Shown: piece after piece, positions 1 to 64,000 of the stretch
Layout: the number at the start of each line of letters is the position of its first letter
How positions within the stretch are numbered: position 1 is the first letter of the stretch
From: Acidimicrobiia bacterium
Lineage (GTDB): Bacteria; Actinomycetota; Acidimicrobiia; Spongiisociales; ZC4RG35
Assembly (NCBI GenBank): GCA_035292685.1
Contig: DATDPP010000040.1
Coordinates: 1,398 to 65,397 of the forward strand
Direction: 5' to 3'
Length of the DNA: 64,000 nt
Made by a program: the position numbers and the translations under genes
Notes under the pieces: model-generated
The model's input: the letters and a program-made list of their open reading frames with translations, nothing else
Told to the model about the DNA's origin: nothing
The model's database searches: none

Positions 1-640
1 ACGGCCGAGGCCTTCGACGGGCGCTCACTGATTCACCTCGATCCGAAGATCGCTGCGATCGGTGACCGCTCTCCCCGTTTCCAGGGAGGTGGCAGGTCCG
101 AAGACCCGCCGGTCGGCAGGCCGCCCGACGATCCCGAAAGATCCCCGTTCGGTCTCCCGAACCACCCCGAGCATTCGGTTTCCCGATGCTCCGGGCACCC
201 GCACCGAGGGGATTCTTCCCGGATCGGCTTTCGCCGCTCCGTACCCACTGTCCGGGGTGCCTCAGGGTCACCCCTGTGGCGTTCGGGAAAAGTAGACCGT
301 GGCCATGGCCACCGCAAACCCAGGGGCGAATTGATTTTCGCGATCAGGTGTCCACTTTTCGCGGAGCGATCGCATGACCTCCGACCACGGGCGCGAGAAA
401 CCCCGAGGGAGCCTCGGCCGAAGCCTCAGCCCTCTCGGGGCTCTCGTACCACCCTGCCAGGAAAGCGGGCCCCCGGCCTGATGGCGATCCGGAAAAACCG
501 AAGTCTCTCCTTCCCCGGCTTGAAGTTTCCTCCATGTCGGTAGTCGGGAACGTAGGTAGTGCCTTGAGGAGCGTCAAGCGAGACGGCGGGTTTCTTTTCG
601 CGTCCTACCGGGTGATTTCGCGGTGCCCGAAAAGGCTCCG
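1..640 (-). ncRNA. Hairpin-rich non-coding region; candidate structured RNA of unknown identity (strand inferred from loop sequences)
   Basis: No protein-like ORF in any frame (only Arg/Pro-rich off-frame ORFs). At least 8 short stems: 39-52, 95-106, 130-143, 147-162, 169-191, 225-236, 254-274, 299-312. Read on the minus strand their loops are UUCG, UUCG, UUUCGG, GAGA, GAAA, GAAA. CCGAA (UUCGG on minus) occurs 7 times. Confidence 0.3.
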
Positions 641-642
641 CG

Positions 643-668
643 TTCCTGTCACCCGGGGTCCTTACACT
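643..668 (+). promoter_or_regulatory. Candidate damage-type promoter, site A: TTCCTGTC-N12-TACACT, 7 nt before ATG 676 (leaderless)
   Basis: TGTC at 647-650, 12-nt spacer, TANNNT -10 box at 663-668, then cgcctcc, then ATG. Same architecture as sites at 2783-2808, 57519-57544 and 59248-59273. Confidence 0.55.
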
Positions 669-675
669 CGCCTCC

Positions 676-1461
676 ATGACAGTCGAAGCACCCGACCGCC
701 AACTGACGACGCTCTCCCCCAGCCGGGCAGGTGACTTCAAGACATGTCCCCAATTGTTCAAGTTTCGGGCGATCGATCGCCTCCCCGAGCCCACTTCCGT
801 GTATCAGGCCAGGGGCACGACGGCCCATCTCGCCCTGCAGCGCCTCTTCGATCATCCGGCCCCGGAGCGCTCGCCCGATCTCCTCTACAACCTGTTCCGG
901 GAGGCGTGGACCGAATTGAGGGGCGACGAGGAGTTCGACGGGCTGTTCGAGGACACGGAAGCCGAGCGGACATGGGGTCTGGAGTCGATGGAGCTCCTCG
1001 CCAACTACTTCGGAGTGGAGGACCCAACCAGTTTCGACCCCGTCGACCGTGAGCTGGACATGCTCGAGGATCTCGACGGGATCGTGATTCGCGGCATCCT
1101 CGACAGGATGGACCGCGACCAGGATGGCCTTCTGGTCATCACCGACTACAAGACCGGATCGGCGCCCCCGGAGAGATACGCCCTACCTGCCTTCTTCGCC
1201 TTGAAGATCTATGCCCTGCTCATCAGAAGGCGGACCGGGGAGACTCCGAAGGAGGTCAGGCTGCTCTATCTGAACGGGCCCACCGAATACCGTCTCGAGG
1301 TAGACGACCGCCAACTCGACGCCATGGATGGTCAGCTGCGCGCGTTGTGGGCCGCGATCGAGCGAGCAATGACCTCGGGGCGGTATCCGACCAGGCCGAG
1401 CCGGTTGTGCGACTGGTGCTCGTTCAAGGAGATCTGCCCGGCCTTCGTGGAAGCCGTCTAA
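676..1461 (+). CDS. PD-(D/E)XK nuclease, Cas4/AddB-like with 4Fe-4S Cys ligands (RecB-family exonuclease)
   Basis: 261 aa. N-terminal Cys (KTCPQLF), core ITDYKTG, C-terminal CDWCSFKEIC (C-x2-C-x5-C). Confidence 0.8.
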   Translation: MTVEAPDRQLTTLSPSRAGDFKTCPQLFKFRAIDRLPEPTSVYQARGTTAHLALQRLFDHPAPERSPDLLYNLFREAWTELRGDEEFDGLFEDTEAERTWGLESMELLANYFGVEDPTSFDPVDRELDMLEDLDGIVIRGILDRMDRDQDGLLVITDYKTGSAPPERYALPAFFALKIYALLIRRRTGETPKEVRLLYLNGPTEYRLEVDDRQLDAMDGQLRALWAAIERAMTSGRYPTRPSRLCDWCSFKEICPAFVEAV

Positions 1462-2750
1462 GGAAAGATACCCCTCACCAGCTTGGCGTCCGCCACCTTG
1501 CGGATCCCTTTGATCAGGGCGGCGGTCCGTAGGTCCACATTCTCGCTGAGCGCGATGTTGTGCACGTCGCTGAAAGCCCGCGTCATGATCTCCCGGAGAC
1601 GGGCTACCACTTCGTTTTCCGTCCAGAAGTACTTCTGAACGTCCTGCACCCATTCGAAGTAGGAGACGGTGACCCCACCGGCGTTGGCGAGGATGTCGGG
1701 AACCATGAGCACCTCACGGGCCCGGAGCATGTCATCTGCCTCGATGGTCGTTGGGGCGTTGGCCCCCTCGAGGATGATCTTGGCCTGAATGTTGTCGGCG
1801 TTGTCGGCTCGGATCACGTTCTGGACCGCCGCCGGCACCAACACGTCGACAGGCAGGAAGAACAGCTCATCCCCATCGAGATGGTCGGCGTCCGGGTATC
1901 CCTCGAGAAACCGGTTCTCGTCGACCCAGTTCGTCAGCGTCTCGATCTTGAGCCCATCGGGGTTGTAGACAGCTCCGGAGATATCTGACACCGCCACGAC
2001 CCGGGCACCCATCTGATTGCCGGCTATCGCCGCATAGCGACCCACATTCCCGAAGCCGTGGATGGCGACCGTGGCATCCTTGGGGTCGAGCTCTCGAATC
2101 GCCGCCGCCTGGGGCAAGAGGAACATGATGCCCCGTCCGGTGGCCTCCCTCCGGGCGACACTCCCGCCGAGGGATGGTGGCTTGCCGGTGACCACTGCCG
2201 GCACGGAATGGCCGACGTGCTGGGAGTAGGTGTCCATCATCCATGCCATCACCTGCTCGTTGGTCCCGAGGTCGGGAGCAGGAATGTCGGTATCCGGGCC
2301 GATCAGATGGATGATCTCCATGGTGAATCGTCGGGTCACCCTTTGCAGCTCGGCCCGGGAGAGCTGCATCGGGTCGAGACGAACCCCGCCCTTGGCCCCT
2401 CCGAACGGCAGCCCCACGATCGAGCACTTCCAGGTCATCAGCATGGCAAGGGCAGCGACCTCGCCCAGGTCGACGTCGGGGGCGAAACGGATCCCGCCCT
2501 TGGTCGGCCCCATGGTGGTCAGATGCTGCACCCGATAGCCGAACAGCGTCTCCACTTCGGAGTAATTGTCATGCCGAAACGGGAAGCTGACGGTCGTGGA
2601 CTTCTGGGGGACCCGGAGCCTGTCCGCCACGTTGTCGTCGAGACCCATCAGCCGCGCCACCCGGTCGAACTGGCCGACCGCCTCGTGGTACATGGGTGAG
2701 TCGAATTCGTGACCGACGGCCTTCACCACCGGAGTGAGTGTCTTTGTCAT
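1458..2750 (-). CDS. gdh: Glutamate dehydrogenase (Glu/Leu/Phe/Val dehydrogenase family)
   Basis: Track ORF 1458..3473 trimmed to ATG 2750 (MTKTLTP), which has a GGGGG SD-like run just upstream. Motifs FGGAKGGVRLDP and GFGNVG. The N-terminal 241 aa of the track ORF are Arg/Gly/Pro junk. Confidence 0.9.
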   Translation of the reverse strand: MTKTLTPVVKAVGHEFDSPMYHEAVGQFDRVARLMGLDDNVADRLRVPQKSTTVSFPFRHDNYSEVETLFGYRVQHLTTMGPTKGGIRFAPDVDLGEVAALAMLMTWKCSIVGLPFGGAKGGVRLDPMQLSRAELQRVTRRFTMEIIHLIGPDTDIPAPDLGTNEQVMAWMMDTYSQHVGHSVPAVVTGKPPSLGGSVARREATGRGIMFLLPQAAAIRELDPKDATVAIHGFGNVGRYAAIAGNQMGARVVAVSDISGAVYNPDGLKIETLTNWVDENRFLEGYPDADHLDGDELFFLPVDVLVPAAVQNVIRADNADNIQAKIILEGANAPTTIEADDMLRAREVLMVPDILANAGGVTVSYFEWVQDVQKYFWTENEVVARLREIMTRAFSDVHNIALSENVDLRTAALIKGIRKVADAKLVRGIFP

Positions 2751-2782
2751 TCGAACCCCCATGCTATGAGGTCGGAGCGGGT

Positions 2783-2808
2783 TTCCTGTCACAGGCCACC
2801 CGTAGCGT
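2783..2808 (+). promoter_or_regulatory. Candidate damage-type promoter, site B: TTCCTGTC-N12-TAGCGT, 7 nt before ATG 2816
   Basis: TGTC at 2787-2790, 12-nt spacer acaggccacccg, TAGCGT at 2803-2808, ggtgccc, ATG 2816. CCTGTCACAGG is also an inverted repeat. Confidence 0.5.
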
Positions 2809-2815
2809 GGTGCCC

Positions 2816-2959
2816 ATGAGACAGTTGATGAAGGAAGAGCCCGCAGCCCTGAACCAGGAAGCCGACCCCTACTCGGACCCCGTCCTCTACCTGCGGGCCT
2901 TGGGCATCGAAGCGGAACTGATAGAAACCCGGGACACCGATCTCCCTTCCGCTGCCTGA
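2816..2959 (+). CDS. Small acidic hypothetical protein (47 aa), possible leaderless first gene of the adnAB unit
   Basis: MRQLMKEEPAALNQEADPYSDPVLYLRALGIEAELIETRDTDLPSAA. Mostly G/C third positions. The ATG sits exactly where the other three motif sites place their start codon. Ends 16 nt before the adnA GTG. Confidence 0.35.
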   Translation: MRQLMKEEPAALNQEADPYSDPVLYLRALGIEAELIETRDTDLPSAA

Positions 2960-2975
2960 TACCTACGATCGCCAG

Positions 2976-5939
2976 GTGACAGTCAGGGAGATCCGGGTCG
3001 ATCCCGGAGACTGGGATTCGGCGGTGTCCGACCCCGACGGCGCCCAGCTGATCGTCGCCGGTCCCGGGACCGGCAAGACCGAGTTCTTGATCCAGCGGGT
3101 GACTCACATCGTCAACAGCGGTCGGGCCCGCCGCGACCAGATCTCGCTTCTCACCTTCTCGCGGCGCGCCGCAGCCGACATGAGGCGACGGGTGGGAATC
3201 ACCCTCGGTGGGTCCGGAGTGCCCGTTGACGCCTCCACCTTCCATTCTCTGGCGCTCAGGTTGCTGGAGACAGGCAACGCAGGCGAGCGCCCGGTCCCCC
3301 TCACCCCACCGGAACAGGTGACCCTCGTGGCAGACCTTCTGGCAAAGGAGGACCCGAGCCAATGGCCCGTCACATACCGGGGCATCCTCAACACCAGGAT
3401 CTTCGCAGCGGAGATCGCCGACTTTCTCACCCGGTGCTCGGAGCGCCTCCTCTCCCCCTCCGATCTGGAGCAACGCGCCGAAGAGCGCGCCGATTGGCGA
3501 GGCATCCCCGGTCTGTTCCGTCGCTACCGGGAAGCTCTCGAGGCATTGCCGCGAACCGACTACGGCACTCTCCTCGTCTCGGCAGTGGAGATGCTGGGCA
3601 CCGCCCGGGGACAGGAGCTGGCAGCTGGGTTTCGCTACGTGATCGTCGACGAATACCAGGACACATCACCGGCCCAGGCCGAGTTTGCCGGGTTGCTCGC
3701 CATGAGTCACGGCAACCTCACCGTGGCCGGGGACCCCTATCAATCGATCTACTCGTTTCGTGGGGCTGAGTTGAGGAATATCGCCCAATTCGCCGACCGG
3801 CACCGCGAGCTGACCCGGATCGTGCTGACCCAAAGCCTCCGGGTTCCATCCGACATCATGGAAGCGGCCCTCCGGGTGGTGTCATCGGGTGAACTGCCGG
3901 GTTCGGCGGGGCCGGTGCAGCCTGCGGAGCACAAGGGCCGGGTCGAAGCCCACGTCTTCGACCAGGAAACGGCAGAGGCTGACTGGATCGCCCGTGAGGT
4001 GGAGCACGTGATCCGGGTCGAGGGAGTGAGCCCATCTGCGGTGGCGGTGTTGGTGCGCTCCAAGCGCGAGTTGATCAACGAGTTGAGCCGGGCCCTCGAA
4101 CGAAGGTCGGTTCCGCACGATTCCCCGGACTCGCGACTCGTCGATCATCCTGCGGTTCGGGTCTTCGACGACCTGGCCCGGGTCGCCGCGCTGGAAGGCG
4201 GCCATCGGCGGGCCACCCCTGGCGAGAGGGCCGACGCCGACCGGGCGATGCGTCGCCTCCTGCTCGGGCCTCTGGTAACCCTCGGGTTGGGTCAGGAGCG
4301 AGCGATGCTGAGGGAGCGTCGGAGGAGCGGAGCCTCCTGGGCCGAAGTCGTTGGCACCGAATTGCCCGAGCGGACCGACCTCGAGGAGTTGCTCGCCGAC
4401 CCTTCGTGGGCCGCGGCTATACCCGCTGCCGACGGTTTCTGGGAGGCATGGAACCGCTTGCAGGGCGTGGATCGGCTTGTCGCCGACCCCGATCGGCGAC
4501 TATGGCGTCTCGCCATCACCGCCTTCGCTCAGGTTCTCACCCGCCAGGCGGAACGGGACGAGAAGGTCACTTTGGCCCGCTTCTTCGAGATGGCCCAGGA
4601 CGAGGGGTTCGAATCCGAGCCTCTCCTGGCGTTCCGGCCTCAGGAAGACCAGGTCACGCTCACCACCCTGCATCAGTCGAAAGGGCTCGAATTCGATGTG
4701 GTCTTCATCGCCAATGCTGTGGAAGGTATTTTCCCCGACCTGCGACGGAGTCGTCGAATGCTGCGACCCGAGTTGCTGTCACCTGAGCGGACAACGGACG
4801 CCGCGGCCCAGCATCTGTTCCAGGTCCAGGAGGAGATGCGTCTCGCCTACACCGCAATGACCCGGGCTCGCTTGCGGGTTGTGTGGACCGCCACAGCCGC
4901 CGGGGTCGACCAGGGTGAGCACCGTCCTTCTCGATTCCTGGTCGCGGCATCGGGTGTCGACTCGGTCTCCGATCTCGGCCGCCCCGGCGACGACGAACGC
5001 CAACCGGTGACCGTCATCGAGGCCGAGGTGGCAATGCGCCGAACCCTGTTCGACCCCGAGCGAACGGCGGCCGATCGCCTGGCCGCCGCCCGGGTCCTCG
5101 GTTCTCCACCTGAGGTTTGGTGGGAGGCTTCGGCCTTCGCCGGCGTCAGAGAGCCCGGCCCCGACCAGCCGATCATCGGAGAGGATCTTCGGCTGTCGCC
5201 CAGCCAGGCCGACTCCTATGCCACCTGCCCCCGCCGCTACGCCCTCGAGCGGAGGCTTCGATTGGGCGACGCCGGATCGCCCTACGCCCAATTCGGCACC
5301 CTGTTCCATGCCGCCATGGAAGGCTCCGAGGCCGACGTCGTGGGCACCGGGAAGGCGCATGCCGATCTCGAGAACGCCCTGGGCCATTTGCGCCGGGTCT
5401 GGGACGGGGAAGCCGACTTCGGCACTCCGGAGTTGAACGCGGCGTGGTTGAGACATGCCGAGGCGGCGCTCACCAAGCTCTACACGCTATGGCCGAGCCC
5501 CGACGGACAGCCGATCGGGTTGGAGATGAAGGTCGAATCGGTGATCGACGACACCCCATGGATGGGCCTGGTCGATCGTCTCGAGCGGACACCCGTCGGT
5601 CTCAAAGTGGTCGACTACAAGACGTCCAAGAGCGCCGCCACCGTCGAGGAGGGCAACAGCTCGATCCAACTCGCCTTTTATGCCTCGGCTGTCGCCCGGT
5701 CCTACGGGGAGCCGGTGATCGGCGCCGAGATGTGGTATCCGAGGGTCGACACCAAGAAGGTCACCACCCGTTCCCTCGATCTCGATCATCTGACCGAGGT
5801 CGAGGCGACGATGGCGCAGGTCACGAGGTCCATCCGCTCCGAGCTCTGGGGGCCCAGAGTTGGCGACGGCTGCCGAAACTGTGGTTTCAAGAAGTCGTGC
5901 CCCGCCTGGCCGGAGGGTCAGGGAGCCTTCCTGCCATGA
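2976..5939 (+). CDS. adnA: AdnA-like helicase-nuclease subunit (UvrD/Rep SF1 motor plus C-terminal RecB-type Fe-S nuclease)
   Basis: 987 aa. Motifs GPGTGKT, VIVDEYQDTSP, TLHQSKGLEFD. C-terminal nuclease with CPRRY, VVDYKTS and CRNCGFKKSC. Confidence 0.85.
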   Translation: MTVREIRVDPGDWDSAVSDPDGAQLIVAGPGTGKTEFLIQRVTHIVNSGRARRDQISLLTFSRRAAADMRRRVGITLGGSGVPVDASTFHSLALRLLETGNAGERPVPLTPPEQVTLVADLLAKEDPSQWPVTYRGILNTRIFAAEIADFLTRCSERLLSPSDLEQRAEERADWRGIPGLFRRYREALEALPRTDYGTLLVSAVEMLGTARGQELAAGFRYVIVDEYQDTSPAQAEFAGLLAMSHGNLTVAGDPYQSIYSFRGAELRNIAQFADRHRELTRIVLTQSLRVPSDIMEAALRVVSSGELPGSAGPVQPAEHKGRVEAHVFDQETAEADWIAREVEHVIRVEGVSPSAVAVLVRSKRELINELSRALERRSVPHDSPDSRLVDHPAVRVFDDLARVAALEGGHRRATPGERADADRAMRRLLLGPLVTLGLGQERAMLRERRRSGASWAEVVGTELPERTDLEELLADPSWAAAIPAADGFWEAWNRLQGVDRLVADPDRRLWRLAITAFAQVLTRQAERDEKVTLARFFEMAQDEGFESEPLLAFRPQEDQVTLTTLHQSKGLEFDVVFIANAVEGIFPDLRRSRRMLRPELLSPERTTDAAAQHLFQVQEEMRLAYTAMTRARLRVVWTATAAGVDQGEHRPSRFLVAASGVDSVSDLGRPGDDERQPVTVIEAEVAMRRTLFDPERTAADRLAAARVLGSPPEVWWEASAFAGVREPGPDQPIIGEDLRLSPSQADSYATCPRRYALERRLRLGDAGSPYAQFGTLFHAAMEGSEADVVGTGKAHADLENALGHLRRVWDGEADFGTPELNAAWLRHAEAALTKLYTLWPSPDGQPIGLEMKVESVIDDTPWMGLVDRLERTPVGLKVVDYKTSKSAATVEEGNSSIQLAFYASAVARSYGEPVIGAEMWYPRVDTKKVTTRSLDLDHLTEVEATMAQVTRSIRSELWGPRVGDGCRNCGFKKSCPAWPEGQGAFLP

Positions 5940-8900
5940 GATCCCTCATTCCGAGCCCCGAACAAGCCGAAATCCTGTCACTCGGTCCCGACTCCATTCG
6001 GATCCGGGCCGGCGCCGGGACCGGCAAGACCACCACCGTGGCGATGGTCATCTCCAACCTCATCACCAACCACTACGTCGACCCCGAGCGCATCCTGGGT
6101 ATCACGTTCACCAACAAGGCGGCGTCCGAGTTGGCCGATCGAGTCCGTTCGACCATTACCGGGATCGTCGACGAAGGGCGTCAGATCGAGGTCCACACCT
6201 ATCACGGTTTCGCAGCCCAGGTCCTCTTCGAGTTCGGGGCCCTGGTCGGTGTCGACAATCGGGTCAAGGTGATAACTCCCACCTTCTCGCGACAGATCCT
6301 GGCCGAGACCTTTGATCACACCACCTACCAACACCTCGACATCACCAATCGGATGACTCTCGACAGGATCCGGGGCCTCGGCGACCGTCTCGGGGATCAC
6401 CTCCTCGAGCCCGGGGACCTGCTCGGCCAGGAGCACCCCGATGACGAGACATGGGACAACCGCAACGAAATGTTGCAGACCCTGCTCCGGTACAGCGAGG
6501 ACAAGCGACGGCTCGGTGTTGTCGACTACGCCGACCTGGTGACCCTTTCGACGAGGATCTTCCGCACCCATCCCGGGCTCGCCGGCGAGATACGGGACCG
6601 ATATCAGGTGGTGGTGCTCGACGAGTACCAGGACACCAATCCGGGACAGAGGGTGTTGCTCACCACGATATTTGGTGAGGGCTTCCCGGTGATCGCGGTG
6701 GGAGACGAAGACCAGACGATCTATGAGTGGCGAGGGGCGTCGTCCGAGAACTTCGAGCTGTTCCCGTTGCACTTCCGGGCCGCCGGCGGGGGCCCGCCCC
6801 AGGACCGGAGCTTGACTCTCAACCGGAGATCTTCACAAACAATCCTCGATGTGGCCAATGAGATCCGGCGCAAGGCGAACCCGGCTGCCGAGTTGCTCTT
6901 GACCAGCGACCCGGAAAAGGAAGGCCAGGTGATCACGTACTGGGCAGGAGACGCGCTGGCCGAGGCCGATTGGATCGCACGTCGCTTCGAGGAGCTCCAC
7001 GACGACGGTGTGCCGTTTTCGGAGATGGCGGTCCTCTTCCGCAAGAACAAGGACTTTGCGGTGGTGGTCGACGCCATGGCCAGAAATGGCATCCCCGTGG
7101 AGGTGGCCAACGTGGGCGGGCTGTTGTCGGTGCCCGAGGTTGCGGAGCTCCGATCGTGGCTCACAGTCATCGAGAGACCGGAGAACTCAGCCGCCCTGGT
7201 GGAGATCCTCTTCGGTTCCCGTTATCGACTCGGGCTGGCCGACATCGCACCGTTGAGCCTCTGGGTGTCGGCCGCCGAGCCGGTGCGGGATCGGGAAGAG
7301 GAAAACCCGATCACCCTTCTCGAGGCAATCGAGGACATCGACCGGATCACAGGGATTCGTGACGATGCGCGCTCCGCCCTCAGGCATTTTCTCGGGTTGT
7401 ATCGAACGGTTCTCACCGAGAGTCAGGGGATGAGCCTGGTCGAAACCTGCCGTCTCATACTCGATCGGACCCGGGCCTGGCAGGACATCGAGGCGCTCCC
7501 CGGCGCCACCAGGCTGACCGCCCGTCTCAACCTCCATCGCCTCCTCGACCTGGCCGAGGATTGGAGCCCGCTGATCGGTCGTCCCTCGTTGGAGGCCTTC
7601 CTCGACTATCTGGGCGCCATGGAGGACGAGCCCGCCGAGGAGCTCGACTCCGCCCATCTATCGGGCGAGGACGCGGTGACACTGGTGACCGTTCATCGGG
7701 CCAAGGGCCTGGAATGGGACGTGGTCGCCATCCCGGCGGTGACCGACCAGAACTTCCCGAGCCGGGCCCGTCAACATCCCGACCCGGATCGATTCGCCGA
7801 GTATCTCCCGGTCCAAAACCGAATCGACACCGCCCTCGCCGACATGCCCGATGACGAGGCGGCGCGGCAGGAATACTTGAAGGCGAGAAATGACATTCAG
7901 GAATGGCGAACGGCATATGTGGCAGCCACCCGTGCCCGGTCGCTGCTCATGGTGACGGGAGCCTATTGGTACGGCCTGCCCGAGCCCACCATCAAAGCCA
8001 AGAAGCCATCGCCGCTCTTCGAGCTCGTCGAGTCACACCCCGCCACCCACATCGCAGGGCATGAGGTCGAGCCGGCGCGACCGGCTCTTCTGCGGCGGGC
8101 GCCGGATGCAGCGACACCCGACCCTGTGTTCGAGCAGGGTTGGGACGGAGGGCTCCGGCTGGCGATGTCGGACCACGAGGCGATGAGCCGACGCGCCAGC
8201 GAGCTGGGGGCAGGGTCGGAGTTCGACCAGAGAGTTGACGAGTTGGTCGGACGCCTGTTCGAGCTGGCGGCAACGGAGCAGATCCCCCAGGCTCCCCAGG
8301 ATCAAAGGACAGTCTCGGTGACAGGCCTCGTCACCTACGCCCAATGCCCGAAGCGGTTCTACTGGTCGGCGGTCGACCCTCTGCCTCGAGGGAGGAGCCC
8401 TTCCGCCGTGGCCGGGACCGAGCTCCACCGCCGGATCGAACTGCACCAACGAGGGCAGGTGCCCTTCGAACAGTTCTCCGAGGATCTCTACGACGTGCCC
8501 GACGAGGCGGCAGGTGATGGTGGCTTCAACGCATTTCGCGACTCCAGATTTGCCGAGCGCCGGGCCGCATTGGTTGAAGCGCCGTTCGAGCTCCTCGCTG
8601 GTGACGGCTATCGGGTCCGCGGGCGGATCGATGCGGTCTACGTCGACGGACGCCACTGGGAGGTCGTCGACTTCAAGAGCGGGAGACCCAGCACCGACCC
8701 CTCCCGGATCGTCCAACTCCAGTCCTACGCCATGGCGGCCACCGACATCGACTTCGGGCATCCAGCCCCCGAGGAGCTGGATGCCACGTTCGCCTACCTC
8801 GGTGGTGGCCTGGTCGAGGACACCTATCGGGCCGACGCCGCCTGGATCGAAGAGGCGAGGTCGGACATCACCACCCTCATCCAATCGATCGATGACAAAG

Positions 8901-8986
8901 TCTTCATCGAGACTCCGGGCGACTGGTGCCACACCTGTGACTTCCTGAGGTTCTGCGGGCCGGGTAAGGCTTGGCTCGCTGAATGA
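5936..8986 (+). CDS. adnB: AdnB-like helicase-nuclease subunit
   Basis: Track ORF 5117..8986 trimmed to ATG 5936 (ATGA overlap with adnA stop; MRSLIPSPEQ). Motifs GAGTGKT, VVLDEYQDTNP, TVHRAKGLEWD. C-terminal CPKRF, VVDFKSG, CHTCDFLRFC. Confidence 0.85.
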   Translation: MRSLIPSPEQAEILSLGPDSIRIRAGAGTGKTTTVAMVISNLITNHYVDPERILGITFTNKAASELADRVRSTITGIVDEGRQIEVHTYHGFAAQVLFEFGALVGVDNRVKVITPTFSRQILAETFDHTTYQHLDITNRMTLDRIRGLGDRLGDHLLEPGDLLGQEHPDDETWDNRNEMLQTLLRYSEDKRRLGVVDYADLVTLSTRIFRTHPGLAGEIRDRYQVVVLDEYQDTNPGQRVLLTTIFGEGFPVIAVGDEDQTIYEWRGASSENFELFPLHFRAAGGGPPQDRSLTLNRRSSQTILDVANEIRRKANPAAELLLTSDPEKEGQVITYWAGDALAEADWIARRFEELHDDGVPFSEMAVLFRKNKDFAVVVDAMARNGIPVEVANVGGLLSVPEVAELRSWLTVIERPENSAALVEILFGSRYRLGLADIAPLSLWVSAAEPVRDREEENPITLLEAIEDIDRITGIRDDARSALRHFLGLYRTVLTESQGMSLVETCRLILDRTRAWQDIEALPGATRLTARLNLHRLLDLAEDWSPLIGRPSLEAFLDYLGAMEDEPAEELDSAHLSGEDAVTLVTVHRAKGLEWDVVAIPAVTDQNFPSRARQHPDPDRFAEYLPVQNRIDTALADMPDDEAARQEYLKARNDIQEWRTAYVAATRARSLLMVTGAYWYGLPEPTIKAKKPSPLFELVESHPATHIAGHEVEPARPALLRRAPDAATPDPVFEQGWDGGLRLAMSDHEAMSRRASELGAGSEFDQRVDELVGRLFELAATEQIPQAPQDQRTVSVTGLVTYAQCPKRFYWSAVDPLPRGRSPSAVAGTELHRRIELHQRGQVPFEQFSEDLYDVPDEAAGDGGFNAFRDSRFAERRAALVEAPFELLAGDGYRVRGRIDAVYVDGRHWEVVDFKSGRPSTDPSRIVQLQSYAMAATDIDFGHPAPEELDATFAYLGGGLVEDTYRADAAWIEEARSDITTLIQSIDDKVFIETPGDWCHTCDFLRFCGPGKAWLAE

Positions 8987-9585
8987 CCGTCGTTGCAGCC
9001 GCCCTGGCGGGCTATCTGATCGGCTCGCTGCCCACCGCCAACACCCTCGCCGGGCTGTGGGGGGTGAACCTTCGCACCTCGGGGTCGGGCAACCCGGGGG
9101 CCAACAACGCCCGCCGCCTGGCTGGGCTCACCCCCTTCTTCTTGATCTTGGGCGTGGAGATGGGAAAGGGGGTGCTCGCCGTGCTTGTCGGCCATTCACT
9201 CGCCGGAGACCTGGGAGCGGTGACCGCCGGGCTGGGGGCCGCGGCGGGCAACGTATACAACGTCTGGTATTGGTTTGGGGGCGGTAAAGGCCTGGCAATC
9301 ACCCTTGGGATCCTCCTGGCCGCATGGCCCACCTTCGTCCCCTTCGGATTGTTGATCATCGGCGTGTCCGCCGCAGTCACCCGATCTTCGGGCATCGGGG
9401 CCCTGGTTGCCCTGGCCGGCCTGTTCCTGGGGGCTGTCATATGGGCGTGGGCAGGGCTCGACACGGGCTGGGGAGTCGAGGATGTGACCACATTGTTGGT
9501 GCTCGGCATCGGAATCCCTCTGGTCTTATGGCAGCGGCATTGGGCGGACGCCAAGAAACACCTCAGAGCACCCGTCCCCCTCTGA
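8983..9585 (+). CDS. plsY: Glycerol-3-phosphate acyltransferase PlsY
   Basis: 200 aa, multi-TM, GSGNPGANN motif. ATGA overlap with adnB stop. Confidence 0.85.
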   Translation: MTVVAAALAGYLIGSLPTANTLAGLWGVNLRTSGSGNPGANNARRLAGLTPFFLILGVEMGKGVLAVLVGHSLAGDLGAVTAGLGAAAGNVYNVWYWFGGGKGLAITLGILLAAWPTFVPFGLLIIGVSAAVTRSSGIGALVALAGLFLGAVIWAWAGLDTGWGVEDVTTLLVLGIGIPLVLWQRHWADAKKHLRAPVPL

Positions 9586-10018
9586 CCTCGAGCAACAAGG
9601 TCACCGGCCCGTCGTTGACCAGAGCCACCGCCATCCTCGCCCCGAATCTCCCGGTCTGGGCGGGAACTCCCCCTTCGCTGAGATGCCGCACCAGGTCCTC
9701 GATCAGTGGCGCAGCCACGTCCGGGGACGCGGCCCCGCTGAACGATGGGCGCCGCCCTCGCCGGACATCCCCAAACAACGTGAACTGGCTGACGACGAGG
9801 ACCTCGCCGCCGGTCTCCAGAATCGAGCGGTTCATCAACCCCTCGTCGTCGGAAAAGAGCCGGAGCCCAATGATCTTCTTCGCAGCCACCGCGGCTTCGC
9901 TCGAGCCGTCGCCCGGCTCGATGCCCACCAGCGCCAGGAGCCCCGGACCGATGGCAGCGATCGACTCCTCCTCGACGGTGACGGCCGCTTGGGATACCCG
10001 CTGCAGGACGATCCTCAC
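9563..10018 (-). CDS. dtd: D-aminoacyl-tRNA deacylase
   Basis: Track ORF trimmed to GTG 10018 (VRIVLQRV). SQFTLFGD motif. About 151 aa, typical Dtd length. Confidence 0.85.
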   Translation of the reverse strand: MRIVLQRVSQAAVTVEEESIAAIGPGLLALVGIEPGDGSSEAAVAAKKIIGLRLFSDDEGLMNRSILETGGEVLVVSQFTLFGDVRRGRRPSFSGAASPDVAAPLIEDLVRHLSEGGVPAQTGRFGARMAVALVNDGPVTLLLEVRGGRVL

Positions 10019-10053
10019 GAAGCCCGATTGTGGCAGCCAAATAGAGTGGGGCC

Positions 10054-12330
10054 GTGTCCCCCCAAGGCAACCGGACCGACGAGCTTCTCGCCGGCCCTCC
10101 CGGAGCGAGCGTCCTCTACCTGGTCGACGCCGCATCCGACTACGAGGCTGTGCTTCTCGAACGATGGGTGCGCCGTGAAAACGCAGGTCATGTCGGCATT
10201 GTCAGGATCGCCTCGTCCCGGAGAGGCGTGGGTGGGGACGAGGAATCGTTGGGCCGGCACCTGCTGTCTGGGGACAACCTCTACCTGATCCCGGTCCGGC
10301 TCGTCTGGATGCCCCCGAAGAAGCAGGACGGCCGTCGCCCGGTGCGCTGGACCGATGTCTTTCAACCGGGTGATCCCAGGGACCCTCGAGGCCTCCGCGC
10401 CCGCTGGATTCGCACCTTCCGCCGCGACCGCGTCCGCCTGATTGCCGCCGGCGGCGCCTTCGCTTCCGAGATGGCTGCTGACTACGAGGTATCGGGACAA
10501 GTCGACCCTCTCGCCAGCTACGTCACGAGACGGGCCTGGAGTGTCCTCGACCGGGCCGAGCGCAAGCTTCGGGGCAACCGGTACAAGATCCCGCGCTTCG
10601 TGCCCGAGGCCGTCCTCTCACGCAAGGAGTTCCTGGACGCGATCGACCAGATCTCGAGGGAGACGAACACCGAGATCGAAGTGGGGCGGGCCAAGGCAGA
10701 GCGATATCTGAGGGAGATGGCGGCCACCCATTCCCCGTATGCGATCGACTTGATCGCCAACGGGATCCACAAGCTCTACAGCCAGGGATACGGCGGAATC
10801 CGATACGACCATGACCAAGTGCGGAAGGTGGCCGAGTTGGGCCAGGAGCACCCTGTCATCTTCCTGCCGTCTCATCGATCGAATCTCGATCGACTGAGCC
10901 TCCAATTCATGCTCTGGGAGAACGACCTCCCTCCCAATCACACCGCCGGGGGGATCAACATGAACTTCTTCCCCGTGGGGCCGTTGATGCGGCGCACGGG
11001 GGTCTTCTTCATCAGGAGGAGCTTCAAGGACAACCGCCTGTACAAGGCGGTCCTCAAGGGGTATCTCGATTATCTGATCGAGAAACGGTTCCCCCTCGAG
11101 TGGTACCTGGAGGGGGGTCGTTCCAGATCAGGGAGGCTCGGAGCGCCCCATTTCGGCCTCCTCAGCTATGTCGTCGATTCCCTGAGGCGGGGCAAGACCG
11201 ATGACATCCAACTGATCCCGGTGTCGATCGCCTACGACCAGATCCAGGACGTGCCCGATTACGCCCGCGAAGCCATGGGCAAGGGGAAGCAGAAGGAGAC
11301 ACTGGGATGGCTGTTTCGGGCGGTCAAGTCACTGCGGCGGCGATATGGGAACATCTACATCCGATTCGGGGAGTCGATTTCGGTGGCGGCGGCCCTGGCC
11401 TCGATCGACGAAGGAGACGAGTCCTCGATCGGTCTCCAAAAGCTCGGCTTCGAGGTGATGTACCGGATCGGGAAGGTGACACCCATCACCCCCGCCGCCC
11501 TTGTGACCGTGGCACTGCTCGGGGCTCGGGGCAGCGCCCGCAACGCGGAGCAAGTGGCCGAGGAATGCGTGAGCCTGTCGGAGTTCGTCACGGCCCGCGC
11601 CCTGCCCACCACAGAGGACCTCGACCTGGCGGATGCCGCACGGGTTACCGCGGTCCTCGACTGGCTCGGTGAGCACGGCAACGTCTCCAGCCACTCCGCC
11701 GTCGGCCGCCGGGTCTTCTGGCTCGATGAGGAGCAGATGGTGCGCATCGCCTACTACCGCAACGTGATCGTGCATTTCTTCGTGCCGCGGGCATTGGCCG
11801 AGATGGCGCTCACAGGGCTCGTCGACCGCGACGACGTCACCGGATCCGAGGTCGACGATGCACTCTTGAGACTGCGCGACCTGCTCAAATTCGAGTTCTT
11901 CTTCCAGGAGAAGCAGGATTTCCTGGATTCGATCTCGGCCGATGTGGAACTGGACGTCCCCGACTGGAGGGCCAGCCTCACGTCGAATGGCGCGGCGTGG
12001 ATTCTCTCCAAGATGGGCGCCCAGGTAGCCCGGTGGGCAGTCATGCCTTTCCTCGACGCCTACCAGATCGTCGGCGACGAGCTCGAAGCCACTCGCGGGT
12101 CCTTCAACGAGAAATCCTTCCTCAAGGCCTGTCTCGAGCGGGCGCGCATGTATCGAATCGAGGGCCGATTGATCTCGGGGGAGAGTGCCAGCCAGGTGAT
12201 GTTCAAATCAGCCCTCTCGCTTGCCGACAACCGTGGACTGCTGACCAGATCAGGAGACGTCGACGAGAGGCGGCGCCAATTCGCCAGAGAGATCAGAGAG
12301 GCGCGCGATCTGGCGGCAACAGGTCTTTGA
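10054..12330 (+). CDS. plsB: Glycerol-3-phosphate acyltransferase PlsB-like
   Basis: 758 aa. Acyltransferase H-x4-D block PSHRSNLD, plus FFIRRSF and EGGRSRSG blocks. Confidence 0.8.
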   Translation: MSPQGNRTDELLAGPPGASVLYLVDAASDYEAVLLERWVRRENAGHVGIVRIASSRRGVGGDEESLGRHLLSGDNLYLIPVRLVWMPPKKQDGRRPVRWTDVFQPGDPRDPRGLRARWIRTFRRDRVRLIAAGGAFASEMAADYEVSGQVDPLASYVTRRAWSVLDRAERKLRGNRYKIPRFVPEAVLSRKEFLDAIDQISRETNTEIEVGRAKAERYLREMAATHSPYAIDLIANGIHKLYSQGYGGIRYDHDQVRKVAELGQEHPVIFLPSHRSNLDRLSLQFMLWENDLPPNHTAGGINMNFFPVGPLMRRTGVFFIRRSFKDNRLYKAVLKGYLDYLIEKRFPLEWYLEGGRSRSGRLGAPHFGLLSYVVDSLRRGKTDDIQLIPVSIAYDQIQDVPDYAREAMGKGKQKETLGWLFRAVKSLRRRYGNIYIRFGESISVAAALASIDEGDESSIGLQKLGFEVMYRIGKVTPITPAALVTVALLGARGSARNAEQVAEECVSLSEFVTARALPTTEDLDLADAARVTAVLDWLGEHGNVSSHSAVGRRVFWLDEEQMVRIAYYRNVIVHFFVPRALAEMALTGLVDRDDVTGSEVDDALLRLRDLLKFEFFFQEKQDFLDSISADVELDVPDWRASLTSNGAAWILSKMGAQVARWAVMPFLDAYQIVGDELEATRGSFNEKSFLKACLERARMYRIEGRLISGESASQVMFKSALSLADNRGLLTRSGDVDERRRQFAREIREARDLAATGL

Positions 12331-12338
12331 GGCCGTCG

Positions 12339-12845
12339 TCAGGGTCGGATTCCCCAACGCTGGCGCGCTTCCTCGATCAGCTCCTGTGAGGTCTTTGGCG
12401 GAGCCGCCGGCTTGGTTACCGGACCCGGTTCCTCGCTCGGTGGCGGTTCGACACCCGGCTCTGGGGCGGTGACGACCGGGGTCGGTGCCGCGACCACTTT
12501 CTTGGGCGGAGCGACGGTGCGAGCCGGTTTCGGGGGTGCCGGGGCCGGAGGCGGGGGAAGCTCGTAGCTGGCATCCGGTCGGGGCACGGTCGGGGGTGTT
12601 CCGAAGGAGTCTGGTGACTCCACGACCCGCGCCCGTCTCCGAAGGGCCCGCCCGACCCCGATCAACACGATGGAGGGGAAGATCGTGGACCCGATGCTCG
12701 AGGCGAGCTCCCCGGACACTCCCAAACCCTGAGGGGCGCCCATGGCCCAGAGCACGGCGAACACGAACCAGGCGTACCCGACCCATGACAAGGCGGTCCC
12801 CAAGGTGGCGGCCGAGCTCTGTTCGCTATCCGCCATCAGGGTCAT
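12339..12845 (-). CDS. Hypothetical membrane protein with Pro-rich C-terminal half
   Basis: 168 aa. Two predicted TM helices, then a PPPPAPAPPKP-type low-complexity region. 9 nt downstream of the ABC-2 permease gene, same strand. Confidence 0.5.
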   Translation of the reverse strand: MTLMADSEQSSAATLGTALSWVGYAWFVFAVLWAMGAPQGLGVSGELASSIGSTIFPSIVLIGVGRALRRRARVVESPDSFGTPPTVPRPDASYELPPPPAPAPPKPARTVAPPKKVVAAPTPVVTAPEPGVEPPPSEEPGPVTKPAAPPKTSQELIEEARQRWGIRP

Positions 12846-12854
12846 TCAAACATA

Positions 12855-14018
12855 TCAGGGCCGGGTGAGGGCGATGCGGAGACGCCAGGCTGCGAGCAGG
12901 AGCAGGACTGTCGCGTAGACGATGAGGACCCCCAACTCGGCGAGGATGTCGGCCACCGTCCCGTTTCTCCGAACCAGCTCGGCGAAGCCGTCGAGAGCCC
13001 ATGCATGGGGTGTGATGTGAGCCACGGTCTGCATGGTCGGTGAGAACAACTCGGCTGGCAGCATGCACCCGCCGAGGGCTGCCAGGCCCAGGGCCAGGAC
13101 AACACCGATCCCGCCGGCCTGGGCATCGTTGTTGAAGGTCGCCCCAACCAACATGCCCGCCCCCGCACCCACCGCGGAGAATGTGATCAGGATCAAGGCA
13201 GCTCCGAGTGGGTCGCCCCAGTCGACCTGAAACAAGAAGAAGGTGACCAGGATGATGTAGAGGCCCTGCACCATGGCAACTGCCCACCGCCCCGTCCCTT
13301 CGCCAATCACGATGGTCCTGGTGGTAGTCGGGGTTGACAGCATGCGCCGCGATATCCCGAGTTGGCGGCTGAGGATCAGCGCCGCCGAACCGGCGAGCGC
13401 CGTCAGAAACACGAAGAGAATCAGTTGCTGGGACGCTCCCAGGTCGAACTGGCCCAGGGAGGCCGGGAACAATGACTCACCGACGGCCGTCACCTCGACA
13501 CCCAGGCCTGGAGCACCCTCCCGCAGTGCCACTGCGGCCGCCAGGGCGCCGTCGAATGGGGCGCCGGTCTTCAGCGCTGCGAACTGGGCCGCGGTGACCG
13601 GTGTCATGACCCTCGACACCGCCGCCCCGACCACAGACTGGATCTGGGGGCCGAAGCCATCAGGCCGGGACACGAAGTCGACCTTCACCTGCTCCCCCGC
13701 TCCCGCCTTCTGATCCATGCCAGCCGGCACGAACAGCCCGGCCTGAGAACTCCCCTGTTCCACCGATGCGACCAACTCCTCGGACGTGTCGAAGCGCCTT
13801 ACGTCGAGGTTGTCTTCTGACTCGACCTCCCCGGCGATCGCAACGGCCAACTGATCGTCGTCCGCCAGATAGAGCCCGATTACCGGATCGACCCCGCCGC
13901 CGAATTGGGCACCGATGAGCAGGATCAATGCCAACGGGAAGACAAAGACGAAGAAGATGTTCGAGCGTTCCCTCAGCATCCTTCGCACGTTGGACCAAGC
14001 AATGGCGAAGACCTTCAT
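12855..14018 (-). CDS. ABC-2 type transporter permease
   Basis: Track ORF trimmed to ATG 14018 (MKVFAIAWSNVRRML), a 4-nt overlap with the upstream permease stop. N-terminal TM, large loop, C-terminal TM bundle. Confidence 0.8.
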   Translation of the reverse strand: MKVFAIAWSNVRRMLRERSNIFFVFVFPLALILLIGAQFGGGVDPVIGLYLADDDQLAVAIAGEVESEDNLDVRRFDTSEELVASVEQGSSQAGLFVPAGMDQKAGAGEQVKVDFVSRPDGFGPQIQSVVGAAVSRVMTPVTAAQFAALKTGAPFDGALAAAVALREGAPGLGVEVTAVGESLFPASLGQFDLGASQQLILFVFLTALAGSAALILSRQLGISRRMLSTPTTTRTIVIGEGTGRWAVAMVQGLYIILVTFFLFQVDWGDPLGAALILITFSAVGAGAGMLVGATFNNDAQAGGIGVVLALGLAALGGCMLPAELFSPTMQTVAHITPHAWALDGFAELVRRNGTVADILAELGVLIVYATVLLLLAAWRLRIALTRP

Positions 14019-15196
14019 TCGGCAATCCTCCGACGAAGAACGACCCAGGCGACGCTTCCAAGCACCAAGGAGAAAACGAGCAGAGCCGCCACGGAAGGCA
14101 GGGCGGCGGTCCATTCCGCCCCGCCCGAGATGTCGGCCAACCCTCCCATGAACCAGGCATGCGGGGTGAGGAATGTCAGCTTGCTCAGCAGGTCGTCACC
14201 CTGGCCGACGGGAAAGAAGGTGCCACCGAGCATTCCAAGGGTGACCGCGATGATGGCCCCGAGGTTTCCCGCCCCCTCCGGAGTCCTGGCGACACTGCCC
14301 ACCAATCCCATGATCGCCACCGCTGAGAGCACCCCGGCGACCACCAGAAGGGCCACACCGAGCGGCGGCCCCCAGACCGCGTCCATCACGAAACGCGTCG
14401 TCACCATCAGGACGCCCACAGAGATGATCCCGAGCGCCAGCGAGAGAAGGGCCTTGCCGGTGATGACGCTGGTCCGACGGATCGGAGCCGCCAACAATCG
14501 GGCCATGGTGCCGTCGCGTTTCTCCTCGAGAAGGCCAACCACCCCGAACTGGACGGTGAAGAAGAGGAAGAAGACGGCCATCCCCGCCGAGAAGTAGGTC
14601 GTGGGGTCGAGTTGTCGGGTCGCGGTCGTGACATCGTCGAGGACGAAGGACTGCCCACGTCCTGCCGCTTCCTGGCCCCAGCCGGCGGCTTCGGCAGGCG
14701 GAGGGCCGTCCAACAAGTCAAAAGAGGTCGCCACCGCGAGTTGGACCCCGGCAACCCCGGACCCGTACTGCTCCGCGATCCCCGCAGCTATCTGGGTCGA
14801 GGTCGGGGCGTCGATATTCCCAATGACGCGGATGTCGAACCCCTCCCCGGCCAGCACCGCCTCCTCCATTCCGGGATCGATCACGTAGTAGGCGTCGATC
14901 TCGCCTTCCTCGACTGCGGCTTCGGCGCTACCGGCACTCTCGTAGTCGGTCAGAGTGAGGATCCCTTCGCTCTCCACCGCCACCAGGATGTCGCCAAAGG
15001 ACTGGGATATCTCCGTGTCGTCGAGATCGACGAGACCGAAGCGGAGGTCGAGCGTGTTGGCGGTGAGCGCATCACCGAACACAAAGTTGAAGATGAAGGC
15101 CAGGACCAGCGGGGCGAGGATCCCGAGGATGAACACCGAACGGTCGCGGACCCGGAGCTTGAGGTCCTTGGTCGCGATTCGGATGGCTGCGCCCAC
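14015..15196 (-). CDS. ABC-2 type transporter permease
   Basis: 393 aa, same topology as its neighbour (paralogous pair). Confidence 0.8.
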   Translation of the reverse strand: MGAAIRIATKDLKLRVRDRSVFILGILAPLVLAFIFNFVFGDALTANTLDLRFGLVDLDDTEISQSFGDILVAVESEGILTLTDYESAGSAEAAVEEGEIDAYYVIDPGMEEAVLAGEGFDIRVIGNIDAPTSTQIAAGIAEQYGSGVAGVQLAVATSFDLLDGPPPAEAAGWGQEAAGRGQSFVLDDVTTATRQLDPTTYFSAGMAVFFLFFTVQFGVVGLLEEKRDGTMARLLAAPIRRTSVITGKALLSLALGIISVGVLMVTTRFVMDAVWGPPLGVALLVVAGVLSAVAIMGLVGSVARTPEGAGNLGAIIAVTLGMLGGTFFPVGQGDDLLSKLTFLTPHAWFMGGLADISGGAEWTAALPSVAALLVFSLVLGSVAWVVLRRRIAE

Positions 15197-15198
15197 GT

Positions 15199-16137
15199 CT
15201 AGTCCCGCAGCGCCTTGCCTGTCACATGGAGGAATACCGCCTCCAGATTGGGCTCCACCACCTCGACCCCGCTGATCACGACGCCGGCTCCCGCGATCTT
15301 GCTCAGCAGCTCGGGGAGCAGCCTCGATGCCTCGTTGGCAAGCACTTCCATCCCCTCATCGGATTGGCTTGCCTCGAAGACGCCGGAGATGTCATGAGCG
15401 ACCGCGGTGCCCCGGGCCAGGTCCCCGGTGGCGGTGATCGTGATCCGGTCCCTCCCCCCGACCATGGCGACCAACTCACGCCGCGTGCCTTCCGCCTTGA
15501 TCGTGCCCTCGTCGATGATTGCAACCCGATCACAGAGGCGCTCGGCCTCCTCCATGTAATGGGTGGTGTAGAGGACGGCCATCCCTTCGGCGGAGAGGCT
15601 CTCCACTGACTCGAGGATCGCGTTCCGGGACTGGGGGTCGACGCCCACCGTGGGCTCGTCGAGAATGAGGAGCTTGGGGCGATGAAGGAGCCCGATGCCG
15701 ATGTTGAGACGCCGCTTCATCCCCCCGGAGAACTCCCTGGTGAGGTCGTCGTGGCGATCTGTCAGACCGATCACCTCGAGCACCTCAGCGACCCGCTTCG
15801 ACAGCTGCTCGCCCTTCATCCCGTAGAGACGCCCGAAGAAGGCGAGGTTCTCGGTGGCGGTGAGGTCCGGGTAGATGGCCAGATCCTGGGGGACCAGCCC
15901 GATTGCAGCCTTGCCGTCGACCGAGTTCGGGGAGATCGGGATGCCGACCACCACCACCTCGCCGGCATCCGGCTCTAGAAGACCGGCGATCATCGAGATC
16001 GAGGTCGTCTTCCCGGCACCGTTCGGGCCGAGGAGGCCGAAGGTCTCCCCTTCCTCGATCGAAAAACCAACACCACCCACCGCGGTGAGGTCCCCGAAAC
16101 GGCGGACCAGGCCGGTTGCGGATAGAACGTTTGCCAA
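15199..16137 (-). CDS. ABC transporter ATP-binding protein (DrrA/ABC-2 subfamily)
   Basis: Walker A GPNGAGKTT, signature FSGGMKRR, Walker B LLILDEPT. Confidence 0.9.
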   Translation of the reverse strand: MANVLSATGLVRRFGDLTAVGGVGFSIEEGETFGLLGPNGAGKTTSISMIAGLLEPDAGEVVVVGIPISPNSVDGKAAIGLVPQDLAIYPDLTATENLAFFGRLYGMKGEQLSKRVAEVLEVIGLTDRHDDLTREFSGGMKRRLNIGIGLLHRPKLLILDEPTVGVDPQSRNAILESVESLSAEGMAVLYTTHYMEEAERLCDRVAIIDEGTIKAEGTRRELVAMVGGRDRITITATGDLARGTAVAHDISGVFEASQSDEGMEVLANEASRLLPELLSKIAGAGVVISGVEVVEPNLEAVFLHVTGKALRD

Positions 16138-16261
16138 GATCCCTGCCCTGGTTGCTCAGCGGAGCACCCTACCCATTCTGATCACGACCGGCGGCAGCTG
16201 GAAACGAGGACGAGGCGCACGACCCAGAGTCTATGGATCAGCAGTCGGTAGCCTTTTCCCG

Positions 16262-17152
16262 ATGGGAGAGTACGTGTCGGTTGCAACCGGCCCCATCCAC
16301 AGAGTGGACTTTGGGGGAAGGGGGGCCCTCTTCGTCCTGGTCCATGGTCTGGGCGGGTCCACGGCCAACTGGATCGCCGTCGCCGAAGGTCTGGCTAGAC
16401 ATGGACGGGTGCTCGCCGTAGATCTGCCGGGTTTCGGCCTCTCACCGCCGGGCCGCGACTATCGCCTCGAAACCCATCGCCTGGCGATTGAGAGCTTTAT
16501 CGAGCTGGAAGGAGCTCCCGCCACATTGATCGGCAACTCGACCGGCGGGCTCCTTTCCCAAATGGTCGCGGCGCATCGACCCGATCTCGTCGACCGCCTG
16601 GTGCTGGTGGCACCGGCAACTCCACCGGTGCTCCCGGATCCCCGGTTCGACTGGCAGACCGCGGTTCGTCTGACGCTTCAGGCAACACCTGGTGTGGGCT
16701 CCACATATGGCCGCCGCTTCATCGACAGCCACACGCCTGAGGAGTTGGTTCGCCTCAGCTTGGAGATGATCACCCATAAGCGAGGCCGGGTGCCGGTGGC
16801 TGTCATCGAAGCCTCGATAGATATGGCTCGGATCCGAAAGGAGCTGCCCTGGTCGGCCGACGCCACGGCGCAGACAGCCACCTCCATCGCCGCCTTGTAC
16901 GCCACCCGAGCGCAGTACATGCGGATGATCCGGTCGATCATGGCTCCGACCCTGGTGGTCCAGGGACTGTCGGATCACATCGTGTCGCCAACCGCCGTTG
17001 AACGGGTTTGCAGCCTCCGACCCGACTGGACCCTGGTCCAGATGCCGGACACCGGCCACACCCCTCATATGGACGCCCACCTGCGTTTTCTGGCCGAGGT
17101 CGAGCCCTGGCTGAGCCCGATTCGAGCCCGGGCCGTCGGCGCCACACCCTGA
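16262..17152 (+). CDS. Alpha/beta hydrolase
   Basis: Track ORF trimmed to ATG 16262 (MGEYVSV). HGLGGS and nucleophile elbow GNSTGG. TAGCCT sits 7 nt upstream of the ATG (leaderless-type). Confidence 0.8.
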   Translation: MGEYVSVATGPIHRVDFGGRGALFVLVHGLGGSTANWIAVAEGLARHGRVLAVDLPGFGLSPPGRDYRLETHRLAIESFIELEGAPATLIGNSTGGLLSQMVAAHRPDLVDRLVLVAPATPPVLPDPRFDWQTAVRLTLQATPGVGSTYGRRFIDSHTPEELVRLSLEMITHKRGRVPVAVIEASIDMARIRKELPWSADATAQTATSIAALYATRAQYMRMIRSIMAPTLVVQGLSDHIVSPTAVERVCSLRPDWTLVQMPDTGHTPHMDAHLRFLAEVEPWLSPIRARAVGATP

Positions 17153-17186
17153 GGCGAGAACCCCGGCCCTAACTAACATTCACCGG

Positions 17187-19904
17187 ATGCCAGACGACCA
17201 CGGGCTGATCCTCGGGACCCAATTCATCCATCAGCTTCCCGACACGGATCCGACGGAAACCCAGGAGTGGGTCGATTCCTTCGACGACGTCGTCAGGGGA
17301 CAGGGGCCGGACCGGGCCCGCTTCCTAATGGCCAAGCTCCTCGAACGCGCCCACGAGACCAGCATCGGAGTGCCGGGTTCGGTCACCACTCCCTATGTCA
17401 ACACCATCTCGGCCGAGGACGAGGCCGAGTTCCCCGGAGACGAGAACATCGAACGGAGGATCCGCCGTTTCGTCCGTTGGAACGCAGCCGTCATGGTGAT
17501 CAAGGCCAATCATCGCGAGAAGGGCATTGGGGGGCATCTCTCCACCTTCGCCTCCTCGGCCACTCTCTACGAGATCGGGTTCAATCATTTCTTCAAGGGC
17601 AAGAGCTCACCTGGGGGCGGAGACCACATCTACCTGCAGGGTCATGCCGCACCCGGTATCTACGCCAGGGCCTTTCTCGAAGGCCGCCTCGAGGAGAAGC
17701 ACCTCGACAACTTTCGCTTCGAAATCGGCGGCGACGGTCTCTCCTCATACCCTCACCCCCGCCTGATGCCGGACTTCTGGGAATACCCGACGGTGTCCAT
17801 GGGCATCGGGCCGATCAACTCCATTTACCAAGCCAGGTTCAACAAGTACCTGCAAAACCGGGGGCTCGATGACACCTCCGAATCCCGGATCTGGTGCTTC
17901 ATCGGAGACGGGGAGACCGACGAGCCCGAGACCCTGGGAGCAATCTCGCTGGCCACCCGGGAAGGCCTCGACAACCTCACATGGGTCATCAACTGCAACC
18001 TGCAGCGTCTCGACGGACCGGTTCGAGGCAACGGCCAGATCATCAGCGAGCTCGAGGCGGTGTTCCGCGGCGCAGGTTGGAACGTGATCAAGGTGATATG
18101 GGGAACCGGATGGGACCGCCTCCTGGCAAACGACCAGGAGGGTGCCCTGATCGGTGTGATGAGCAGCACCGTGGATGGTGAGTACCAGCGGTACAAGGCC
18201 GAAGACGGGGCCTACGTCCGCGAGCACTTCTTCGGGAAGGATCCCAGGACCAAGGCCATGGTGGCCGCCATGACCGACGACGAGATTTGGGCCTTGCGAC
18301 GCGGGGGCCTCGACTATCGCAAGGTGTATGCCGCCTACAAGGTGGCCACCGAGCTCGACAACGGGAAACCGACCGTGATCCTGGCCAAGACCATCAAGGG
18401 TTGGACATTGGGACCGGACGTCGAGGGCCGGAACGCAACCCACCAGATCAAAGAGCTCACCAACCAACAACTGATGGCCCTTCGGGCGACACTGCATCTC
18501 GAAGAGGAGATACCCGCTGAGTCATTGGAGGGCGAGAGCGTGCCTCCTTATTTCCGTCCCGGACCGGGAACGCCCGAATATGAGTACCTGCACCAAAGAC
18601 GACAGGAGCTGGGCGGGTTGCTTCCGATGAGGGCGGTGCCCGATACCGAGCTGAAGCTTCCGCTCCCCGACGCTTACGCCGAGATCCATGCCGGTTCAGG
18701 AAAGATCGAGGCCTCCACGACTACAGCATTCACCCGGCTCCTGCGCAACCTGTCCCGGGTGGACGGCTTCGGAGATCGGATCGTGCCCATCGTTCCCGAT
18801 GAGGCCCGGACCTTTGGCATGGACTCGCTGTTCCGCGAGCTCAAGATCTATGCCTCCGGCGGCCAGCTCTATGAGTCGGTTGACGCCTCGATGATCCTCT
18901 CCTACGCCGAGGCCCAGGACGGGCAAATCCTGGAGGAAGGAATCACTGAGGCGGGCTCGCTCGCCTCCTGGATCGCCGCGGCCACCTCATACGCCACCCG
19001 CGGCCTGCCCATGATCCCGTTCTTCATCTTCTACTCGATGTTCGGCTTCCAGCGGGTGGGTGACCTGATCTGGTCGGCAGCCGATTCGAGAGCTCGCGGG
19101 TTCCTGCTCGGCGCCACCGCAGGGAGAACAACCCTCCAGGGCGAGGGGCTCCAACATCAGGACGGTCACAGCCTGATACTCGCCTCCACGGTCCCGGTGT
19201 GCGAGGCATATGACCCCGCCTTCGCCTTCGAAGTGGGGACCATCATCGAGCACGGGCTCGAGCGGATGTACGGGGCAGGCGAGGACCGCTTCTACTACCT
19301 GACTCTCTACAACGAGAACTACCTCCAGCCTGCCCGCCCCGATGGGGTGGCGGAGGGTGTCATCGAAGGCTTGTATCGCTGGCAGGAGGCACCTCAGGCC
19401 GAGGGGCCACAAACGGCCATCCTCTTCTCGGGTTCGGCCAACCTCGCGGCGCGGGAGGCAGCACAGGAGCTGGCCGAGCACTACGACGTGGCGGCCGAGT
19501 TGTGGTCGGCCACCTCGTACAAGAAGCTGCGGGAAGAGGCCCTGGTGGTCGAGCGATGGAACCGGCTACACCCCGACCAAGCCCCGCGCACTCCCCTGGT
19601 CACCAGACGTCTCTCCTCCGTCGGCGGCCCGGTGATCGCCGTCACCGACTTCATGAAGCTGGTCCCCGACCAGGTAGCCCCCTGGGTGCCCTCCCGGTTC
19701 GTGACGTTGGGCACGGATGGGTTCGGGCGTTCCGACTCGAGGCAGGCCCTGCGCAAGTTCTTCGAGATCGACGCCGCCAGCATCGTCGCCACCACCCTCT
19801 GGGCGTTGTTCAACGACGGCTTGGTCCCAAGCAGCGCGGTCCAGGATGCCTTCACCCGATACGGGATCGATCCGGAGACCCCGGACCCGGCTCATCGGCA
19901 TTGA
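17187..19904 (+). CDS. aceE: Pyruvate dehydrogenase E1 component, homodimeric type
   Basis: 905 aa, ThDP-binding region FIGDGETDEPE, typical AceE length. TAACAT sits 7 nt upstream of the ATG. Confidence 0.9.
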   Translation: MPDDHGLILGTQFIHQLPDTDPTETQEWVDSFDDVVRGQGPDRARFLMAKLLERAHETSIGVPGSVTTPYVNTISAEDEAEFPGDENIERRIRRFVRWNAAVMVIKANHREKGIGGHLSTFASSATLYEIGFNHFFKGKSSPGGGDHIYLQGHAAPGIYARAFLEGRLEEKHLDNFRFEIGGDGLSSYPHPRLMPDFWEYPTVSMGIGPINSIYQARFNKYLQNRGLDDTSESRIWCFIGDGETDEPETLGAISLATREGLDNLTWVINCNLQRLDGPVRGNGQIISELEAVFRGAGWNVIKVIWGTGWDRLLANDQEGALIGVMSSTVDGEYQRYKAEDGAYVREHFFGKDPRTKAMVAAMTDDEIWALRRGGLDYRKVYAAYKVATELDNGKPTVILAKTIKGWTLGPDVEGRNATHQIKELTNQQLMALRATLHLEEEIPAESLEGESVPPYFRPGPGTPEYEYLHQRRQELGGLLPMRAVPDTELKLPLPDAYAEIHAGSGKIEASTTTAFTRLLRNLSRVDGFGDRIVPIVPDEARTFGMDSLFRELKIYASGGQLYESVDASMILSYAEAQDGQILEEGITEAGSLASWIAAATSYATRGLPMIPFFIFYSMFGFQRVGDLIWSAADSRARGFLLGATAGRTTLQGEGLQHQDGHSLILASTVPVCEAYDPAFAFEVGTIIEHGLERMYGAGEDRFYYLTLYNENYLQPARPDGVAEGVIEGLYRWQEAPQAEGPQTAILFSGSANLAAREAAQELAEHYDVAAELWSATSYKKLREEALVVERWNRLHPDQAPRTPLVTRRLSSVGGPVIAVTDFMKLVPDQVAPWVPSRFVTLGTDGFGRSDSRQALRKFFEIDAASIVATTLWALFNDGLVPSSAVQDAFTRYGIDPETPDPAHRH

Positions 19905-19918
19905 AATCGGCCGGACAG

Positions 19919-20332
19919 ATGCTGGTGCGTGAGCCGATCCGGGTGGCGATGGTGGCTCATGCCCGGAACGGCCTGCCCAACGAGTGTTGTGGCTTGATCG
20001 CCTCGGACTCCTCGGGGAGAGTCTGTTTCGCCTATCCCCTCACCAACGCCGACCCTTCACCGGTCACGTTCACCATCGACCCTGACGAGCATTTCGGCGC
20101 GATGCGCCATGCGGAGAATCAGGGATGGGAGATCTCAGGGGTCTTCCACTCCCATCCCGACGGTGGGGCCACCCCCTCGGTCACCGATGTGGCGATGGCC
20201 TGGGATCCGGAGTGGATCTATTTCGTCGTCGCTGCCGACGAAGTGGGCGCCTTTCGGATCCGGTCAGGCGAGGTCCTGAGACTGGATGTGGAATGGGTGT
20301 CGTCGGGGCCCATTGCTGGCGAGCGCCGATGA
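19919..20332 (+). CDS. Mov34/MPN/JAMM-family metalloprotease
   Basis: Track ORF trimmed to ATG 19919. HSHPDGGATPSVTD (H-x-H-x7-S-x2-D) and upstream NECCG Glu. Confidence 0.8.
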   Translation: MLVREPIRVAMVAHARNGLPNECCGLIASDSSGRVCFAYPLTNADPSPVTFTIDPDEHFGAMRHAENQGWEISGVFHSHPDGGATPSVTDVAMAWDPEWIYFVVAADEVGAFRIRSGEVLRLDVEWVSSGPIAGERR

Positions 20333-20354
20333 CCAGCGACGCAACGTCGTGGGC

Positions 20355-22004
20355 TCAGACGATGCCGCCCACGACCATGCCCAGACCGAGGAAGAAGGCA
20401 TATACCGCCATCCCGCCCGCCAGAAAGGTCCACCGCTGCCAGACCGGGATGCTGCTCCGGCCGAACAAGTAATAGGCGATCACCCCGAGGAAGGGAACCA
20501 GGAGAATCACAGCCATCCAGGCGATGGCTTTGCCCCTGCTCAGGTCCTCACGGCGCGACAGATCCCAGGTCGCGATCACCACCCACGAGGTGTAGAGGAC
20601 CAGCGGGAGCACGTATGCGTAGAGGCCGAAGAAGATCCCTGCGGCCGAGGCCAAGCTGACACCCATGATGTTGATTCCTCTCTCTTGTGTGACTTCCGAC
20701 CCCGGAGGCATCTCCGGGATCGCAATGCTGTCGATATCGGGCCTCGATCCGGCGAAGACGTTGACGGCCGGGGCCACCGGGGCGTCGGCGCCCCCCGGCA
20801 TGTTGGGCTGTGGCTCCGGATCGGGCATGGCGGTGACGTCGAACTCGGGTTGCAGGCCGCGGCCGCTCTCGAACAGGCGCCCCAGCTGGGCGGAGCTCGA
20901 GCCAAGCTCGAACAGGGCTGGTAGCCGGAGACCGTCACAAGGCTGTTTGAGCTCAAGGGCGGCCGGCAACGAGGTCGAGTACACGTTGTCCTCGAAACAG
21001 TTGCCGGAGGAGGACGGTCCGCCAAGAGTCAGATCGGCCAGACCCGAGCCTTCCACGACATTGCCCACGATGTGGTGGCCATAAGACAGGTAGACATTGG
21101 CGTCGAGCATGGGCAGCACGATGATCCCGCTCTGGGGGTGGTTGAACACACGATTCCGTGAGACGTAGGAGTCGCCGCCTCCGGTGAGCATGATCCCGTT
21201 TCCCTGGGCCGCCCACTGGTAGGCGAGGGCGGGTGCCGCCTCGTTTCCGTTGTCATGAACCAGGTTCCCGACCACAGTGACCCCATGGAACGGCGGCAAT
21301 AGCTCGCTATCGAGGGTGTTGGGGCCGATCCCGGCGAGGTTGTGTCTGAACACGGAATTGACGATGTAGATGTCGGTCGAGGCGTTGGTCCCCGAATAGC
21401 CCAACCCGTTCCACTCCGAGATCGAGTCGGTGATGGTCGACTGGCACGGGTCGCACTGGCCGATGTAGAGCCCGGCGTCCGGAGAGCCGAAGGCGTAGGA
21501 GTGCTCGAGTAGCCCGTCACTGGAGTCGAAGGCGTAGATCCCGTAATAGCCGTTGTTGAGCGCGGTCAGATAGGAACCGCGGAAGCCTCTCACTCCGGTC
21601 CAGTAGACCCCGTTCCCGGTGGCATTGCGAACAGTCAGATTCTCGACGGCGACACCATCGGCAAAGAACACGTCGATGCCATTGGCACGCTGCATCTCAC
21701 CGTCGATGATCACTTCGTTGCGATCGACTCCACGGATGCTGAGGCCCGGTGTTGTGACCTCCACCTCCTCCCGGTATACCCCGCGATCAATGAGGACCAG
21801 ATCACCAGGGCCGGCCGCGTCCACGGCTTCCTGGATGGTTGGATATTCCTGGGGGACGAGGCGGGTTTCTCCGGACCACTCGGCGGGGGCGTCGGTCTCG
21901 GGGTCCCCAAGTGCGGCTGGTGAGGGATCGCCGACCGGTGGACCGGCACAGGCGGCCAGGCCGGTCATCAGCACCGCCCCCAGCAACCGCCACCGAGGTC
22001 TCAC
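20355..22004 (-). CDS. Lipoprotein with right-handed parallel beta-helix (NosD-like) fused to a C-terminal PLDc_N-type membrane domain
   Basis: GTG start with GTGA overlap on the cupredoxin stop. Signal plus lipobox LAAC. Repetitive beta-helix sequence (NATGNGVYW, NNGYYGIYA, and similar). The last ~115 aa contain TM helices and WDLSRREDLSRGKAIAWMAVILLVPFLGVIAYYLFGR. Confidence 0.7.
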   Translation of the reverse strand: MRPRWRLLGAVLMTGLAACAGPPVGDPSPAALGDPETDAPAEWSGETRLVPQEYPTIQEAVDAAGPGDLVLIDRGVYREEVEVTTPGLSIRGVDRNEVIIDGEMQRANGIDVFFADGVAVENLTVRNATGNGVYWTGVRGFRGSYLTALNNGYYGIYAFDSSDGLLEHSYAFGSPDAGLYIGQCDPCQSTITDSISEWNGLGYSGTNASTDIYIVNSVFRHNLAGIGPNTLDSELLPPFHGVTVVGNLVHDNGNEAAPALAYQWAAQGNGIMLTGGGDSYVSRNRVFNHPQSGIIVLPMLDANVYLSYGHHIVGNVVEGSGLADLTLGGPSSSGNCFEDNVYSTSLPAALELKQPCDGLRLPALFELGSSSAQLGRLFESGRGLQPEFDVTAMPDPEPQPNMPGGADAPVAPAVNVFAGSRPDIDSIAIPEMPPGSEVTQERGINIMGVSLASAAGIFFGLYAYVLPLVLYTSWVVIATWDLSRREDLSRGKAIAWMAVILLVPFLGVIAYYLFGRSSIPVWQRWTFLAGGMAVYAFFLGLGMVVGGIV

Positions 22005-22378
22005 CCTTGGGGAGCCTCCACGAACACCTTGCCCGCCATGCCAGCGCCGTCCGCATTGCCGTGGAAGGTGCAGAAGAAGAGGTACTCACCCGGCACGTCG
22101 AAATCGATGGTCGCCACGTCGCCCTCGTGCTGCTCCAAACTGCCGAAGACATCCTCGGTCGACCAGGATTCGTCGGCGGCAACCGCGTTGTGTGGGTTCC
22201 GGCCCGCACCCACGAAGCTGACCGAGCCACCATCGGGGATCCGGATCTCGTTGTATTCGTATCGGTTGTCGAACATCCGCACCGTCACATCCTGTCCCTC
22301 TACGACCGCGTCGCCGCCGCCACAGGCAGCCAGGAAGAACACGCCAAGAAGAGCCATGGCCGGCAGGCGACGGTTCAT
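22001..22378 (-). CDS. Cupredoxin (type-1 blue copper) lipoprotein
   Basis: 125 aa, lipobox LAAC. Candidate Cu ligands: NPHN His and CTFHGNADGAGM (C-x2-H-x7-M). Confidence 0.75.
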   Translation of the reverse strand: MNRRLPAMALLGVFFLAACGGGDAVVEGQDVTVRMFDNRYEYNEIRIPDGGSVSFVGAGRNPHNAVAADESWSTEDVFGSLEQHEGDVATIDFDVPGEYLFFCTFHGNADGAGMAGKVFVEAPQG

Positions 22379-22381
22379 CCT

Positions 22382-22933
22382 TCACCCCTTCTTGAACAGG
22401 CCTTTGAGCCAACCCCAGAGGGACCCAAAGAAAAGGGATACCCACCGCACCTCGCCGGCCCGGATCGTGCTCGCCTTCTCCACATTGGTCGCCGCGAGTT
22501 TCGCCTCCAGACAATCGACGAAGTCGCCAATCAAGCGCCTTGACATCTCGTTGATGAGACCGGTCCGCCCGAATTGGGCGGCCGGACCGGAAAGAGTCAG
22601 ATCGGCATCCACCGTCACCCTGGAACCGGTGCCCTCGGCAATGACGCAGTAGGTCACCTTGACCTGTCCTCGGGAACCACCCTTCCGGTCGGTCCCCTTG
22701 CCTTCGATGGTCGCGGTGAGCGTGTCGGGGTCTGGGACCACCACGCAATTGCCCTCGAAGGCGGCAGCCATCGGCCCCAGCTTCACCGAGAGATTGCCAT
22801 CGTATGAGCCGTCCTCGCCCTGGCCGGTGAGGTTGGCCCCCGGCAGGCACTGAGCCACGTCAGGCACGTTCTGGAAGAAGTCCCAAACGACATTGGTGGG
22901 ACGCGCAACCACGAATTCCTGCTTGATGTTCAT
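22382..22933 (-). CDS. SRPBCC/CoxG-family protein with hydrophobic C-terminal tail
   Basis: Trimmed to ATG 22933 (MNIKQEF; AGGAGG SD upstream). CoxG-like sequence, plus tail WVSLFFGSLWGWLKGLF. Confidence 0.65.
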   Translation of the reverse strand: MNIKQEFVVARPTNVVWDFFQNVPDVAQCLPGANLTGQGEDGSYDGNLSVKLGPMAAAFEGNCVVVPDPDTLTATIEGKGTDRKGGSRGQVKVTYCVIAEGTGSRVTVDADLTLSGPAAQFGRTGLINEMSRRLIGDFVDCLEAKLAATNVEKASTIRAGEVRWVSLFFGSLWGWLKGLFKKG

Positions 22934-22994
22934 GGTCCTCCTGCGAGGTGGTTGGCGAAGCACCCAAACGGTAGTGGATCACCGTCCCGTGGCG

Positions 22995-23480
22995 TCATCT
23001 GTGCTCGGTATCACCTGACAACAGATCGAGGGCATGTGGGATGACTTCGAGCACCGCCTCCAGGCCATCGACCGCGCCCCTGGCCGAGCCGGGGACGTTG
23101 ATCACAAGCGTGTGCCCTAGCGAGCCCGCCCTCGCCCGCGACAGCCCCGCCATGGCAGTCGACTCCAGGCCGCGCGACATCATCATGTGGGTCAGACCCG
23201 GCGCCTCCCGCTCCAGGACCTGGGCGGTGGCCTCAGGGGTCACGTCTCGAGGGCCGAGCCCGGTGCCACCTGTGGTGACGATCAGACTGGCCTCTGGCGC
23301 CGATTTCTGGAGAGCAGCCACAATCGCCGGGATCTCGTCGGGCACGACCGCTCTTCTCACCTCGAAGCCGGCCTCGGAGAGGATGGCCCCCAAGGCATCG
23401 CCCGAGGTGTCCTCTCTGATCCCCGAACTGACACCGTCACTGACGGTGACCACGACCGCGATGCGAGCCGCTACCCCCAC
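22995..23480 (-). CDS. MoaB/MogA-family molybdenum cofactor biosynthesis protein
   Basis: Trimmed to GTG 23480 (10-nt overlap with upstream gene). TTGGTGLGPRD motif. Confidence 0.8.
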   Translation of the reverse strand: MGVAARIAVVVTVSDGVSSGIREDTSGDALGAILSEAGFEVRRAVVPDEIPAIVAALQKSAPEASLIVTTGGTGLGPRDVTPEATAQVLEREAPGLTHMMMSRGLESTAMAGLSRARAGSLGHTLVINVPGSARGAVDGLEAVLEVIPHALDLLSGDTEHR

Positions 23481-24313
23481 AGGGTGGGGTCGATCGAAAC
23501 CCCGCCCCGGAGAACGAAGATGGAGAAGAGAAGCATCACGAACAACGTTGCTCCCAACCCCCAGGGCCAAGGAGTCGTTTGCGAGTCTTCGGGGCCCTGC
23601 ACGGTGTTGGTCCCTGGCGCCGCAGCCACGGTGGCCAGGAAGATGACGGCTGTCAGTGGCAACGAAGGGATTACCCCGCTCCCGGCATCCGGGGTGAAGA
23701 AGGGGATGGCGAGGAACACCGCGATCACCGCCGGCACCAGGGCGATCCATAGCGCGAATGTGAACCGCTTACGCCCGTTGTTGATCATGCGATGGTGTGG
23801 AGTGAAAGCGAGAAATGCAGAGGCCGAGGACAGGACGATGAGGAGGAGGCCGACCGCTCCCCCGACCGCGATCACAACGTTCAGGCCGGGCGGGGCATCG
23901 AAGGTGGCGTACGCCAGGCCCAATTGGCCATCGGGGTCGAAGGGGAGAAGGATCGCCTGTCCCAACGCCTGCCGCAGGATGTTCAACAACATCCAGAGCA
24001 ACGCGAGCCGCGCGGTCCCGTGACCACGTGCGGTCGGGTAGGCGAACAGGACGAGAAAGCCCACGATCAGGCACAGCAGGAACCCGCCGGCCCAGGCAAG
24101 GTCGCTGACCCCGGAGATCTCAGCCCGGTTGTTGTAGACCACGGCTTGGCCATCGAGGATGTATGCCAGGAGGCCGTCACCCAGGTCATCGAGGAACTGG
24201 GCGATGACGATTCCCATCGTCGAGCCGAGAACCGACGCGACGACCAGCGGAGGGCCGATCCTTTTGATCGTCTCCGTTGTCGATGACTCTTGAGCCGATA
24301 CCTCACTTGTCAC
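23471..24313 (-). CDS. Hypothetical polytopic membrane protein
   Basis: 280 aa, about 7 hydrophobic segments. TAGCAT sits 8 nt upstream of the GTG start. Confidence 0.55.
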   Translation of the reverse strand: MTSEVSAQESSTTETIKRIGPPLVVASVLGSTMGIVIAQFLDDLGDGLLAYILDGQAVVYNNRAEISGVSDLAWAGGFLLCLIVGFLVLFAYPTARGHGTARLALLWMLLNILRQALGQAILLPFDPDGQLGLAYATFDAPPGLNVVIAVGGAVGLLLIVLSSASAFLAFTPHHRMINNGRKRFTFALWIALVPAVIAVFLAIPFFTPDAGSGVIPSLPLTAVIFLATVAAAPGTNTVQGPEDSQTTPWPWGLGATLFVMLLFSIFVLRGGVSIDPTLWG

Positions 24314-24383
24314 GCAAGGTGATGCTAAACGCCAGGTTCCCCGTGACCAGTCCTTCCCTTTCCTCGCCCGCCGGGGCTACCGA

Positions 24384-24641
24384 TCACAAATCGGCTACGA
24401 GCAGGGTCGCCATCGCCCAAAGGAGGAACACCCCAATTGCCAGAAGCAACACGGGGCCGGTCCGTTTCCAATTCAGCGACGACCAGATGGCGACCATCGC
24501 ACAGAGGATGGCCATGGTCACCGTCCACCAGACCGGGACCACCCCGACGACCGCCGCGCCCACGGTCAACACCAAGACGACGACCAGGAATCCACCGGCC
24601 ACCAGCGCATAGAGGACCTGACGAGGGGTGGGCTCGCTCAC
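24384..24641 (-). CDS. Small hypothetical membrane protein (85 aa, 3 TM)
   Basis: ATGA overlap with the mug stop. Strongly hydrophobic. Confidence 0.5.
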   Translation of the reverse strand: MSEPTPRQVLYALVAGGFLVVVLVLTVGAAVVGVVPVWWTVTMAILCAMVAIWSSLNWKRTGPVLLLAIGVFLLWAMATLLVADL

Positions 24642-25201
24642 AAGAGACCCGCGGCCCGGCCCACCTCGGCGAACCAGCGGGCAACCGATTCAACCGTCTC
24701 ATGGGCATTGAGGCCGGAGGGATTGGGAATCACCCAGATCTGCGCCCCCCAGACATCGGGCTCCTGTCGACCCATCACCGCACCGGGTCGACCGAAAGCG
24801 AGGCGATAGGCGGTCACCCCGGCAATGGCCGCCACCGTCGGGCGTGAGGTCGCGAGGGTCGCCAGGAGCCTGACTCCACCTCGACGCAACTCGGCACCGT
24901 CGATTTCCGAGGCACGGGCGGTTGCCCTCGGGACCAGATTGGTGATGCCCATTCCCCGGGCCAGAAAGGCGGCGCGTTGGGCATCGGTCAACCCCACGTT
25001 GGTGTCGATGTCCAGGTGGATGAGACCAGCCCGGCGCAGCGCCGGATAGAAGCGGTTGGAGGGGTGGCAGAAATGGGTCTGGGTGGCCGCGGTCCACAGC
25101 CCGGGATTGATGCCCACGAACAGAAGGCGGACATCGGGGCCAAGCAGGTCGGGAACAGCCCGTCCCTCGAAGTTCTTCAGCTGTTCCCGGGTGAATCCCA
25201 C
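24638..25201 (-). CDS. mug: G/U mismatch-specific uracil-DNA glycosylase (family 2 UDG)
   Basis: GINPGLWT and NPSGLN motifs, 187 aa. Confidence 0.8.
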   Translation of the reverse strand: MGFTREQLKNFEGRAVPDLLGPDVRLLFVGINPGLWTAATQTHFCHPSNRFYPALRRAGLIHLDIDTNVGLTDAQRAAFLARGMGITNLVPRATARASEIDGAELRRGGVRLLATLATSRPTVAAIAGVTAYRLAFGRPGAVMGRQEPDVWGAQIWVIPNPSGLNAHETVESVARWFAEVGRAAGLL

Positions 25202-25213
25202 GATTCCGGTTGG

Positions 25214-25828
25214 CTACTTCTTCTGACTTTCGATGTAAGGGTTCTCACCCGAGGCGTGGTCGGTGACGTCCACCACCGCGGTCAGCTCGGGAATCGCCTC
25301 GAGCAGTGTGCGCTCGATCCCCTGCTTGAGGGTGACCTGGGCCAACCCGCACCCCTGGCAACCGCCATACAACCGGAGGTAGGCGATGGTCCCGTCCACC
25401 GAAACCAGCTCGGCGCCACCCCCATGGGCGGCAATCGCCGGGTTGACCTGCTCGTTGAGGACCTGTTGCACCTGATCGACCAAGGGGCCGGTGAGATCAC
25501 CGCTGACCCCCGATATCGACGGTGAGGAAGGGCCGTTGGGGTTGTTCATGGCCAAGCCTTGTTCGCTGAGATCGAGTGAGGCGCCCTCGAGCTTGGGGAT
25601 GTCATCCTCGGGGAAGATCACCGCCAGGCCACCATGGCGCTCCACAATCCACCCCTCCTTCTTGTCGACCAGGGCAACAAAGGCCAACTCATAGGTGAAC
25701 TGGGGGCCGCGGAACCCGGTCACTTCGATACTGAGGGAGAATTCCCCGTCCCCCGGCTCCTGGTCGCGCAACTGAAGGATCATCTCGAGGGCATCGGTTG
25801 CGATGCGGATCACGGTGGGCTCGGACAT
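25214..25828 (-). CDS. NfuA-like Fe-S cluster carrier (A-type-like N-domain plus Nfu domain)
   Basis: Trimmed to ATG 25828 (MSEPTVIRI). C-terminal Nfu domain with GGCQGCG. Confidence 0.75.
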   Translation of the reverse strand: MSEPTVIRIATDALEMILQLRDQEPGDGEFSLSIEVTGFRGPQFTYELAFVALVDKKEGWIVERHGGLAVIFPEDDIPKLEGASLDLSEQGLAMNNPNGPSSPSISGVSGDLTGPLVDQVQQVLNEQVNPAIAAHGGGAELVSVDGTIAYLRLYGGCQGCGLAQVTLKQGIERTLLEAIPELTAVVDVTDHASGENPYIESQKK

Positions 25829-25863
25829 ATGCCAGGATGGTAACTGCCGCCACGAGAAAGCCC

Positions 25864-27063
25864 ATGCCGACCGCCGTAGTCGTCCTCCCCAGCACCACCT
25901 ACCGGGCAGCCGATTTCGTGGCGGCGGCCGAGGCGCTCGGGGTGGGCCTGATCGTGGCATCGGAGGGCCCGGCCCCGATCGACATGGGCGACGGTTACCT
26001 CCAGATCGACTGCACCGACCCGGCCCGGGCGGCGGAAGCGATCGTCGCACTCGGTGACCGGATCGCGATCGACGGTGTGGTGGCGGCCGATGACGCCGGA
26101 GTGGTGGTCGCCGCCCTCACCGGCGAGACCCTGGGCCTGCGCTCCAACCCACCCTTTGCCGCGGCAGCCACCAGAAGCAAGGCGGCACAACGGCGGGCGA
26201 TGGAGGCGGCCGAGGTGCCTCAGCCCCGATTCGCAGTGATCGATCCCGGGGATGATGCCGTGTCGGAGGCCGCGGCCATCGGCTATCCGCTGGTGATCAA
26301 GCCGGTGGACCGCGCCGCCGGGCAGGGGGTGATGAGAGTGGATCGTGTCGAAGACCTGATGCCCCTTGTGGAACGGCTGCGCCGGATCGTCGGCGAGTCG
26401 GCCCAGCTCGTAGCCGAATCGTTCATGCCCGGCGTCGAAGTGGCGGTGGAAGGGATCGTCAACGACGGGGTGCTGGCGGTCCTCGCCATCTTCGACAAGC
26501 CCGACGCCGGTGACGGCCCATTCTTCCCCGAGACCATCCTGGTCACCCCCTCCCGTCTTCCAGCGGCGACGGCCAACGAGTGCGAACGAGTGGCACAAGC
26601 TGCCCTAGACGCCATTGGCATCACCCATGGCCCGGTCCACGTCGAGCTGATGGTGGAGGGCTCCCAGGTGAGGGTGATCGAGGTGGCTGCCCGCTCCATC
26701 GGCGGGCTGTGCTCGAAGAGCCTCAACTTCGGGCTCATGGGCACGACGTTGGAGACCCTCATCCTCCGCAACGCCCTGGGCATGGACAAGCCCGAATTGC
26801 ATCGCGAGTCGGTGGCCAGCGGGGTGTTGATGGTGCCCATCCCGAGGAACGGGCGATTCGTCGAGGTCCGAAACACCGAGGCGGTGCGCGGTTTGCCCTA
26901 CGTGACCGGGATGGACATCACCGTCAAACCGGGCCGCCTTCTCGAGCCGCCCCCAGAGGGCGACCGCTACCTCGGGTTCGTCTATGCCCGAGCCGCAACC
27001 CCCGAGGACGTGGAAACCAGTCTTCGCAAGGCCGAGGGCCTACTGGAGGTGGTGGTCGAATGA
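25864..27063 (+). CDS. ATP-grasp domain protein
   Basis: ATP-grasp-like central region (YPLVIKPVDRAAGQGV). Start uncertain: 25798, 25837 or 25864. Confidence 0.65.
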   Translation: MPTAVVVLPSTTYRAADFVAAAEALGVGLIVASEGPAPIDMGDGYLQIDCTDPARAAEAIVALGDRIAIDGVVAADDAGVVVAALTGETLGLRSNPPFAAAATRSKAAQRRAMEAAEVPQPRFAVIDPGDDAVSEAAAIGYPLVIKPVDRAAGQGVMRVDRVEDLMPLVERLRRIVGESAQLVAESFMPGVEVAVEGIVNDGVLAVLAIFDKPDAGDGPFFPETILVTPSRLPAATANECERVAQAALDAIGITHGPVHVELMVEGSQVRVIEVAARSIGGLCSKSLNFGLMGTTLETLILRNALGMDKPELHRESVASGVLMVPIPRNGRFVEVRNTEAVRGLPYVTGMDITVKPGRLLEPPPEGDRYLGFVYARAATPEDVETSLRKAEGLLEVVVE

Positions 27064-27120
27064 GTTTTCCCCATGCCGGTCCTCTCCCCCCAACCATCAA
27101 CCTCTACTTGAAGGTCAGCT

Positions 27121-27155
27121 CTTACTCGCGGATTCGCGCGTAAGACGATTTTGTC
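27121..27155 (+). terminator. Candidate intrinsic terminator after the ATP-grasp gene
   Basis: Stem cttac-t-cgcg / cgcg-c-gtaag with loop gatt (27121-27144), followed by acgattttgtc. Confidence 0.45.
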
Positions 27156-27162
27156 ATTCTCG

Positions 27163-27792
27163 ATGGAGACGATTCTCATCTTTGCCGGCGGCGACAGACC
27201 GCGCCCCGATCTCTCCCAGGAACTGCCGGTCCCAGATCTGGTCGTGGCCGCCGACGGCGGTTACGAGATCGCTGTCGGCCTCGGCTATCGGGTGGATGTC
27301 GTGGTAGGTGACATGGACTCGATCACGACCACTCCCCTTCCCGACCATGTGGTCGTTGAGCGACATCCGGCCGACAAGGATCAGACCGACCTCGACCTCG
27401 CCTTCGAGTTGGCGATCAGGGAGGACCCGGCTCGGGTCGTCATCGTGGGGGGCACCGGTGGCCGGCATGACCACGAGATGGCCACCGCCGGCCTCATCGG
27501 CTCGACCCGCTGGGAGAACATCGAGGAAATCGATTGGGTTTCGAGCCGATCCCGCAGTCACGTGGTCAGGGGAAGGCGAATGGTCCACGGCGACGTCGGG
27601 GCGACAGTGACCTTGCTGCCGTTGGGGGGAGGCGTTGCGGGGATCACCACCAGAGGGCTGCAATGGGAGTTGAACGACGCCGATCTCGAGCCGGGGTCGA
27701 CACACGGTGTCAGCAATGTCATGCGGACACCGGTGGCCGAAATCTCGACGTCGTCCGGGTGCCTCCTGGTCGTCTTCCCGGGAGACGGCTGA
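27163..27792 (+). CDS. Thiamine diphosphokinase
   Basis: ILIFAGGD, VVAADGG, VVGDMDS, KDQTD motifs. ATG 27163 preferred over TTG 27151. Confidence 0.8.
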   Translation: METILIFAGGDRPRPDLSQELPVPDLVVAADGGYEIAVGLGYRVDVVVGDMDSITTTPLPDHVVVERHPADKDQTDLDLAFELAIREDPARVVIVGGTGGRHDHEMATAGLIGSTRWENIEEIDWVSSRSRSHVVRGRRMVHGDVGATVTLLPLGGGVAGITTRGLQWELNDADLEPGSTHGVSNVMRTPVAEISTSSGCLLVVFPGDG

Positions 27793-27799
27793 TCGACCA

Positions 27800-28777
27800 T
27801 CACCGGTGTTCAGGGTCGGGCACCGTGGAACCGCCGCCGAACTCGGCCGGCATCCTGGTTCCAGCCAGCCCGGCGATCAGGTTGTCGACGGCCAGCCGGG
27901 CCATCGCCCTCCGGGCATTGATCGACGCGCTCCCGATATGAGGGACGATCAGGCAGTTCTCCATCGTCAGCAGGGGATGCCCGGGCGGGAGTGGCTCGGG
28001 ATCGGTGACATCCAACGCGGCGCCGGCGATCAGACCCCTCTCCAGGGCGCCGACCAGGGCACCGGTGTCGACCAGACCTCCCCGTGCCACATTGATGAGG
28101 TAGGAGGTGTCCTTCATCGACTCCAGCTGGGGCGTGCCGATCAGATGGCGGGTTGAGGCGGTGAGTGGTGCCGCGAGCACCACCAGGTCAGCTTCGTGGA
28201 GAAGGTCATCCAAGGACAGGCGTCTGCCGTCGGGCAGGTCCTTTTCCGAAGGCGAGCTGTAGACGACGCTCATGGCGAAGCCGGCAGCGCGCCGCGCTAT
28301 GGCCTGACCGATTCGACCCATGCCGACGATCCCCAATGTCGAACCGTGGAGGTCGCCGCCCAGATTCGCCCATGGATCCCAGACGCCCCATCGATTCTCA
28401 CGAACAATCGCGGCCCCTTCGGGGAGCCTTCTCACCACTGCCGCCATCAGGGCAAAGGCGGTGTCGGCCACCGTCTCGGTGAGGACGTCGGGTGTGTGGC
28501 CGATGCGGACGCCCCGAGCCTGGCACGCCTCGAGATCCACATTGTCGAGCCCAACTGCCATCTGGGAGATCACACGCAGCTTCGGAGCGATGTCGAGAAG
28601 CTCGGCGTCGATCGTGTCCACGAGCATCGAGAGCAGGCCCTCGCATCCCCTGACATGTTCGAGCAGAACCTTCCTGGGTGCAGGGCCTCCACCATCCCAC
28701 ATCCCAACCGCCGCCACCGACATAAGTGGGTCGACGATGTCGGCGGGGATGAAGGCGGATACATACACACTTTTCAT
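27800..28777 (-). CDS. D-isomer-specific 2-hydroxyacid dehydrogenase (glyoxylate/hydroxypyruvate reductase-like)
   Basis: Trimmed to ATG 28777 (MKSVYV). NAD fold GIVGMGRIGQAIA, plus INVARG and PHIGSA. Confidence 0.85.
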   Translation of the reverse strand: MKSVYVSAFIPADIVDPLMSVAAVGMWDGGGPAPRKVLLEHVRGCEGLLSMLVDTIDAELLDIAPKLRVISQMAVGLDNVDLEACQARGVRIGHTPDVLTETVADTAFALMAAVVRRLPEGAAIVRENRWGVWDPWANLGGDLHGSTLGIVGMGRIGQAIARRAAGFAMSVVYSSPSEKDLPDGRRLSLDDLLHEADLVVLAAPLTASTRHLIGTPQLESMKDTSYLINVARGGLVDTGALVGALERGLIAGAALDVTDPEPLPPGHPLLTMENCLIVPHIGSASINARRAMARLAVDNLIAGLAGTRMPAEFGGGSTVPDPEHR

Positions 28778-28862
28778 CGGCCGCGAGGCTAGATCGACCG
28801 CTCTCGGACTCCCCAGCCAGATGGAGCCAAAAGTCCGGTTCGAATCGACCGATACCATTCCG

Positions 28863-29690
28863 ATGATGCGTCGGGCTCCACTCGCACTGTTTCTCGCCCT
28901 GTTCGTCGTGGGATGTGGCATCCCAGCCGAGGTAGCAGAGGTGGTCGAGCCCGTGGTAGCCGCTTCCACCACCACCATGGCCCCCACCCCGGTGGCACCG
29001 TCGACCAAGGTGGAGCCTGCGACCCCCGCGGCGCCGGCGGAGTCGGCTCAGCCCGCCTTCGAGGGTCTGAGCACCGCCACGATGCCCGCCAACAACACCC
29101 TGGTGGCAATGACCGTCGGCGACACCCGGATCTACGAGACAAGACAGTCGGAACAACCCATGTTCACGATGCCTCACACCACGATCCTGGGGACGGTGAC
29201 CGTGTTCGAGGTGGTCGAAGGGCCGGCTGACGGGTGGGCACGGGTGAAACTGCCGATCCGCCCCAACGGAAGCGAGGGATGGGTCAATGCCCAAGACCTG
29301 ATGCTGTACGTCGTCGACGACCGGTTCGTGATCGACCTCTCCGAACGCACCCTCACCTACTACCAAGGCGGGAAAGAGATCCTGACCACCCCGGTTGCAG
29401 TCGGCAGCAAGCGCAATCCCACTCCGGTGGGTGAGTTCTTCGTCACCGACAATGTCACCCTTGCCAACCCGGACAGCCCATGGGGCCCCCACGCCTTCGG
29501 CCTCTCCGCACGATCCGAGACGATCACCGAGTACAACGGCGGGGACGGGATCATCGGGATTCATGGCACCAACCGGCCGGGATCGATCGGGAACGCAGCC
29601 TCACTCGGTTGTGTCCGCCTCCCAAACGAGGTGATCACCAGGCTCCACGAGATGGTGCCGATCGGGACCCCCGTGCAGATAACGGCCTGA
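28863..29690 (+). CDS. L,D-transpeptidase (YkuD) lipoprotein with SH3-like domain
   Basis: Signal plus lipobox VVGC. Catalytic HGTN...SLGCVRL. Start ATG 28863, or 28866 (TACCAT lies 7 nt before 28866). Confidence 0.8.
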   Translation: MMRRAPLALFLALFVVGCGIPAEVAEVVEPVVAASTTTMAPTPVAPSTKVEPATPAAPAESAQPAFEGLSTATMPANNTLVAMTVGDTRIYETRQSEQPMFTMPHTTILGTVTVFEVVEGPADGWARVKLPIRPNGSEGWVNAQDLMLYVVDDRFVIDLSERTLTYYQGGKEILTTPVAVGSKRNPTPVGEFFVTDNVTLANPDSPWGPHAFGLSARSETITEYNGGDGIIGIHGTNRPGSIGNAASLGCVRLPNEVITRLHEMVPIGTPVQITA

Positions 29691-29701
29691 AACCAGGCCG
29701 T

Positions 29702-30559
29702 TCACTGTCTCCGGGTGACCATCCCGTTCGAGATGACGGGTGTCCCCCGCTCCATTGACTCCGCCGCGACCAGAAGCCGGTCTCCCTCGTCCCAAATCGA
29801 GGTCCTGATGGTCTCCCCGGGAAAGAGCACGCCGGAGAACCGGGCCCGATAGGAGGCCAGCGCCTCAGGCCCGTCGAGGGCATGATCCACCACCGCCTTG
29901 CCAACCACCCCGAAAGTGCACAGGCCGTGGAGGATCGGGCGATCGAAGCCGGCGAAGGCCGCGAACCCGGGGTGGACGTGGAGCGGGTTCTTGTCCCCGC
30001 TGGAGATCCGGTACAACAACGCCTGCTGGGGCAGGGTTGGAGACTCGACTACCAGATCCGGTTCCCGCTCGGGCGCTTCGTGGCTCGTTGGCGGGCCACT
30101 GTCGCCCCCAAAGCCACCCTCGCCACGCAAATAGAACGACGGGCGATTGGTGAACAGCAACTCGCCTGTGGCCTCCAGCCTCGACTCGATCTCCAGGACG
30201 ACCAGGGCACCCCGCCCCTTGTCGTAGACGCCGGTGACCCTTCCCTCCTGGATCACCGTCCCCGAGGTCGGGATCGGGCGATGGATCTCCAACTCCTGCT
30301 CGCCGTGGAGGACGGATGCCAGGTCGAACTCGAGACCGTCGACGGCCCCCAGGCTCATCATCACCCCGAACGGCGGGATGGTCCCGTAGGTGGGTATGAC
30401 CTGAAGCTCCCCCTCGTAGGTGTAGCGAAGCTCACCGGGGTCGGTGGGCGGAACCCCCGCTCCTATGCCCAGGTGATAGAGAATGATGTCGTCATCGGTC
30501 CAGCTGTAGGTGGAGCCGGACAGAGGCGCTTCCCGGGCCTTGTCGAAGTCGATGGGCAT
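29702..30559 (-). CDS. MaoC-like (R)-specific enoyl-CoA hydratase, double hot-dog
   Basis: 285 aa. Start abuts the SDR stop (cat/tca at 30557-30562). Confidence 0.75.
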   Translation of the reverse strand: MPIDFDKAREAPLSGSTYSWTDDDIILYHLGIGAGVPPTDPGELRYTYEGELQVIPTYGTIPPFGVMMSLGAVDGLEFDLASVLHGEQELEIHRPIPTSGTVIQEGRVTGVYDKGRGALVVLEIESRLEATGELLFTNRPSFYLRGEGGFGGDSGPPTSHEAPEREPDLVVESPTLPQQALLYRISSGDKNPLHVHPGFAAFAGFDRPILHGLCTFGVVGKAVVDHALDGPEALASYRARFSGVLFPGETIRTSIWDEGDRLLVAAESMERGTPVISNGMVTRRQ

Positions 30560-31462
30560 TCAGCCGGCGAGCATCCGGGCGAGAAGCATGATCTCCTCGT
30601 TGTTGCTGAGGGGCACCTCGAACTCTGCGATGTCACGAACTTCATCGAGGTGTGCCGAGACCTGCTCGACCTCGGGGACCACACCCTGGCCGGCCAACCA
30701 TCCCCGGTTGGTCCCGATGAAGATCCGGCCGTACCTCCCGCCACCCACCGTGAAGATCTCGTGGGTGTACTCGTTGGCTTCGGAGCACAGGTACACCACC
30801 ATCGGCATCACCTGTTTGGGGTCGACCATGTCGGCGAACGGCCCGAGCAGATCCTCGGTCATCCTGGTCCTTGCTATCGGGGCCACGGCATTGGACTTCA
30901 CGTTGTATTTGGCGCCTTCGATGGCGAGAACATTCGACAGGCCCATGATCCCTGCCTTGGCCGCGCCGTAATTCGCCTGGCCGAAGTTGCCGAAGAGCCC
31001 GGAAGCCGACGTGGTGTGGACGAACCGGCCATAGCCGTTCTCCTTCATCACCACGAACGCCGGTTGCGACACATGAAAGGCACCACCAAGGTGGACGTCG
31101 ATGACGGCATCGATCTCGTCGAAAGTCATGTTGGCGAAGGAGTGATCGCGCAGGATCCCGGCGTTGTTGATCACGATGTCCACCGTGCCGAAGCTGTCCA
31201 ACGCGCATTGCACGATGGCGGCGCCCCCCTCACGGGTGGCCACCGAGTCATAGTTGGCCACCGCCTCGCCTCCTCGGTCTTTGATCGCATCGACCACCAC
31301 GTCGGCGGCAGTCGTGGAGGCGCCGGTGCCGTCGACCGCGCCTCCCAGATCGTTCACCACGACCCGCGCCCCGCGCCGGCCCAGTTCCAGGGCGTACTCC
31401 CTGCCCAGCCCTCCGCCGGCGCCGGTCACCACGGCGACCCGGCCATCGAAGGTGATCGCCAT
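30560..31462 (-). CDS. Short-chain dehydrogenase/reductase (MFE-2-type 3-hydroxyacyl-CoA dehydrogenase-like)
   Basis: Trimmed to ATG 31462 (MAITFDGRVAVVTGAGGGLG). Y-x3-K as NYGAAKAG. Confidence 0.8.
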   Translation of the reverse strand: MAITFDGRVAVVTGAGGGLGREYALELGRRGARVVVNDLGGAVDGTGASTTAADVVVDAIKDRGGEAVANYDSVATREGGAAIVQCALDSFGTVDIVINNAGILRDHSFANMTFDEIDAVIDVHLGGAFHVSQPAFVVMKENGYGRFVHTTSASGLFGNFGQANYGAAKAGIMGLSNVLAIEGAKYNVKSNAVAPIARTRMTEDLLGPFADMVDPKQVMPMVVYLCSEANEYTHEIFTVGGGRYGRIFIGTNRGWLAGQGVVPEVEQVSAHLDEVRDIAEFEVPLSNNEEIMLLARMLAG

Positions 31463-31464
31463 GC

Positions 31465-33309
31465 TCAGACGCCGGTGTACAGGGCGTCGATCTCGCTGTC
31501 GTACTTTTCGAGGACCACCCTCCGCTTGAGCTTCAGTGAGGGAGTCACCTCTCCCGAGTCTGGAGTCCACTCATCGGGAACCACGATCCATTTCTTGATC
31601 TGCTCGACACTGGAGACTTTCTCGTTGGCCTCACTTACCGCCTTCTCCACCTCGGCGAGAACCTCGGCAAGCTGTGAGAAGGTGGAGAGGTCCCGATACT
31701 CGAGCCCGTGGGCCTCCGCCCAGGCGGGGGCCTCCTCGTGGTCGAGGGCGATCACCACGCTGAGGAACTTGCGGTTGTCACCGATGATGCATGCCTTGGA
31801 GATGAGCGGGTGATTGCCCAGGGCCGTTTCCAGCTTGGCGGGAGCGATGTTCTTCCCGGCCGCGGTGATGATGATTTCCTTCTTGCGCCCGACGATCCAG
31901 AGATAGCCGTCGTCGTCGATTTGTCCCAGGTCCCCCGAATGCAGCCAGCCTCCGGAGTCGAAGGACTCTTCGGTGGCCTCAGGGAGCTTGTAGTAGCCCT
32001 GGGTGATCACCCCGCCCCGCATCAGGACTTCGCCGTCCGGGGCGAGGACCACCTCGACCCCGGGAAGGGCCCGGCCCACGGAGCCGGTCTTGTTGGCTCC
32101 GGGGAGGTTGGTGGTGCCCGGGCCGGTGGTCTCTGACATCCCGTACAGCTCGAACAAGGGGATCCCGATGGTATGGAAGAAGGTGATCAACTCCGGGTTG
32201 ATCGGAGCCGCGGCGGTGATAGCCAGCTCCACCGCATCCATCCCCAGCCCCTCGCGGACCTTGGAGAGAACTACCGAGTCGAGTGCCCCGGCGAGCATCG
32301 GTCCCGACTTGCCCTCGGCCTCGGCCTCGACCCGTTTCCGATTGGAGGCCAGAGCGCGATCGATCAGCGTCTTCTTGACACCATGTTCTCCCTCGAAGCG
32401 GGCACTCAGGCGGGCATGAAACTTCTCGTAGACACGGGGCACGCCAAAGAAGATGGTGGGGCGGGCCTCTTGGATGTATTCGAGGACTCCGGCCATGTTC
32501 GAGCAGAACCAGACCTGCCCGGCCATGTAGGTGCACAGGTAGTGCGTGGCCAGACGCTCGGCGATGTGAGCCAGCGGGAGATAGGAAACCATGCGAGGCC
32601 CCATGTCGATGTTGGCCGCCCGCCGCAAGCACTCCGCGGTCCAAACAACGTTGCGGTGGCTGATCATGACGCCCTTGGGAGTCCCGGTGGTTCCTGAGGT
32701 GTAGATGAGGGTTGCCAGCGAGTCCGGTGTCATCCGATCGGCCGCCCGATTCACCGACTCGGGGTCCTCCATCAGCCGCTGCTTGCCCCGTGCGATCAAC
32801 TCGTCCCAGCCCAAGACCCAATCGGCTGTGTCGTAGTTCTCGGCCCCCGACATCAAGACCACGTAGCGGAGATTGGGGAGCTCTGATCGGATCTCTTCCC
32901 ACCGCTTCATGAAATCGAGGTCTTCGAGAATGGCAACCGTGGCCTGGCAGTTCTCGGCGATGTATTGGATCTGGTTGGCGACCAACGTGGAGTAGATGGT
33001 CACGCCGGTGGCCCCGGTGTGAATCGCCGCGTAATCGGCGATCACATGCTCGGGCCGGTTCCCGGCCATGATGGCCACGAACTGGCCGTCCCCGACCCCC
33101 AGGGATTGAAGACCGGCTGCCGCATCGTGAACCGCCCTCCGGTATCCCTTCCAGGTCAGGTGCTTCCACTCACCGTCCTCTTTCCAGTGGATGGCTGGCT
33201 GGTCTCCATACCGCTCGGCGTTGCGGTCGAAGTAGTCGATAATGGTCTTGCCCTCGACCTCGGCATCGATCGCCGCTCGCTCATCCAGGACAGCTTCCTG
33301 CGTCATCAC
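31465..33309 (-). CDS. fadD: Long-chain fatty-acid-CoA ligase
   Basis: 614 aa. AMP-binding motif YTSGTTGTPKG. GGAGGA SD upstream. Confidence 0.85.
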   Translation of the reverse strand: MMTQEAVLDERAAIDAEVEGKTIIDYFDRNAERYGDQPAIHWKEDGEWKHLTWKGYRRAVHDAAAGLQSLGVGDGQFVAIMAGNRPEHVIADYAAIHTGATGVTIYSTLVANQIQYIAENCQATVAILEDLDFMKRWEEIRSELPNLRYVVLMSGAENYDTADWVLGWDELIARGKQRLMEDPESVNRAADRMTPDSLATLIYTSGTTGTPKGVMISHRNVVWTAECLRRAANIDMGPRMVSYLPLAHIAERLATHYLCTYMAGQVWFCSNMAGVLEYIQEARPTIFFGVPRVYEKFHARLSARFEGEHGVKKTLIDRALASNRKRVEAEAEGKSGPMLAGALDSVVLSKVREGLGMDAVELAITAAAPINPELITFFHTIGIPLFELYGMSETTGPGTTNLPGANKTGSVGRALPGVEVVLAPDGEVLMRGGVITQGYYKLPEATEESFDSGGWLHSGDLGQIDDDGYLWIVGRKKEIIITAAGKNIAPAKLETALGNHPLISKACIIGDNRKFLSVVIALDHEEAPAWAEAHGLEYRDLSTFSQLAEVLAEVEKAVSEANEKVSSVEQIKKWIVVPDEWTPDSGEVTPSLKLKRRVVLEKYDSEIDALYTGV

Positions 33310-33398
33310 TCCTCCGGGTCGGGAAATGGCTTCGACTTGCGGAGCATACCGATATGTTGGCGTCTACTCCGGGTCGCCCGCGACCTCAGACCACCTGG

Positions 33399-35132
33399 TC
33401 ACTCTTCGGAAACGATGACCTCGTAGCTCTCGATGAGCTGAGGGACGTAGGTGTAGTCCGGCGCCACTGTGAAGGCGCCCTCCAACACCGCGGTGGTTAT
33501 CAGATCGACGACAAAGAGGCTCTCGTCGAGGAGGAGTGAGTTCAAGGATTCCGGTTCCTGGTCGGCCCCGAAGATGACCTCCTCCTTGCCCGACCAGGTT
33601 GCAATGTTCCAGAACGGCCCGGTCCGCGTGGGGTTGTCCTGGGGACCCGTGATCAGCTCGTTCCAGGCGAAGAAGGTCGGCTTCTGATAGAGCGGAATCG
33701 ATGCCACGTCGTCGAGATAGATGGAGTCCGCCTGGTTGTACAAACCGGCGCGCACCTCCTCATCCGTCTCCGATTCGGCCTGGCGCACCAGGGACTCGAC
33801 CTCGTCGTTGCAGTACCGATTGACGTTGAGATCTCCGAAGCCGCTGGGCGCTGCCCCCTCGCAGTAGTACACGGTGTTGCGCCCGGACGGCTCAGGTGCG
33901 CCGACCCAGGCGAAGTTGAGAATCTGCCACACCGAGGAGTCGCCATAGATGAACTCGTTGGCGAAGACACGAGTTGCCGGTCCGAAGTCCGCCGTCACCT
34001 CGATCCCTACCACGGCCAGGCTGGCCTGTGCCAGGTCGAACAGGGCTTCCCGACCCTCTATACCGGCGGTGGTGGCCCAACGGAACGAAAGACGCTGTCC
34101 CTGGCACACATAGATCCCATCCTCGCCCCGCAGGCACCCATTGTCGATCAGGAGTTGCTCGGCCGAAGCCGCGTCAAAGGAGAACCGGGAGAAATGATCC
34201 TCGTAATACGGGGTCTCCACCATCCACACCGTGTTGCCGAGCGGAACCGCGTCGGCGGTCATCGGGCGCACGACCTGGTTCATGACCGCCTCGCGATCGA
34301 TTGCCATGGCGATGGTCTCGCGGATGAACTCTTGGGAGAGCAGCGGATCATCGTGGTTGAAATCGATCTGCTCCCAGATCCTGCCCATACCCGACTCTGA
34401 GGTGACCCCGCTCATGGAGGTCACCTCCTCGACCAGTGAGATCTGGGGCTCGGGGTAGAACATGTCGATTTCCTCGTTGCGAAGCGCCCGCACCTGGGCC
34501 TCGGTGCCGGCCAGGAAGTCGATGTCCACGGTCTGCACGTCCCCAAGGGCAGCCCCGGAGGCACGGTCGCGAGACGCCCAGTAGTTGGGGTTGCGGGTGA
34601 GGACGATTCGCTCGTCAGAAATCCATTCACTAAAGGCGAAGGGCCCCGAGCCGAGGGTGATCCCCTCATCCCACACCGAGTCGAAGTCCTTGCCTTCCAG
34701 CTCATGTGCCGGGAGGACGACCTGGAACAGGTTCTTCCAGGGTGCGTAGACCTCTCCGAAGATGGCAAGGAACGTCTTGTCGTCGACGATCTCGTAGCCG
34801 GTGATCAGGCCGTAGCCGGCGCGGGTGGTGGATGGAATCTCCAAGACGGTGTCGGTGATCGTCTCCAAAGTGAACTCGAAGTCTGTCGAGGTGACCGGGG
34901 TCCCATCCGCCCAGGCCGCATCCGGATGTATGTGGTACCTGACACAAAACGCATCCGGGCATTCGGGAGGCTGGGTGGTCACGGTCCCGGGAACGTCGGT
35001 TGTGGTCGGTTGTTCACTCACCGTCGTGGTGGATTCGGCCACCGCGTCACAAGCCACGAGGACCATCGCGAACACGATGAGAAGACTGGCCCATCGAACG
35101 ATGGGCCGCGGGCGGGCAGCTCGCACCGGCAT
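33399..35132 (-). CDS. ABC transporter substrate-binding lipoprotein, family 5 (peptide/nickel type)
   Basis: 577 aa, signal plus lipobox LVAC. GGAGGA abuts ATG 35132, so GTG 35126 may be the true start. Confidence 0.75.
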   Translation of the reverse strand: MPVRAARPRPIVRWASLLIVFAMVLVACDAVAESTTTVSEQPTTTDVPGTVTTQPPECPDAFCVRYHIHPDAAWADGTPVTSTDFEFTLETITDTVLEIPSTTRAGYGLITGYEIVDDKTFLAIFGEVYAPWKNLFQVVLPAHELEGKDFDSVWDEGITLGSGPFAFSEWISDERIVLTRNPNYWASRDRASGAALGDVQTVDIDFLAGTEAQVRALRNEEIDMFYPEPQISLVEEVTSMSGVTSESGMGRIWEQIDFNHDDPLLSQEFIRETIAMAIDREAVMNQVVRPMTADAVPLGNTVWMVETPYYEDHFSRFSFDAASAEQLLIDNGCLRGEDGIYVCQGQRLSFRWATTAGIEGREALFDLAQASLAVVGIEVTADFGPATRVFANEFIYGDSSVWQILNFAWVGAPEPSGRNTVYYCEGAAPSGFGDLNVNRYCNDEVESLVRQAESETDEEVRAGLYNQADSIYLDDVASIPLYQKPTFFAWNELITGPQDNPTRTGPFWNIATWSGKEEVIFGADQEPESLNSLLLDESLFVVDLITTAVLEGAFTVAPDYTYVPQLIESYEVIVSEE

Positions 35133-35232
35133 TCCTCCATATGGCTCGATCGACGCTTCCGGCCTGGCGCTCAGTCGAGGAGGTTCGCGTGTCGCACGAA
35201 TGACCCTCGGGAATGAGTCCTGGTCCGGCTAA

Positions 35233-35258
35233 AGGTAAAACAGGTCTGAGGTAAGACC
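35233..35258 (-). terminator. Weak candidate terminator after the AI-2E transporter gene
   Basis: On the minus strand: ggtct-tacctc-agacc followed by tgttttacc. Only a 5-bp stem. Confidence 0.3.
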
Positions 35259-35279
35259 AAGGATCGACCTGGCACCGGG

Positions 35280-36371
35280 TCAGTCTTCGTCCACCGGTTC
35301 CGGCACCTCCGGGATCACTTCGTGGCGATATGCCGACGACTCCGAGATCAGGGCCTGGATGATCCCGGCCATCGGCAAGGCCAGGAGGATCCCGATTCCC
35401 CCCATTAGCGCAGCGCCGATCAGGATGGCCGCGATCGAGACCGCGGGGTGGATCTCCATCGTCCGTTTCGTGATCCGGGGTGATATCAGGTAGTTCTCCA
35501 GTTGCTGATAGGCGACGAAGAAGAGGATCACCCACAAGGCGTTGGTAGGCCCATTGGCGGAGAGGGCCACGATCGCGGGGAGGACCGCGGCCAGATAGGT
35601 GCCGATGATGGGTATGAACTGACTGAGCACTCCAACCCAGATCCCCAGCGAGAGCGCAAACGGCACCCCGAGAAGTGTGAGCACCAGAGTGGAGATGAAG
35701 GCACTCAGAATCGCCAGGATCAGACGGGAGTAGATGTAACCCCCCATCTTCTCCACTGCGATATCCCAGACGTGCAACGCATCTCGCTGTTGGTCTGGCG
35801 GCATAAAGGAGAGGACGGTGTGCTGGAGCTTGGGCAATTCGGCGACCATGTAGAACGAGAAAATGGCCACCGTCGAAATGAAGAAGAGGAAGCTGAACAA
35901 GCCGGTGGTGAGCCCGATCACCCCGCCAACCAGCGTCCCACCAGCCGCGTTTATCAGACTTGCCAGATTCTGACCCTCCTGTTGAACCTCCAGGTCCGAC
36001 AGTTGGAGACCGAAAGTGTCCTCGAAAAATCGGGCCAGCGCCGCCACGTAGCCGGGGACGGCTTCGATCAACTGATTGATCTGCTGCACGAACAGGGGTA
36101 CCAGTGCGATCAGAAAGACGACCACCAGGGCAAAGGCGGCCAAAAAGACGACTCCGGTGGCGGCCCCCCGTCTCCAGCCCCGTTTTGCGAGGTAGTGAAC
36201 CGGAGGCTCGATGGCCACCGCCAAGAACAACGAGACGAACACCATGAACAAGATGTTGCTGAGCCGAAGGACCAGCCAAAGGGCCAAAGCCGTGGCGAGC
36301 AGCACCCCGGCTACCACGAGTGTCCTTCGCCGGAAGGTCTGGTTGTCTGCCCGCTCGTGTCGCAAGGCCAT
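35280..36371 (-). CDS. AI-2E family transporter (PerM/UPF0118)
   Basis: 363 aa polytopic protein with typical AI-2E topology and an acidic C-terminus. Confidence 0.75.
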   Translation of the reverse strand: MALRHERADNQTFRRRTLVVAGVLLATALALWLVLRLSNILFMVFVSLFLAVAIEPPVHYLAKRGWRRGAATGVVFLAAFALVVVFLIALVPLFVQQINQLIEAVPGYVAALARFFEDTFGLQLSDLEVQQEGQNLASLINAAGGTLVGGVIGLTTGLFSFLFFISTVAIFSFYMVAELPKLQHTVLSFMPPDQQRDALHVWDIAVEKMGGYIYSRLILAILSAFISTLVLTLLGVPFALSLGIWVGVLSQFIPIIGTYLAAVLPAIVALSANGPTNALWVILFFVAYQQLENYLISPRITKRTMEIHPAVSIAAILIGAALMGGIGILLALPMAGIIQALISESSAYRHEVIPEVPEPVDED

Positions 36372-36441
36372 CAGCGAGGCAGCGTACGCGGCCGCGAACC
36401 CCGACGACGGCTTCTAGCCTCCGTCCGCCGGGCAAAGGAGG

Positions 36442-38379
36442 GTGATGGATCATTTCGAGATCGTCTGGCGCCCGAGCCCGGAACGGGCCGTCGCCAGCCA
36501 CACCGCTCGTTTCATCGCGCAGCACCGACTCGCCGACTACGCCCAACTGCGAAGTCGATCGGTCGAAGATCCGGAATGGTTCTGGGAATCCGTAGTCGGA
36601 TACCTCGGTCTCCCATTCGACAAGCCGTGGCGGGCGATCCTGGACACTTCGAGAGGGACCCCCTGGGCCACCTGGTTCCCCGGCTCGCTGTTCAACCTGA
36701 GTCGGGCCTGTCTCGATCGGTGGGCCGATGAGACACCGGAGCGACTCGCCCTCCGCTCCCAGAAGGAGATCGGTGAGACCAGGGAGCTGAGCTTCAGGAG
36801 CCTTCGTGACGAGGTGGCCCGCCTTGCCGGTGCTTTGCACCGCCTGGGGGTGAGGAGAGGTGATGCGGTTGCGGTCTTCCTGCCGATGTCGGCCGAAGCG
36901 GTGGTGTCCCTGCTCGCCGTGGCCAGGCTCGGGGCGGTCTTCATCCCGGTCTTCTCCGGGTACGGGGCGGAAGCCGTTGCCAGCCGTCTCCGGGACCCGA
37001 TACCCAAGGTCATGATCTGCGCCAACGGTTTCATGCGTCGCGGCAGCCTGGTGGAGATGAAGGAGGTGGCCGACCGGGCGGCCGAGCTTTCGGAAGGAGT
37101 AGAGCACCTCCTGGTTGTCGACTACACCGATCGCTCCCCCACTCCGATGCGTGAGGGCCGGGATCTGTGGTGGGGCGCGGCCTTGGATGGCGTCGAACCG
37201 CATCCCATTGTGCTCACCGCCGCCGAGGACCCGATGCTCATCGCCTACACCTCGGGGACCACCGGGCCCCCCAAAGGCGCGGTTCACGTTCATGGCGGGT
37301 TCGGGGTGCAGGTGGCGGCCGAAGGCGCATTCCAGTTCGACTTCCACAGGGACGACGTGGTGATGTGGGCCACAGACATGGGTTGGATCATGGGCCCCTG
37401 GATCGTTGTCGCCGGCCTGGCGAATGGTGCCGCCGTCGCCACCTACGACGGGGCGCCGGACTACCCGGGCCCGGACCGGATCTGGGAGGTGGCTTCGGAG
37501 CTGGAATTGACCTTCCTGGGTGTCTCCCCCACCCTGATCCGCGCCCTACAGCGTCATGGCGCAGAAGAGGCACACAAGCACGATCTGTCGCGGCTGAAGA
37601 CCTTCGGCTCCACCGGGGAGCCGTGGAACCCCGATCCTTGGTGGTGGTTGTTCAGGGATGTCGGAGGGGAAACTCGCCCCATCGTCAATATCTCAGGCGG
37701 CACCGAGATCGGGGCCTGTCTGCTCTCGGTCAACCTCCTTCAGGGAATCAAGCCCACCTCACTTGGAGGCCCGGCACTGGGGATCGACGCCGATGTCTAC
37801 GACAACGAGGGAAGACCGGTGCGGGGAGAGGTGGGTGAACTGGTGGTCCGGGGGTCATGGCCAGGCAGGACCCGAGGCTTCTGGAACGAACCGGAACGGT
37901 ACCTCGCCACCTATTGGCAGCGGTTCGACGAGACCTGGGTGCACGGCGATTGGGCCTCGATCGACGAGGATGGCTTCTGGTACCTCCACGGGAGATCCGA
38001 CGACACCCTGAACATCGCCGGGAAGCGGATCGGCCCCGCCGAGATCGAGTCGGTGGCGGTTGCCTTCCCCGAAGTGGTGATGGCGGCCGCGATCGGAGTT
38101 CCCGATGAGATCAAAGGGGAGGCGATCGCTCTCTACGTGGTGCCGGCGCCCGGTGTCGATCCCGAAGAGACGCTCACAGGCGACATCGAGCGGGCTGTGA
38201 TCGAAACCCTGGGGAAGAGCTTCCGGCCCAAGACGATCCGTTGGGTGAGCGATCTCCCCCGCACCCGCTCGGCCAAGATCATGCGACGGGTGATCAAGGC
38301 GCTGGCGCTGGGCCAGGAGCCGGGGGATCTCTCGAGTCTGGAGAACCCCGAAAGCCTGGCTGGGATCGAACCACTTTGA
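36442..38379 (+). CDS. Acetate/acyl-CoA synthetase family (AMP-forming)
   Basis: 645 aa. SVEDPEWFWE N-terminal region, YTSGTTGPPKG. AAGGAGGG SD upstream. Confidence 0.8.
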   Translation: MMDHFEIVWRPSPERAVASHTARFIAQHRLADYAQLRSRSVEDPEWFWESVVGYLGLPFDKPWRAILDTSRGTPWATWFPGSLFNLSRACLDRWADETPERLALRSQKEIGETRELSFRSLRDEVARLAGALHRLGVRRGDAVAVFLPMSAEAVVSLLAVARLGAVFIPVFSGYGAEAVASRLRDPIPKVMICANGFMRRGSLVEMKEVADRAAELSEGVEHLLVVDYTDRSPTPMREGRDLWWGAALDGVEPHPIVLTAAEDPMLIAYTSGTTGPPKGAVHVHGGFGVQVAAEGAFQFDFHRDDVVMWATDMGWIMGPWIVVAGLANGAAVATYDGAPDYPGPDRIWEVASELELTFLGVSPTLIRALQRHGAEEAHKHDLSRLKTFGSTGEPWNPDPWWWLFRDVGGETRPIVNISGGTEIGACLLSVNLLQGIKPTSLGGPALGIDADVYDNEGRPVRGEVGELVVRGSWPGRTRGFWNEPERYLATYWQRFDETWVHGDWASIDEDGFWYLHGRSDDTLNIAGKRIGPAEIESVAVAFPEVVMAAAIGVPDEIKGEAIALYVVPAPGVDPEETLTGDIERAVIETLGKSFRPKTIRWVSDLPRTRSAKIMRRVIKALALGQEPGDLSSLENPESLAGIEPL

Positions 38380-38435
38380 CAACGGGTCTGCGGGTTACCA
38401 GTGAGCCCGGCGCCAGCCTGCTGAGATAACACGGC

Positions 38436-39209
38436 ATGATCGGCGTGTTCGACTCCGGGGTGGGAGGGCTCGGGGTTCTCTCTCACATCCGACGTGAATT
38501 GCCCGCGGCTGACCTGATATACCTCGCCGACCAGGGGCGCGCCCCGTACGGAACCCGCTCACTCGAAGAAGTCGCCTCCATCTCCGAGGAAGTCACCGAA
38601 TGGCTCCTCCAGAAGGGAGCAAAAACCGTCGTGGTGGCATGCAATACCGCCTCCGCGGCAGCTCTCAACCGACTCCGTGCGACACATCCCTCGATTCCTT
38701 TCGTGGGAATGGAGCCTGCTGTGAAGCCTGCCGCTCTCGCCACCAGGTCCGGCGTGATCGGGGTGTTGGCGACGGCGGCCACATTCCAGGGTGAGCTCTA
38801 CTCCTCGGTCGTCACGCGGCACGCCCCCGATGTCCAAGTTCTCAACGCCGCTTGTCCGGCATGGGTGCGCCTCGTCGAGTCCGGGAAGATTGAAGGCCCC
38901 GAGGTCGACCAGCAGGTTGCAGACTGTCTGGCCCCGCTGATCGACGGTGGTGCCGACGTGCTGGTGTTGGGATGCACCCATTTCCCATTCCTGCGCCCAG
39001 TGATCGAGCGTCTGGTCGGGGCCACGGTCGCAATCGTCGATCCGGCCCCGGCAGTTGCCCTCCAGGTGGCTCGGGTAAACGCCGAGGAACCGGGTGACGG
39101 GGGTTTGGTCCTGGCCACCACGGGAAGCCCGGAGCGTCTGGCAAGCCTGGCGCGGGAGTTGGCCGGAATCGAGCCGACCCAGCCCGTTCTAGCCTGGACG
39201 CTGGAATGA
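38436..39209 (+). CDS. murI: Glutamate racemase
   Basis: FDSGVGGL, ACNTASA, GCTHFP motifs. Confidence 0.9.
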   Translation: MIGVFDSGVGGLGVLSHIRRELPAADLIYLADQGRAPYGTRSLEEVASISEEVTEWLLQKGAKTVVVACNTASAAALNRLRATHPSIPFVGMEPAVKPAALATRSGVIGVLATAATFQGELYSSVVTRHAPDVQVLNAACPAWVRLVESGKIEGPEVDQQVADCLAPLIDGGADVLVLGCTHFPFLRPVIERLVGATVAIVDPAPAVALQVARVNAEEPGDGGLVLATTGSPERLASLARELAGIEPTQPVLAWTLE

Positions 39210-40327
39210 GCAAACTCGACCCTGACCCGAGGATGAACGACCCACTTCGATCGCGGCCTTCCGTGGCATGGATTCGAGACGGCATGGCCCTCTTCGGCTG
39301 GGGTGAGAGCAGTCGCATCGATCCCGGGATCGGGAGCGACCGTTTCGAGCGGGCCCGGGAGGCGCTCGAGGCCATCCCCGGGAGCATCGGCTTCGCCACC
39401 TTCACCTTCGACGAGGATGAGCCCGGATCGGTTGTCATCGTCCCCGAGACGGTCCTCGAGGTCCGTGATGGGGGCGGTCGGATGTTGACCGGGGAATTCG
39501 ATCAAATCTCCCAGGCATTCGCCGATTCCGCCATGCCCCGGGGAAGGGTGTCGGTCGAGGACAAGGACTCGTGGAAATCCGCCATGGAACTGGCGATGCA
39601 GTCGATCGCTCGCGGAGAAGTCGAGAAGGTCGTTCTCTCTCGAACCGTCGAAATGGTGTTCGACGGCGACGTTCCGATCCAGCAAGTGGCACGTGCCTTG
39701 GTGGACAGCCAGGGAAGCTCGCACACGTTCCTCATAGACGACCTGGTCGGATCCAGCCCAGAGTTGTTGGTCTCCAAACACGGAGCGGCAGTCCGGTCTG
39801 TGTCTTTGGCGGGGTCGGCCGATCGAACCGATCCCGCGGCATCGGCTTCGCTCAGGTCACAGAAGATGGCCGTCGAGCATTCATTGGCGGCAGATTCGGT
39901 GGAAGAGGCGCTGTCTCCGTTTTGCACCAGGTTGGAGAGACAGCCGAGTCGGGTCGAGACCTTCGCCGACATTCATCACCTGGCTACGACCTTCGAGGGC
40001 GAGGCAGTCAATGGGGTTCCGGTGACCGATCTGGTGGCGGCCCTTCACCCCACCGCCGCGGTTGCCGGGACACCGACCAAGGCCGCGGTCGAGCTGATCA
40101 GGGAGATCGAGGGCCACGGTCGCGGTCGTTACGCCGGGCCCGTGGGCTGGTTGGATGCTCACGGTGACGGCGAGTTCGCCATTGCCCTCAGGTGCGGGGA
40201 GATCAAGGGGCGAAGGGTCACGCTGTACACAGGGGTCGGGCTGGTCGAAGGGTCAGATCCCGAGGCGGAGTTGGAGGAAACCCGGATCAAGCTGCGCCCC
40301 ATGTTCAGGGCCCTCGGCGTCAGCTGA
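39206..40327 (+). CDS. menF: Isochorismate synthase
   Basis: Chorismate-binding C-terminal region (GRGRYAGPVGW). ATGA overlap with the murI stop. Confidence 0.8.
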   Translation: MSKLDPDPRMNDPLRSRPSVAWIRDGMALFGWGESSRIDPGIGSDRFERAREALEAIPGSIGFATFTFDEDEPGSVVIVPETVLEVRDGGGRMLTGEFDQISQAFADSAMPRGRVSVEDKDSWKSAMELAMQSIARGEVEKVVLSRTVEMVFDGDVPIQQVARALVDSQGSSHTFLIDDLVGSSPELLVSKHGAAVRSVSLAGSADRTDPAASASLRSQKMAVEHSLAADSVEEALSPFCTRLERQPSRVETFADIHHLATTFEGEAVNGVPVTDLVAALHPTAAVAGTPTKAAVELIREIEGHGRGRYAGPVGWLDAHGDGEFAIALRCGEIKGRRVTLYTGVGLVEGSDPEAELEETRIKLRPMFRALGVS

Positions 40328-42014
40328 TCCCGGTCACCATCGAGCGGGCGACGTCGTCAAGGGCCTGACGGCGCTTGAGATCTGCCTCACGCTCCACCGG
40401 AATCACCACGAGGTGGCACCCTCCCGCCTCGAGTCGTTGCTCCAACTCCGGGACGAGCTCTCCAGTCGAGGACAGGGTTATGGTGTCGAGGCCGTGAAGA
40501 GCGGCCAAACCCATGAGATCCCTCCCATGGGGGGTCGCGAACAAACGGTCGAAACCGGGGGCGTGGGTCGCTTGCGGAAGCAGGTCGAACAGACCGCCTC
40601 CGTTGTTGTCGACCACCACGAACACCGCGTCTGGCAGCTGGTCGGCGATGAACCCGTTGCCATCGTGGAGCAGGGAGAGGTCACCGCTGAGCACGACGGT
40701 CCTCGATGCTGCCGTCGCAACCCCGAGCCCGGTGGACACCAGGCCATCGATCCCCGAGGCCCCCCGATTGGCGTAGATCAAGCCGCCGTGGACTGTGTGG
40801 GCGTCGACATCGCGAATCGGCATCGAGGACGCCACGACCAGGTGCTCCCAGGTGCCGTCGGAGAGGGCACGGGCCACCGAAGGGCCGGTTGACTGCTCAC
40901 CAACTCCCATCCCCTCGTCGAGTGCGGCGCGCATCGATCGATCCGCGGCTTCCCATCGTCCGGCCCAATCCGGCTGAGCCGACACGGTCGACGACAGCCG
41001 GTCGAGGGTGGCGACCGGATCGGCCTGGAGGAGGAGGGTCGCCTGACGTCGCGGGTCGTGCCAGGAGCCCCATCGATCGAGACCGACCTGGGGTGCCTCG
41101 AGGGCGGTGAGTGTCGAGATGCGGTCGCTCGGGCCGGTTCTCCCGATGGTCACCACCATCTCGGGTGCCAGGGATGCCGGCACGCCCGAGACCAGCAAAT
41201 GGTGATAGGTGGAGACCGTGGGACGTCCTCGCAACCCGGAAAGGGCGGTCGCCAGAAGCGGCCAGCCGAGCCGGGCGGCGGCCGCCAGGAGAGGCTCGGG
41301 CTCGTAGTCGCCCTCACCGGCGACGATCAGCCCCCGGGCCTGCGGCCGCGCCCCGATGGTCGCCGCGCCGGGAGGAGCCACCAGATGCTCCTGCCAGCGA
41401 CCCTCGCCGGGTCTGCCTTCGACGCCGAACGGATAGGGATCGGCCACCGACCGGCCGTCGTCCTCCACCGGGACGGTGGGCTCGCGGAAGGCGATGTTGA
41501 GGTGGACCGGGCCGGGCCGCGAGCCATGGCCGAGGGCCCGCGCCACCGCCTGGGAAACGGTGCTGCGCCAATAGGAGTTGTGATCGATCCCGGCCTGGGC
41601 CGGGCCGATGTTGCAGAACCATCGCACCCGATTCCCGAAAAGCCCCACCTGGTCGATCGTCTGGTTGCCGCCGACATGGAGCATTTCTGGGGGACGGTCC
41701 GCCGAGATCACGATCAACGGAACCAGAGCCTGGTCGGCCTCGATGAGGGCAGGAAGATGATTGGCGATGGCTGTGCCCGACGTCGCCAGCACCACCGTCG
41801 GCTGCCCGGTGGCCCGGGCGTGACCCAGGGCCCAGAACGCCGCCGAACGCTCGTCGAGCACGACTCGGGTGGTGATGCCCGGGTGTTGGTCGAAGGCGAT
41901 CGCCAGCGCCGCCGATCGAGATCCAGGTGAGACGACGGCCAACGAGACACCATGTCTGGCCATCTCATCCGAGACAACCCTGGCCAGAGCGGTGCTCGGG
42001 TTGGGTTGGCTCAT
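40320..42014 (-). CDS. menD: SEPHCHC synthase (2-succinyl-5-enolpyruvyl-6-hydroxy-3-cyclohexene-1-carboxylate synthase)
   Basis: 564 aa ThDP enzyme with typical MenD N-terminus (ALARVVSDEMARHGV...SPGSRS). Confidence 0.85.
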   Translation of the reverse strand: MSQPNPSTALARVVSDEMARHGVSLAVVSPGSRSAALAIAFDQHPGITTRVVLDERSAAFWALGHARATGQPTVVLATSGTAIANHLPALIEADQALVPLIVISADRPPEMLHVGGNQTIDQVGLFGNRVRWFCNIGPAQAGIDHNSYWRSTVSQAVARALGHGSRPGPVHLNIAFREPTVPVEDDGRSVADPYPFGVEGRPGEGRWQEHLVAPPGAATIGARPQARGLIVAGEGDYEPEPLLAAAARLGWPLLATALSGLRGRPTVSTYHHLLVSGVPASLAPEMVVTIGRTGPSDRISTLTALEAPQVGLDRWGSWHDPRRQATLLLQADPVATLDRLSSTVSAQPDWAGRWEAADRSMRAALDEGMGVGEQSTGPSVARALSDGTWEHLVVASSMPIRDVDAHTVHGGLIYANRGASGIDGLVSTGLGVATAASRTVVLSGDLSLLHDGNGFIADQLPDAVFVVVDNNGGGLFDLLPQATHAPGFDRLFATPHGRDLMGLAALHGLDTITLSSTGELVPELEQRLEAGGCHLVVIPVEREADLKRRQALDDVARSMVTGIS

Positions 42015-42970
42015 GTCAGCACCTCAGCCGCCAAACGTACCTTTCGCAGCATTTCAGCGGCACGATCGCGTTCCGGGCGCCATCTCGCAAGAAGATCCGG
42101 ATCGGGCTCCGGTCTACGAACCTCGAGCCAGCCGTTCTGTGAGACCAGTGGGTCCCGGGTCGGGTCGCCTTCGATCAATGCAACCGTCCCCAGGCCGCAG
42201 GCATACGGCAGGTCAGGCAACAGCGAAGCCACCAGCAGACCCGCGTAGATCCCGACCGAGGTCTCCAGCGCCGAGGACACAACGACTGGCACGCCGGCCC
42301 GTGCCGCGATATCCAGGGCCCTGTTGACCCCGCCCAGCGGTTGCACCTTGATGACGACGACATCCGCCGCCCCGGAGGCGGCCACCTCGATGGGGTCGGG
42401 ACGGAGCCGAACCAGCTCATCCGCGGCGAGGGGAACCTCGGTTCGTTTTTTGAGCTCGACCATCTCCTCCAGCGTGGCCACCGGTTGCTCGGCGTACTCC
42501 AACCCGAATTTGGAAAGGGTGGCGAGACGCTCGGTTGCGGTGTCCAGGTCCCAGCCGGCGTTGACGTCGATGCGGATCCGGCCCTCAGGGCCCAACGCAT
42601 CCCTGACCGCATCCAACCGATCCTCATCCTCGATTGGGGCCTGCCCCGGCTCACCCACCTTCACCTTGGCAGTGCTCGCTCCCGATTCGAGAACCAGGCC
42701 TCTGGCAATCTGCGGCGCCACGGCGGGGACAGTCACATTTACCGGGATCGACTGCCGCCCCGGCTCGGGAAGGGCGCCACAGGCCGCTTCCAACGCCGCC
42801 GCCAGCCACCGGGTGGTGACCTCGGGTGGATAATCGGGAAACGGTGAGAATTCGCCCCAACCCGCCGGCCCTCGAATGAGGACGCCCTCGCGATGGTCGA
42901 CACGTCGAAACCGATGCCGCATGGGTATCCGAAACGGGTGAAGCTCCAATGCGTCGAGGAGCTCACTCAT
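42011..42970 (-). CDS. menC: o-Succinylbenzoate synthase
   Basis: 319 aa enolase-superfamily protein (KVKVG, IRIDVNAGW, EQP). 4-nt overlap with menD. Confidence 0.8.
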   Translation of the reverse strand: MSELLDALELHPFRIPMRHRFRRVDHREGVLIRGPAGWGEFSPFPDYPPEVTTRWLAAALEAACGALPEPGRQSIPVNVTVPAVAPQIARGLVLESGASTAKVKVGEPGQAPIEDEDRLDAVRDALGPEGRIRIDVNAGWDLDTATERLATLSKFGLEYAEQPVATLEEMVELKKRTEVPLAADELVRLRPDPIEVAASGAADVVVIKVQPLGGVNRALDIAARAGVPVVVSSALETSVGIYAGLLVASLLPDLPYACGLGTVALIEGDPTRDPLVSQNGWLEVRRPEPDPDLLARWRPERDRAAEMLRKVRLAAEVLT

Positions 42971-43275
42971 TTGCCCTGCTCATGATTGAGGAAGTCGATG
43001 AGAACCTCTACCTGGTCATCGGTGAGTGACGACTCGAAGGAAGGCATCCGGCCCCTCCCCTGGCTGATGGCCACCCGCATGAACTCGTCGGGCTGGCTCG
43101 CCGAATTGGATTCGGGCCCCAGCGCCGGCCCGAGCGCCCCCTGAAGCGACTCCCCATGGCAGTTGGCGCAGAGTTGGAGATAGATCTCTTGACCCGTGGC
43201 CTCGTCGGCCGGGCGCCCGATGCAGGCGGACAGCAAGCCGAGAAGGAGCGCCGCGAATAGGAGCCGGGTCATCAT
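42967..43275 (-). CDS. Small c-type cytochrome lipoprotein
   Basis: 102 aa, lipobox LSAC, haem motif CANCH, distal Met (GRMPSF). 4-nt overlap with the menC start. Confidence 0.8.
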   Translation of the reverse strand: MMTRLLFAALLLGLLSACIGRPADEATGQEIYLQLCANCHGESLQGALGPALGPESNSASQPDEFMRVAISQGRGRMPSFESSLTDDQVEVLIDFLNHEQGK

Positions 43276-43307
43276 CGTGAATGGTATGGATCACCGGCTC
43301 GGAAGGT

Positions 43308-44408
43308 TCAATCCGGGACTTGGTCATCGGCGAGATCGGCGACGATCTCGCGCACCAGCTGCGATTTGCGTCTCGGGACGATGAGAACGGCCTCGGGAGT
43401 CTCGATAACCACCAGATCCTCGATCCCGGCCACAGCCACCAGACGCGACGTGGCCTGGATGTAAGACCCGGTGACATCCCGGGAAGCGACCTCGCCGACG
43501 AGGACGTTGCCTGAGGCATCGTGTGGTGAGTTCTCCCAAACCGCCTCCCACGAGCCGACGTCGCTCCAACCGACATCGATCGGGACGACCAGACCCTGCT
43601 TGGTATGTTCCATGACGGCATGATCGATGGAGATTGCCGGGTTCTCTGCGAAGCCGGGTGCGAGATCGATCCGGGGACCGCGCTGATCGGGGATCGCAGC
43701 TCTCACCCCTGCCAGTAGGTCGGGGCAGATCAGGGCGCATTGCTCCAGAATCGCACGGGCCGTGAACACGAACATCCCCGAGTTCCATAGATGCCGGCCA
43801 TCGGCGGCGAGCTGGCCGGCCTGGCCCGCGTCCGGCTTTTCCTTGAATGCCACCACCTCGAGCGCGGCCCCCACCGGCGACCCGGTTTCGATGTAGCCGT
43901 AGCCGGTCTCGGGACGGTCTGGAACGACACCAAAGAGAACGAGGGCGCCCTCCCGGGCAATGGAAACCGCAGTCTCTACTGCGCCGACGAACCCTTCCCG
44001 GTCCTCTATCAGGTGATCGGCCGGCAGCACCACCAGGACATCGTCAGGGTCGGAGAGCAGGGCTGCGGCAATGATCGCGGGGGCGGTGTTCCGCCCTTGC
44101 GGCTCGACCACGACGGATTCGATCTCGGATCGGGTCGCTCTGACGACCCGATCGACCGCATCCAGGTGCAGGGCGCCGGTGATGATCAGAAGTGGCGCCA
44201 GGTTGGACAGACCATCGAGACGGGTCAGGGTCGCCTCGAACAGCGAGCCGCCCATGAGATCGAGGAATTGCTTTGGATTGGGCTCGGTTGACAGGGGCCA
44301 GAGCCGGGTGCCTGCTCCCCCGGAGAGGATTACCGGTCGGACAGGTGATGCCACCTGGCGAGGGTACCTGTCCGCACCGTGGTCGCCGTGGTTGGATCTC
44401 AGGGACAT
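43308..44408 (-). CDS. manC: Mannose-1-phosphate guanylyltransferase
   Basis: LSGGAGTRLWPLS nucleotidyltransferase motif, 366 aa. Confidence 0.8.
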   Translation of the reverse strand: MSLRSNHGDHGADRYPRQVASPVRPVILSGGAGTRLWPLSTEPNPKQFLDLMGGSLFEATLTRLDGLSNLAPLLIITGALHLDAVDRVVRATRSEIESVVVEPQGRNTAPAIIAAALLSDPDDVLVVLPADHLIEDREGFVGAVETAVSIAREGALVLFGVVPDRPETGYGYIETGSPVGAALEVVAFKEKPDAGQAGQLAADGRHLWNSGMFVFTARAILEQCALICPDLLAGVRAAIPDQRGPRIDLAPGFAENPAISIDHAVMEHTKQGLVVPIDVGWSDVGSWEAVWENSPHDASGNVLVGEVASRDVTGSYIQATSRLVAVAGIEDLVVIETPEAVLIVPRRKSQLVREIVADLADDQVPD

Positions 44409-44429
44409 CTACTTGGAGTTGATCCGATC

Positions 44430-44837
44430 ATGAGCCTCAAACCTACGGTTGAAGAGCGTCTGGCAGCCAGTCATCTTATTTGGCTGACCACCGTCACCAC
44501 TGACTGCTTGCCCCAAACCTCCCTTGTCTGGTTCTGGTGGGACGGCGACGCCTTCGTCATCTACTCACAGCCGGGGACGCCCAAACTGGCGAACATTGCG
44601 CGCCATCCCGGTGTCGGCCTCAATCTGGACGCCATGGGCAGGGGAAAAGAGGAGGTCACAATCATTGCCTGCACGGCTTCGGTGGACGAGACGATGCGGG
44701 CCGCGATCGACCACGACGACTATCGCGAGAAGTACCGGGATCTGATAGAGAACGAACTGGGTATGACCTTGGAACAGTTCAGCGAGGTCTATTCGGTCCC
44801 GATCCGTGTGATTCCGGGACCGGTGCGGGTGTGGTGA
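44430..44837 (+). CDS. PPOX-class (F420-dependent type) pyridoxamine 5'-phosphate oxidase family protein
   Basis: Trimmed to ATG 44430 (MSLKPTVEERL). About 135 aa split-barrel family sequence. Confidence 0.7.
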   Translation: MSLKPTVEERLAASHLIWLTTVTTDCLPQTSLVWFWWDGDAFVIYSQPGTPKLANIARHPGVGLNLDAMGRGKEEVTIIACTASVDETMRAAIDHDDYREKYRDLIENELGMTLEQFSEVYSVPIRVIPGPVRVW

Positions 44838-44843
44838 CGTGAC

Positions 44844-46100
44844 CTATTCGGAATCGGTATCGGAGATCCCGAGCGAGATATACCCGCACTCGCTGCAGAT
44901 CAGGCGAGTGATCCCGAGCCCACCGGGCGCCTCCACGAACTCGTGCAGGTGGGAGCCTTTGTTTCTCACGAAAGCGGCACGAACCGCCCCAAAGATGCCG
45001 GATCGATCCGCAACAGGGGCGGTGGCGGCCAGAGCCGGCGCAGGGGCCTTGGTTGTGGGGGCTGCCGGCTCGGGGTCAGGCGCCCTTGCCACCTCATAGG
45101 CTCCGAGGTCGACGACCAGACCCTTCGCGGTAGCATCCCGGTCGTCCTCGGTCGACGTGCTCAACAACTCGCTGACCAGTTCCGGGACCTCGGGCTCGGG
45201 CTTCAGCTCGACCGGCTCCAGTGCGGCCGGCTCCACGGTCCCCACCGGCTCCAGCTCGACCGGCTCCAAGGTGACGGCCGGCTCCACGGCCTCCACCGGC
45301 TCCAACTCGACCGGCTCCAAGGCGGCGGCCGGCTCCAGGGTCCCCACCGGCTCCAACTCGACCGGCGCCAACTCGACCGGCGCCAACTCGACCGGTTCCG
45401 GGCGGAACACCTCTGTCGGCTCGACCTCGGTAATCGGCGGTGGGGGCGGCGGCGCAGTCGGTGGGCGGGCGATCAGACCCGGCCCAGGACGCAACGGGAT
45501 GACCGCAATGGGTGGAGCCTCCAGCTCTTCGACCACCGGCGCCTCTTCGACCACCGGCAGCACCTCTTCGATCTGCTCCACCGGCGGCGGGATCGGCCCT
45601 GACCACTCCTGGATGGGCGGGGTTGGCACCTCGACTGGAGGGGCCACGGGAGTGGGGGCGGCGGCGAGGGCGGGTGCCGCGGTCGGCCCCTCGACATCCT
45701 CGGCCCAATCGGCGACACTCTGGGCCTCGAGGTTGGCCAGCATGGCGTCACGCAGCTCCGTGACCCGTGAGGGGATGGTCCCCCGGCGTGAGCGACCCAC
45801 AGCGACCATCCTCCGCGGAAAGGTCATCGCCTTGAAACTTGCCCAGGACTCTGCCATATGGTCGACGCCCTTGTAGGCGAAGTCCATCGGCTCGTCGGCA
45901 ATGAAGGTTATCTCGTCTCCTGCCAGGGACACCGAGAAGGCGGCGGAAACCAGACGTGAGGCATGCACGTCGAATAGCGACCACCGGCCAAGTGACTCCC
46001 CTTCGAGAAGGACCTCCGCCTGGTCGTCTTCGACCACGAAGACCGCGGGAACGCCTGGGTGGTCGACCTCCGGAACCCGTACCTGTCCGGTGAATCTCAC
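44844..46100 (-). CDS. Hypothetical protein: globular N-domain, long Pro/Glu/Val repeat region, short C-terminal CxxC segment
   Basis: 418 aa. Repeats EPVELAPVELAPVELEPVG. C-terminal LICSECGY. Confidence 0.55.
   Translation of the reverse strand: MRFTGQVRVPEVDHPGVPAVFVVEDDQAEVLLEGESLGRWSLFDVHASRLVSAAFSVSLAGDEITFIADEPMDFAYKGVDHMAESWASFKAMTFPRRMVAVGRSRRGTIPSRVTELRDAMLANLEAQSVADWAEDVEGPTAAPALAAAPTPVAPPVEVPTPPIQEWSGPIPPPVEQIEEVLPVVEEAPVVEELEAPPIAVIPLRPGPGLIARPPTAPPPPPPITEVEPTEVFRPEPVELAPVELAPVELEPVGTLEPAAALEPVELEPVEAVEPAVTLEPVELEPVGTVEPAALEPVELKPEPEVPELVSELLSTSTEDDRDATAKGLVVDLGAYEVARAPDPEPAAPTTKAPAPALAATAPVADRSGIFGAVRAAFVRNKGSHLHEFVEAPGGLGITRLICSECGYISLGISDTDSE
45200..45400. repeat. Imperfect in-frame tandem repeat (about 51-nt units built from a 15-nt sub-repeat ggcKccaRctcgacc)
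   Basis: Four consecutive units read directly at 45202-45400. They encode (L/V)EPVE-type pentapeptides on the minus strand. Confidence 0.8.
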
Positions 46101-46185
46101 CGCATCACCGTTTCTATTGTTGTCCCAGCCGTCACCCGTCGACGAATCACGATCCCATCGTGGCGACGAAAGTCAAGGGGACGAA

Positions 46186-49011
46186 TTACCCATACGCTTC
46201 GGGGGGCGGGCAGGCGCAGACCAGGTTCCGGTCGCCCCCGGGGCCGTCGATGCGGCCCACCGGTGGCCAGTACTTGTCGCGATGCACACTACGCAGCGGG
46301 TAGCCGGCCAGAGTTCGAGAATAGGGATGGGGCCAATCGTCGACCATCAGCATGTCTGCCGGGTGGGGAGCATTGACCAGGGGATTGTCATCAGGAGGCC
46401 ACTCCCCGGACTCGATCCTCCCCGCCTCCCCGGCGATGGAGATCATGGCGTCACAGAATCTGTCCAGCTCGCCGAGGCTCTCCGATTCCGTAGGCTCGAC
46501 CATCAGAGTGCCGGCCACAGGAAACGACAATGTCGGGGCGTGGAGCCCGTAATCGGCGAGACGCTTGGCAACATCCTCTGCGGTCACACCAGTCGCCTTG
46601 GCCAGAGGCCTCAGGTCGAGGATGCATTCGTGGGCAACCCGGCCCCGAGCGCCTGTGTAGAGAACCGGGAAGTGAGGGTCGAGACGACGGGCCACGTAGT
46701 TGGCGCCGAGGATGGCGACCATGGTCGCCTCCCGCAGCCCATCTCCGCCCATCAGCCGGATGAAGGCGTAGGGAATGGGGAGGATGCCGGCGGACCCAAA
46801 CGGAGCACCGGAGACGGGCCCGATCCCGGTCGGCGGGCCAGCCGTCGGGTTTAACGGGTGGTTGGGCAGGAAGGGTGCCAGATGGCTCTTGGCGCCGACC
46901 GGGCCCACCCCGGGGCCCCCGCCTCCATGGGGGATGGTAAAAGTCTTGTGCAGGTTCAAATGCCCGATGTCGGCACCGAGGTCCGCGGGGCGGGCCAGCC
47001 CCACCATCGCATTGAGGTTTGCCCCGTCGACATATACCTGCCCACCGCATGCGTGGATGAGCTCGGTCAACTCGACAATCCCTTCTTCGAACACGCCGTG
47101 GGTCGACGGGTAAGTAGCCATCATGGCCGCCAGATGGTCGCCGGCAGCCTCGGCCCGTGAGCGGAGATCCGTGAGATCGACATTCCCCCGGTCGTCCGTC
47201 GCCACCACCACCACCTTCATGCCGGCCATGACCGCCGACGCCGCGTTGGTCCCATGAGCCGATGCCGGGATCAGGCAGACGTCGCGGTGTCCTTCCCCAC
47301 GGCTCTCGTGATAGGCGCGGATGGCGAGGAGCCCGGCCAGCTCTCCCTGGGAGCCCGCATTGGGTTGAAACGAGATCACGTCGTATCCGGTTGCAGCGCA
47401 GAGATAGCCCCCCAACTCCCGGATCATCTCGAGGTATCCCGTCGCTTGAGAGCCGGGCGCGTAGGGGTGTATCCCCGCAAACCCCGGCCAGGTGACGGGG
47501 ATCATCTCCGTGGTGGCATTGAGCTTCATTGTGCAGGAGCCGAGGGGGATCATGCTGCGATCGAGGGCGAGGTCGCGATCGGCCAGCCGGCGGAGGTAAC
47601 GCAGCATCTCATGCTCTGACTGGTATGTGTTGAACACCGGATGGGTCAGGAACTCCGACCGGCGAGCGAGGCCCGGAGGAATCGCGGTGTCGGCGCCGGT
47701 CGCCAATTCATCCAACCCGAGGGCCCCCAGCACCCGGGCCAGGATGTCGGGAGTGGTGGTCTCGTCCAACGCGATCCGAATGTGGTCATCGTCGACCCGG
47801 CCCAGATTGACACCGGCCTCGAAGGCGGCGTGGATCGCGGCATCAGCCCCCCCAACAGGGCGAACGGTCAAGGTGTCGAACCAGGTTTCGTTGACGACCT
47901 TCACCCCGCCACTGGTCAGGGTCCGGGCCAGTCTCGATGTCAGCCCGTGCACCTCGGACGCGATGCCCCAAATCCCATCCGGCCCGTGCCAGGACGCATA
48001 GAAACCGGCGATGACGGCGAGGAGCACCTGCGCCGTGCAGACGTTGGACGTCGCTCTCTCGCGGCGAATGTGCTGTTCCCGGGTCTGCAGCGCAAGCCGA
48101 TAGGCGGTGTTGCCGAGCCGGTCCGAGGACACCCCGACCAGACGGCCGGGGAGGGCCCTGACCATGTTCTCCCGGGTGGCCATGAACCCGGCGTGCGGCC
48201 CGCCGTAGCCCAGAGGAACCCCAAACCGCTGCGCCGAGCCGACCGCGATGTCCGCCCCCCACTCGCCCGGGGGGACCAGGAGTGCCAGGGCCAGCAGATC
48301 GGTGGCAACGGCGACCAGCACGCCGTCGGCGTGAAGGCGGCCGACGAGGTCGGAGTGGTCGGTGACAGCCCCGGAGGAGCCCGGGTACTGGAGCAATGCG
48401 CCGAATCCGGCCCCAGGAAGCACACCTTCGGAGAGCATTCGCACTTCGACACCAATTGCCCGAGCCCTGGTCCGGACCACCTCGATGGTCGGAAGGTGGC
48501 AATCGTCGTCGACATAGAAGACGCTCCGGTCGCCCTTGTGCCACCGCCGGCACATTGCCATCGCCTCGGCCGCCGCGGTCGGCTCGTCGAGAAGGGAGGC
48601 ATTGGCAATGTCGAGGCCGGTCAGGTCGCTGACCATCGTCTGGAAGTTGAGAAGGGCCTCCAATCTCCCCTGGGAGATCTCAGCCTGATACGGGGTGTAG
48701 GCGGTGTACCACGACGGGCTCTCGAGGACATTGCGCTGGATGACAGGGGGGGTGATCGTGTCGTGATATCCGAGCCCGATCAGCGAGGGCAACACCACGT
48801 TCTTGGCGGCCAACTCGGCAAGGCGGGCGACCACCTCCCTCTCGGACAGGGCCGGAGGCAGCTCCAGGGTCATGTTGAGAATCGACGCGGGCACGGTCTG
48901 TGAGACGAGCTCGTCGAGGCTCGCCGCGCCGACGGTGGCCAGCATCTTCTCGATGTCGTCGCGGGTGGGACCGATGTGACGATCGGCGAAGCGCTCTTTG
49001 GGGTTGGGCAT
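46186..49011 (-). CDS. gcvP: Glycine dehydrogenase (decarboxylating), single-chain P protein
   Basis: 941 aa. PLP-Lys region NLHKTF. Glycine riboswitch upstream. Confidence 0.95.
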
Positions 49012-49152
49012 CAGTCTCCTCTAAGGCTGTCAGCCCTCCCCCGCTGTCGTCGTCTCCAGCGGCGCCTCACCCGAATGGTCCACGTGCCTGAGAGTTTCCG
49101 GGGAGGAGTTGCCCCTTCGGCGCCCCGCAATCCGGGGCTCTCCCATTCGGTG
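49012..49152 (-). promoter_or_regulatory. Glycine riboswitch (single aptamer 49071-49150 plus expression platform)
   Basis: Minus strand reads ccgaaugg-GAGAG-ccccg gauug cgggg-CGCCGAAGGGGCAAC-uccuccccgg-AAACUCUCAGGCA-cgug-GAC-cauucgg. P1 ccgaaugg/ccauucgg. Conserved GGAGAG, CGCCGAAGGGGCAA and ACUCUCAGGCA..GGAC cores. Directly 5' of gcvP. Confidence 0.8.
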
Positions 49153-49331
49153 TCGTTGGCAGAAGCCATCATACGACGATCGCAAACGGACTCTGGAAGC
49201 TGATGTCTCATAGGCACTAGTCCACGTTTAGCTTGCCGTCGGCCCGGTCGGCCTTCCGATCGGTGTCAACCCCAACAACCGCGGGCCTAGTCGGGCGCAC
49301 CACCAAAGTCACCCGGCGATGATTGCCCCAA

Positions 49332-49359
49332 GGGGCTCCGGTCCCCCCACCGGAGCCCC
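49332..49359 (-). terminator. Strong GC hairpin downstream of ychF (terminator candidate, no U-tract)
   Basis: ggggctccgg-8 nt-ccggagcccc: a perfect 10-bp stem, 36 nt after the ychF stop. Confidence 0.5.
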
Positions 49360-49394
49360 TTCTCTTATGGGGACCGGGCGACGTTGGACCGCAA

Positions 49395-50477
49395 TCACAC
49401 GTTGAAGCGAAAGTCGACGACGTCGTCGGGTCGCATGACGTAGGACCTTCCCTCGGTGCGGACCAGGCCCTTGGCCCGCGCCTCGACCCAGGAGCCGGCT
49501 GTCACTAGCAGTGGATAGTCGACCACCTCGGCAGCGATGAACCCCCGCTCGAAGTCGGTGTGGATCACACCGGCCGCCTCCGGGGCGGTGGCCCCGGATC
49601 GGATGGTCCAGGCCCGCGCCTCCTTCTCTCCGGCGGTGAGAAAGCTCTGCAGACCCAGGGTCCGATAGGCAGCCCGGATCACGGCATGCAGCCCCGGCTC
49701 GTCTTGACCGACGGAAGCCAGTATCTCGACACGATCGTCCTCGTCGAGCTCGTTGAGCTCCGCCTCGATCTGGGCGTCGAGGAAGAGGGCCTCCGCTGGT
49801 GCCACGGCTGCGGCTAACTCGGAACGTCGGTTTCCGTCGACCAGGAGGGCCGGGCCGCTGTTGAACACGTAGATGATCGGCTTGGCGGTGAGCAGATGGA
49901 GGTCGGCATACTCGGGAAGACGGGCCAACAACTCCGGGCTGCCAGAGACCATTTGCCCGGCGCCAACTGCCTGCCGGAGCAGGTGGAGCAACTCGATTCG
50001 GGGACCGAGCGACCGATCCACCGTTGCCTCCCGCTCTAACCTGGGAAGCCGTTTCTCGATCGTTTGCAGGTCGGCGATTGCCAACTCGGTTTCGAGGGTG
50101 TCGATGTCCGAGACCGGGCCGCCACCCTCGCCAATCGACACGACGCTCTCGGAATCGAACGCCCGAACCACGTGGCAGATGGCGTTCACGTCCCGGATAC
50201 TCGCCAGGAACTGGTTGCCAAGACCTTCACCTTCGCTGGAGCCGTGCACCAGACCTGCGATGTCGACAAAGGTCACCGTCGCCGGCGTGACTTTCTTCGA
50301 CTTGAAGATCGTGGCGAGAGTGTCGAGCCGTGGGTCGGGAATCGGGACCACGCCTGTGTTGGGCTCGATGGTTGCGAACGGGTAGTTGGCTGCCAGGACC
50401 TTGGCGTTGGTGAGCGCATTGAAAAGCGTGGATTTGCCCACATTGGGGAGACCCACGATGCCGATGGTCAGACTCAT
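49395..50477 (-). CDS. ychF: Redox-regulated ribosome-binding ATPase YchF
   Basis: GLPNVGKST, 360 aa with TGS-type C-terminus. Confidence 0.9.
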   Translation of the reverse strand: MSLTIGIVGLPNVGKSTLFNALTNAKVLAANYPFATIEPNTGVVPIPDPRLDTLATIFKSKKVTPATVTFVDIAGLVHGSSEGEGLGNQFLASIRDVNAICHVVRAFDSESVVSIGEGGGPVSDIDTLETELAIADLQTIEKRLPRLEREATVDRSLGPRIELLHLLRQAVGAGQMVSGSPELLARLPEYADLHLLTAKPIIYVFNSGPALLVDGNRRSELAAAVAPAEALFLDAQIEAELNELDEDDRVEILASVGQDEPGLHAVIRAAYRTLGLQSFLTAGEKEARAWTIRSGATAPEAAGVIHTDFERGFIAAEVVDYPLLVTAGSWVEARAKGLVRTEGRSYVMRPDDVVDFRFNV

Positions 50478-50529
50478 TCGGCGGCGCAGGTTAGGGAGGG
50501 TGAACCTGACGGCTGGCTAGCGTGCCGAT

Positions 50530-51528
50530 GTGGACAGGATCGCAGTGATCGGAGCCGGGTCCTGGGGGACCACCGTTGCGGCCTTTGCCGCACGCTCGAC
50601 TCCGACCGTCCTCTGGGCCCGGCGCCCGGAGCTGGCCGCAGAGATGAACGAGACAAGGGAGAACCGCACCTACCTCCCAGGGTTCGAGCTCCCTGCGGCC
50701 CTCACCAGCACCAGCGACCTCGACGCTGTGATCGAGACGTCAGCAGCTTTGGTGATGGCCGTCCCCTCGCACGGCTTCAGAGAGGTCTACTCCAGGATCG
50801 CGGGCCGGCTCGGCGAGGAAGTGCCCGTTCTCTCGCTGACCAAAGGGATCGAACAGGAAACTCTCGCCACCATGACCCAGATTGTGGCTGAGATCTCACC
50901 TGGTATGGACCCATCGCTGATCGGGGTGATGACCGGTCCCAACCTGGCGACCGAAGTCGCTGCCGGCCAGCCGACAGCCACCGTGATCGCGATGGCTGAC
51001 CAGCCAACCGCCCGCCGTTTCCAGGATGTCTTCATGGGACCCACGTTTCGCGTCTACACCCATGACGACGTGGTTGGGTGTGAACTGGGCGGTGCTCTCA
51101 AGAACGTGATGGCGATCGCAGCCGGGATGTCGGATGGTCTCGGCTTCGGTGACAACACCCGGGCCACGCTCATCACCCGGGCCCTGGCGGAGCTGACCCG
51201 CCTCGGGGTGGCCCTCGGTGGAAGGCCGGCGACCTTCGCCGGTTTGGCCGGGATGGGCGACCTGATCGCAACCTGCATCTCGACGGCCAGCCGCAATCAC
51301 CAGGTCGGGTTCCGCTTGGCATTGGGCAAGACCCTCACCGAAATCGTCACCGAGATGAGGATGGTCGCCGAAGGAGTCAAGACCACACGTGCGGTCCTGG
51401 ATCTTGCCAAACGGAGCGACATACAGATGCCGATCGCAAGTCACGTCGGGCACGTCCTGTACGAAGGCCTCGACCCCAAGGAAGCGGTGCTGAGGTTGAT
51501 GACCCGTGAGGCGAAGCAGGAAGACTGA
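50530..51528 (+). CDS. gpsA: NAD(P)H-dependent glycerol-3-phosphate dehydrogenase
   Basis: VIGAGSWGTT, 332 aa. TAGCGT sits 6 nt before the GTG start. Confidence 0.9.
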   Translation: MDRIAVIGAGSWGTTVAAFAARSTPTVLWARRPELAAEMNETRENRTYLPGFELPAALTSTSDLDAVIETSAALVMAVPSHGFREVYSRIAGRLGEEVPVLSLTKGIEQETLATMTQIVAEISPGMDPSLIGVMTGPNLATEVAAGQPTATVIAMADQPTARRFQDVFMGPTFRVYTHDDVVGCELGGALKNVMAIAAGMSDGLGFGDNTRATLITRALAELTRLGVALGGRPATFAGLAGMGDLIATCISTASRNHQVGFRLALGKTLTEIVTEMRMVAEGVKTTRAVLDLAKRSDIQMPIASHVGHVLYEGLDPKEAVLRLMTREAKQED

Positions 51529-51530
51529 GC

Positions 51531-52169
51531 ATGGCAGCCGATAAGACGACCATTCGACGCCTTCCAGAGCTCGCGGTCCACGATCGGGGGCAGATCCACG
51601 CAATCCTCGATGAGGGCTTCGTCTGTCATGTGGCCTATCTCGACGACGGCCGACCTGTGGTCATCCCCACCCTGTACGCCCGGGATGGCGACCGAGTCCT
51701 GCTCCACGGATCTCATGCCTCCGGGTTGATGCAGGCGGTGAAACGAGGCTCGCCACTGGGCATCGCGGTGACCCTGGTGGATGGCCTGGTGGTGGCCCGC
51801 AGCGGATTCGAGTCCTCGGCGAACTACCGCAGCGTGGTCATCCACGGCACCGGCCGGCTTCTCGAAGGTGACGAGCACGTGACGGCCCTCGATGTGATCG
51901 TGGAAGCCCTGATCCCGGGGCGTCTCGCCGACATCCGGCGCCCGACCACGGCCGAGATGCGAAAGACCGCCGTCATTGCAGTCGGCTTGGAGGAGGTATC
52001 CGCCAAGGTCCATAACGGCCCGCCGGAGGACGCCGAATCGGACCAGGGCACCGGGGTGTGGGCCGGGGTCATACCCCTCGAGACCACAGCCGGGATTCCT
52101 CAGCCCGCCCCCGACCTCGAGCCGGGTGTCGCCATCCCGGACTATTTGAACGCGTACCGACGTTCCTAA
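51531..52169 (+). CDS. Pyridoxamine 5'-phosphate oxidase family flavoprotein
   Basis: 212 aa. PNPOx-like split-barrel sequence (HVAYLDDGRPVVIPTLYARDGDRVLLHGS). Confidence 0.7.
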   Translation: MAADKTTIRRLPELAVHDRGQIHAILDEGFVCHVAYLDDGRPVVIPTLYARDGDRVLLHGSHASGLMQAVKRGSPLGIAVTLVDGLVVARSGFESSANYRSVVIHGTGRLLEGDEHVTALDVIVEALIPGRLADIRRPTTAEMRKTAVIAVGLEEVSAKVHNGPPEDAESDQGTGVWAGVIPLETTAGIPQPAPDLEPGVAIPDYLNAYRRS

Positions 52170-52181
52170 AAGACTGCAACC

Positions 52182-53153
52182 GTGACCGCGCCCCCGGTGT
52201 TCTTGTTGGGGAGGACAAACTTGGCCAATCAGATCCTGACAACCTCCCACGGAACCAACCGTGAGGCTTTCAGTCCCAAGGATTGGGGCCTGTTCCTCAG
52301 TGTGTCGGCCATCTGGGGATCGTCGTTCTTGTTCATGACGATTGGGCTCGATGCGTTCCACCCCGGTTTGGTCACCTGGTTGCGGCTGGGCTTCGGGGCT
52401 GCGTTCATAGCCATGCTCCCCCGCGCCCGGCAATCGAAGATCCCCCGCCGCGAGTGGCGTCGAATTGGGGTGCTCGGGCTGATCTGGCTCGCCATCCCGT
52501 TCACGATCTTCCCGATTGCCCTGCAATGGGTCGACTCGTCGGTGACAGGGATGCTCAACGGCGCCACCCCTATCTTCACCGCGGTGATTGCCTCGATCCT
52601 CCTCTGGCATCTCCCCGGGCGTTTTCAGATGATCGGCCTGGTGGTCGGTTTCACCGGGATCGTTGCCATCGCCCTCCCCTCGGCCGGGGAGGGCTCAACG
52701 GCGGCGCTCGGAGTGGTGTTGATAGTGGTGGCCACGATTTGCTACGCATTCGCCACCAACATCGTCGCCCCGCTGCAGCAGAAGTACGGATCGCTTCCGG
52801 TGATGGCACGGGTGCAATGGGTGGCCGTCGCTTTGGTCACGCCCTACGGGATCTACGGGCTGACCCGGTCCGAATTCGCCTGGCCTTCCCTGTTTGCGAT
52901 GTTGGCGGTCGGAGTCCTGGGCACCGGCGTCGCCTTGGTGCTGATGGGGTCTCTGGTGGGGAGTGTCGGCCCGACCCGCGCCACCTTCGTCACCTATGTC
53001 TACCCGGTGGTCGCCTTGGCCCTGGGGGTGGTTTTCAGGGACGAGGTGGTTGCGCCGATCGCCATCGCCGGCATCCCCCTGGTCATCGCAGGGGCGGTTA
53101 TCGCCTCCCGCAGCGAGGTCGCCTTCAGGCCGCTGCCAGCCGAAGCGCTCTGA
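52182..53153 (+). CDS. EamA/DMT family transporter
   Basis: 323 aa, 10 TM, duplicated EamA halves. Confidence 0.75.
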   Translation: MTAPPVFLLGRTNLANQILTTSHGTNREAFSPKDWGLFLSVSAIWGSSFLFMTIGLDAFHPGLVTWLRLGFGAAFIAMLPRARQSKIPRREWRRIGVLGLIWLAIPFTIFPIALQWVDSSVTGMLNGATPIFTAVIASILLWHLPGRFQMIGLVVGFTGIVAIALPSAGEGSTAALGVVLIVVATICYAFATNIVAPLQQKYGSLPVMARVQWVAVALVTPYGIYGLTRSEFAWPSLFAMLAVGVLGTGVALVLMGSLVGSVGPTRATFVTYVYPVVALALGVVFRDEVVAPIAIAGIPLVIAGAVIASRSEVAFRPLPAEAL

Positions 53154-54027
53154 TCACGAGATCGCGGTCCCCAAGTCGTCGCCGGAGCTCCCGCTCCAGA
53201 CCACCGATCGGGTAGAGGTTCTGGGGGGCCCGCGGATCCTTGTGTCTCGCCGAGGCGTATCGAGGCAACGTGGCCGACACCAGATGGGCCATTCGGGCGG
53301 CGTCCGCCACATTCATGTCCGCCTTCACCTCACAGCGGACCAGGCCTCCGGCGGGACCAGCGCCGTTGGCCAGACGCAGATACCACGAGAAGCGGCTCCA
53401 GGAGGTAGTGGTGAGGAACAGCGGGGTGCGGTAACCGACCGGAAGCGTCCCCAGGGTTGCCCTGAGCTCGTCCTGAAGGTATTGCACATGCTGGGTCTTG
53501 ACGTATCCGACGGCTCCCTCGAGGTGACGACGATGGGAAAGCGGGCCGTCGACTACCACCAAGGCGGCGTCGCCATGATCGGCTGCCACCTCGCCCTCGA
53601 GGTCGCCCATCCGCTCCTGGATGCCCAACCAGAGCTCCTCGGGAGTCGAGCCCTTGGTGCTCATCACCTCATAGCGCCCAACCTTGGTGTCGACCGATTC
53701 GGCCGGGCCCGAGGTGAAGATCCCCCGGCGGACACTGGAAGCAACCACCCTGGCGCCACCGTTGCAACGAACGGCGCCGGCCGCGAAGGTAGCCGCCAGG
53801 CCGAACCCGGGAAAGAGGCCCTCCCGGTCGATCCAGAGGTTGGCGTCGACCCTTCGCACCCCGTCAACGAACAGGATGTCCTCGGCCGGGGCGCATTCCG
53901 GCAACAACGGGCGCCATTGGTCCGGGCTGACCTCGACCGACGGGTCCACCTTGTCGGTGGAATCGGCCAGATCGGCGTCGGAGGGGGCTCCGTAATCCGG
54001 ATCCCAGGCCTCGACCGTGAACCTCAC
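53125..54027 (-). CDS. NurA-like nuclease (tentative)
   Basis: 300 aa. GTGA overlap with the sbcC stop. DG-containing strands ILFVDGVRRVD and ALVVVDGPLS resemble NurA motifs. It occupies the nurA position of the archaeal herA-mre11-rad50-nurA operon. Confidence 0.5.
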   Translation of the reverse strand: MRFTVEAWDPDYGAPSDADLADSTDKVDPSVEVSPDQWRPLLPECAPAEDILFVDGVRRVDANLWIDREGLFPGFGLAATFAAGAVRCNGGARVVASSVRRGIFTSGPAESVDTKVGRYEVMSTKGSTPEELWLGIQERMGDLEGEVAADHGDAALVVVDGPLSHRRHLEGAVGYVKTQHVQYLQDELRATLGTLPVGYRTPLFLTTTSWSRFSWYLRLANGAGPAGGLVRCEVKADMNVADAARMAHLVSATLPRYASARHKDPRAPQNLYPIGGLERELRRRLGDRDLVIRALRLAAA

Positions 54028-56381
54028 GAGACCAGCTCCACCACCGAGCCGGTGGGCTCGCGCCGGACTTCTAGCCGGACCGTGGCCCGGGCCGCCAGCT
54101 CCTTGACATGAGTGACGATGCCGACCATGAGCCCACGGCCGGTCAACTCCTCGAGCACCGAAGCCACCGTGTCCAGAGACTCCTCGTCCAGGGTGCCGAA
54201 ACCTTCGTCCAGGAAGATCGCATCGAGACCGGAGGCGGCGCCTGCGGACAGGGTCTCCGCCAGGGAGAGGGCGAGAGCGAGGGCAACCAGGAAGGTCTCG
54301 CCCCCGGAGAGGGTCGATACCGATCGGGTCTCGTCGGCGTTGCGGTGGTCGACGATGGCGAACCCTCCGTCATCATCGGCCTCGAGCGCGAAGCCCCCAC
54401 CGGAGAGCTGGGCCAGGAGGTCGTTGGCCCCGGCGACCAGTTCGGTGATCGCACCGGCCATCAACCAGCGCTCGAAGCCGTCGGCACGGAGGTGGGCGGC
54501 AAGTGAATGAGCGACGGCGGCGCCGGCTTGCGACTCCTCGATGACCTTGGCCAGCTCGGCGGCGAGGGCGATGGTCTTCTCCATCTCATCAAACGCCTGC
54601 TTTGCTTGTTCTTGCTCCCGCGCCACGTGAACCGCGTAGGGGGCAACCGGCTCGATTCCGATGCCCTCCAGCTCGGCCACCAAACGCTCCTTTGCATTCA
54701 CTGCGCCGGTGACCGCGGCCCGGGCTTGGGCCTCCGCCTCCACGAGGCGGGCCCCGGTGTCGAGGCGGGCCTGGTCGATCCAACCCATCAGTTCCTTCCA
54801 CTGAACGAGGCTGTCGTCGCTCTCGGGTAACGGCGGCCGGAGATCGGCCACAGTCTCTCGGGCCGCCATCAAAGCGCGGCCAATCGATCGAAAGGCCTCG
54901 GCCGCCGTCTCCAACTCGCGGCGGGTCGCGGCGAGGAGCCCTTCGACTACTCCGAGCTCGTGCTGCCTCGCGACGACGAGAGCCTTTGCCGCTTCCACTG
55001 CGCTCATCTGGCGTTCCAGGGCCTCGGCCGGTAGGGCGGGGTCGAGGTCACCGAGAAGCGAGAGGCGTTGGGTCTCCAACTCCTTACGGGTGGCCTCGAT
55101 GCTGGCAGCCTCGGCACGAGCTTCCTCGAGACTGGTGCGAGCCGCGCTCACCCTCGTTGCGGCTGCCACTTCGCCTTCATCGAGCCGAATGAGGTCGGGA
55201 TCACGGTTGTCGTCGGGGAGAGCGGACACCGGGAGATCACAAACCGGGCATGGCATTCCCACCACCAGGGTGGCGCGCAAAGCATGGGCGGCGTGGGTCA
55301 CCCGTGCCGACTCCAGGTCTGAAGTCACCTGCTCGTGAATCGCGACGGCGGCCTCCAAGGCCTCCATCGCCGTTGCCACCCTGGATTCGACGACACCAAC
55401 ATCGTGTTCTTCGAGGCGGGCATCGAGCTCGGTGAGCCGCAGATAGGTCCTTGCATGTGACTCGAGCGATTCGATCGAAGGGAGGCCTTGCAACGCCACG
55501 TTCGCAGTTTCGAGCTCGGTCTCGGCTTGATCCCGGCGTCGCTCGAGCTCTTCGTGGGCATCACGGGCCCGGTTGATCGCCTCGTCGAGCATGTCGAGAT
55601 TGTCGGGAGGAGTGATCGAGTCGAGCCGCTTCAGGTCGCCTTCCAACCGCGACACCACGTCGGCGGCGGCTATGGCGGCCGCCTCCAGCCCGGCCAAGGT
55701 TGCTTCCAGCTCGTCGATCCTTTCGGCCATCTGCTCGAGTTGACCCGACCGGTCACGAGCAACGGCCAGGGATTCCTCGTCCGGGATCTCGAGCGGGGCC
55801 CTTCTCGCCTCGGCCTGCGCCGCTCTGTCCTCCGCCGTGGCTTCCCTCGTTCGCGCCAACCCCCGGATCTCTGAATAGATGTCGAGATCGAGGAGTTTGC
55901 GCAGGAGGGCCTGTCGATCGGACTTGGTGGCCGTCAGAAACCTTGCGAACTCACCTTGGGGCAAGACCACGGTCTTGGTGAAGTCCTCGTAACGCAGCCC
56001 GAGCAGCGCCTCGACTGCCTTGGTCACCTCGTCGGCACCTGAGGCCAGTGTGTCCGGGCCACGCTCGAGACGCGACTCGTTGGTGTTGGCGCCGGTCTTG
56101 GTGCGCAACACCTGTCTCGCCACGGTGTAGACCTGATCCCCCACGGCGAAGTCCACCGAGACCCGGGCCCGGTCGGCTCCGGCGGAGATCACCGGAGCCA
56201 CCTCGCGACCCCCAAGACGGGGGACCCGCCCGTAGAGGGCGAAGATCATGGCGTCGATCAGACTCGACTTCCCCGAGCCCGTTGGCCCGCTGAGCGAGAA
56301 GAAGTCGACCTCGGCGAAGCTGACGCTGCTGTGGGTTCGATAGGCCGAGAACCCTTCGAGGGTGATGCTGAGCGGTCTCAT
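54024..56381 (-). CDS. sbcC: SbcC/Rad50-family SMC-like ATPase
   Basis: 785 aa. Walker A GPTGSGKSS, coiled coils, zinc hook CPVC, signature LSGGE, Walker B IFLDEGFG. Confidence 0.9.
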   Translation of the reverse strand: MRPLSITLEGFSAYRTHSSVSFAEVDFFSLSGPTGSGKSSLIDAMIFALYGRVPRLGGREVAPVISAGADRARVSVDFAVGDQVYTVARQVLRTKTGANTNESRLERGPDTLASGADEVTKAVEALLGLRYEDFTKTVVLPQGEFARFLTATKSDRQALLRKLLDLDIYSEIRGLARTREATAEDRAAQAEARRAPLEIPDEESLAVARDRSGQLEQMAERIDELEATLAGLEAAAIAAADVVSRLEGDLKRLDSITPPDNLDMLDEAINRARDAHEELERRRDQAETELETANVALQGLPSIESLESHARTYLRLTELDARLEEHDVGVVESRVATAMEALEAAVAIHEQVTSDLESARVTHAAHALRATLVVGMPCPVCDLPVSALPDDNRDPDLIRLDEGEVAAATRVSAARTSLEEARAEAASIEATRKELETQRLSLLGDLDPALPAEALERQMSAVEAAKALVVARQHELGVVEGLLAATRRELETAAEAFRSIGRALMAARETVADLRPPLPESDDSLVQWKELMGWIDQARLDTGARLVEAEAQARAAVTGAVNAKERLVAELEGIGIEPVAPYAVHVAREQEQAKQAFDEMEKTIALAAELAKVIEESQAGAAVAHSLAAHLRADGFERWLMAGAITELVAGANDLLAQLSGGGFALEADDDGGFAIVDHRNADETRSVSTLSGGETFLVALALALSLAETLSAGAASGLDAIFLDEGFGTLDEESLDTVASVLEELTGRGLMVGIVTHVKELAARATVRLEVRREPTGSVVELVS

Positions 56382-57511
56382 GCCGTGGCCTCGTCGAGCA
56401 ACTCGGCGAAGAGGGCTTCGACCCTGTCATCGCCGACGTTGTTGTCCTCGAGGTACGTGTGAAAGGCGTCGGTTGGGGTGATGGCCCGTCGGCTCTCGAC
56501 GGCGGGCCTCCGCCCGGAGGTCGGCTGGAGGAGCGTCACGTCGACGGCACCCGGGATTCCGGCTCGCACCATGTCGGCCAGCCCGACCCGGGCCTTCTCG
56601 GTGAGCTCGACCTTGACATAGGCGTCACCAACATCATCGGCCCGAGCCAGCACCTGATCGACGGTTCCCCGGAGGGTGACCAGACCCCGGCCGGAGACGA
56701 GGGGGACCGTCGTCACCTTGGAGGGAAGCCCGGGTGCCGCTTCGACGAGGAGTGCCCCCTTGCGATCCTCCACCTCACCGAAGTCGAGTTGCAGAGGTGA
56801 CCCCGAGTACCAGACCGACCCACCATGAGGCACTTTCTGTTGGCGATGGAGGTGCCCCAGGGCCACATGAGAGAGATGACCGGGAAACACCGAAGCGGGC
56901 ACCGCGTACCCGAAGATGTGGGCCTGTCGCTCTCCCCCTCCCTCTTGGGCGCCATGCACCGTCAAATGGCCGACCAGGAGGTTGACCATGTCGGTGGTCA
57001 TATCGGCGGTGAGGGCGCCGATCAGCCGCTTGATCCGGTCCTCGTATACCCCGGCGTGCTGATCGGGGTCCGAGCCCATTATCTGCTCGGCCCGCACCAC
57101 GCCACGCTGGGAGACGAAGGGGAGCATGGCGACCTTGATCCCGAGGTCATCGTAGGAGACAACCCCACCCCGATCCGGCGGGAATGGTTGGGAGCAGGCG
57201 ATGATCCGGCCCATCTCGAGCAGCGGGGCCACCGCATCCAGCCGTGCCGGGTTGTCGTGGTTGCCTGCGATGACCAGCACCGGGGCCACCTCGGCCAGGT
57301 CGAGCAGGCCCCTCCAGGCGATTTGCTCGGCGACAGGGGTCGGTGCCGAGGTGTCGAACACGTCGCCGGCGACGACGACGAGCTGGACCTCGGCCCCAGC
57401 GGCGATCGTCACCAACTCGGCCAGAACCGAGCGGTGCTCCTCAGACCGGTCCCGGCCCCGGATCCGTTTCCCGACATGCCAATCGGAGGTGTGGAGGATC
57501 TTCACCGTCAC
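56378..57511 (-). CDS. sbcD: SbcD/Mre11-family nuclease
   Basis: HTSDWHVG, GDVFD, GNHD, GH phosphoesterase motifs. ATGA overlap with the sbcC start. Confidence 0.9.
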   Translation of the reverse strand: MTVKILHTSDWHVGKRIRGRDRSEEHRSVLAELVTIAAGAEVQLVVVAGDVFDTSAPTPVAEQIAWRGLLDLAEVAPVLVIAGNHDNPARLDAVAPLLEMGRIIACSQPFPPDRGGVVSYDDLGIKVAMLPFVSQRGVVRAEQIMGSDPDQHAGVYEDRIKRLIGALTADMTTDMVNLLVGHLTVHGAQEGGGERQAHIFGYAVPASVFPGHLSHVALGHLHRQQKVPHGGSVWYSGSPLQLDFGEVEDRKGALLVEAAPGLPSKVTTVPLVSGRGLVTLRGTVDQVLARADDVGDAYVKVELTEKARVGLADMVRAGIPGAVDVTLLQPTSGRRPAVESRRAITPTDAFHTYLEDNNVGDDRVEALFAELLDEATA

Positions 57512-57518
57512 GGGGTCG

Positions 57519-57544
57519 ATCGTAAAGAGCAGGTGGGACAGATT
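57519..57544 (-). promoter_or_regulatory. Candidate damage-type promoter, site D: AATCTGTC-N12-TACGAT, 7 nt before GTG 57511
   Basis: Minus strand: TGTC at 57540-57537, spacer ccacctgctctt, TACGAT at 57524-57519, cgacccc, GTG. Confidence 0.5.
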
Positions 57545-57568
57545 CGGGGAGCCGGCCGGAGAGGAGGG

Positions 57569-59239
57569 TTACAGACCCTCGAAAGGGTCCTCCGGGCCGG
57601 TGGAAGCCGGCACCGAAACGGCCTCGGACGCTCTGGTGGCCCAGGCGGGGAAGGGGAACTCCAAAACCAGAGGAACCGGCAGCTCGGGCTGGCTCAAGAT
57701 CATGGTTCCCGGCTTGAGGATGGTCGCCCGCTGCCTGTGCACCGAGGGAAGAAAGCCGTACTCCTCCCGTGCCGCCTCGGCCGCATCGAGACGCCCCACA
57801 ACCCGGATCGAGGAGTTTGCGATGATCCGGCGCTCCACCTCGGAGGCTGTCTGCTGGGCACCGATCAGGATGACTCCGAGGGAGCGGCCGCGCTCAGCCA
57901 CGTCGAGCAGGACTTCCTTTATCGGGCTGGTTCCCTCACGCGGGGCGTATTTGTTCAACTCGTCGAGCACCACCAGCAGGAGCTCGTCGGACTGGCCGGC
58001 CCGCTCCTTGTCGTCGAACGCTCGCTTCAAGGTCACACCCACCACGAAGCGCTTCGCCCGATCGTTGAGGTTGTGGAGGTCGACCACCGTCACCTGATTG
58101 GGGTCGAGCCTTATCTTGTGACGCTCCGGGTCAGGGACATCGGCCCGGATCATGCGCTCCAGGTGGCGGACCGAGGCCTGCAATCTCCGGACAAAGGCGT
58201 TGATGGTGCCGAGGCCGATGGCAGGGCCCGCCCAGAGAAACCGATGCTCCTCGGATTGGACCCGGTCGGTGACCAGATCGACGAACTCGCGAAAGGTGCG
58301 CACTTTGACGCCGTCGACCACCGCGGCCCCGGTTTCCGTGGCCTCGGCATGGCGCAACTGGGCCATCACGTTGTAGACAACGGTCGTGTACTGGGCACGG
58401 TCGTCCTCCGCGTCGGCAAACAGGAACGGGAGAAGGTCGTCCACACAGAACTCGTGAAGAGTCCAGAAGAAAGACGTCACATCGGACCGGGAAGCGACGT
58501 CGGCGGTTGCCCTCTGATCGTCGATTCGAGGCGGGGCGAAGATCCCCACCGAGTCGAAGGGAGTGGAGGGGAGGCCGAGATGGGTGTAGCCGAGACGGTG
58601 CTCCTCATCGAGGCGGGTATTGACCCGGTCGAGATGGAGCAGATCCTCGCCCTTGACGTTGAAGATGAGGGCCTTGGTGTTGACCACGGCTTTGCCCAGG
58701 ACCCCCGAGGTGAACAGGGAGTGGAGAAGGAAGGTTGCGTAGCTCGTCTTGGTCGCCACCCCGGAGATCCCTGAGATGTTGACGTGGGCTCCCCGTTCGC
58801 CGTTGATGAACTCGAAGTTCACCCACAGCGGCTCCTTGTTGCGCGCCAGCCCCACCGGGAATTTCTGCTCCATCTGGTCGAAGAAGAGAGCCTGATCCCG
58901 CTCGTCCCCGACGGCGATCCGCACCTCCTGGCCGGGAAGCGGCGGGACGAACACCTCGGGCTCGAAGCGGGTGGTCGTGACCTGGGCGGTTTCGACCACC
59001 TCGGCGGGGAGGATCCCGTCCTCTATGAGAAACACGTCGGAGTCGAACCTGGCCCCCTCGTGCCGGGCAACCACCTGGCCAACCATCCCGAACATTCGAA
59101 CCATCTCACCGGTTGGGAGCACCCGCTCGAGGGCCACGACGTCGTCGAGTTGGACGTACTGCCCCTCCTCGATTCCGATCCAGAACTCGAGTGGGGTGGC
59201 GTCTTTGGTCCCGAGGACCCGGCCGACCATGTCTTCCAT
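57569..59239 (-). CDS. HerA-like FtsK/HerA-superfamily ATPase (HAS-barrel plus P-loop)
   Basis: 556 aa. N-terminal HAS-barrel-like GRVLGTKDATPLEFWI...VQLDDVV. P-loop GISGVATKTS. Walker B LLLVVLDELNKY. Confidence 0.7.
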   Translation of the reverse strand: MEDMVGRVLGTKDATPLEFWIGIEEGQYVQLDDVVALERVLPTGEMVRMFGMVGQVVARHEGARFDSDVFLIEDGILPAEVVETAQVTTTRFEPEVFVPPLPGQEVRIAVGDERDQALFFDQMEQKFPVGLARNKEPLWVNFEFINGERGAHVNISGISGVATKTSYATFLLHSLFTSGVLGKAVVNTKALIFNVKGEDLLHLDRVNTRLDEEHRLGYTHLGLPSTPFDSVGIFAPPRIDDQRATADVASRSDVTSFFWTLHEFCVDDLLPFLFADAEDDRAQYTTVVYNVMAQLRHAEATETGAAVVDGVKVRTFREFVDLVTDRVQSEEHRFLWAGPAIGLGTINAFVRRLQASVRHLERMIRADVPDPERHKIRLDPNQVTVVDLHNLNDRAKRFVVGVTLKRAFDDKERAGQSDELLLVVLDELNKYAPREGTSPIKEVLLDVAERGRSLGVILIGAQQTASEVERRIIANSSIRVVGRLDAAEAAREEYGFLPSVHRQRATILKPGTMILSQPELPVPLVLEFPFPAWATRASEAVSVPASTGPEDPFEGL

Positions 59240-59247
59240 CCCAGGCG

Positions 59248-59273
59248 AGAGTAGACCCGCCCTGGGACAGGAA
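59248..59273 (-). promoter_or_regulatory. Candidate damage-type promoter, site C: TTCCTGTC-N12-TACTCT, 8 nt before ATG 59239
   Basis: Minus strand: TGTC at 59269-59266, spacer ccagggcgggtc, TACTCT at 59253-59248, cgcctggg, ATG. Confidence 0.5.
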
Positions 59274-59283
59274 TCGGTCTCCT

Positions 59284-60441
59284 ATGGTGGTCTCGGTGAG
59301 CCTGGCGGTCTTCCCATTCAAGGACGAGGATCCGGCGCTGGTGATCGCCAACCTCGCGACGGCCGCCTCCCACTCCCGGATCGACGAGGTGTGGGCGGTG
59401 GCCTCTGAGGACGGCCCCACGACCCGTCAGGTCGAAGCGGGGGCCGCCGAGACCTCGGGGCGGCTCTCCAAACCGATCTCGGTCATCCCCCAGGAGCGGA
59501 TCGGGGATCTCCGACCAGGAAAGGGAGACGCCATGAACACCGCCATCCGGCGCGCCGCCGGACAGGGCAGGGAGCGGGTTCATTTCTACGACGCCGATAT
59601 CACCAACTTCGACGAGACCTGGATCGAAGGCGCCGAGGATGCCGCCGATCGCGGGTACGGCGTCGTCCGTCATCGATTCCCCCGTGCGGCCACCGACGCC
59701 ATGATCACGTGGATGATTACCAGGCCCGGCCTCGCCCTGCTCTTTCCAGGCACCTTCCTCCCCAGGCTCAACCAACCGCTGGGAGGAGAACTCCTCCTCA
59801 CCAGGGTCGCCCTGGAATCCCTTGCCGGGTCCCAATTGGTCATGTCGCGCTCGGATTGGGGCATCGACACCGTGCTCACCTACGCCACCTCGATGATGGG
59901 GGTGGGTCTCTACGAGCATCACGTAGCCGGAGGGAAGCGCCACACCCTCTATGGGTCGTTGGATGAGCTGCGGTGGATGGTGATCGAATGCCTCGATGCC
60001 GTGTCCGGGCTCGCCGGCATGGCAGGCCCGCAGCCGGGGGCCCGTCATGGGAGCGATCCAGCCGCACCGGTGCCGCCCGACCTCAAGCGCACTGTCGCCT
60101 ACGACCTCAGCTCCACGCTCCCCCTCCTGACCAGCGGGTGGACCGACGAGGAGATCGAGCTCGCCGCCGATCTGCCGGCTCAGGCCCGGGTGGGGATCAT
60201 GGCCAACCTCGACCGGCCTGAGTTCTCCTTCATGGATGCCGGGATCTGGCTGGAGACACTGCGGTTCCTGCTCTCCGGCTTCCGTTTGGGATACCAGGCC
60301 TGGGAGTCACTCGCCTTTCGCCTCTGGCTCACCAGGGTTCTCGCTTATACCACCAACCAGGCCCAGGACGGCTATGACCTGGCGATCGACTACCTGGAGG
60401 CCACGATCCGCGACTACGAGCGTCTCGCCGACCAGTCTTAG
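59284..60441 (+). CDS. GT-A glycosyltransferase resembling mannosylglycerate synthase (GT78; GT81 GpgS/MpgS not excluded)
   Basis: Trimmed to ATG 59284 (MVVSVSLAVFPFK). Motifs RPGKGDAMNTA, HFYDADI (DxD), FPRAATDAMITWMITRPG, QPLGGELL, RSDWGIDT. About 385 aa with a helical C-terminal extension. Confidence 0.6.
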   Translation: MVVSVSLAVFPFKDEDPALVIANLATAASHSRIDEVWAVASEDGPTTRQVEAGAAETSGRLSKPISVIPQERIGDLRPGKGDAMNTAIRRAAGQGRERVHFYDADITNFDETWIEGAEDAADRGYGVVRHRFPRAATDAMITWMITRPGLALLFPGTFLPRLNQPLGGELLLTRVALESLAGSQLVMSRSDWGIDTVLTYATSMMGVGLYEHHVAGGKRHTLYGSLDELRWMVIECLDAVSGLAGMAGPQPGARHGSDPAAPVPPDLKRTVAYDLSSTLPLLTSGWTDEEIELAADLPAQARVGIMANLDRPEFSFMDAGIWLETLRFLLSGFRLGYQAWESLAFRLWLTRVLAYTTNQAQDGYDLAIDYLEATIRDYERLADQS

Positions 60442-60447
60442 CCAGTC

Positions 60448-60882
60448 ATGAGCCTCTTTCTTGTCGTGTTGGTGGGGATCCTCGGCGGCCTGGCCGCCAC
60501 CCTGCAGTCACAGTTCCTGGGCGTGATGGAAGAGCGCGTCGGCACACTCGCCTCGACATTCGTGACTTATGCCGGCGGCGGTCTCGCCATCACGCTCCTC
60601 ATGCTCACCTTCCGCGGCGGCCGTCTCTCCGAGCTCAAGGATCTCCCATGGTGGGTGTTCACCGCAGGTTTGCTGGGGTTGGTGGTGGTTTCGACGCTCG
60701 GGATTACGGTCAATCGGCTGGGACTGGGTGCAGGGCTCACCCTGTTCACTGCTGCCACCCTCATACTCGGAGCGGCGTTAGAGCATTTCGGGTGGTTCGG
60801 TGATGGGCGAGCCATCGCTGGCCCGCGAGCCCTCGGCATCGCCCTGGTGATCTTCGGGACCTGGCTGGTGGTCCGCAGTTGA
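60448..60882 (+). CDS. DMT-superfamily small transporter (DUF606/YdcZ-like)
   Basis: 144 aa, 4-5 TM. Starts 6 nt after the glycosyltransferase stop. Confidence 0.65.
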   Translation: MSLFLVVLVGILGGLAATLQSQFLGVMEERVGTLASTFVTYAGGGLAITLLMLTFRGGRLSELKDLPWWVFTAGLLGLVVVSTLGITVNRLGLGAGLTLFTAATLILGAALEHFGWFGDGRAIAGPRALGIALVIFGTWLVVRS

Positions 60883-60888
60883 CCCGGC

Positions 60889-61719
60889 CTATCCGAGGGC
60901 GATCGCGGTCATCGCCAGCAGGGCCAGCCCGAGACCGAGGATCTGCCTGCGATGCAGGTGCTCGTCGTTGACGATGCGGGCCATGATCACGGTCACTGCC
61001 GGGTAGAAGGAGGCCGCCACTGCCGCGGTGGCCAGCGAGCCGGCTCGCAACGCGTATAGAAGGGCCACGTTCCCGCTGACGTCGAGAATCGCGTTGGCCG
61101 AGATCAAGCCTCGCGGCGTGCGGGAGAACCGGCTCACGTTCCACACCCCCATGCCGGCCACGACCAGGGGGACCAGGATCGTGGCCCCTCTCGATGCGAT
61201 CAGCGGCAACAGGTTCGACCCTTCCGAGGTGAGTCGGATCAGGACCGAGAAACTGCCGAAACCGAGCCCCGCGGCCAGCCCGTAGACCAGGCCCCCACCA
61301 GGCAGCTCCCCTGGGTCGGTGACCCACGCGCAGAGCATGATGGCCGGCACCGCCAACGCCACCCCGAACCAGGAGAGGGTCGACGGGCTTTCTCCTTGGA
61401 TCAGGGCGGCGACGACGGGCACCATTGCGGCCACCGCGGCGGACACCGGCGCCACCGCCGCAGCCTGTCCCAAGCTCAACCCGGCAAACAGGATGATGAG
61501 ACCCAACCCACCGAGGGCCCCGGCCAACCCGCCCAGGAGGTAGTCCTTCGCCATGGCGTCACCACCGACTACCAGGGCGGCCACGACCAGGACCGGGAAG
61601 CTGAGGATCCCCGCCCAGAGCACGATGGAGGCAGCCGAGACCCGTCTTGACGCCTCACCACCGAGGAAGTCGGCGACCCCGTAGAACAGTGAGCTGATCC
61701 CCCCGAAGACGGCTTCCAC
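60889..61719 (-). CDS. EamA-like/DMT membrane transporter
   Basis: 276 aa polytopic. GTG start abuts the HIT gene stop. Confidence 0.65.
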   Translation of the reverse strand: MEAVFGGISSLFYGVADFLGGEASRRVSAASIVLWAGILSFPVLVVAALVVGGDAMAKDYLLGGLAGALGGLGLIILFAGLSLGQAAAVAPVSAAVAAMVPVVAALIQGESPSTLSWFGVALAVPAIMLCAWVTDPGELPGGGLVYGLAAGLGFGSFSVLIRLTSEGSNLLPLIASRGATILVPLVVAGMGVWNVSRFSRTPRGLISANAILDVSGNVALLYALRAGSLATAAVAASFYPAVTVIMARIVNDEHLHRRQILGLGLALLAMTAIALG

Positions 61720-62154
61720 CTAGAAGCCCGCCTCCTCGACCACGCCAGTCGACCCCATCGAACGGAGGATGTAGCGGATCGAGGAAGCGGCCTGCTCCAG
61801 GGCCTCCGTCTCCACGTCTTTCGCTGCCCACGAGAACTCGAGGTCGGCGGCATTGTTGATCGGAACCACGTGGAGGTGAAGATGTGGCACTTCGAGCCCG
61901 GCGATGACCAGACCGATCCGCTGCGGGCGATAGACCTTCAGCTGAGCCTGGCCGATCTGGCGGGCAACGTCCAGGAGGTGCTCGCGCAAGGGAGCAGGAC
62001 AGTCGATCCAGTGGTCCACCTCCTCGCGGGGGACGACGAGGGTGTGACCCGGGCGCAGCGGGTTGATCGACATGAAGGCGACCGACAACTCATCCTTCCA
62101 GACAAAGCTCGCCGGGATCTCGCCTTGGATGATCTTGGTGAACAGAGTGGCCAT
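61720..62154 (-). CDS. HIT-family nucleotide hydrolase/transferase
   Basis: Histidine triad HLHLHVV. TAGGCT sits 7 nt before the ATG. Confidence 0.85.
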   Translation of the reverse strand: MATLFTKIIQGEIPASFVWKDELSVAFMSINPLRPGHTLVVPREEVDHWIDCPAPLREHLLDVARQIGQAQLKVYRPQRIGLVIAGLEVPHLHLHVVPINNAADLEFSWAAKDVETEALEQAASSIRYILRSMGSTGVVEEAGF

Positions 62155-62178
62155 CGCCGCGAGCCTATCCAGCGGTGG

Positions 62179-63360
62179 TCAGCGGACGGGGACGATGGCG
62201 AATAGGCCGGTTTCGGTGGTCACATAGACCTCTCCGGCGCCATCGACGCCGAAACCGGTCATCATGCCTGGCACACCCACCTGGTCGGTCCAATCGGTTT
62301 GATCCACGGCGGCTCCGTCATCGAAGCGAAAGGATCGGAGCCACCCCCCGCAGTAGTCCGAATAGAGATAGAGACCTTCCATCTCCGGGATGGCAGAGCC
62401 TCGATAGACCACACCGCCGGTGATGGAACAGGGCTCGGGGTCACCGTGCCTGATTTCGATTACCGGGATCACCTGGCCCGAGGTGTCGCAGCCTGCCGGG
62501 GAGTCGAAACAGTGGAGCCCCTCGGCGATCGGCCAGCCGAAGTTGTGTCCGGGCTCGAGGGGGACCACATCGACCTCCTCGAAGAGATCCTGGCCGACAT
62601 CGGCCACGTAGATCAGATCGCCATCGATCCAAAACCGCCAGGGGTTTCGCAGCCCCGTTGCGTATTTGATGGGATCGGTCCCTCCATCGACATCGATGGC
62701 GACCAAACCCGCCAGAAGTGTGTCCCGGTTTTGACCATTGCCGAACTCGTCGCCGGCTCCCCCACCGTCGCCCAGCCCGAGAAGCAGGGTGCCGTCAGGA
62801 GTGAACTGGAGCATGCCGCCGTTGTGGTTGGAGGCCGGCTGGTCGACCTGAAGCAGAACCCGCTCACTGCCCGGGTCGATCTCGGTCGCCGAGAGGAATC
62901 TGAACTCGGAAACCACCGTGTCGCCTCGTTCATCCGAATAATGGAGGTAGAGACGGTCGGGGTCGGTGGGGTGGAGAGCAATCGAGAGCAACCCCTGCTC
63001 GAGTCTTGCGTTCTCCACCCGGACCGTCAGGTCGAGCACCGGCTCCGAATTCACTTCGCCGTCGATCAGCATCCAGACCCTCCCGTCCTTGGTGATCACA
63101 TAGGCGGTGTCGTCGCCGGGTCGGGCCACCACCTGCACCGGGAACGGCATCTGCGCCACCTCCTCATAAGCCAGAGCTTGCAGCGACCCCAGGGTGGTGG
63201 TGGTCGGTGTGGCCAATGTCGGCGTGGTGGATGCGGGCACCGGGTTTGTGGTGCTCGGGGCAATCGACGTGGTGGTGTTCACCGAACTGGTGGCTGTGAT
63301 TTCCGGGGACCCGATACAGGCACCGAGAACCACCAAACCCGAGATCAGCACACGTCGCAC
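62179..63360 (-). CDS. PQQ-dependent soluble sugar (glucose/sorbosone) dehydrogenase-like beta-propeller lipoprotein
   Basis: Lipobox LGAC. GLRNPWRF, DVGQDLFEEV, NFGWP motifs. Confidence 0.75.
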   Translation of the reverse strand: MRRVLISGLVVLGACIGSPEITATSSVNTTTSIAPSTTNPVPASTTPTLATPTTTTLGSLQALAYEEVAQMPFPVQVVARPGDDTAYVITKDGRVWMLIDGEVNSEPVLDLTVRVENARLEQGLLSIALHPTDPDRLYLHYSDERGDTVVSEFRFLSATEIDPGSERVLLQVDQPASNHNGGMLQFTPDGTLLLGLGDGGGAGDEFGNGQNRDTLLAGLVAIDVDGGTDPIKYATGLRNPWRFWIDGDLIYVADVGQDLFEEVDVVPLEPGHNFGWPIAEGLHCFDSPAGCDTSGQVIPVIEIRHGDPEPCSITGGVVYRGSAIPEMEGLYLYSDYCGGWLRSFRFDDGAAVDQTDWTDQVGVPGMMTGFGVDGAGEVYVTTETGLFAIVPVR

Positions 63361-63393
63361 GAAGCGACAGGTTATGTCTAGCTTGCGGCATCC

Positions 63394-64000
63394 GTGAGCA
63401 GTGGCGTCAAGAACGACCCCGGCGCCATCCGGGGCTGGATCACCTACGACTGGGCCAACTCGGCCTACGCCACCACGATCCTGGCGGCGGTCCTCCCTGC
63501 CTACTTCGCCTCCGAGGTGGTGGGAGACTCAGAAGTCGAGTTCCTCGGGAGACTGTGGACCGGTCAGGACCTGTGGGCGGTGACGGTCGGTTTCGGGCCT
63601 CTCATCATGTTCCTCGCCACGCCGATCCTTGGCGCCATCGCCGACTACTCGGCTGCGAAGAAGCGATTCCTCACGGTCTTCGCCGTCTGGGGCGCGCTGC
63701 TCACCTCCTTGTTGTTCTTCACCATGACAGGCGACGTCCTCCTCACGCTGGGTCTGTTCCTACTGGCTGACATCGGCTTCGTCGGCGCCAATGTCTTCTA
63801 TGACGGATTCCTCCCCGACCTCACCACCGACGACACCATCGACATGGTGAGTTCGCGGGGCTTCGCCTGGGGCTACATCGGAGGGGGCCTCCATCTCCTG
63901 TTGTCCCTCATTCTCATTCAGGGTGCCGACGCCGGGCTCATCCCGATCGACCCGATCCTGGCCACGCGGATCGCCCTCGGCTCGGTTGGGGTGTGGTGGC
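63394..64000 (+). CDS. MFS transporter, UMF1/Atg22-like (5' partial; runs off the window)
   Basis: Not in the ORF track because it has no stop. GTG 63394, preceded by an in-frame TAG. Translates to VSSGVKNDPGAIRGWITYDWANSAYATTILAAVLPAYF... and stays open to 64000. Confidence 0.7.
   Translation, partial: MSSGVKNDPGAIRGWITYDWANSAYATTILAAVLPAYFASEVVGDSEVEFLGRLWTGQDLWAVTVGFGPLIMFLATPILGAIADYSAAKKRFLTVFAVWGALLTSLLFFTMTGDVLLTLGLFLLADIGFVGANVFYDGFLPDLTTDDTIDMVSSRGFAWGYIGGGLHLLLSLILIQGADAGLIPIDPILATRIALGSVGVWW

Follow-up and report, generated by a model that had tools for sequence, protein, structure and literature searches.

Putative PafBC-class promoters upstream of DNA-end-processing genes

In a 64-kb stretch of Acidimicrobiia DNA (hereafter the window, i.e. 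the whole stretch that was analysed), four sites with the motif TGTC-N12-TANNNT, designated A to D, precede genes for DNA-end processing and are very probably hybrid promoters of the actinobacterial RecA-NDp/PafBC class. On the forward strand, site A (643..668) comprises TTCC (643-646), a -26 element TGTC (647-650), a 12-nt spacer and the -10 box TACACT (663-668); it reads TTCCTGTC-acccggggtcct-TACACT and is followed after 7 nt by ATG676. Site B (2783..2808, forward strand) has TTCC-TGTC, a 12-nt spacer and TAGCGT, reading TTCCTGTC-acaggccacccg-TAGCGT, with ATG2816 lying 7 nt further on. The other two sites are on the reverse strand. Site C (59248..59273; TTCC-TGTC, 12-nt spacer, TACTCT) is located in the 44-nt gap between herA and a divergent glycosyltransferase gene and reads TTCCTGTC-ccagggcgggtc-TACTCT from 59273 to 59248, 8 nt ahead of ATG59239. 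Site D (57519..57544; AATC-TGTC, 12-nt spacer, TACGAT) is internal, in the 57-nt gap between herA and sbcD, and reads AATCTGTC-ccacctgctctt-TACGAT from 57544 to 57519, 7 nt before GTG57511. The shared architecture, sequences and coordinates of A-D were exactly those claimed in a first-pass annotation of this DNA.

An exhaustive scan of both strands of the window returned four matches to TGTC-N12-TANNNT, namely sites A-D, and TTCCTGTC itself matched three times, at A, B and C. Spacers of 10, 11, 13 or 14 nt between TGTC and TANNNT gave no match in the window. Relaxing the upstream element to GTC-N12-TANNNT added a single window match, which was intragenic (at 5504), and relaxing the downstream box to TGTC-N12-NANNNT gave 20 dispersed matches in the window without a gene-start pattern. 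The raw count by itself was mildly unusual (4 observed vs 0.94 expected; 3 of 100 shuffled windows had at least 4); it is the positions that carry the weight. A TANNNT box ended 5-10 nt upstream of 15 of the ~57 gene starts in the window, and TGTC was found 12 nt above the box at four of these 15, i.e. at A-D only, while the eleven unrelated starts had no TGTC there. With P(TGTC) at ~0.0033 per site from base composition, we estimate the probability of 4/15 at ~1.5e-7. When sites were scored with a weight matrix derived from related loci, A, B, C and D reached 25.8, 22.8, 23.9 and 30.5 bits, respectively, vs 8.2 bits for the best other site in the window. The claim that the motif was unique to the four end-processing units was therefore borne out for the window, both in the number of matches and among the TANNNT-bearing starts. 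A canonical sigma-70 promoter at A-D was considered and rejected, as a simple, weak consensus-pattern scan of 400-10100 and 53000-59400 found no sigma-70-type -35/-10 pair at these sites.

With only 7-8 nt separating each -10 box from its start codon, there is no space for an upstream ribosome-binding site; the geometry of A-D fits leaderless transcripts, with transcription predicted to start at the start codon. The four units had also been described as separate. A motif does precede each of them, but they are not fully separate, because site D is internal, an equivalent of it occurs at a minority of related loci (see below), and no terminator-like site was found in the herA-sbcD gap.

Genes behind the promoters

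The gene behind site A (676..1461, forward strand) encodes a free-standing PD-(D/E)XK (RecB/Cas4-like) nuclease of 261 aa (Pfam PDDEXK_1, E=5e-36), whose nearest solved structures are AdnA nuclease domains (chain A of 6ppu, 7sjr, 6ppj and 9np6) and whose homologues carry the name RecB family exonuclease. Behind site B and a small ORF described below, an adnA-like gene (2976..5939, forward strand) encodes a helicase-nuclease subunit of 987 aa (Pfam UvrD-helicase and PDDEXK_1) that matched M. smegmatis AdnA (chain A of 6ppj and 7sjr); it overlaps by 4 nt with an adnB-like gene (5936..8986, forward strand) for a second helicase-nuclease subunit of 1016 aa, the top PDB match of which was M. smegmatis AdnB chain B (6ppu_B, E=5e-74). 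On the reverse strand, site C precedes herA (57569..59239; 556 aa from the predicted leaderless ATG59239), which matched HerA of PDB 7f6d_B with E=5.9e-145. Site D precedes three genes on the same strand that overlap one another by 4 nt: sbcD (56378..57511), encoding an Mre11-family nuclease of 377 aa (NCBIfam TIGR00619 sbcd, E=1e-45; Pfam Metallophos), sbcC (54024..56381), encoding a Rad50-family ATPase of 785 aa (Pfam AAA_23, SMC_N and SbcC_Walker_B), and nurA (53125..54027), encoding a nuclease of 300 aa (Pfam NurA, E=1e-5) that also matched NurA of PDB 7f6d_H (E=3e-19). We take PDB 7f6d to be the D. radiodurans HerA-NurA complex. The identities first proposed for the nuclease, AdnA/AdnB, HerA, SbcD/SbcC and NurA are thus all backed by Pfam, NCBIfam or PDB matches. 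No further recombination or end-processing genes were found in the window beyond the four units, and a UDG-family gene at 24638-25201 is without the motif.

The database herA product is an exact match of 553 aa that begins at ATG59230, the start chosen by gene callers; no database record was found for the exact product from ATG59239. In relatives, the first herA ATG lies 7-9 nt past the -10 box. The start-codon calls of herA and of the small ORF are likely corrected here. Elsewhere in the window, the ACS product from GTG36442 had no exact database record, and the database start codons differ.

The small ORF, between site B and adnA (2816..2959, forward strand), is a conserved and predicted leaderless gene for a microprotein of 47 aa. 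In an alignment of 64 sequences, the microprotein had the core F-x-DPV-x-YL-xxx-GIEAELV and the C-terminus LP-x-AA, and the codons of its invariant residues varied synonymously. It had no match in Pfam, NCBIfam or PDB. Its SsrA-like -AA end may confer a short lifetime. This conserved gene, unannotated until flagged here, is a new candidate member of the regulon on the evidence of its position and alignment, and its product may work with AdnAB.

Conservation of the motif across Acidimicrobiia

The closest proteins and 80 related contigs mostly bear the titles of Acidimicrobiia, Acidimicrobiaceae or Actinomycetota MAGs, although bin names conflict in some of the contigs. They place the host in the phylum Actinomycetota, as the RecA-NDp/PafBC class requires. 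Of 80 other Acidimicrobiia species, 79 had the motif ahead of the nuclease gene, positioned as at site A, and at 63 loci the motif stood upstream of the small ORF. It preceded herA in exact form at 56 of 77 metagenomic loci, and further herA loci carried CGTC or TGTA variants with unchanged spacing. An equivalent of site D was present at 23 of 73 related loci, in closer relatives only; at loci without it, sbcD either abuts herA or is missing. With an anchor picked independently of the motif, conservation was maximal at TGTC and TA...T and the spacer was variable. In related Acidimicrobiia loci, the motif was also found upstream of DUF222-HNH (13E12-type) endonucleases and of a macrodomain protein.

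A motif scan of relatives had been proposed at first pass. Across 1.30 Mb of related loci there were 160 matches, 151 of which had a start codon 4-12 nt downstream, vs 16-34 matches, 2-8 of them with a start codon, in ten dinucleotide shuffles of the same sequence. At 126 of the 151 promoter-positioned occurrences, the start codon lay exactly 7 nt past TANNNT. The motif is under selection in Acidimicrobiia. The conserved TTCC prefix reported earlier did not hold up, as the class-wide prefix before TGTC is (A/T)(A/T)TC instead (preferred flanks, (A/T)(A/T)TC-TGTC-ACA). Overall, the first-pass proposal of RecA-NDp/PafBC-type promoters with predicted leaderless co-regulation gained support from the published consensus (see below), the Acidimicrobiia host, the conservation upstream of the nuclease gene, small ORF and herA, and the uniform start-codon spacing.

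A proposed LexA-independent damage switch

In the explanation that we favour, each site would combine a housekeeping -10 box TANNNT with a TGTC element ~26 nt upstream of the transcription start that replaces the -35 box. By analogy with mycobacteria, the regulator would be a PafB/PafC-type WYL-domain activator and the inducing signal would be damage, with ssDNA from damage sites switching the activator on; it would then slot between sigma-A region 4 and the DNA, reading the GTC triplet, and the housekeeping RNA polymerase would thereby fire at A-D ("sigma adaptation"). Leaderless mRNAs would result, their 5' ends lying at or beside the start codon. The genes co-induced would encode two machines for the resection of double-strand breaks (AdnAB, and HerA-NurA with SbcCD), the stand-alone RecB/Cas4-like nuclease and the small conserved protein ahead of adnA.

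PafBC and its promoters have been characterised in the class Actinomycetes only (mycobacteria, Streptomyces, Corynebacterium and Arthrobacter), and the strong conservation of the promoter architecture in Acidimicrobiia would push this LexA-independent damage response towards the base of the phylum. The role of bacterial HerA-NurA outside Deinococcus is poorly defined; its apparent control by the switch that also serves AdnAB and SbcCD offers a functional hint, namely a role in double-strand-break resection. A bolder proposal, which we put forward only tentatively and consider somewhat doubtful, is that the microprotein is an Acidimicrobiia-specific, damage-induced partner or modulator of AdnAB, and that PafBC-type sigma adaptation is older than the split between Acidimicrobiia and Actinomycetes and drives an archaeal-style HerA-Mre11-Rad50-NurA module. 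For specialists, the proposed switch would be an extension of a known system and no surprise.

Search for the regulator and alternative explanations

PafB/PafC was defined as an HTH-WYL-WCX heterodimer with the recognition helix FxRMFERDK and arginines R46 and R50. No WYL protein, pafB or pafC was present among the genes of the window. The M. tuberculosis PafB sequence used as the query shared 96% identity with the database M. tuberculosis protein and matched PafB of PDB 7p5x (E=1e-138). When all ORFs in 2.4 Mb of Acidimicrobiia loci, which sample only two neighbourhoods, were searched with phmmer and a WYL regular expression, neither gave a match. In a search of 1.84 billion representatives, none of the best 150 matches listed, which came without taxonomy, was attributable to Acidimicrobiia; for ten of these PafB-like proteins, looking up their clusters yielded hardly any organism names. 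With a profile of 60 divergent PafB representatives, every protein among the best 120-150 listed was either named as from Actinomycetes or unnamed.

These searches, which yielded no PafB/PafC for Acidimicrobiia in the loci and matches listed, count as weak negatives in favour of the possibility that the conserved element is read by a factor other than a PafBC orthologue, i.e. by another WYL or an unrelated activator, or by a repressor bound between -35 and -10. The flank preferences unlike those of mycobacteria and the existence of other WYL damage regulators (SiwR and DriD) point the same way. We nevertheless consider a different factor unlikely, as A-D agree with the PafBC system in the GTC core, in how far this core lies from the -10 box, in how far the promoter lies from the start codon and in the target genes, and binding so near the -10 box is an unusual hallmark of PafBC sigma adaptation. 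PafBC is, moreover, present in nearly all actinobacterial species according to the literature (PMC8635444).

In another reading, A-D would serve an alternative sigma factor of the ECF type, with TGTC as the upstream and TANNNT as the downstream element. In its favour, the motif is bipartite, asymmetric and limited to a functional gene set, but the box downstream is the normal housekeeping TANNNT, also present at the eleven unrelated starts of the window. The 12-nt gap is also too short for a -35/-10 pair, the usual spacing of which is 16-18 nt. Mycobacteria serve the same motif with SigA and PafBC (PMC8635444), and we regard an ECF-type promoter as very improbable. Chance, a by-product of composition or the recent duplication of one promoter can practically be discounted, for although a few shuffled windows did reach four matches, each of A-D is 7-8 nt ahead of the start of a repair gene, chance is ruled out by the shuffle controls and by the presence of the motif in 79 of 80 species, and duplication was rejected because the spacers of A-D share no sequence. 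It is scarcely credible that A-D are LexA-type SOS operators: repair genes do lie downstream and SOS boxes do occur in the class (the actinobacterial box cGAACatatGTTCg adjoins the motif at DUF222 genes in related loci L048 and L093), but the motif is non-palindromic, no LexA palindrome GAAC-N4-GTTC was found near A-D, and its single match in the window was at chance level and intragenic, at 42433.

Comparison with known systems

RecA-NDp/PafBC-dependent promoters of mycobacteria and other Actinomycetes were reportedly described by Gamulin in 2004 and by Muller et al. in 2018 and 2021. Sites A-D resemble them in the TGTC core, the 12 nt to TANNNT, the lack of a -35 box and the directionality, and also in standing directly upstream of DNA-repair genes with the start codon often 7-8 nt past the -10 box. 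The published PafBC consensus tGTCgg(N10)tA(N3)T, a -26 element and a -10 box without a -35 box (PMC8635444), equals TGTC-N12-TANNNT, which confirms the identity of spacing that the first reading had pointed out. Because core and spacing equal those of the mycobacterial promoters, A-D, as judged from their sequence, are a known promoter class in a lineage in which it was undescribed. Unlike for published PafBC promoters, the host class is Acidimicrobiia and not Actinomycetes; in the literature searched, PafBC work covers the class Actinomycetes only and no paper combining Acidimicrobiia and PafBC was found. Compared to the mycobacterial consensus t-TGTC-(G/A)gtg, the flanks have C and not T before TGTC and ACA and not GGTG after it, and the R position is occupied by C in sites C and D. 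Thus, of the lineage-specific variant that had been suggested, a flank preference stands but a new motif does not, since TGTCAC-N10-TANNNT is already listed for M. tuberculosis, alongside TGTCGG and TGTCAG (PMC8151990).

The targets overlap with the lists for M. tuberculosis and Streptomyces, with orthology judged by annotation and domains only. In M. tuberculosis, the motif lies 7 nt before Rv2119 (a RecB-like exonuclease), adnA, lhr and the 13E12 gene Rv1588c, and at +42 of the annotated ORF of the SbcD-type pair Rv1277-Rv1278 (PMC8151990, Table S7); with polA included, the motif-to-start distances of Rv2119, adnA, lhr, Rv1588c and polA are 7-8 nt. Rv1277 is the SbcD counterpart (PMC2587704). 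In both M. smegmatis and M. tuberculosis, adnA depends exclusively on PafBC (PMC8682763), in agreement with the earlier statement that the mycobacterial regulon includes adnAB, and the Streptomyces macrodomain gene SCO6735 carries the motif (PMC5087735). The units described here are therefore like the M. tuberculosis PafBC candidates in comprising a RecB-like exonuclease (orthologous to Rv2119 by annotation and Pfam class only), AdnAB (Rv3202c-Rv3201c) and an SbcD-type pair at the same start-codon distance, and for three of the four units the kind of regulon member is not new, as Rv2119, adnAB and Rv1277-Rv1278 were already PafBC candidates. In M. tuberculosis, unlike here, no small ORF separates adnA from its promoter. 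Both herA and nurA, which were absent among the M. tuberculosis genes looked up, are new candidate members of the regulon by virtue of the motifs upstream. M. tuberculosis is not known to have either gene.

The WYL damage regulators DriD of Caulobacter and SiwR of M. smegmatis are SOS-independent, ssDNA-sensing activators, as the PafBC explanation would have it, but their binding sites and promoter geometry probably differ from those found here. The actinobacterial LexA SOS box (TCGAAC-N4-GTTCGA) also has DNA-repair genes as targets but, unlike A-D, is a palindrome bound by a repressor; none of the four sites has it. HerA is very close to HerA of 7f6d, the entry taken above to be the HerA-NurA complex of Deinococcus radiodurans. 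The order herA, sbcD (mre11), sbcC (rad50), nurA is that of the archaeal herA-mre11-rad50-nurA operon; unlike that operon, the cluster described here is bacterial and carries two putative promoters of the actinobacterial damage type, of which site D is internal.

Four promoter motifs upstream of DNA-end-processing genes

Both strands of the window were scanned for TGTC-N12-TANNNT (TGTC, -26 element; TANNNT, -10 box), which returned four matches, and direct reading confirmed their sequences, spacing and coordinates as described in the first-pass annotation. Site A (643-668, + strand) read TTCCTGTC-N12-TACACT, 7 nt before ATG676 of a nuclease gene; site B (2783-2808, +) read TTCCTGTC-N12-TAGCGT, 7 nt before ATG2816 of a small ORF; site C (59273-59248, -) read TTCCTGTC-N12-TACTCT, 8 nt before ATG59239 of herA; and site D (57544-57519, -) read AATCTGTC-N12-TACGAT, 7 nt before GTG57511 of sbcD. 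Three copies of TTCCTGTC were present in the window, only at sites A, B and C, and spacings of 10, 11, 13 or 14 nt between TGTC and TANNNT gave no matches there. Neither a sigma-70-type -35/-10 pair nor an SOS box was found at the four sites.

Placement before gene starts, rather than raw count, is the striking feature of these sites. The count was weakly unusual (four vs. 0.94 expected; four or more in 3 of 100 shuffles). Among ~57 gene starts, taken from Pfam scans and from gene calls made on contigs of ENA metagenome assemblies that are identical to the window, 15 had a TANNNT box ending 5–10 nt upstream, and TGTC lay 12 nt further up in only four of these, namely sites A-D, in keeping with the earlier claim that no other gene start inspected carries the motif. 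The probability of 4 of 15 having TGTC by chance was estimated at ~1.5e-7, with P(TGTC) ~0.0033 taken from base composition (GC 64.8%). A weight matrix derived from 223 distinct sites gave sites A-D 22.8–30.5 bits and the next best window position 8.2 bits.

Site A preceded a stand-alone PD-(D/E)XK nuclease (676-1461, +) whose nearest solved relatives were AdnA nuclease domains (chain A of AdnAB entries). Downstream of site B and the small ORF, adnA (2976-5939, +) matched M. smegmatis AdnA (chain A), and adnB (5936-8986, +) matched AdnB (chain B) of that species. The product of herA (57569-59239, -) had no Pfam match and matched HerA of PDB 7f6d (E=6e-145), which we take to be a Deinococcus radiodurans entry. 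The genes sbcD (56378-57511, -), sbcC (54024-56381, -) and nurA (53125-54027, -) overlapped successively by 4 nt each and no terminator-like site was found in the 57-nt herA-sbcD gap, so site D is an internal promoter of the herA-sbcD-sbcC-nurA cluster. The remaining window genes, none of which had the motif, were involved in metabolism and transport, plus one UDG-family (uracil-DNA glycosylase superfamily) gene (24638-25201, -); the latter lay among unrelated genes and had neither a PafBC-type motif nor a TANNNT box near its start.

Some neighbouring features were also observed. A TACGAT box of its own (2955-2976, +) ended 6 nt before GTG2976 of adnA. It lay within the last codons of the small ORF, had no TGTC upstream, and could be a second, damage-independent adnAB start. 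The start of plsY (glycerol-3-phosphate acyltransferase; 8983-9585, +) lay 4 nt ahead of the adnB stop codon, and this gene may be co-transcribed with the putative damage-induced adnAB unit. Only 44 nt (59240-59283) separated the herA start from that of a divergent glycosyltransferase (MGS_GT) at 59284; since site C fills most of this gap, the two promoters must overlap.

Conservation of the motif in related loci

Nuclease loci from 80 other species (74–94% protein identity; 1.30 Mb in total) were compared with the window. Close homologues of the window nuclease were named Acidimicrobiia bacterium, and the 80 contigs were mostly titled Acidimicrobiia, Acidimicrobiaceae or Actinomycetota MAGs, with some conflicting bin names. 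Among loci L012-L091, several MAGs with a clear Acidimicrobiia-type locus were titled Acidobacteriota, Thermoanaerobaculia, Boseongicola or Kiloniellaceae, which are probably binning or labelling errors.

The motif was found ~6–9 nt before the nuclease start codon in 79 of 80 species, with a freely varying 12-nt spacer. When sequences were aligned on the start of the tblastn match, independently of the motif, information content peaked over TGTC and over the three fixed bases (T, A, T) of the -10 box, with low values in the spacer. Exact matches in the 1.30 Mb numbered 160, with a start codon 4–12 nt downstream in 151 and at exactly 7 nt in 126, compared to 16–34 matches, 2–8 of them so placed, in ten dinucleotide-preserving shuffles. 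Clustering of the proteins downstream gave the nuclease (80/80 loci), a small ORF of 34–64 aa (63 loci) and a few others.

For herA, another 80 loci were taken from metagenomes; the exact motif preceded the gene in 56 of 77, and a CGTC or TGTA variant with the same spacing did so in at least nine more. The herA-sbcD junction had the motif in 23 of 73 loci and many others had no gap between these genes or no sbcD, so site D is a younger, lineage-restricted promoter.

Other genes behind the motif encoded DUF222-HNH endonucleases (13E12 family), a macrodomain protein of 373 aa, and a nuclease with SNase and lamin-tail domains (loci L065, L076, L082, L091, L096, L134, L135, L144, L145; L122/L124; L136). 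At two DUF222 sites (L048, -, near 8813; L093, 6797-6840) an actinobacterial LexA SOS box, cGAACatatGTTCg, directly followed the motif and overlapped the ATG, which suggests dual PafBC and LexA control and mirrors that described in mycobacteria (PMC8223512). The reading frames behind the L048 motif resembled a frameshifted DUF222 gene.

A conserved small ORF and proposed leaderless starts

The 47-aa small ORF (2816-2959, +), located between the site B promoter and adnA and conserved in 63 Acidimicrobiia loci, is a real gene under protein-level selection. The 64 aligned sequences had variable N-termini and shared F-x-DPV-x-YL-xxx-GIEAELV as well as LP-x-AA at the C-terminus; each of the invariant Pro, Leu and Gly residues was encoded by 4–5 synonymous codons and the penultimate Ala by all four GCN codons. 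No relatives were found in Pfam, NCBIfam or PDB, and the idea that it acts with AdnAB is a guess based on the location of the gene. Gene callers placed the starts at ATG59230 (herA, -) and ATG2828 (small ORF, +), and in relatives the start codon lay 7–9 nt after the -10 box; promoter geometry and these relatives favour ATG59239 and ATG2816 as the true leaderless starts.

Relationship to PafBC-dependent promoters

PafBC (PafB/PafC) activates the mycobacterial LexA-independent damage response. Its in vivo consensus, tGTCgg(N10)tA(N3)T, combines a -26 element with a SigA -10 box and lacks a -35 element, and the GTC triplet read by PafB is near-invariant across actinobacteria (PMC8635444). The core and spacing of the window sites were identical to this consensus, as anticipated in the first-pass annotation from the RecA-NDp (PafBC-type) promoter. 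M. tuberculosis tolerates TGTCGG, TGTCAG and TGTCAC (PMC8151990), and thus the TGTCAC form in the window is not new. The TTCC prefix previously thought to be conserved was not: class-wide it was (A/T)(A/T)TC, with C directly before TGTC in 78% of sites. A-C-A was favoured after TGTC, and the first base after it (R in the RecA-NDp form) was a purine in 85% of sites and C at sites C and D. The proposed lineage-specific variant therefore holds for the flanks, whereas the element itself is the known one.

Judged by homology in motif, geometry, target genes and phylum, sites A-D are most likely PafBC-type sigma-adaptation promoters. The motif and its conservation were observed directly; the regulator, induction and 5' ends are inferred. 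A PafB/PafC-like heterodimer, activated by ssDNA, would link the TGTC element to region 4 of SigA, and the housekeeping polymerase would then start at or beside the start codon (PMC8635444; PMC11804915). PafBC is reported from almost every actinobacterial species (PMC8635444), and Acidimicrobiales are known to carry the pupylation locus (PMC3511204). No pafBC was found in the window or, with a verified M. tuberculosis PafB query, in 2.4 Mb of related loci, which sample only two neighbourhoods, and no PafB relative assignable to Acidimicrobiia was among the best 120–150 matches listed from large databases. No literature pairing Acidimicrobiia with PafBC was found in the searchable library. To our knowledge, the species in the PafBC papers examined are, judged by name, all of class Actinomycetes.

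Overall, the PafBC-type interpretation is supported in its core: the promoter class is a known one, the lineage is undescribed and some of the targets are new. M. tuberculosis PafBC candidates with the motif 7 nt upstream include Rv2119 ("exonuclease RecB-like"), Rv3202c-Rv3201c (adnA-adnB), lhr and the 13E12 genes Rv1588c-Rv1587c; at polA a CGTC variant lies 8 nt before the gene, at recA the motif lies 55 nt upstream, and at Rv1277-Rv1278 it lies at +42 of the annotated ORF (PMC8151990, supplementary table), Rv1277 being listed as the SbcD counterpart (PMC2587704). In both M. smegmatis and M. tuberculosis, adnA depends exclusively on PafBC (PMC8682763), and a RecA-NDp promoter is known from a macrodomain gene of Streptomyces (PMC5087735). 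The order herA-sbcD-sbcC-nurA (53125-59239, -) is that of the archaeal herA-mre11-rad50-nurA operon and, unlike in the window, M. tuberculosis adnA has no small ORF of this kind. Three of the four units have listed M. tuberculosis counterparts, and the additions are herA, nurA and the small ORF.

Follow-up and report, generated by a model that had tools for sequence, protein, structure and literature searches.

A conserved herA-sbcD-sbcC-nurA locus in Acidimicrobiia, a probable damage-inducible module for processing DNA ends

Introduction

The herA-mre11-rad50-nurA operon of archaea such as Sulfolobus and Pyrococcus is described as a set of essential, co-expressed genes read as one transcript (PMC2288612, PMC4351679), and also as UV-induced (PMC5448004). 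Bacterial HerA and NurA share less than 20% identity with the archaeal proteins (PMC9960219). In Deinococcus, nurA and herA form a two-gene operon that is unlinked to sbcCD, in an organism without RecBCD/AddAB-type enzymes, and the role of the bacterial pair is disputed, with Deinococcus and Thermus deletions being mildly affected or more damage-resistant (PMC9960219). Bacterial HerA/NurA is linked to bacterial SbcCD in Oceanithermus profundus, in the order nurA-hepA(herA)-sbcD-sbcC (PMC5448004). HerA-type ATPase cores also occur in anti-phage systems (SIR2-HerA, DUF4297-HerA; 8XAU, 8YHO, 9C1M), where they are paired with NADase or other toxic effectors and lie in defence islands.

In mycobacteria, which like the organism studied here belong to the phylum Actinomycetota, promoters of the PafBC/RecA-NDp regulon combine a -35-like TGTC with a TAnnnT -10 element at a constant distance and stand before repair genes, adnAB included. 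In M. smegmatis, AdnAB and RecBCD belong to the PafBC regulon, and RecA-NDp reaches other Actinobacteria (PMC8223512); HerA, NurA and SbcCD are not named as members of the mycobacterial regulon in the consulted passages of two papers (PMC8223512, PMC6789036). Here we describe four adjacent genes for DNA-break processing from a soil actinobacterium of the class Acidimicrobiia, analysed within a 64-kb stretch of its DNA (the window).

Results

An earlier note on this DNA had proposed a herA > sbcD > sbcC > nurA cluster on the minus strand. All four open reading frames were present, and homology searches bore out both their identities and their order. The features were as follows.

57569..59239, minus strand: herA, encoding a 556-aa bacterial-type HerA, a predicted hexameric dsDNA translocase
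56378..57511, minus strand: sbcD, encoding a 377-aa Mre11-type nuclease
54024..56381, minus strand: sbcC, encoding a 785-aa Rad50-type ATPase whose coiled coil is short
55239..55250, minus strand: zinc hook CPVC of SbcC, residues 378-381, at the midpoint of the coiled coil
53125..54027, minus strand: nurA, encoding a 300-aa predicted RNase-H-like nuclease
59248..59269, minus strand: RecA-NDp/PafBC-like promoter motif of herA, TGTCCCAGGGCGGGTCTACTCT, a match to the pattern TGTC-N12-TANNNT
57519..57540, minus strand: RecA-NDp/PafBC-like promoter motif of sbcD, TGTCCCACCTGCTCTTTACGAT, within the 57-nt herA-sbcD gap

The four reading frames had a GC3 of 0.79-0.84 and the codon-position GC pattern typical of real genes. 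The start of sbcC overlaps the stop of sbcD (ATGA) and the start of nurA overlaps the stop of sbcC (GTGA), just as the earlier note had read them; the fixed stoichiometry it drew from these overlaps is too strong a conclusion, and translational coupling is all that they suggest. AdnAB was confirmed in the same window at 2976-8986, as two tandem subunits that each combine a UvrD-type helicase with a C-terminal PD-(D/E)XK nuclease.

Homology firmly assigns the 556-aa ATPase to HerA. A phmmer search of the PDB returned D. radiodurans HerA, a full-length orthologue, as the best match (7f6d_B, E=5.9e-145; the NurA-HerA complex is deposited as 7F6D and 7WRW), and a HerA family profile reached DrHerA at E=1.9e-206 and S. 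solfataricus HerA (4D2I) at E=3.3e-6. The unusual, deviant Walker A GVATKT (K164/T165) is common to both bacterial proteins, and we located KGED at 196-199, Walker B D426/E427 and the pore arginines R434 and R491. In the alignment, K164/T165, D426/E427, R434 and R491 correspond to DrHerA K175/T176, D487/E488, R495 and R552, which mutagenesis found to be required for ATPase activity or translocation (PMC9960219); every residue mutagenised in DrHerA is kept. There was no match in a Pfam search and the NCBIfam HerA models gave only E=0.0025-0.17, which leaves the Deinococcus structure and the profile searches as the basis of the assignment. The protein clusters with HerA; it does not fall with the VirB4-type ATPases, a placement that the earlier note had named as telling against HerA. 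The HAS-barrel ascribed to it has one line of support, the full-length homology to DrHerA, whose structure contains the domain (PMC9960219).

The last gene, previously considered weakly assignable, encodes a clear NurA as judged by its Pfam score, catalytic residues and structure match. The 300-aa protein scored 25.7 bits against Pfam NurA (gathering score 21) and matched DrNurA (7f6d_H, E=3e-19) and TM1739 (E=4e-9), which a NurA family profile reached at E=1e-42 and E=4e-22, respectively. Its AF2 model (pLDDT 79) superposes on DrNurA and TM1739, with a Foldseek match to 7f6d_G at E=8e-16, and has the predicted NurA/RNase-H-like fold with acidic catalytic residues, features whose absence the earlier note had named as telling against NurA. 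The key residues are W8, D55, E144, D160, K177, H262-K-D264 and R266, of which D55, E144, D160, K177 and R266 were invariant in an alignment spanning four phyla. W8 and the catalytic Asp, Lys and Arg are the same as in DrNurA, D55, K177 and R266 aligning with D53, K201 and R309, at which DrNurA mutants lose nuclease activity (PMC9960219). Comparing the alignment to DrNurA with the HerA contacts given in PMC9960219, we found that most of the contacting basic residues, five of seven, stay basic (R256, H262, K263, R293 and R296). The protein is nonetheless shorter than DrNurA, at 300 aa versus about 349 aa.

SbcD has the phosphoesterase motifs DWH, GDVFD, GNHD, GHL and GHLH and the Pfam domains Metallophos and SbcD_C, and it scored 156.3 bits against TIGR00619 sbcd (cut-off 77.65). 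In SbcC we found the Pfam domains AAA_23, SMC_N and SbcC_Walker_B, with Walker A at residue 32, the signature LSGGE at 691 and Walker B at 722; matches to the NCBIfam sbcC models went down to E=3e-70, below the full-length cut-off. The zinc hook noted earlier was located at residues 378-381 of 785.

The cluster had been called archaeal-style. The gene order deserves that name, being the one given for the Sulfolobus mre11 operon (PMC4351679), and the same four functions stand in the same order in the Sulfolobus and Pyrococcus operons (PMC2288612, PMC4351679). This order would favour recent horizontal acquisition of the archaeal operon by a bacterium, but the proteins do not. Both HerA and NurA are Deinococcus-type proteins, with archaeal HerA reached by the family profile only and archaeal NurA structures by neither the sequence-profile nor the structure search with NurA, and SbcD and SbcC score far higher with bacterial SbcCD models than with archaeal Mre11/Rad50 models. 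The locus matches its host in codon usage and GC content, and lies among housekeeping genes, in a region of even GC content with no mobile-element genes; the flanking mannosylglycerate synthase and EamA genes are syntenic in close relatives. Bacterial-type proteins, host-like composition and vertical conservation across the class effectively refute an archaeal transfer, which we regard as extremely improbable. The locus further differs from the archaeal operon in having two promoters and a herA/sbcD junction that tolerates insertions.

The earlier note had given herA and sbcD each a damage-type motif of its own; we located both and found both conserved in relatives. TGTC-N12-TANNNT, which we take to be the RecA-NDp consensus, had 4 matches in the 64-kb window where 0.94 were expected. 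The other two copies precede adnA and a PD-(D/E)XK nuclease gene, and all four stand before genes for DNA-end nucleases or helicases. The -10 element ends 8 nt upstream of the herA ATG and 7 nt upstream of the sbcD GTG, and with relatives included the start codon lies 6-8 nt downstream of it. Given the 8 nt before its ATG, the herA transcript is probably leaderless, as both transcription units probably are. Among related loci the motif occurred before herA in 52 of 77 (background 0.007 per 150-nt window) and before sbcD in 36 of 72. It was missing before sbcD at every locus with a herA-sbcD gap of 20 nt or less, and retained in 11 of the 16 loci with other genes inserted between the two. Within 1.1 Mb of related loci, 88 of 106 matches fell before herA or sbcD. 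Judged from sequence, this placement fits the actinobacterial RecA-NDp/PafBC damage regulon. We did not find a PafBC gene among the annotated open reading frames of the window, and no RNA runs containing the locus sequence were found.

The linkage is conserved in relatives and throughout the phylum: the herA > sbcD > sbcC > nurA order was kept in 61 of the 64 related loci whose sequence sufficed to judge it, and it recurs in Nonomuraea and on a plasmid of Streptomyces. Chloroflexota, WS2, Cyanobacteriota and Coprothermobacterota have the same four genes linked but arranged differently. The Oceanithermus order, nurA-herA-sbcD-sbcC, recurred in our analysis in Chloroflexota, WS2 and a cyanobacterial plasmid, whereas in Actinomycetota nurA is shifted to the 3' end. 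The four-gene linkage, which the earlier note had considered unusual next to AdnAB, prevails throughout Acidimicrobiia and Nitriliruptoria and is present in Actinomycetes too, and Oceanithermus is a bacterial precedent for the linkage (PMC5448004), which is not new.

SbcCD and HerA-NurA could nevertheless be independent and adjacent only through common damage regulation, for example with SbcCD acting on hairpins while HerA-NurA serves another substrate or takes part in DNA transfer or segregation. We consider this unlikely, though it has points in its favour. A promoter of its own precedes herA, and in 14 relatives unrelated genes on the opposite strand, spanning 0.5-3.8 kb, part it from sbcD; nurA-herA is unlinked to sbcCD in Deinococcus and Thermus (PMC5448004, PMC9960219), and in S. 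islandicus neither Mre11 nor Rad50 co-purified with HerA (PMC4351679). Yet nurA, whose product is the obligate partner of HerA, is apparently translationally coupled to sbcC instead of herA, so that the two pairs are interleaved, and the four genes remain linked in five or more phyla even though their order takes three forms, a textbook indication that they are functionally coupled. Mre11 of S. acidocaldarius, moreover, interacts with HerA (PMC2288612).

An anti-plasmid or anti-phage system that destroys foreign linear or small circular DNA would combine an SMC-like ATPase plus nuclease, as in Wadjet and Lamassu, with a HerA-effector pair such as SIR2-HerA or DUF4297-HerA. SbcC gave partial PADLOC matches to mad3, LmuB and JetC, and HerA to mad8 and anti-phage HerA models; these are confined to generic P-loop/SMC regions, the system-level partner genes are absent, and NurA had no PADLOC match. 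Solved anti-phage HerA structures rank directly after DrHerA among the PDB matches of the HerA profile (E=1e-9 to 1e-5), although the partners of HerA here are NurA and SbcCD, and its locus is a conserved core one. Homologous cassettes do occur on plasmids. On a 451-kb linear Streptomyces plasmid the four genes adjoin Wadjet-like TIGR02678/TIGR02680/DUF2397 genes and an ImmA/IrrE peptidase gene, and on a conjugative cyanobacterial plasmid another cassette adjoins a transposase gene. In the Acidimicrobiia lineage, however, the genes form a stable core locus with conserved synteny amid housekeeping genes, and HerA proteins of the class share 64-96% identity, in contrast to defence genes with their rapid turnover. 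The two promoters belong to the DNA-damage type that adnA also has, and the phage database contained remote HerA relatives only. A defence role is quite unlikely here.

Discussion

We think it probable that the cluster is a chromosomal, damage-inducible module of bacterial-type proteins that processes the ends of DNA double-strand breaks, performing end resection beside AdnAB. It would consist of two transcription units, herA alone and sbcD-sbcC-nurA, each with a RecA-NDp/PafBC-like promoter. Upon DNA damage, a PafBC-type activator may induce both units along with adnAB and the PD-(D/E)XK nuclease gene. SbcCD of the Mre11/Rad50 type, dimerised through the zinc hook, would bind blocked or hairpin DNA ends and open them. 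The HerA hexamer would then drive the duplex into a NurA dimer, which would split the strands and degrade the 5' strand, a polarity borrowed from D. radiodurans and archaeal biochemistry, leaving a 3' tail for RecA in parallel to AdnAB or as its back-up. We infer both the damage induction by PafBC and the cooperation, or contact, of SbcCD with HerA-NurA. The arrangement differs from that of Deinococcus in that nurA is coupled to sbcC, a separate promoter serves herA and the window also encodes AdnAB.

Because copies of the cassette are carried on plasmids, one of them beside Wadjet-like genes, what it does may vary with its context. HerA-NurA occurs far more widely in bacteria than has been stated in print, and the cluster described here is a real and fairly ordinary repair module that is under-described in the literature.

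Organization of the cluster

Four reading frames were found on the minus strand, at exactly the coordinates that the earlier note had given them.

Genes of the cluster (window positions)
57569-59239, minus strand, herA, ORF of 556 aa
56378-57511, minus strand, sbcD, ORF of 377 aa
54024-56381, minus strand, sbcC, ORF of 785 aa
53125-54027, minus strand, nurA, ORF of 300 aa

The GC3 of these ORFs (0.79-0.84) is like that of genes of the same genome, and we therefore regard all four as genuine genes. GC content was ~65% across the whole window, the nearest relatives of the window proteins were in Acidimicrobiia MAGs, and a search that also covered RNA runs recovered the window sequence from soil-metagenome DNA runs only. 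As the earlier note had read, sbcD and sbcC overlap by ATGA and sbcC and nurA by GTGA; a gap of 57 nt separates herA from sbcD. nurA is coupled to sbcC instead of to its physical partner herA, which interleaves the two pairs. At its own 3' end (53125-53153), nurA also overlaps by 29 nt the 3' end of a convergent EamA-family transporter gene (52182-53153, plus strand), and no terminator-like structure was predicted on either strand of this overlap.

Identity of the four proteins

The earlier note had been cautious about the ATPase, calling for HMM searches of the HerA/DUF87 families, and the caution was reasonable. No Pfam family matched the protein at E≤0.01, and the NCBIfam HerA models, which were apparently built from archaeal and anti-phage clades, gave E values of 0.0025-0.17, far under their cut-offs. 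Searches of the PDB settled what these models left marginal. The sequence matched Deinococcus radiodurans HerA (DrHerA, 7F6D/7WRW; best chain 7f6d_B) over its full length (residues 3-541, E=5.9e-145), and its P-loop, NISGISGVATKTSYA, an unusual sequence, is identical in DrHerA. A family profile made from an alignment of 23 diverse members reached DrHerA at 1.9e-206, then anti-phage HerAs of solved structure (1e-9 to 1e-5) and the archaeal prototype SsoHerA (4D2I, 3.3e-6), and it matched no VirB4, TraG or FtsK chains in the PDB at E<0.01. A grouping with VirB4-type ATPases, which the earlier note had set as grounds for refutation, was thus not what we observed.

All of the DrHerA residues whose importance has been shown by experiment (K175/T176, D220, D487/E488, R495 and R552; PMC9960219) are kept in the window HerA. 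Walker A K164/T165 corresponds to K175/T176, Walker B D426/E427 to D487/E488, and the pore arginines R434 and R491 to R495 and R552, while in the acidic pair E198/D199 after strand 2, D199 aligns with D220. K164, D426 and E427 are invariant in the 23-sequence family alignment. Because of the DrHerA match, the retention of these residues and the absence of VirB4, TraG and FtsK from the profile search, the 556-aa protein is a HerA of the bacterial NurA-associated clade. By homology to the DrHerA crystal structure (PMC9960219), it would form a hexameric ring with an N-terminal HAS-barrel and would translocate along dsDNA at the expense of ATP.

The last gene, considered only weakly assignable in the earlier note, now has a firm identity. 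Its product scored 25.7 bits against Pfam PF09376 (gathering score 21, residues 51-271). Sequence searches matched it to D. radiodurans NurA (DrNurA; E=3e-19, or 1e-42 with a family profile) and to TM1739, an RNase-H-like nuclease of Thermotoga (E=4e-9, or 4e-22 with the profile). An AlphaFold2 model (pLDDT 79.1, pTM 0.79), built on a shallow rather than a phylogenetically broad alignment, was still confident in fold. Foldseek matched this RNase-H-like model to the structures of these two nucleases, DrNurA (7f6d_G, E=8e-16, TM 0.66/0.61) and TM1739 (1zup, E=8e-14, TM 0.64/0.66), and to nothing else significantly, the next matches being RNase H domains below significance. In an alignment of 29 sequences from four phyla, with homologues from Chloroflexota, WS2 and Coprothermobacterota included, no variation was seen at D55, E144, D160, K177 or R266, and ≥90% of the sequences have W8 and D264. 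The earlier note had said that a lack of the NurA fold or of catalytic acidic residues would speak against the assignment, and we found both the fold and the acidic residues. D55, K177 and R266 align with DrNurA D53, K201 and R309, each of which abolishes all nuclease activity when changed to alanine (PMC9960219). W8 corresponds to the DrNurA tryptophan proposed to stack on a base. Ionic contact of DrNurA with HerA has been ascribed to 7 basic residues, and by alignment 5 of these positions are also basic in the window protein. As a NurA, the protein would form a toroidal dimer with Mn2+-dependent 5'-3' exonuclease and endonuclease activity, stimulated by HerA.

The other two proteins are a bacterial SbcCD pair. 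SbcD passed the NCBIfam sbcD model TIGR00619 (156.3 bits, cut-off 77.65) and has all of phosphoesterase motifs I-V (DWH, GDVFD, GNHD, GHL and GHLH). SbcC has a split ABC-type head, with Walker A at residue 32, LSGGE at 691, Walker B at 722 and an H-loop, and the Pfam domains AAA_23, SMC_N and SbcC_Walker_B; the CPVC zinc hook reported earlier is present at residues 378-381 of 785, the midpoint of the protein. Its best match to bacterial SbcC models had E=3e-70. Against TIGR00618 it scored 237 bits, below the full-length cut-off of 478.5, which fits a short coiled coil, ~260 aa less than the model. For both proteins, bacterial SbcCD models scored much higher than archaeal Mre11/Rad50 models.

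Conservation of the linkage

HerA relatives were sought in one genome per GTDB species, giving at least 580 of them, and the window proteins were mapped onto the loci of the best 80. The 80 loci (HerA identity 64-96%) come from Acidimicrobiia, Nitriliruptorales, Egicoccus and unclassified Actinomycetota MAGs. Sixteen of the contigs end too early for the linkage to be judged. The order herA>sbcD>sbcC>nurA on one strand was found in 61 of the 64 informative loci, 47 of them tightly packed and 14 with an insertion of 0.5-3.8 kb between herA and sbcD. The remaining 3 of the 80 have no complete cluster within 8 kb; in one of them, L046, sbcD and sbcC lie past a 4.4-kb insertion and the sequence ends before nurA. 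Those insertions between herA and sbcD that we examined consist of unrelated genes, most of which are read from the other strand (mannosyl-3-phosphoglycerate synthase, a DsbA-like protein, oxidoreductases). The flanking mannosylglycerate synthase and EamA genes are common to close relatives.

The same order occurs in the class Actinomycetes: Nonomuraea gerenzanensis has it on the chromosome, and in Streptomyces it is on a linear plasmid of 451 kb. The window order is typical of Actinomycetota. The profiling proposed in the earlier note bears out the linkage, while its description of the four genes beside AdnAB as unusual does not hold for this lineage. The linkage also has a precedent in Oceanithermus profundus, whose order is nurA-herA-sbcD-sbcC (PMC5448004). 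That order is shared by Dehalococcoidia (Chloroflexota), candidate division WS2 and a conjugative cyanobacterial plasmid, whereas Coprothermobacterota has sbcD-sbcC-nurA-herA. nurA accordingly accompanies herA in the window cluster and in its ordered relatives, and adjoins it in four other phyla. Linkage of the four genes in three orders and at least five phyla is strong evidence for functional coupling, and that the SbcCD and HerA-NurA pairs nonetheless act independently of each other seems unlikely.

The Actinomycetota order coincides with that of the archaeal operon, herA-mre11-rad50-nurA (PMC4351679), so that the archaeal style seen in the earlier note is real as far as gene order goes. 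It does not extend to a recent archaeal origin, the proteins being of bacterial type. We rejected a recent import from archaea, given that SbcCD scored better on bacterial models and that HerA and NurA profile searches favored Deinococcus-type over archaeal proteins.

Several loci had features of their own. In the Dehalococcoidia loci L081-L083 a fifth gene (13598-14776), coding for a 392-aa SMC_N/AAA_15/AAA_23 ATPase, directly follows sbcC. The Egicoccus MAG locus L075 has a 711-aa same-strand ORF (1797-3932, GC3 0.90, no Pfam match) between herA and sbcD. The HerA orthologues of the Nonomuraea (L088) and Streptomyces plasmid (L089) loci have an apparent N-terminal extension upstream of position 7001; it is low-complexity and Ala/Gly/Asp-rich in Nonomuraea, and the annotated Streptomyces HerA is 633 aa long. 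In L089 a "helicase associated domain" gene comes after nurA. Near-identical clusters were also seen in MAGs labeled Acidobacteriota, Boseongicola, Gammaproteobacteria or Longimicrobiales (L022, L031, L032, L035, L021, L065 and L066). The HerA proteins of these MAGs are 67-96% identical to Acidimicrobiia sequences, and the labels probably reflect mis-binning or mis-annotation and not true hosts.

Promoter motifs and AdnAB

Four copies of the motif TGTC-N12-TANNNT are present in the 64-kb window, where 0.94 would be expected. herA and sbcD are each preceded by one; the third stands ahead of a 47-codon ORF that is itself immediately upstream of adnA, and the fourth ahead of a PD-(D/E)XK nuclease gene at 676. 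In all four the -10 box ends 7-8 nt ahead of the start codon, which implies leaderless mRNAs. Among related loci, the motif precedes herA in 52 of 77 and sbcD in 36 of 72, whereas its background frequency is 0.007 per 150-nt window. Of the 106 matches in 1.1 Mb of these loci, 88 lie at the herA and sbcD positions. The earlier observation that herA and sbcD each carry a damage-type motif therefore holds, and extends to relatives. The sbcD copy is missing in every locus with a herA-sbcD gap of ≤20 nt and is kept in 11 of 16 loci in which foreign genes separate herA from sbcD. A search for the strict pattern at the expected positions gave no match in the Nonomuraea, Streptomyces, Chloroflexota, Coprothermobacterota and cyanobacterial loci, and no promoter was located for the N-terminally extended HerA of Nonomuraea and Streptomyces.

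The consensus across related loci was tcTGTCac..cc...gtcTAc.CT before herA and gaTCTGTC.caccccgg...TACGAT before sbcD. The RecA-NDp consensus is reported as tTGTCRgtg-N8-TAnnnT (Gamulin 2004). With a TGTC -35-like box and a TAnnnT -10 box that are nonpalindromic and constant in spacing, the herA and sbcD motifs have the architecture of the PafBC-activated actinobacterial RecA-NDp promoter. Two papers (PMC8223512, PMC6789036) place AdnAB and RecBCD in the M. smegmatis PafBC regulon and report that the RecA-NDp motif extends to other Actinobacteria. No WYL-domain regulator was found among those window ORFs that were annotated, a subset of the total. In the most likely layout herA would be transcribed from its own promoter and sbcD-sbcC-nurA from a second one; read-through between the two would be possible, since no intrinsic terminator was predicted on the minus strand inside the cluster.

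AdnAB is present in the same window, as the earlier note had stated, in the form of two tandem subunits (2976-5939 and 5936-8986), each with UvrD-helicase, UvrD_C and C-terminal PDDEXK_1 domains and so with both helicase and nuclease. The motif at 2787-2808 (plus strand) is followed 7 nt later by the 47-codon ORF (ATG 2816 to TGA 2959, MRQLMKEEPAALNQEADPYSDPVLYLRALGIEAELIETRDTDLPSAA), which ends 16 nt ahead of the adnA GTG; a leaderless small ORF may thus lie ahead of adnA in its transcript. There is also a TACGAT box 7 nt ahead of the adnA GTG, with no TGTC box upstream of it. At 647-1461 (plus strand) the motif, with an ATG 7 nt past the -10 box, stands before a stand-alone gene for a 261-aa PD-(D/E)XK nuclease (PDDEXK_1, E=5e-36), which probably belongs to this damage regulon as well.

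Genes for the compatible solute mannosylglycerate recur beside the repair cluster. A mannosylglycerate synthase gene (MGS_GT and MGS_C domains, 59113-60441, plus strand), for the single-step enzyme, is divergent from herA; its ORF start, a TTG at 59113 that overlaps herA, probably lies upstream of the true start, given that the Pfam domain starts at residue 63. In four related loci (L038, L039, L040 and L051) the gene for the two-step enzyme, mannosyl-3-phosphoglycerate synthase, is inserted into the herA-sbcD interval and read from the other strand. Elsewhere in the window are a GDP-mannose pyrophosphorylase-like gene (43308-44408), a UDG-superfamily glycosylase gene (24638-25201) and two minus-strand ORFs of 280 aa (23471-24313) and 418 aa (44844-46100), both with coding-like GC3 and no Pfam match at E≤1e-5.

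Repair or defense

The cluster is surrounded by housekeeping genes (YchF, GpsA, glycine-cleavage P protein, PDH E1, acyl-CoA synthetases and transporters), and no integrase, transposase or restriction genes were found in the neighborhood. In PADLOC-DB, NurA had no match, and the cluster otherwise gave partial P-loop/SMC matches only; no methyltransferase, SIR2, JetABD or LmuA partner genes were found nearby. With neither full-length matches nor a partner, the cluster is not assigned to a known anti-phage or anti-plasmid system. A phage database contained only remote HerA relatives, 25-29% identical.

We weighed a role in defense or in conflict between replicons, a caveat that the earlier note had already entered. 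The four-gene cassette is also found on plasmids, and on Streptomyces sp. BB1-1-1 plasmid NZ_CP134205.1 (L089, 1-6313) it lies directly beside genes for TIGR02680, TIGR02678, DUF2397 and an ImmA/IrrE metallopeptidase. We take the TIGR02678/TIGR02680/DUF2397 families there to be Wadjet-like. The in vivo role of bacterial NurA-HerA is, moreover, disputed even in Deinococcus and Thermus (PMC9960219). Against these points stand the stable synteny, the housekeeping context, the damage-type promoters, the partial nature of the PADLOC-DB matches and the remoteness of the phage HerAs, all of which favor repair; we retain a defense or inter-replicon role as unlikely for the cluster.

Discussion

The cluster does not reveal a new kind of system. 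Its parts are already known: DrNurA-HerA from structure and biochemistry, SbcCD as the classical complex, and the four-gene operon of archaea from textbooks. The bacterial four-gene linkage has itself been remarked once (PMC5448004). Relative to the published accounts consulted, four results are new: the breadth of the family; SbcCD fusion as its common state across phyla; an order specific to Actinomycetota, with its coupling of nurA to sbcC; and a conserved pair of PafBC-type promoters, together with coexistence with AdnAB, which has the motif as well. Bacterial neighborhoods are probably discussed by Iyer et al. (2004) and by Constantinesco et al. (2004). The linkage in bacteria may thus have been described more widely than in the Oceanithermus remark, and we may overestimate the novelty.

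According to a 2023 structural paper, bacterial NurA-HerA is confined to a few bacteria, e.g. Deinococcus-Thermus, that are without RecBCD-type enzymes (PMC9960219). Our data contradict this statement in three respects. The HerA family comprises 1,875 clusters at 50% identity at E≤1e-3 and 506 at E≤1e-30, the latter figure being accompanied by at least 580 species-level genomes; HerA-NurA usually lies in one cluster with SbcCD; and in Actinomycetota it coexists with AdnAB under the same damage-type promoter.

Tentatively, and as a possibility that we would not put higher, SbcCD, HerA and NurA of Actinomycetota could together form one four-protein "resectosome", the bacterial counterpart of the archaeal Mre11-Rad50-HerA-NurA pathway, switched on by PafBC and adding a third route of end resection to those of AdnAB and RecBCD. 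On this reading the cassette, which occurs on plasmids and in three gene orders across at least six phyla (seven with Oceanithermus), would also be horizontally mobile, and plasmid copies may serve replicon conflicts. Nonomuraea or Streptomyces, for example, would offer a tractable bacterial setting in which to ask how Mre11/Rad50-type complexes pass ends to the HerA-NurA motor, and why one cell keeps several resection machines.
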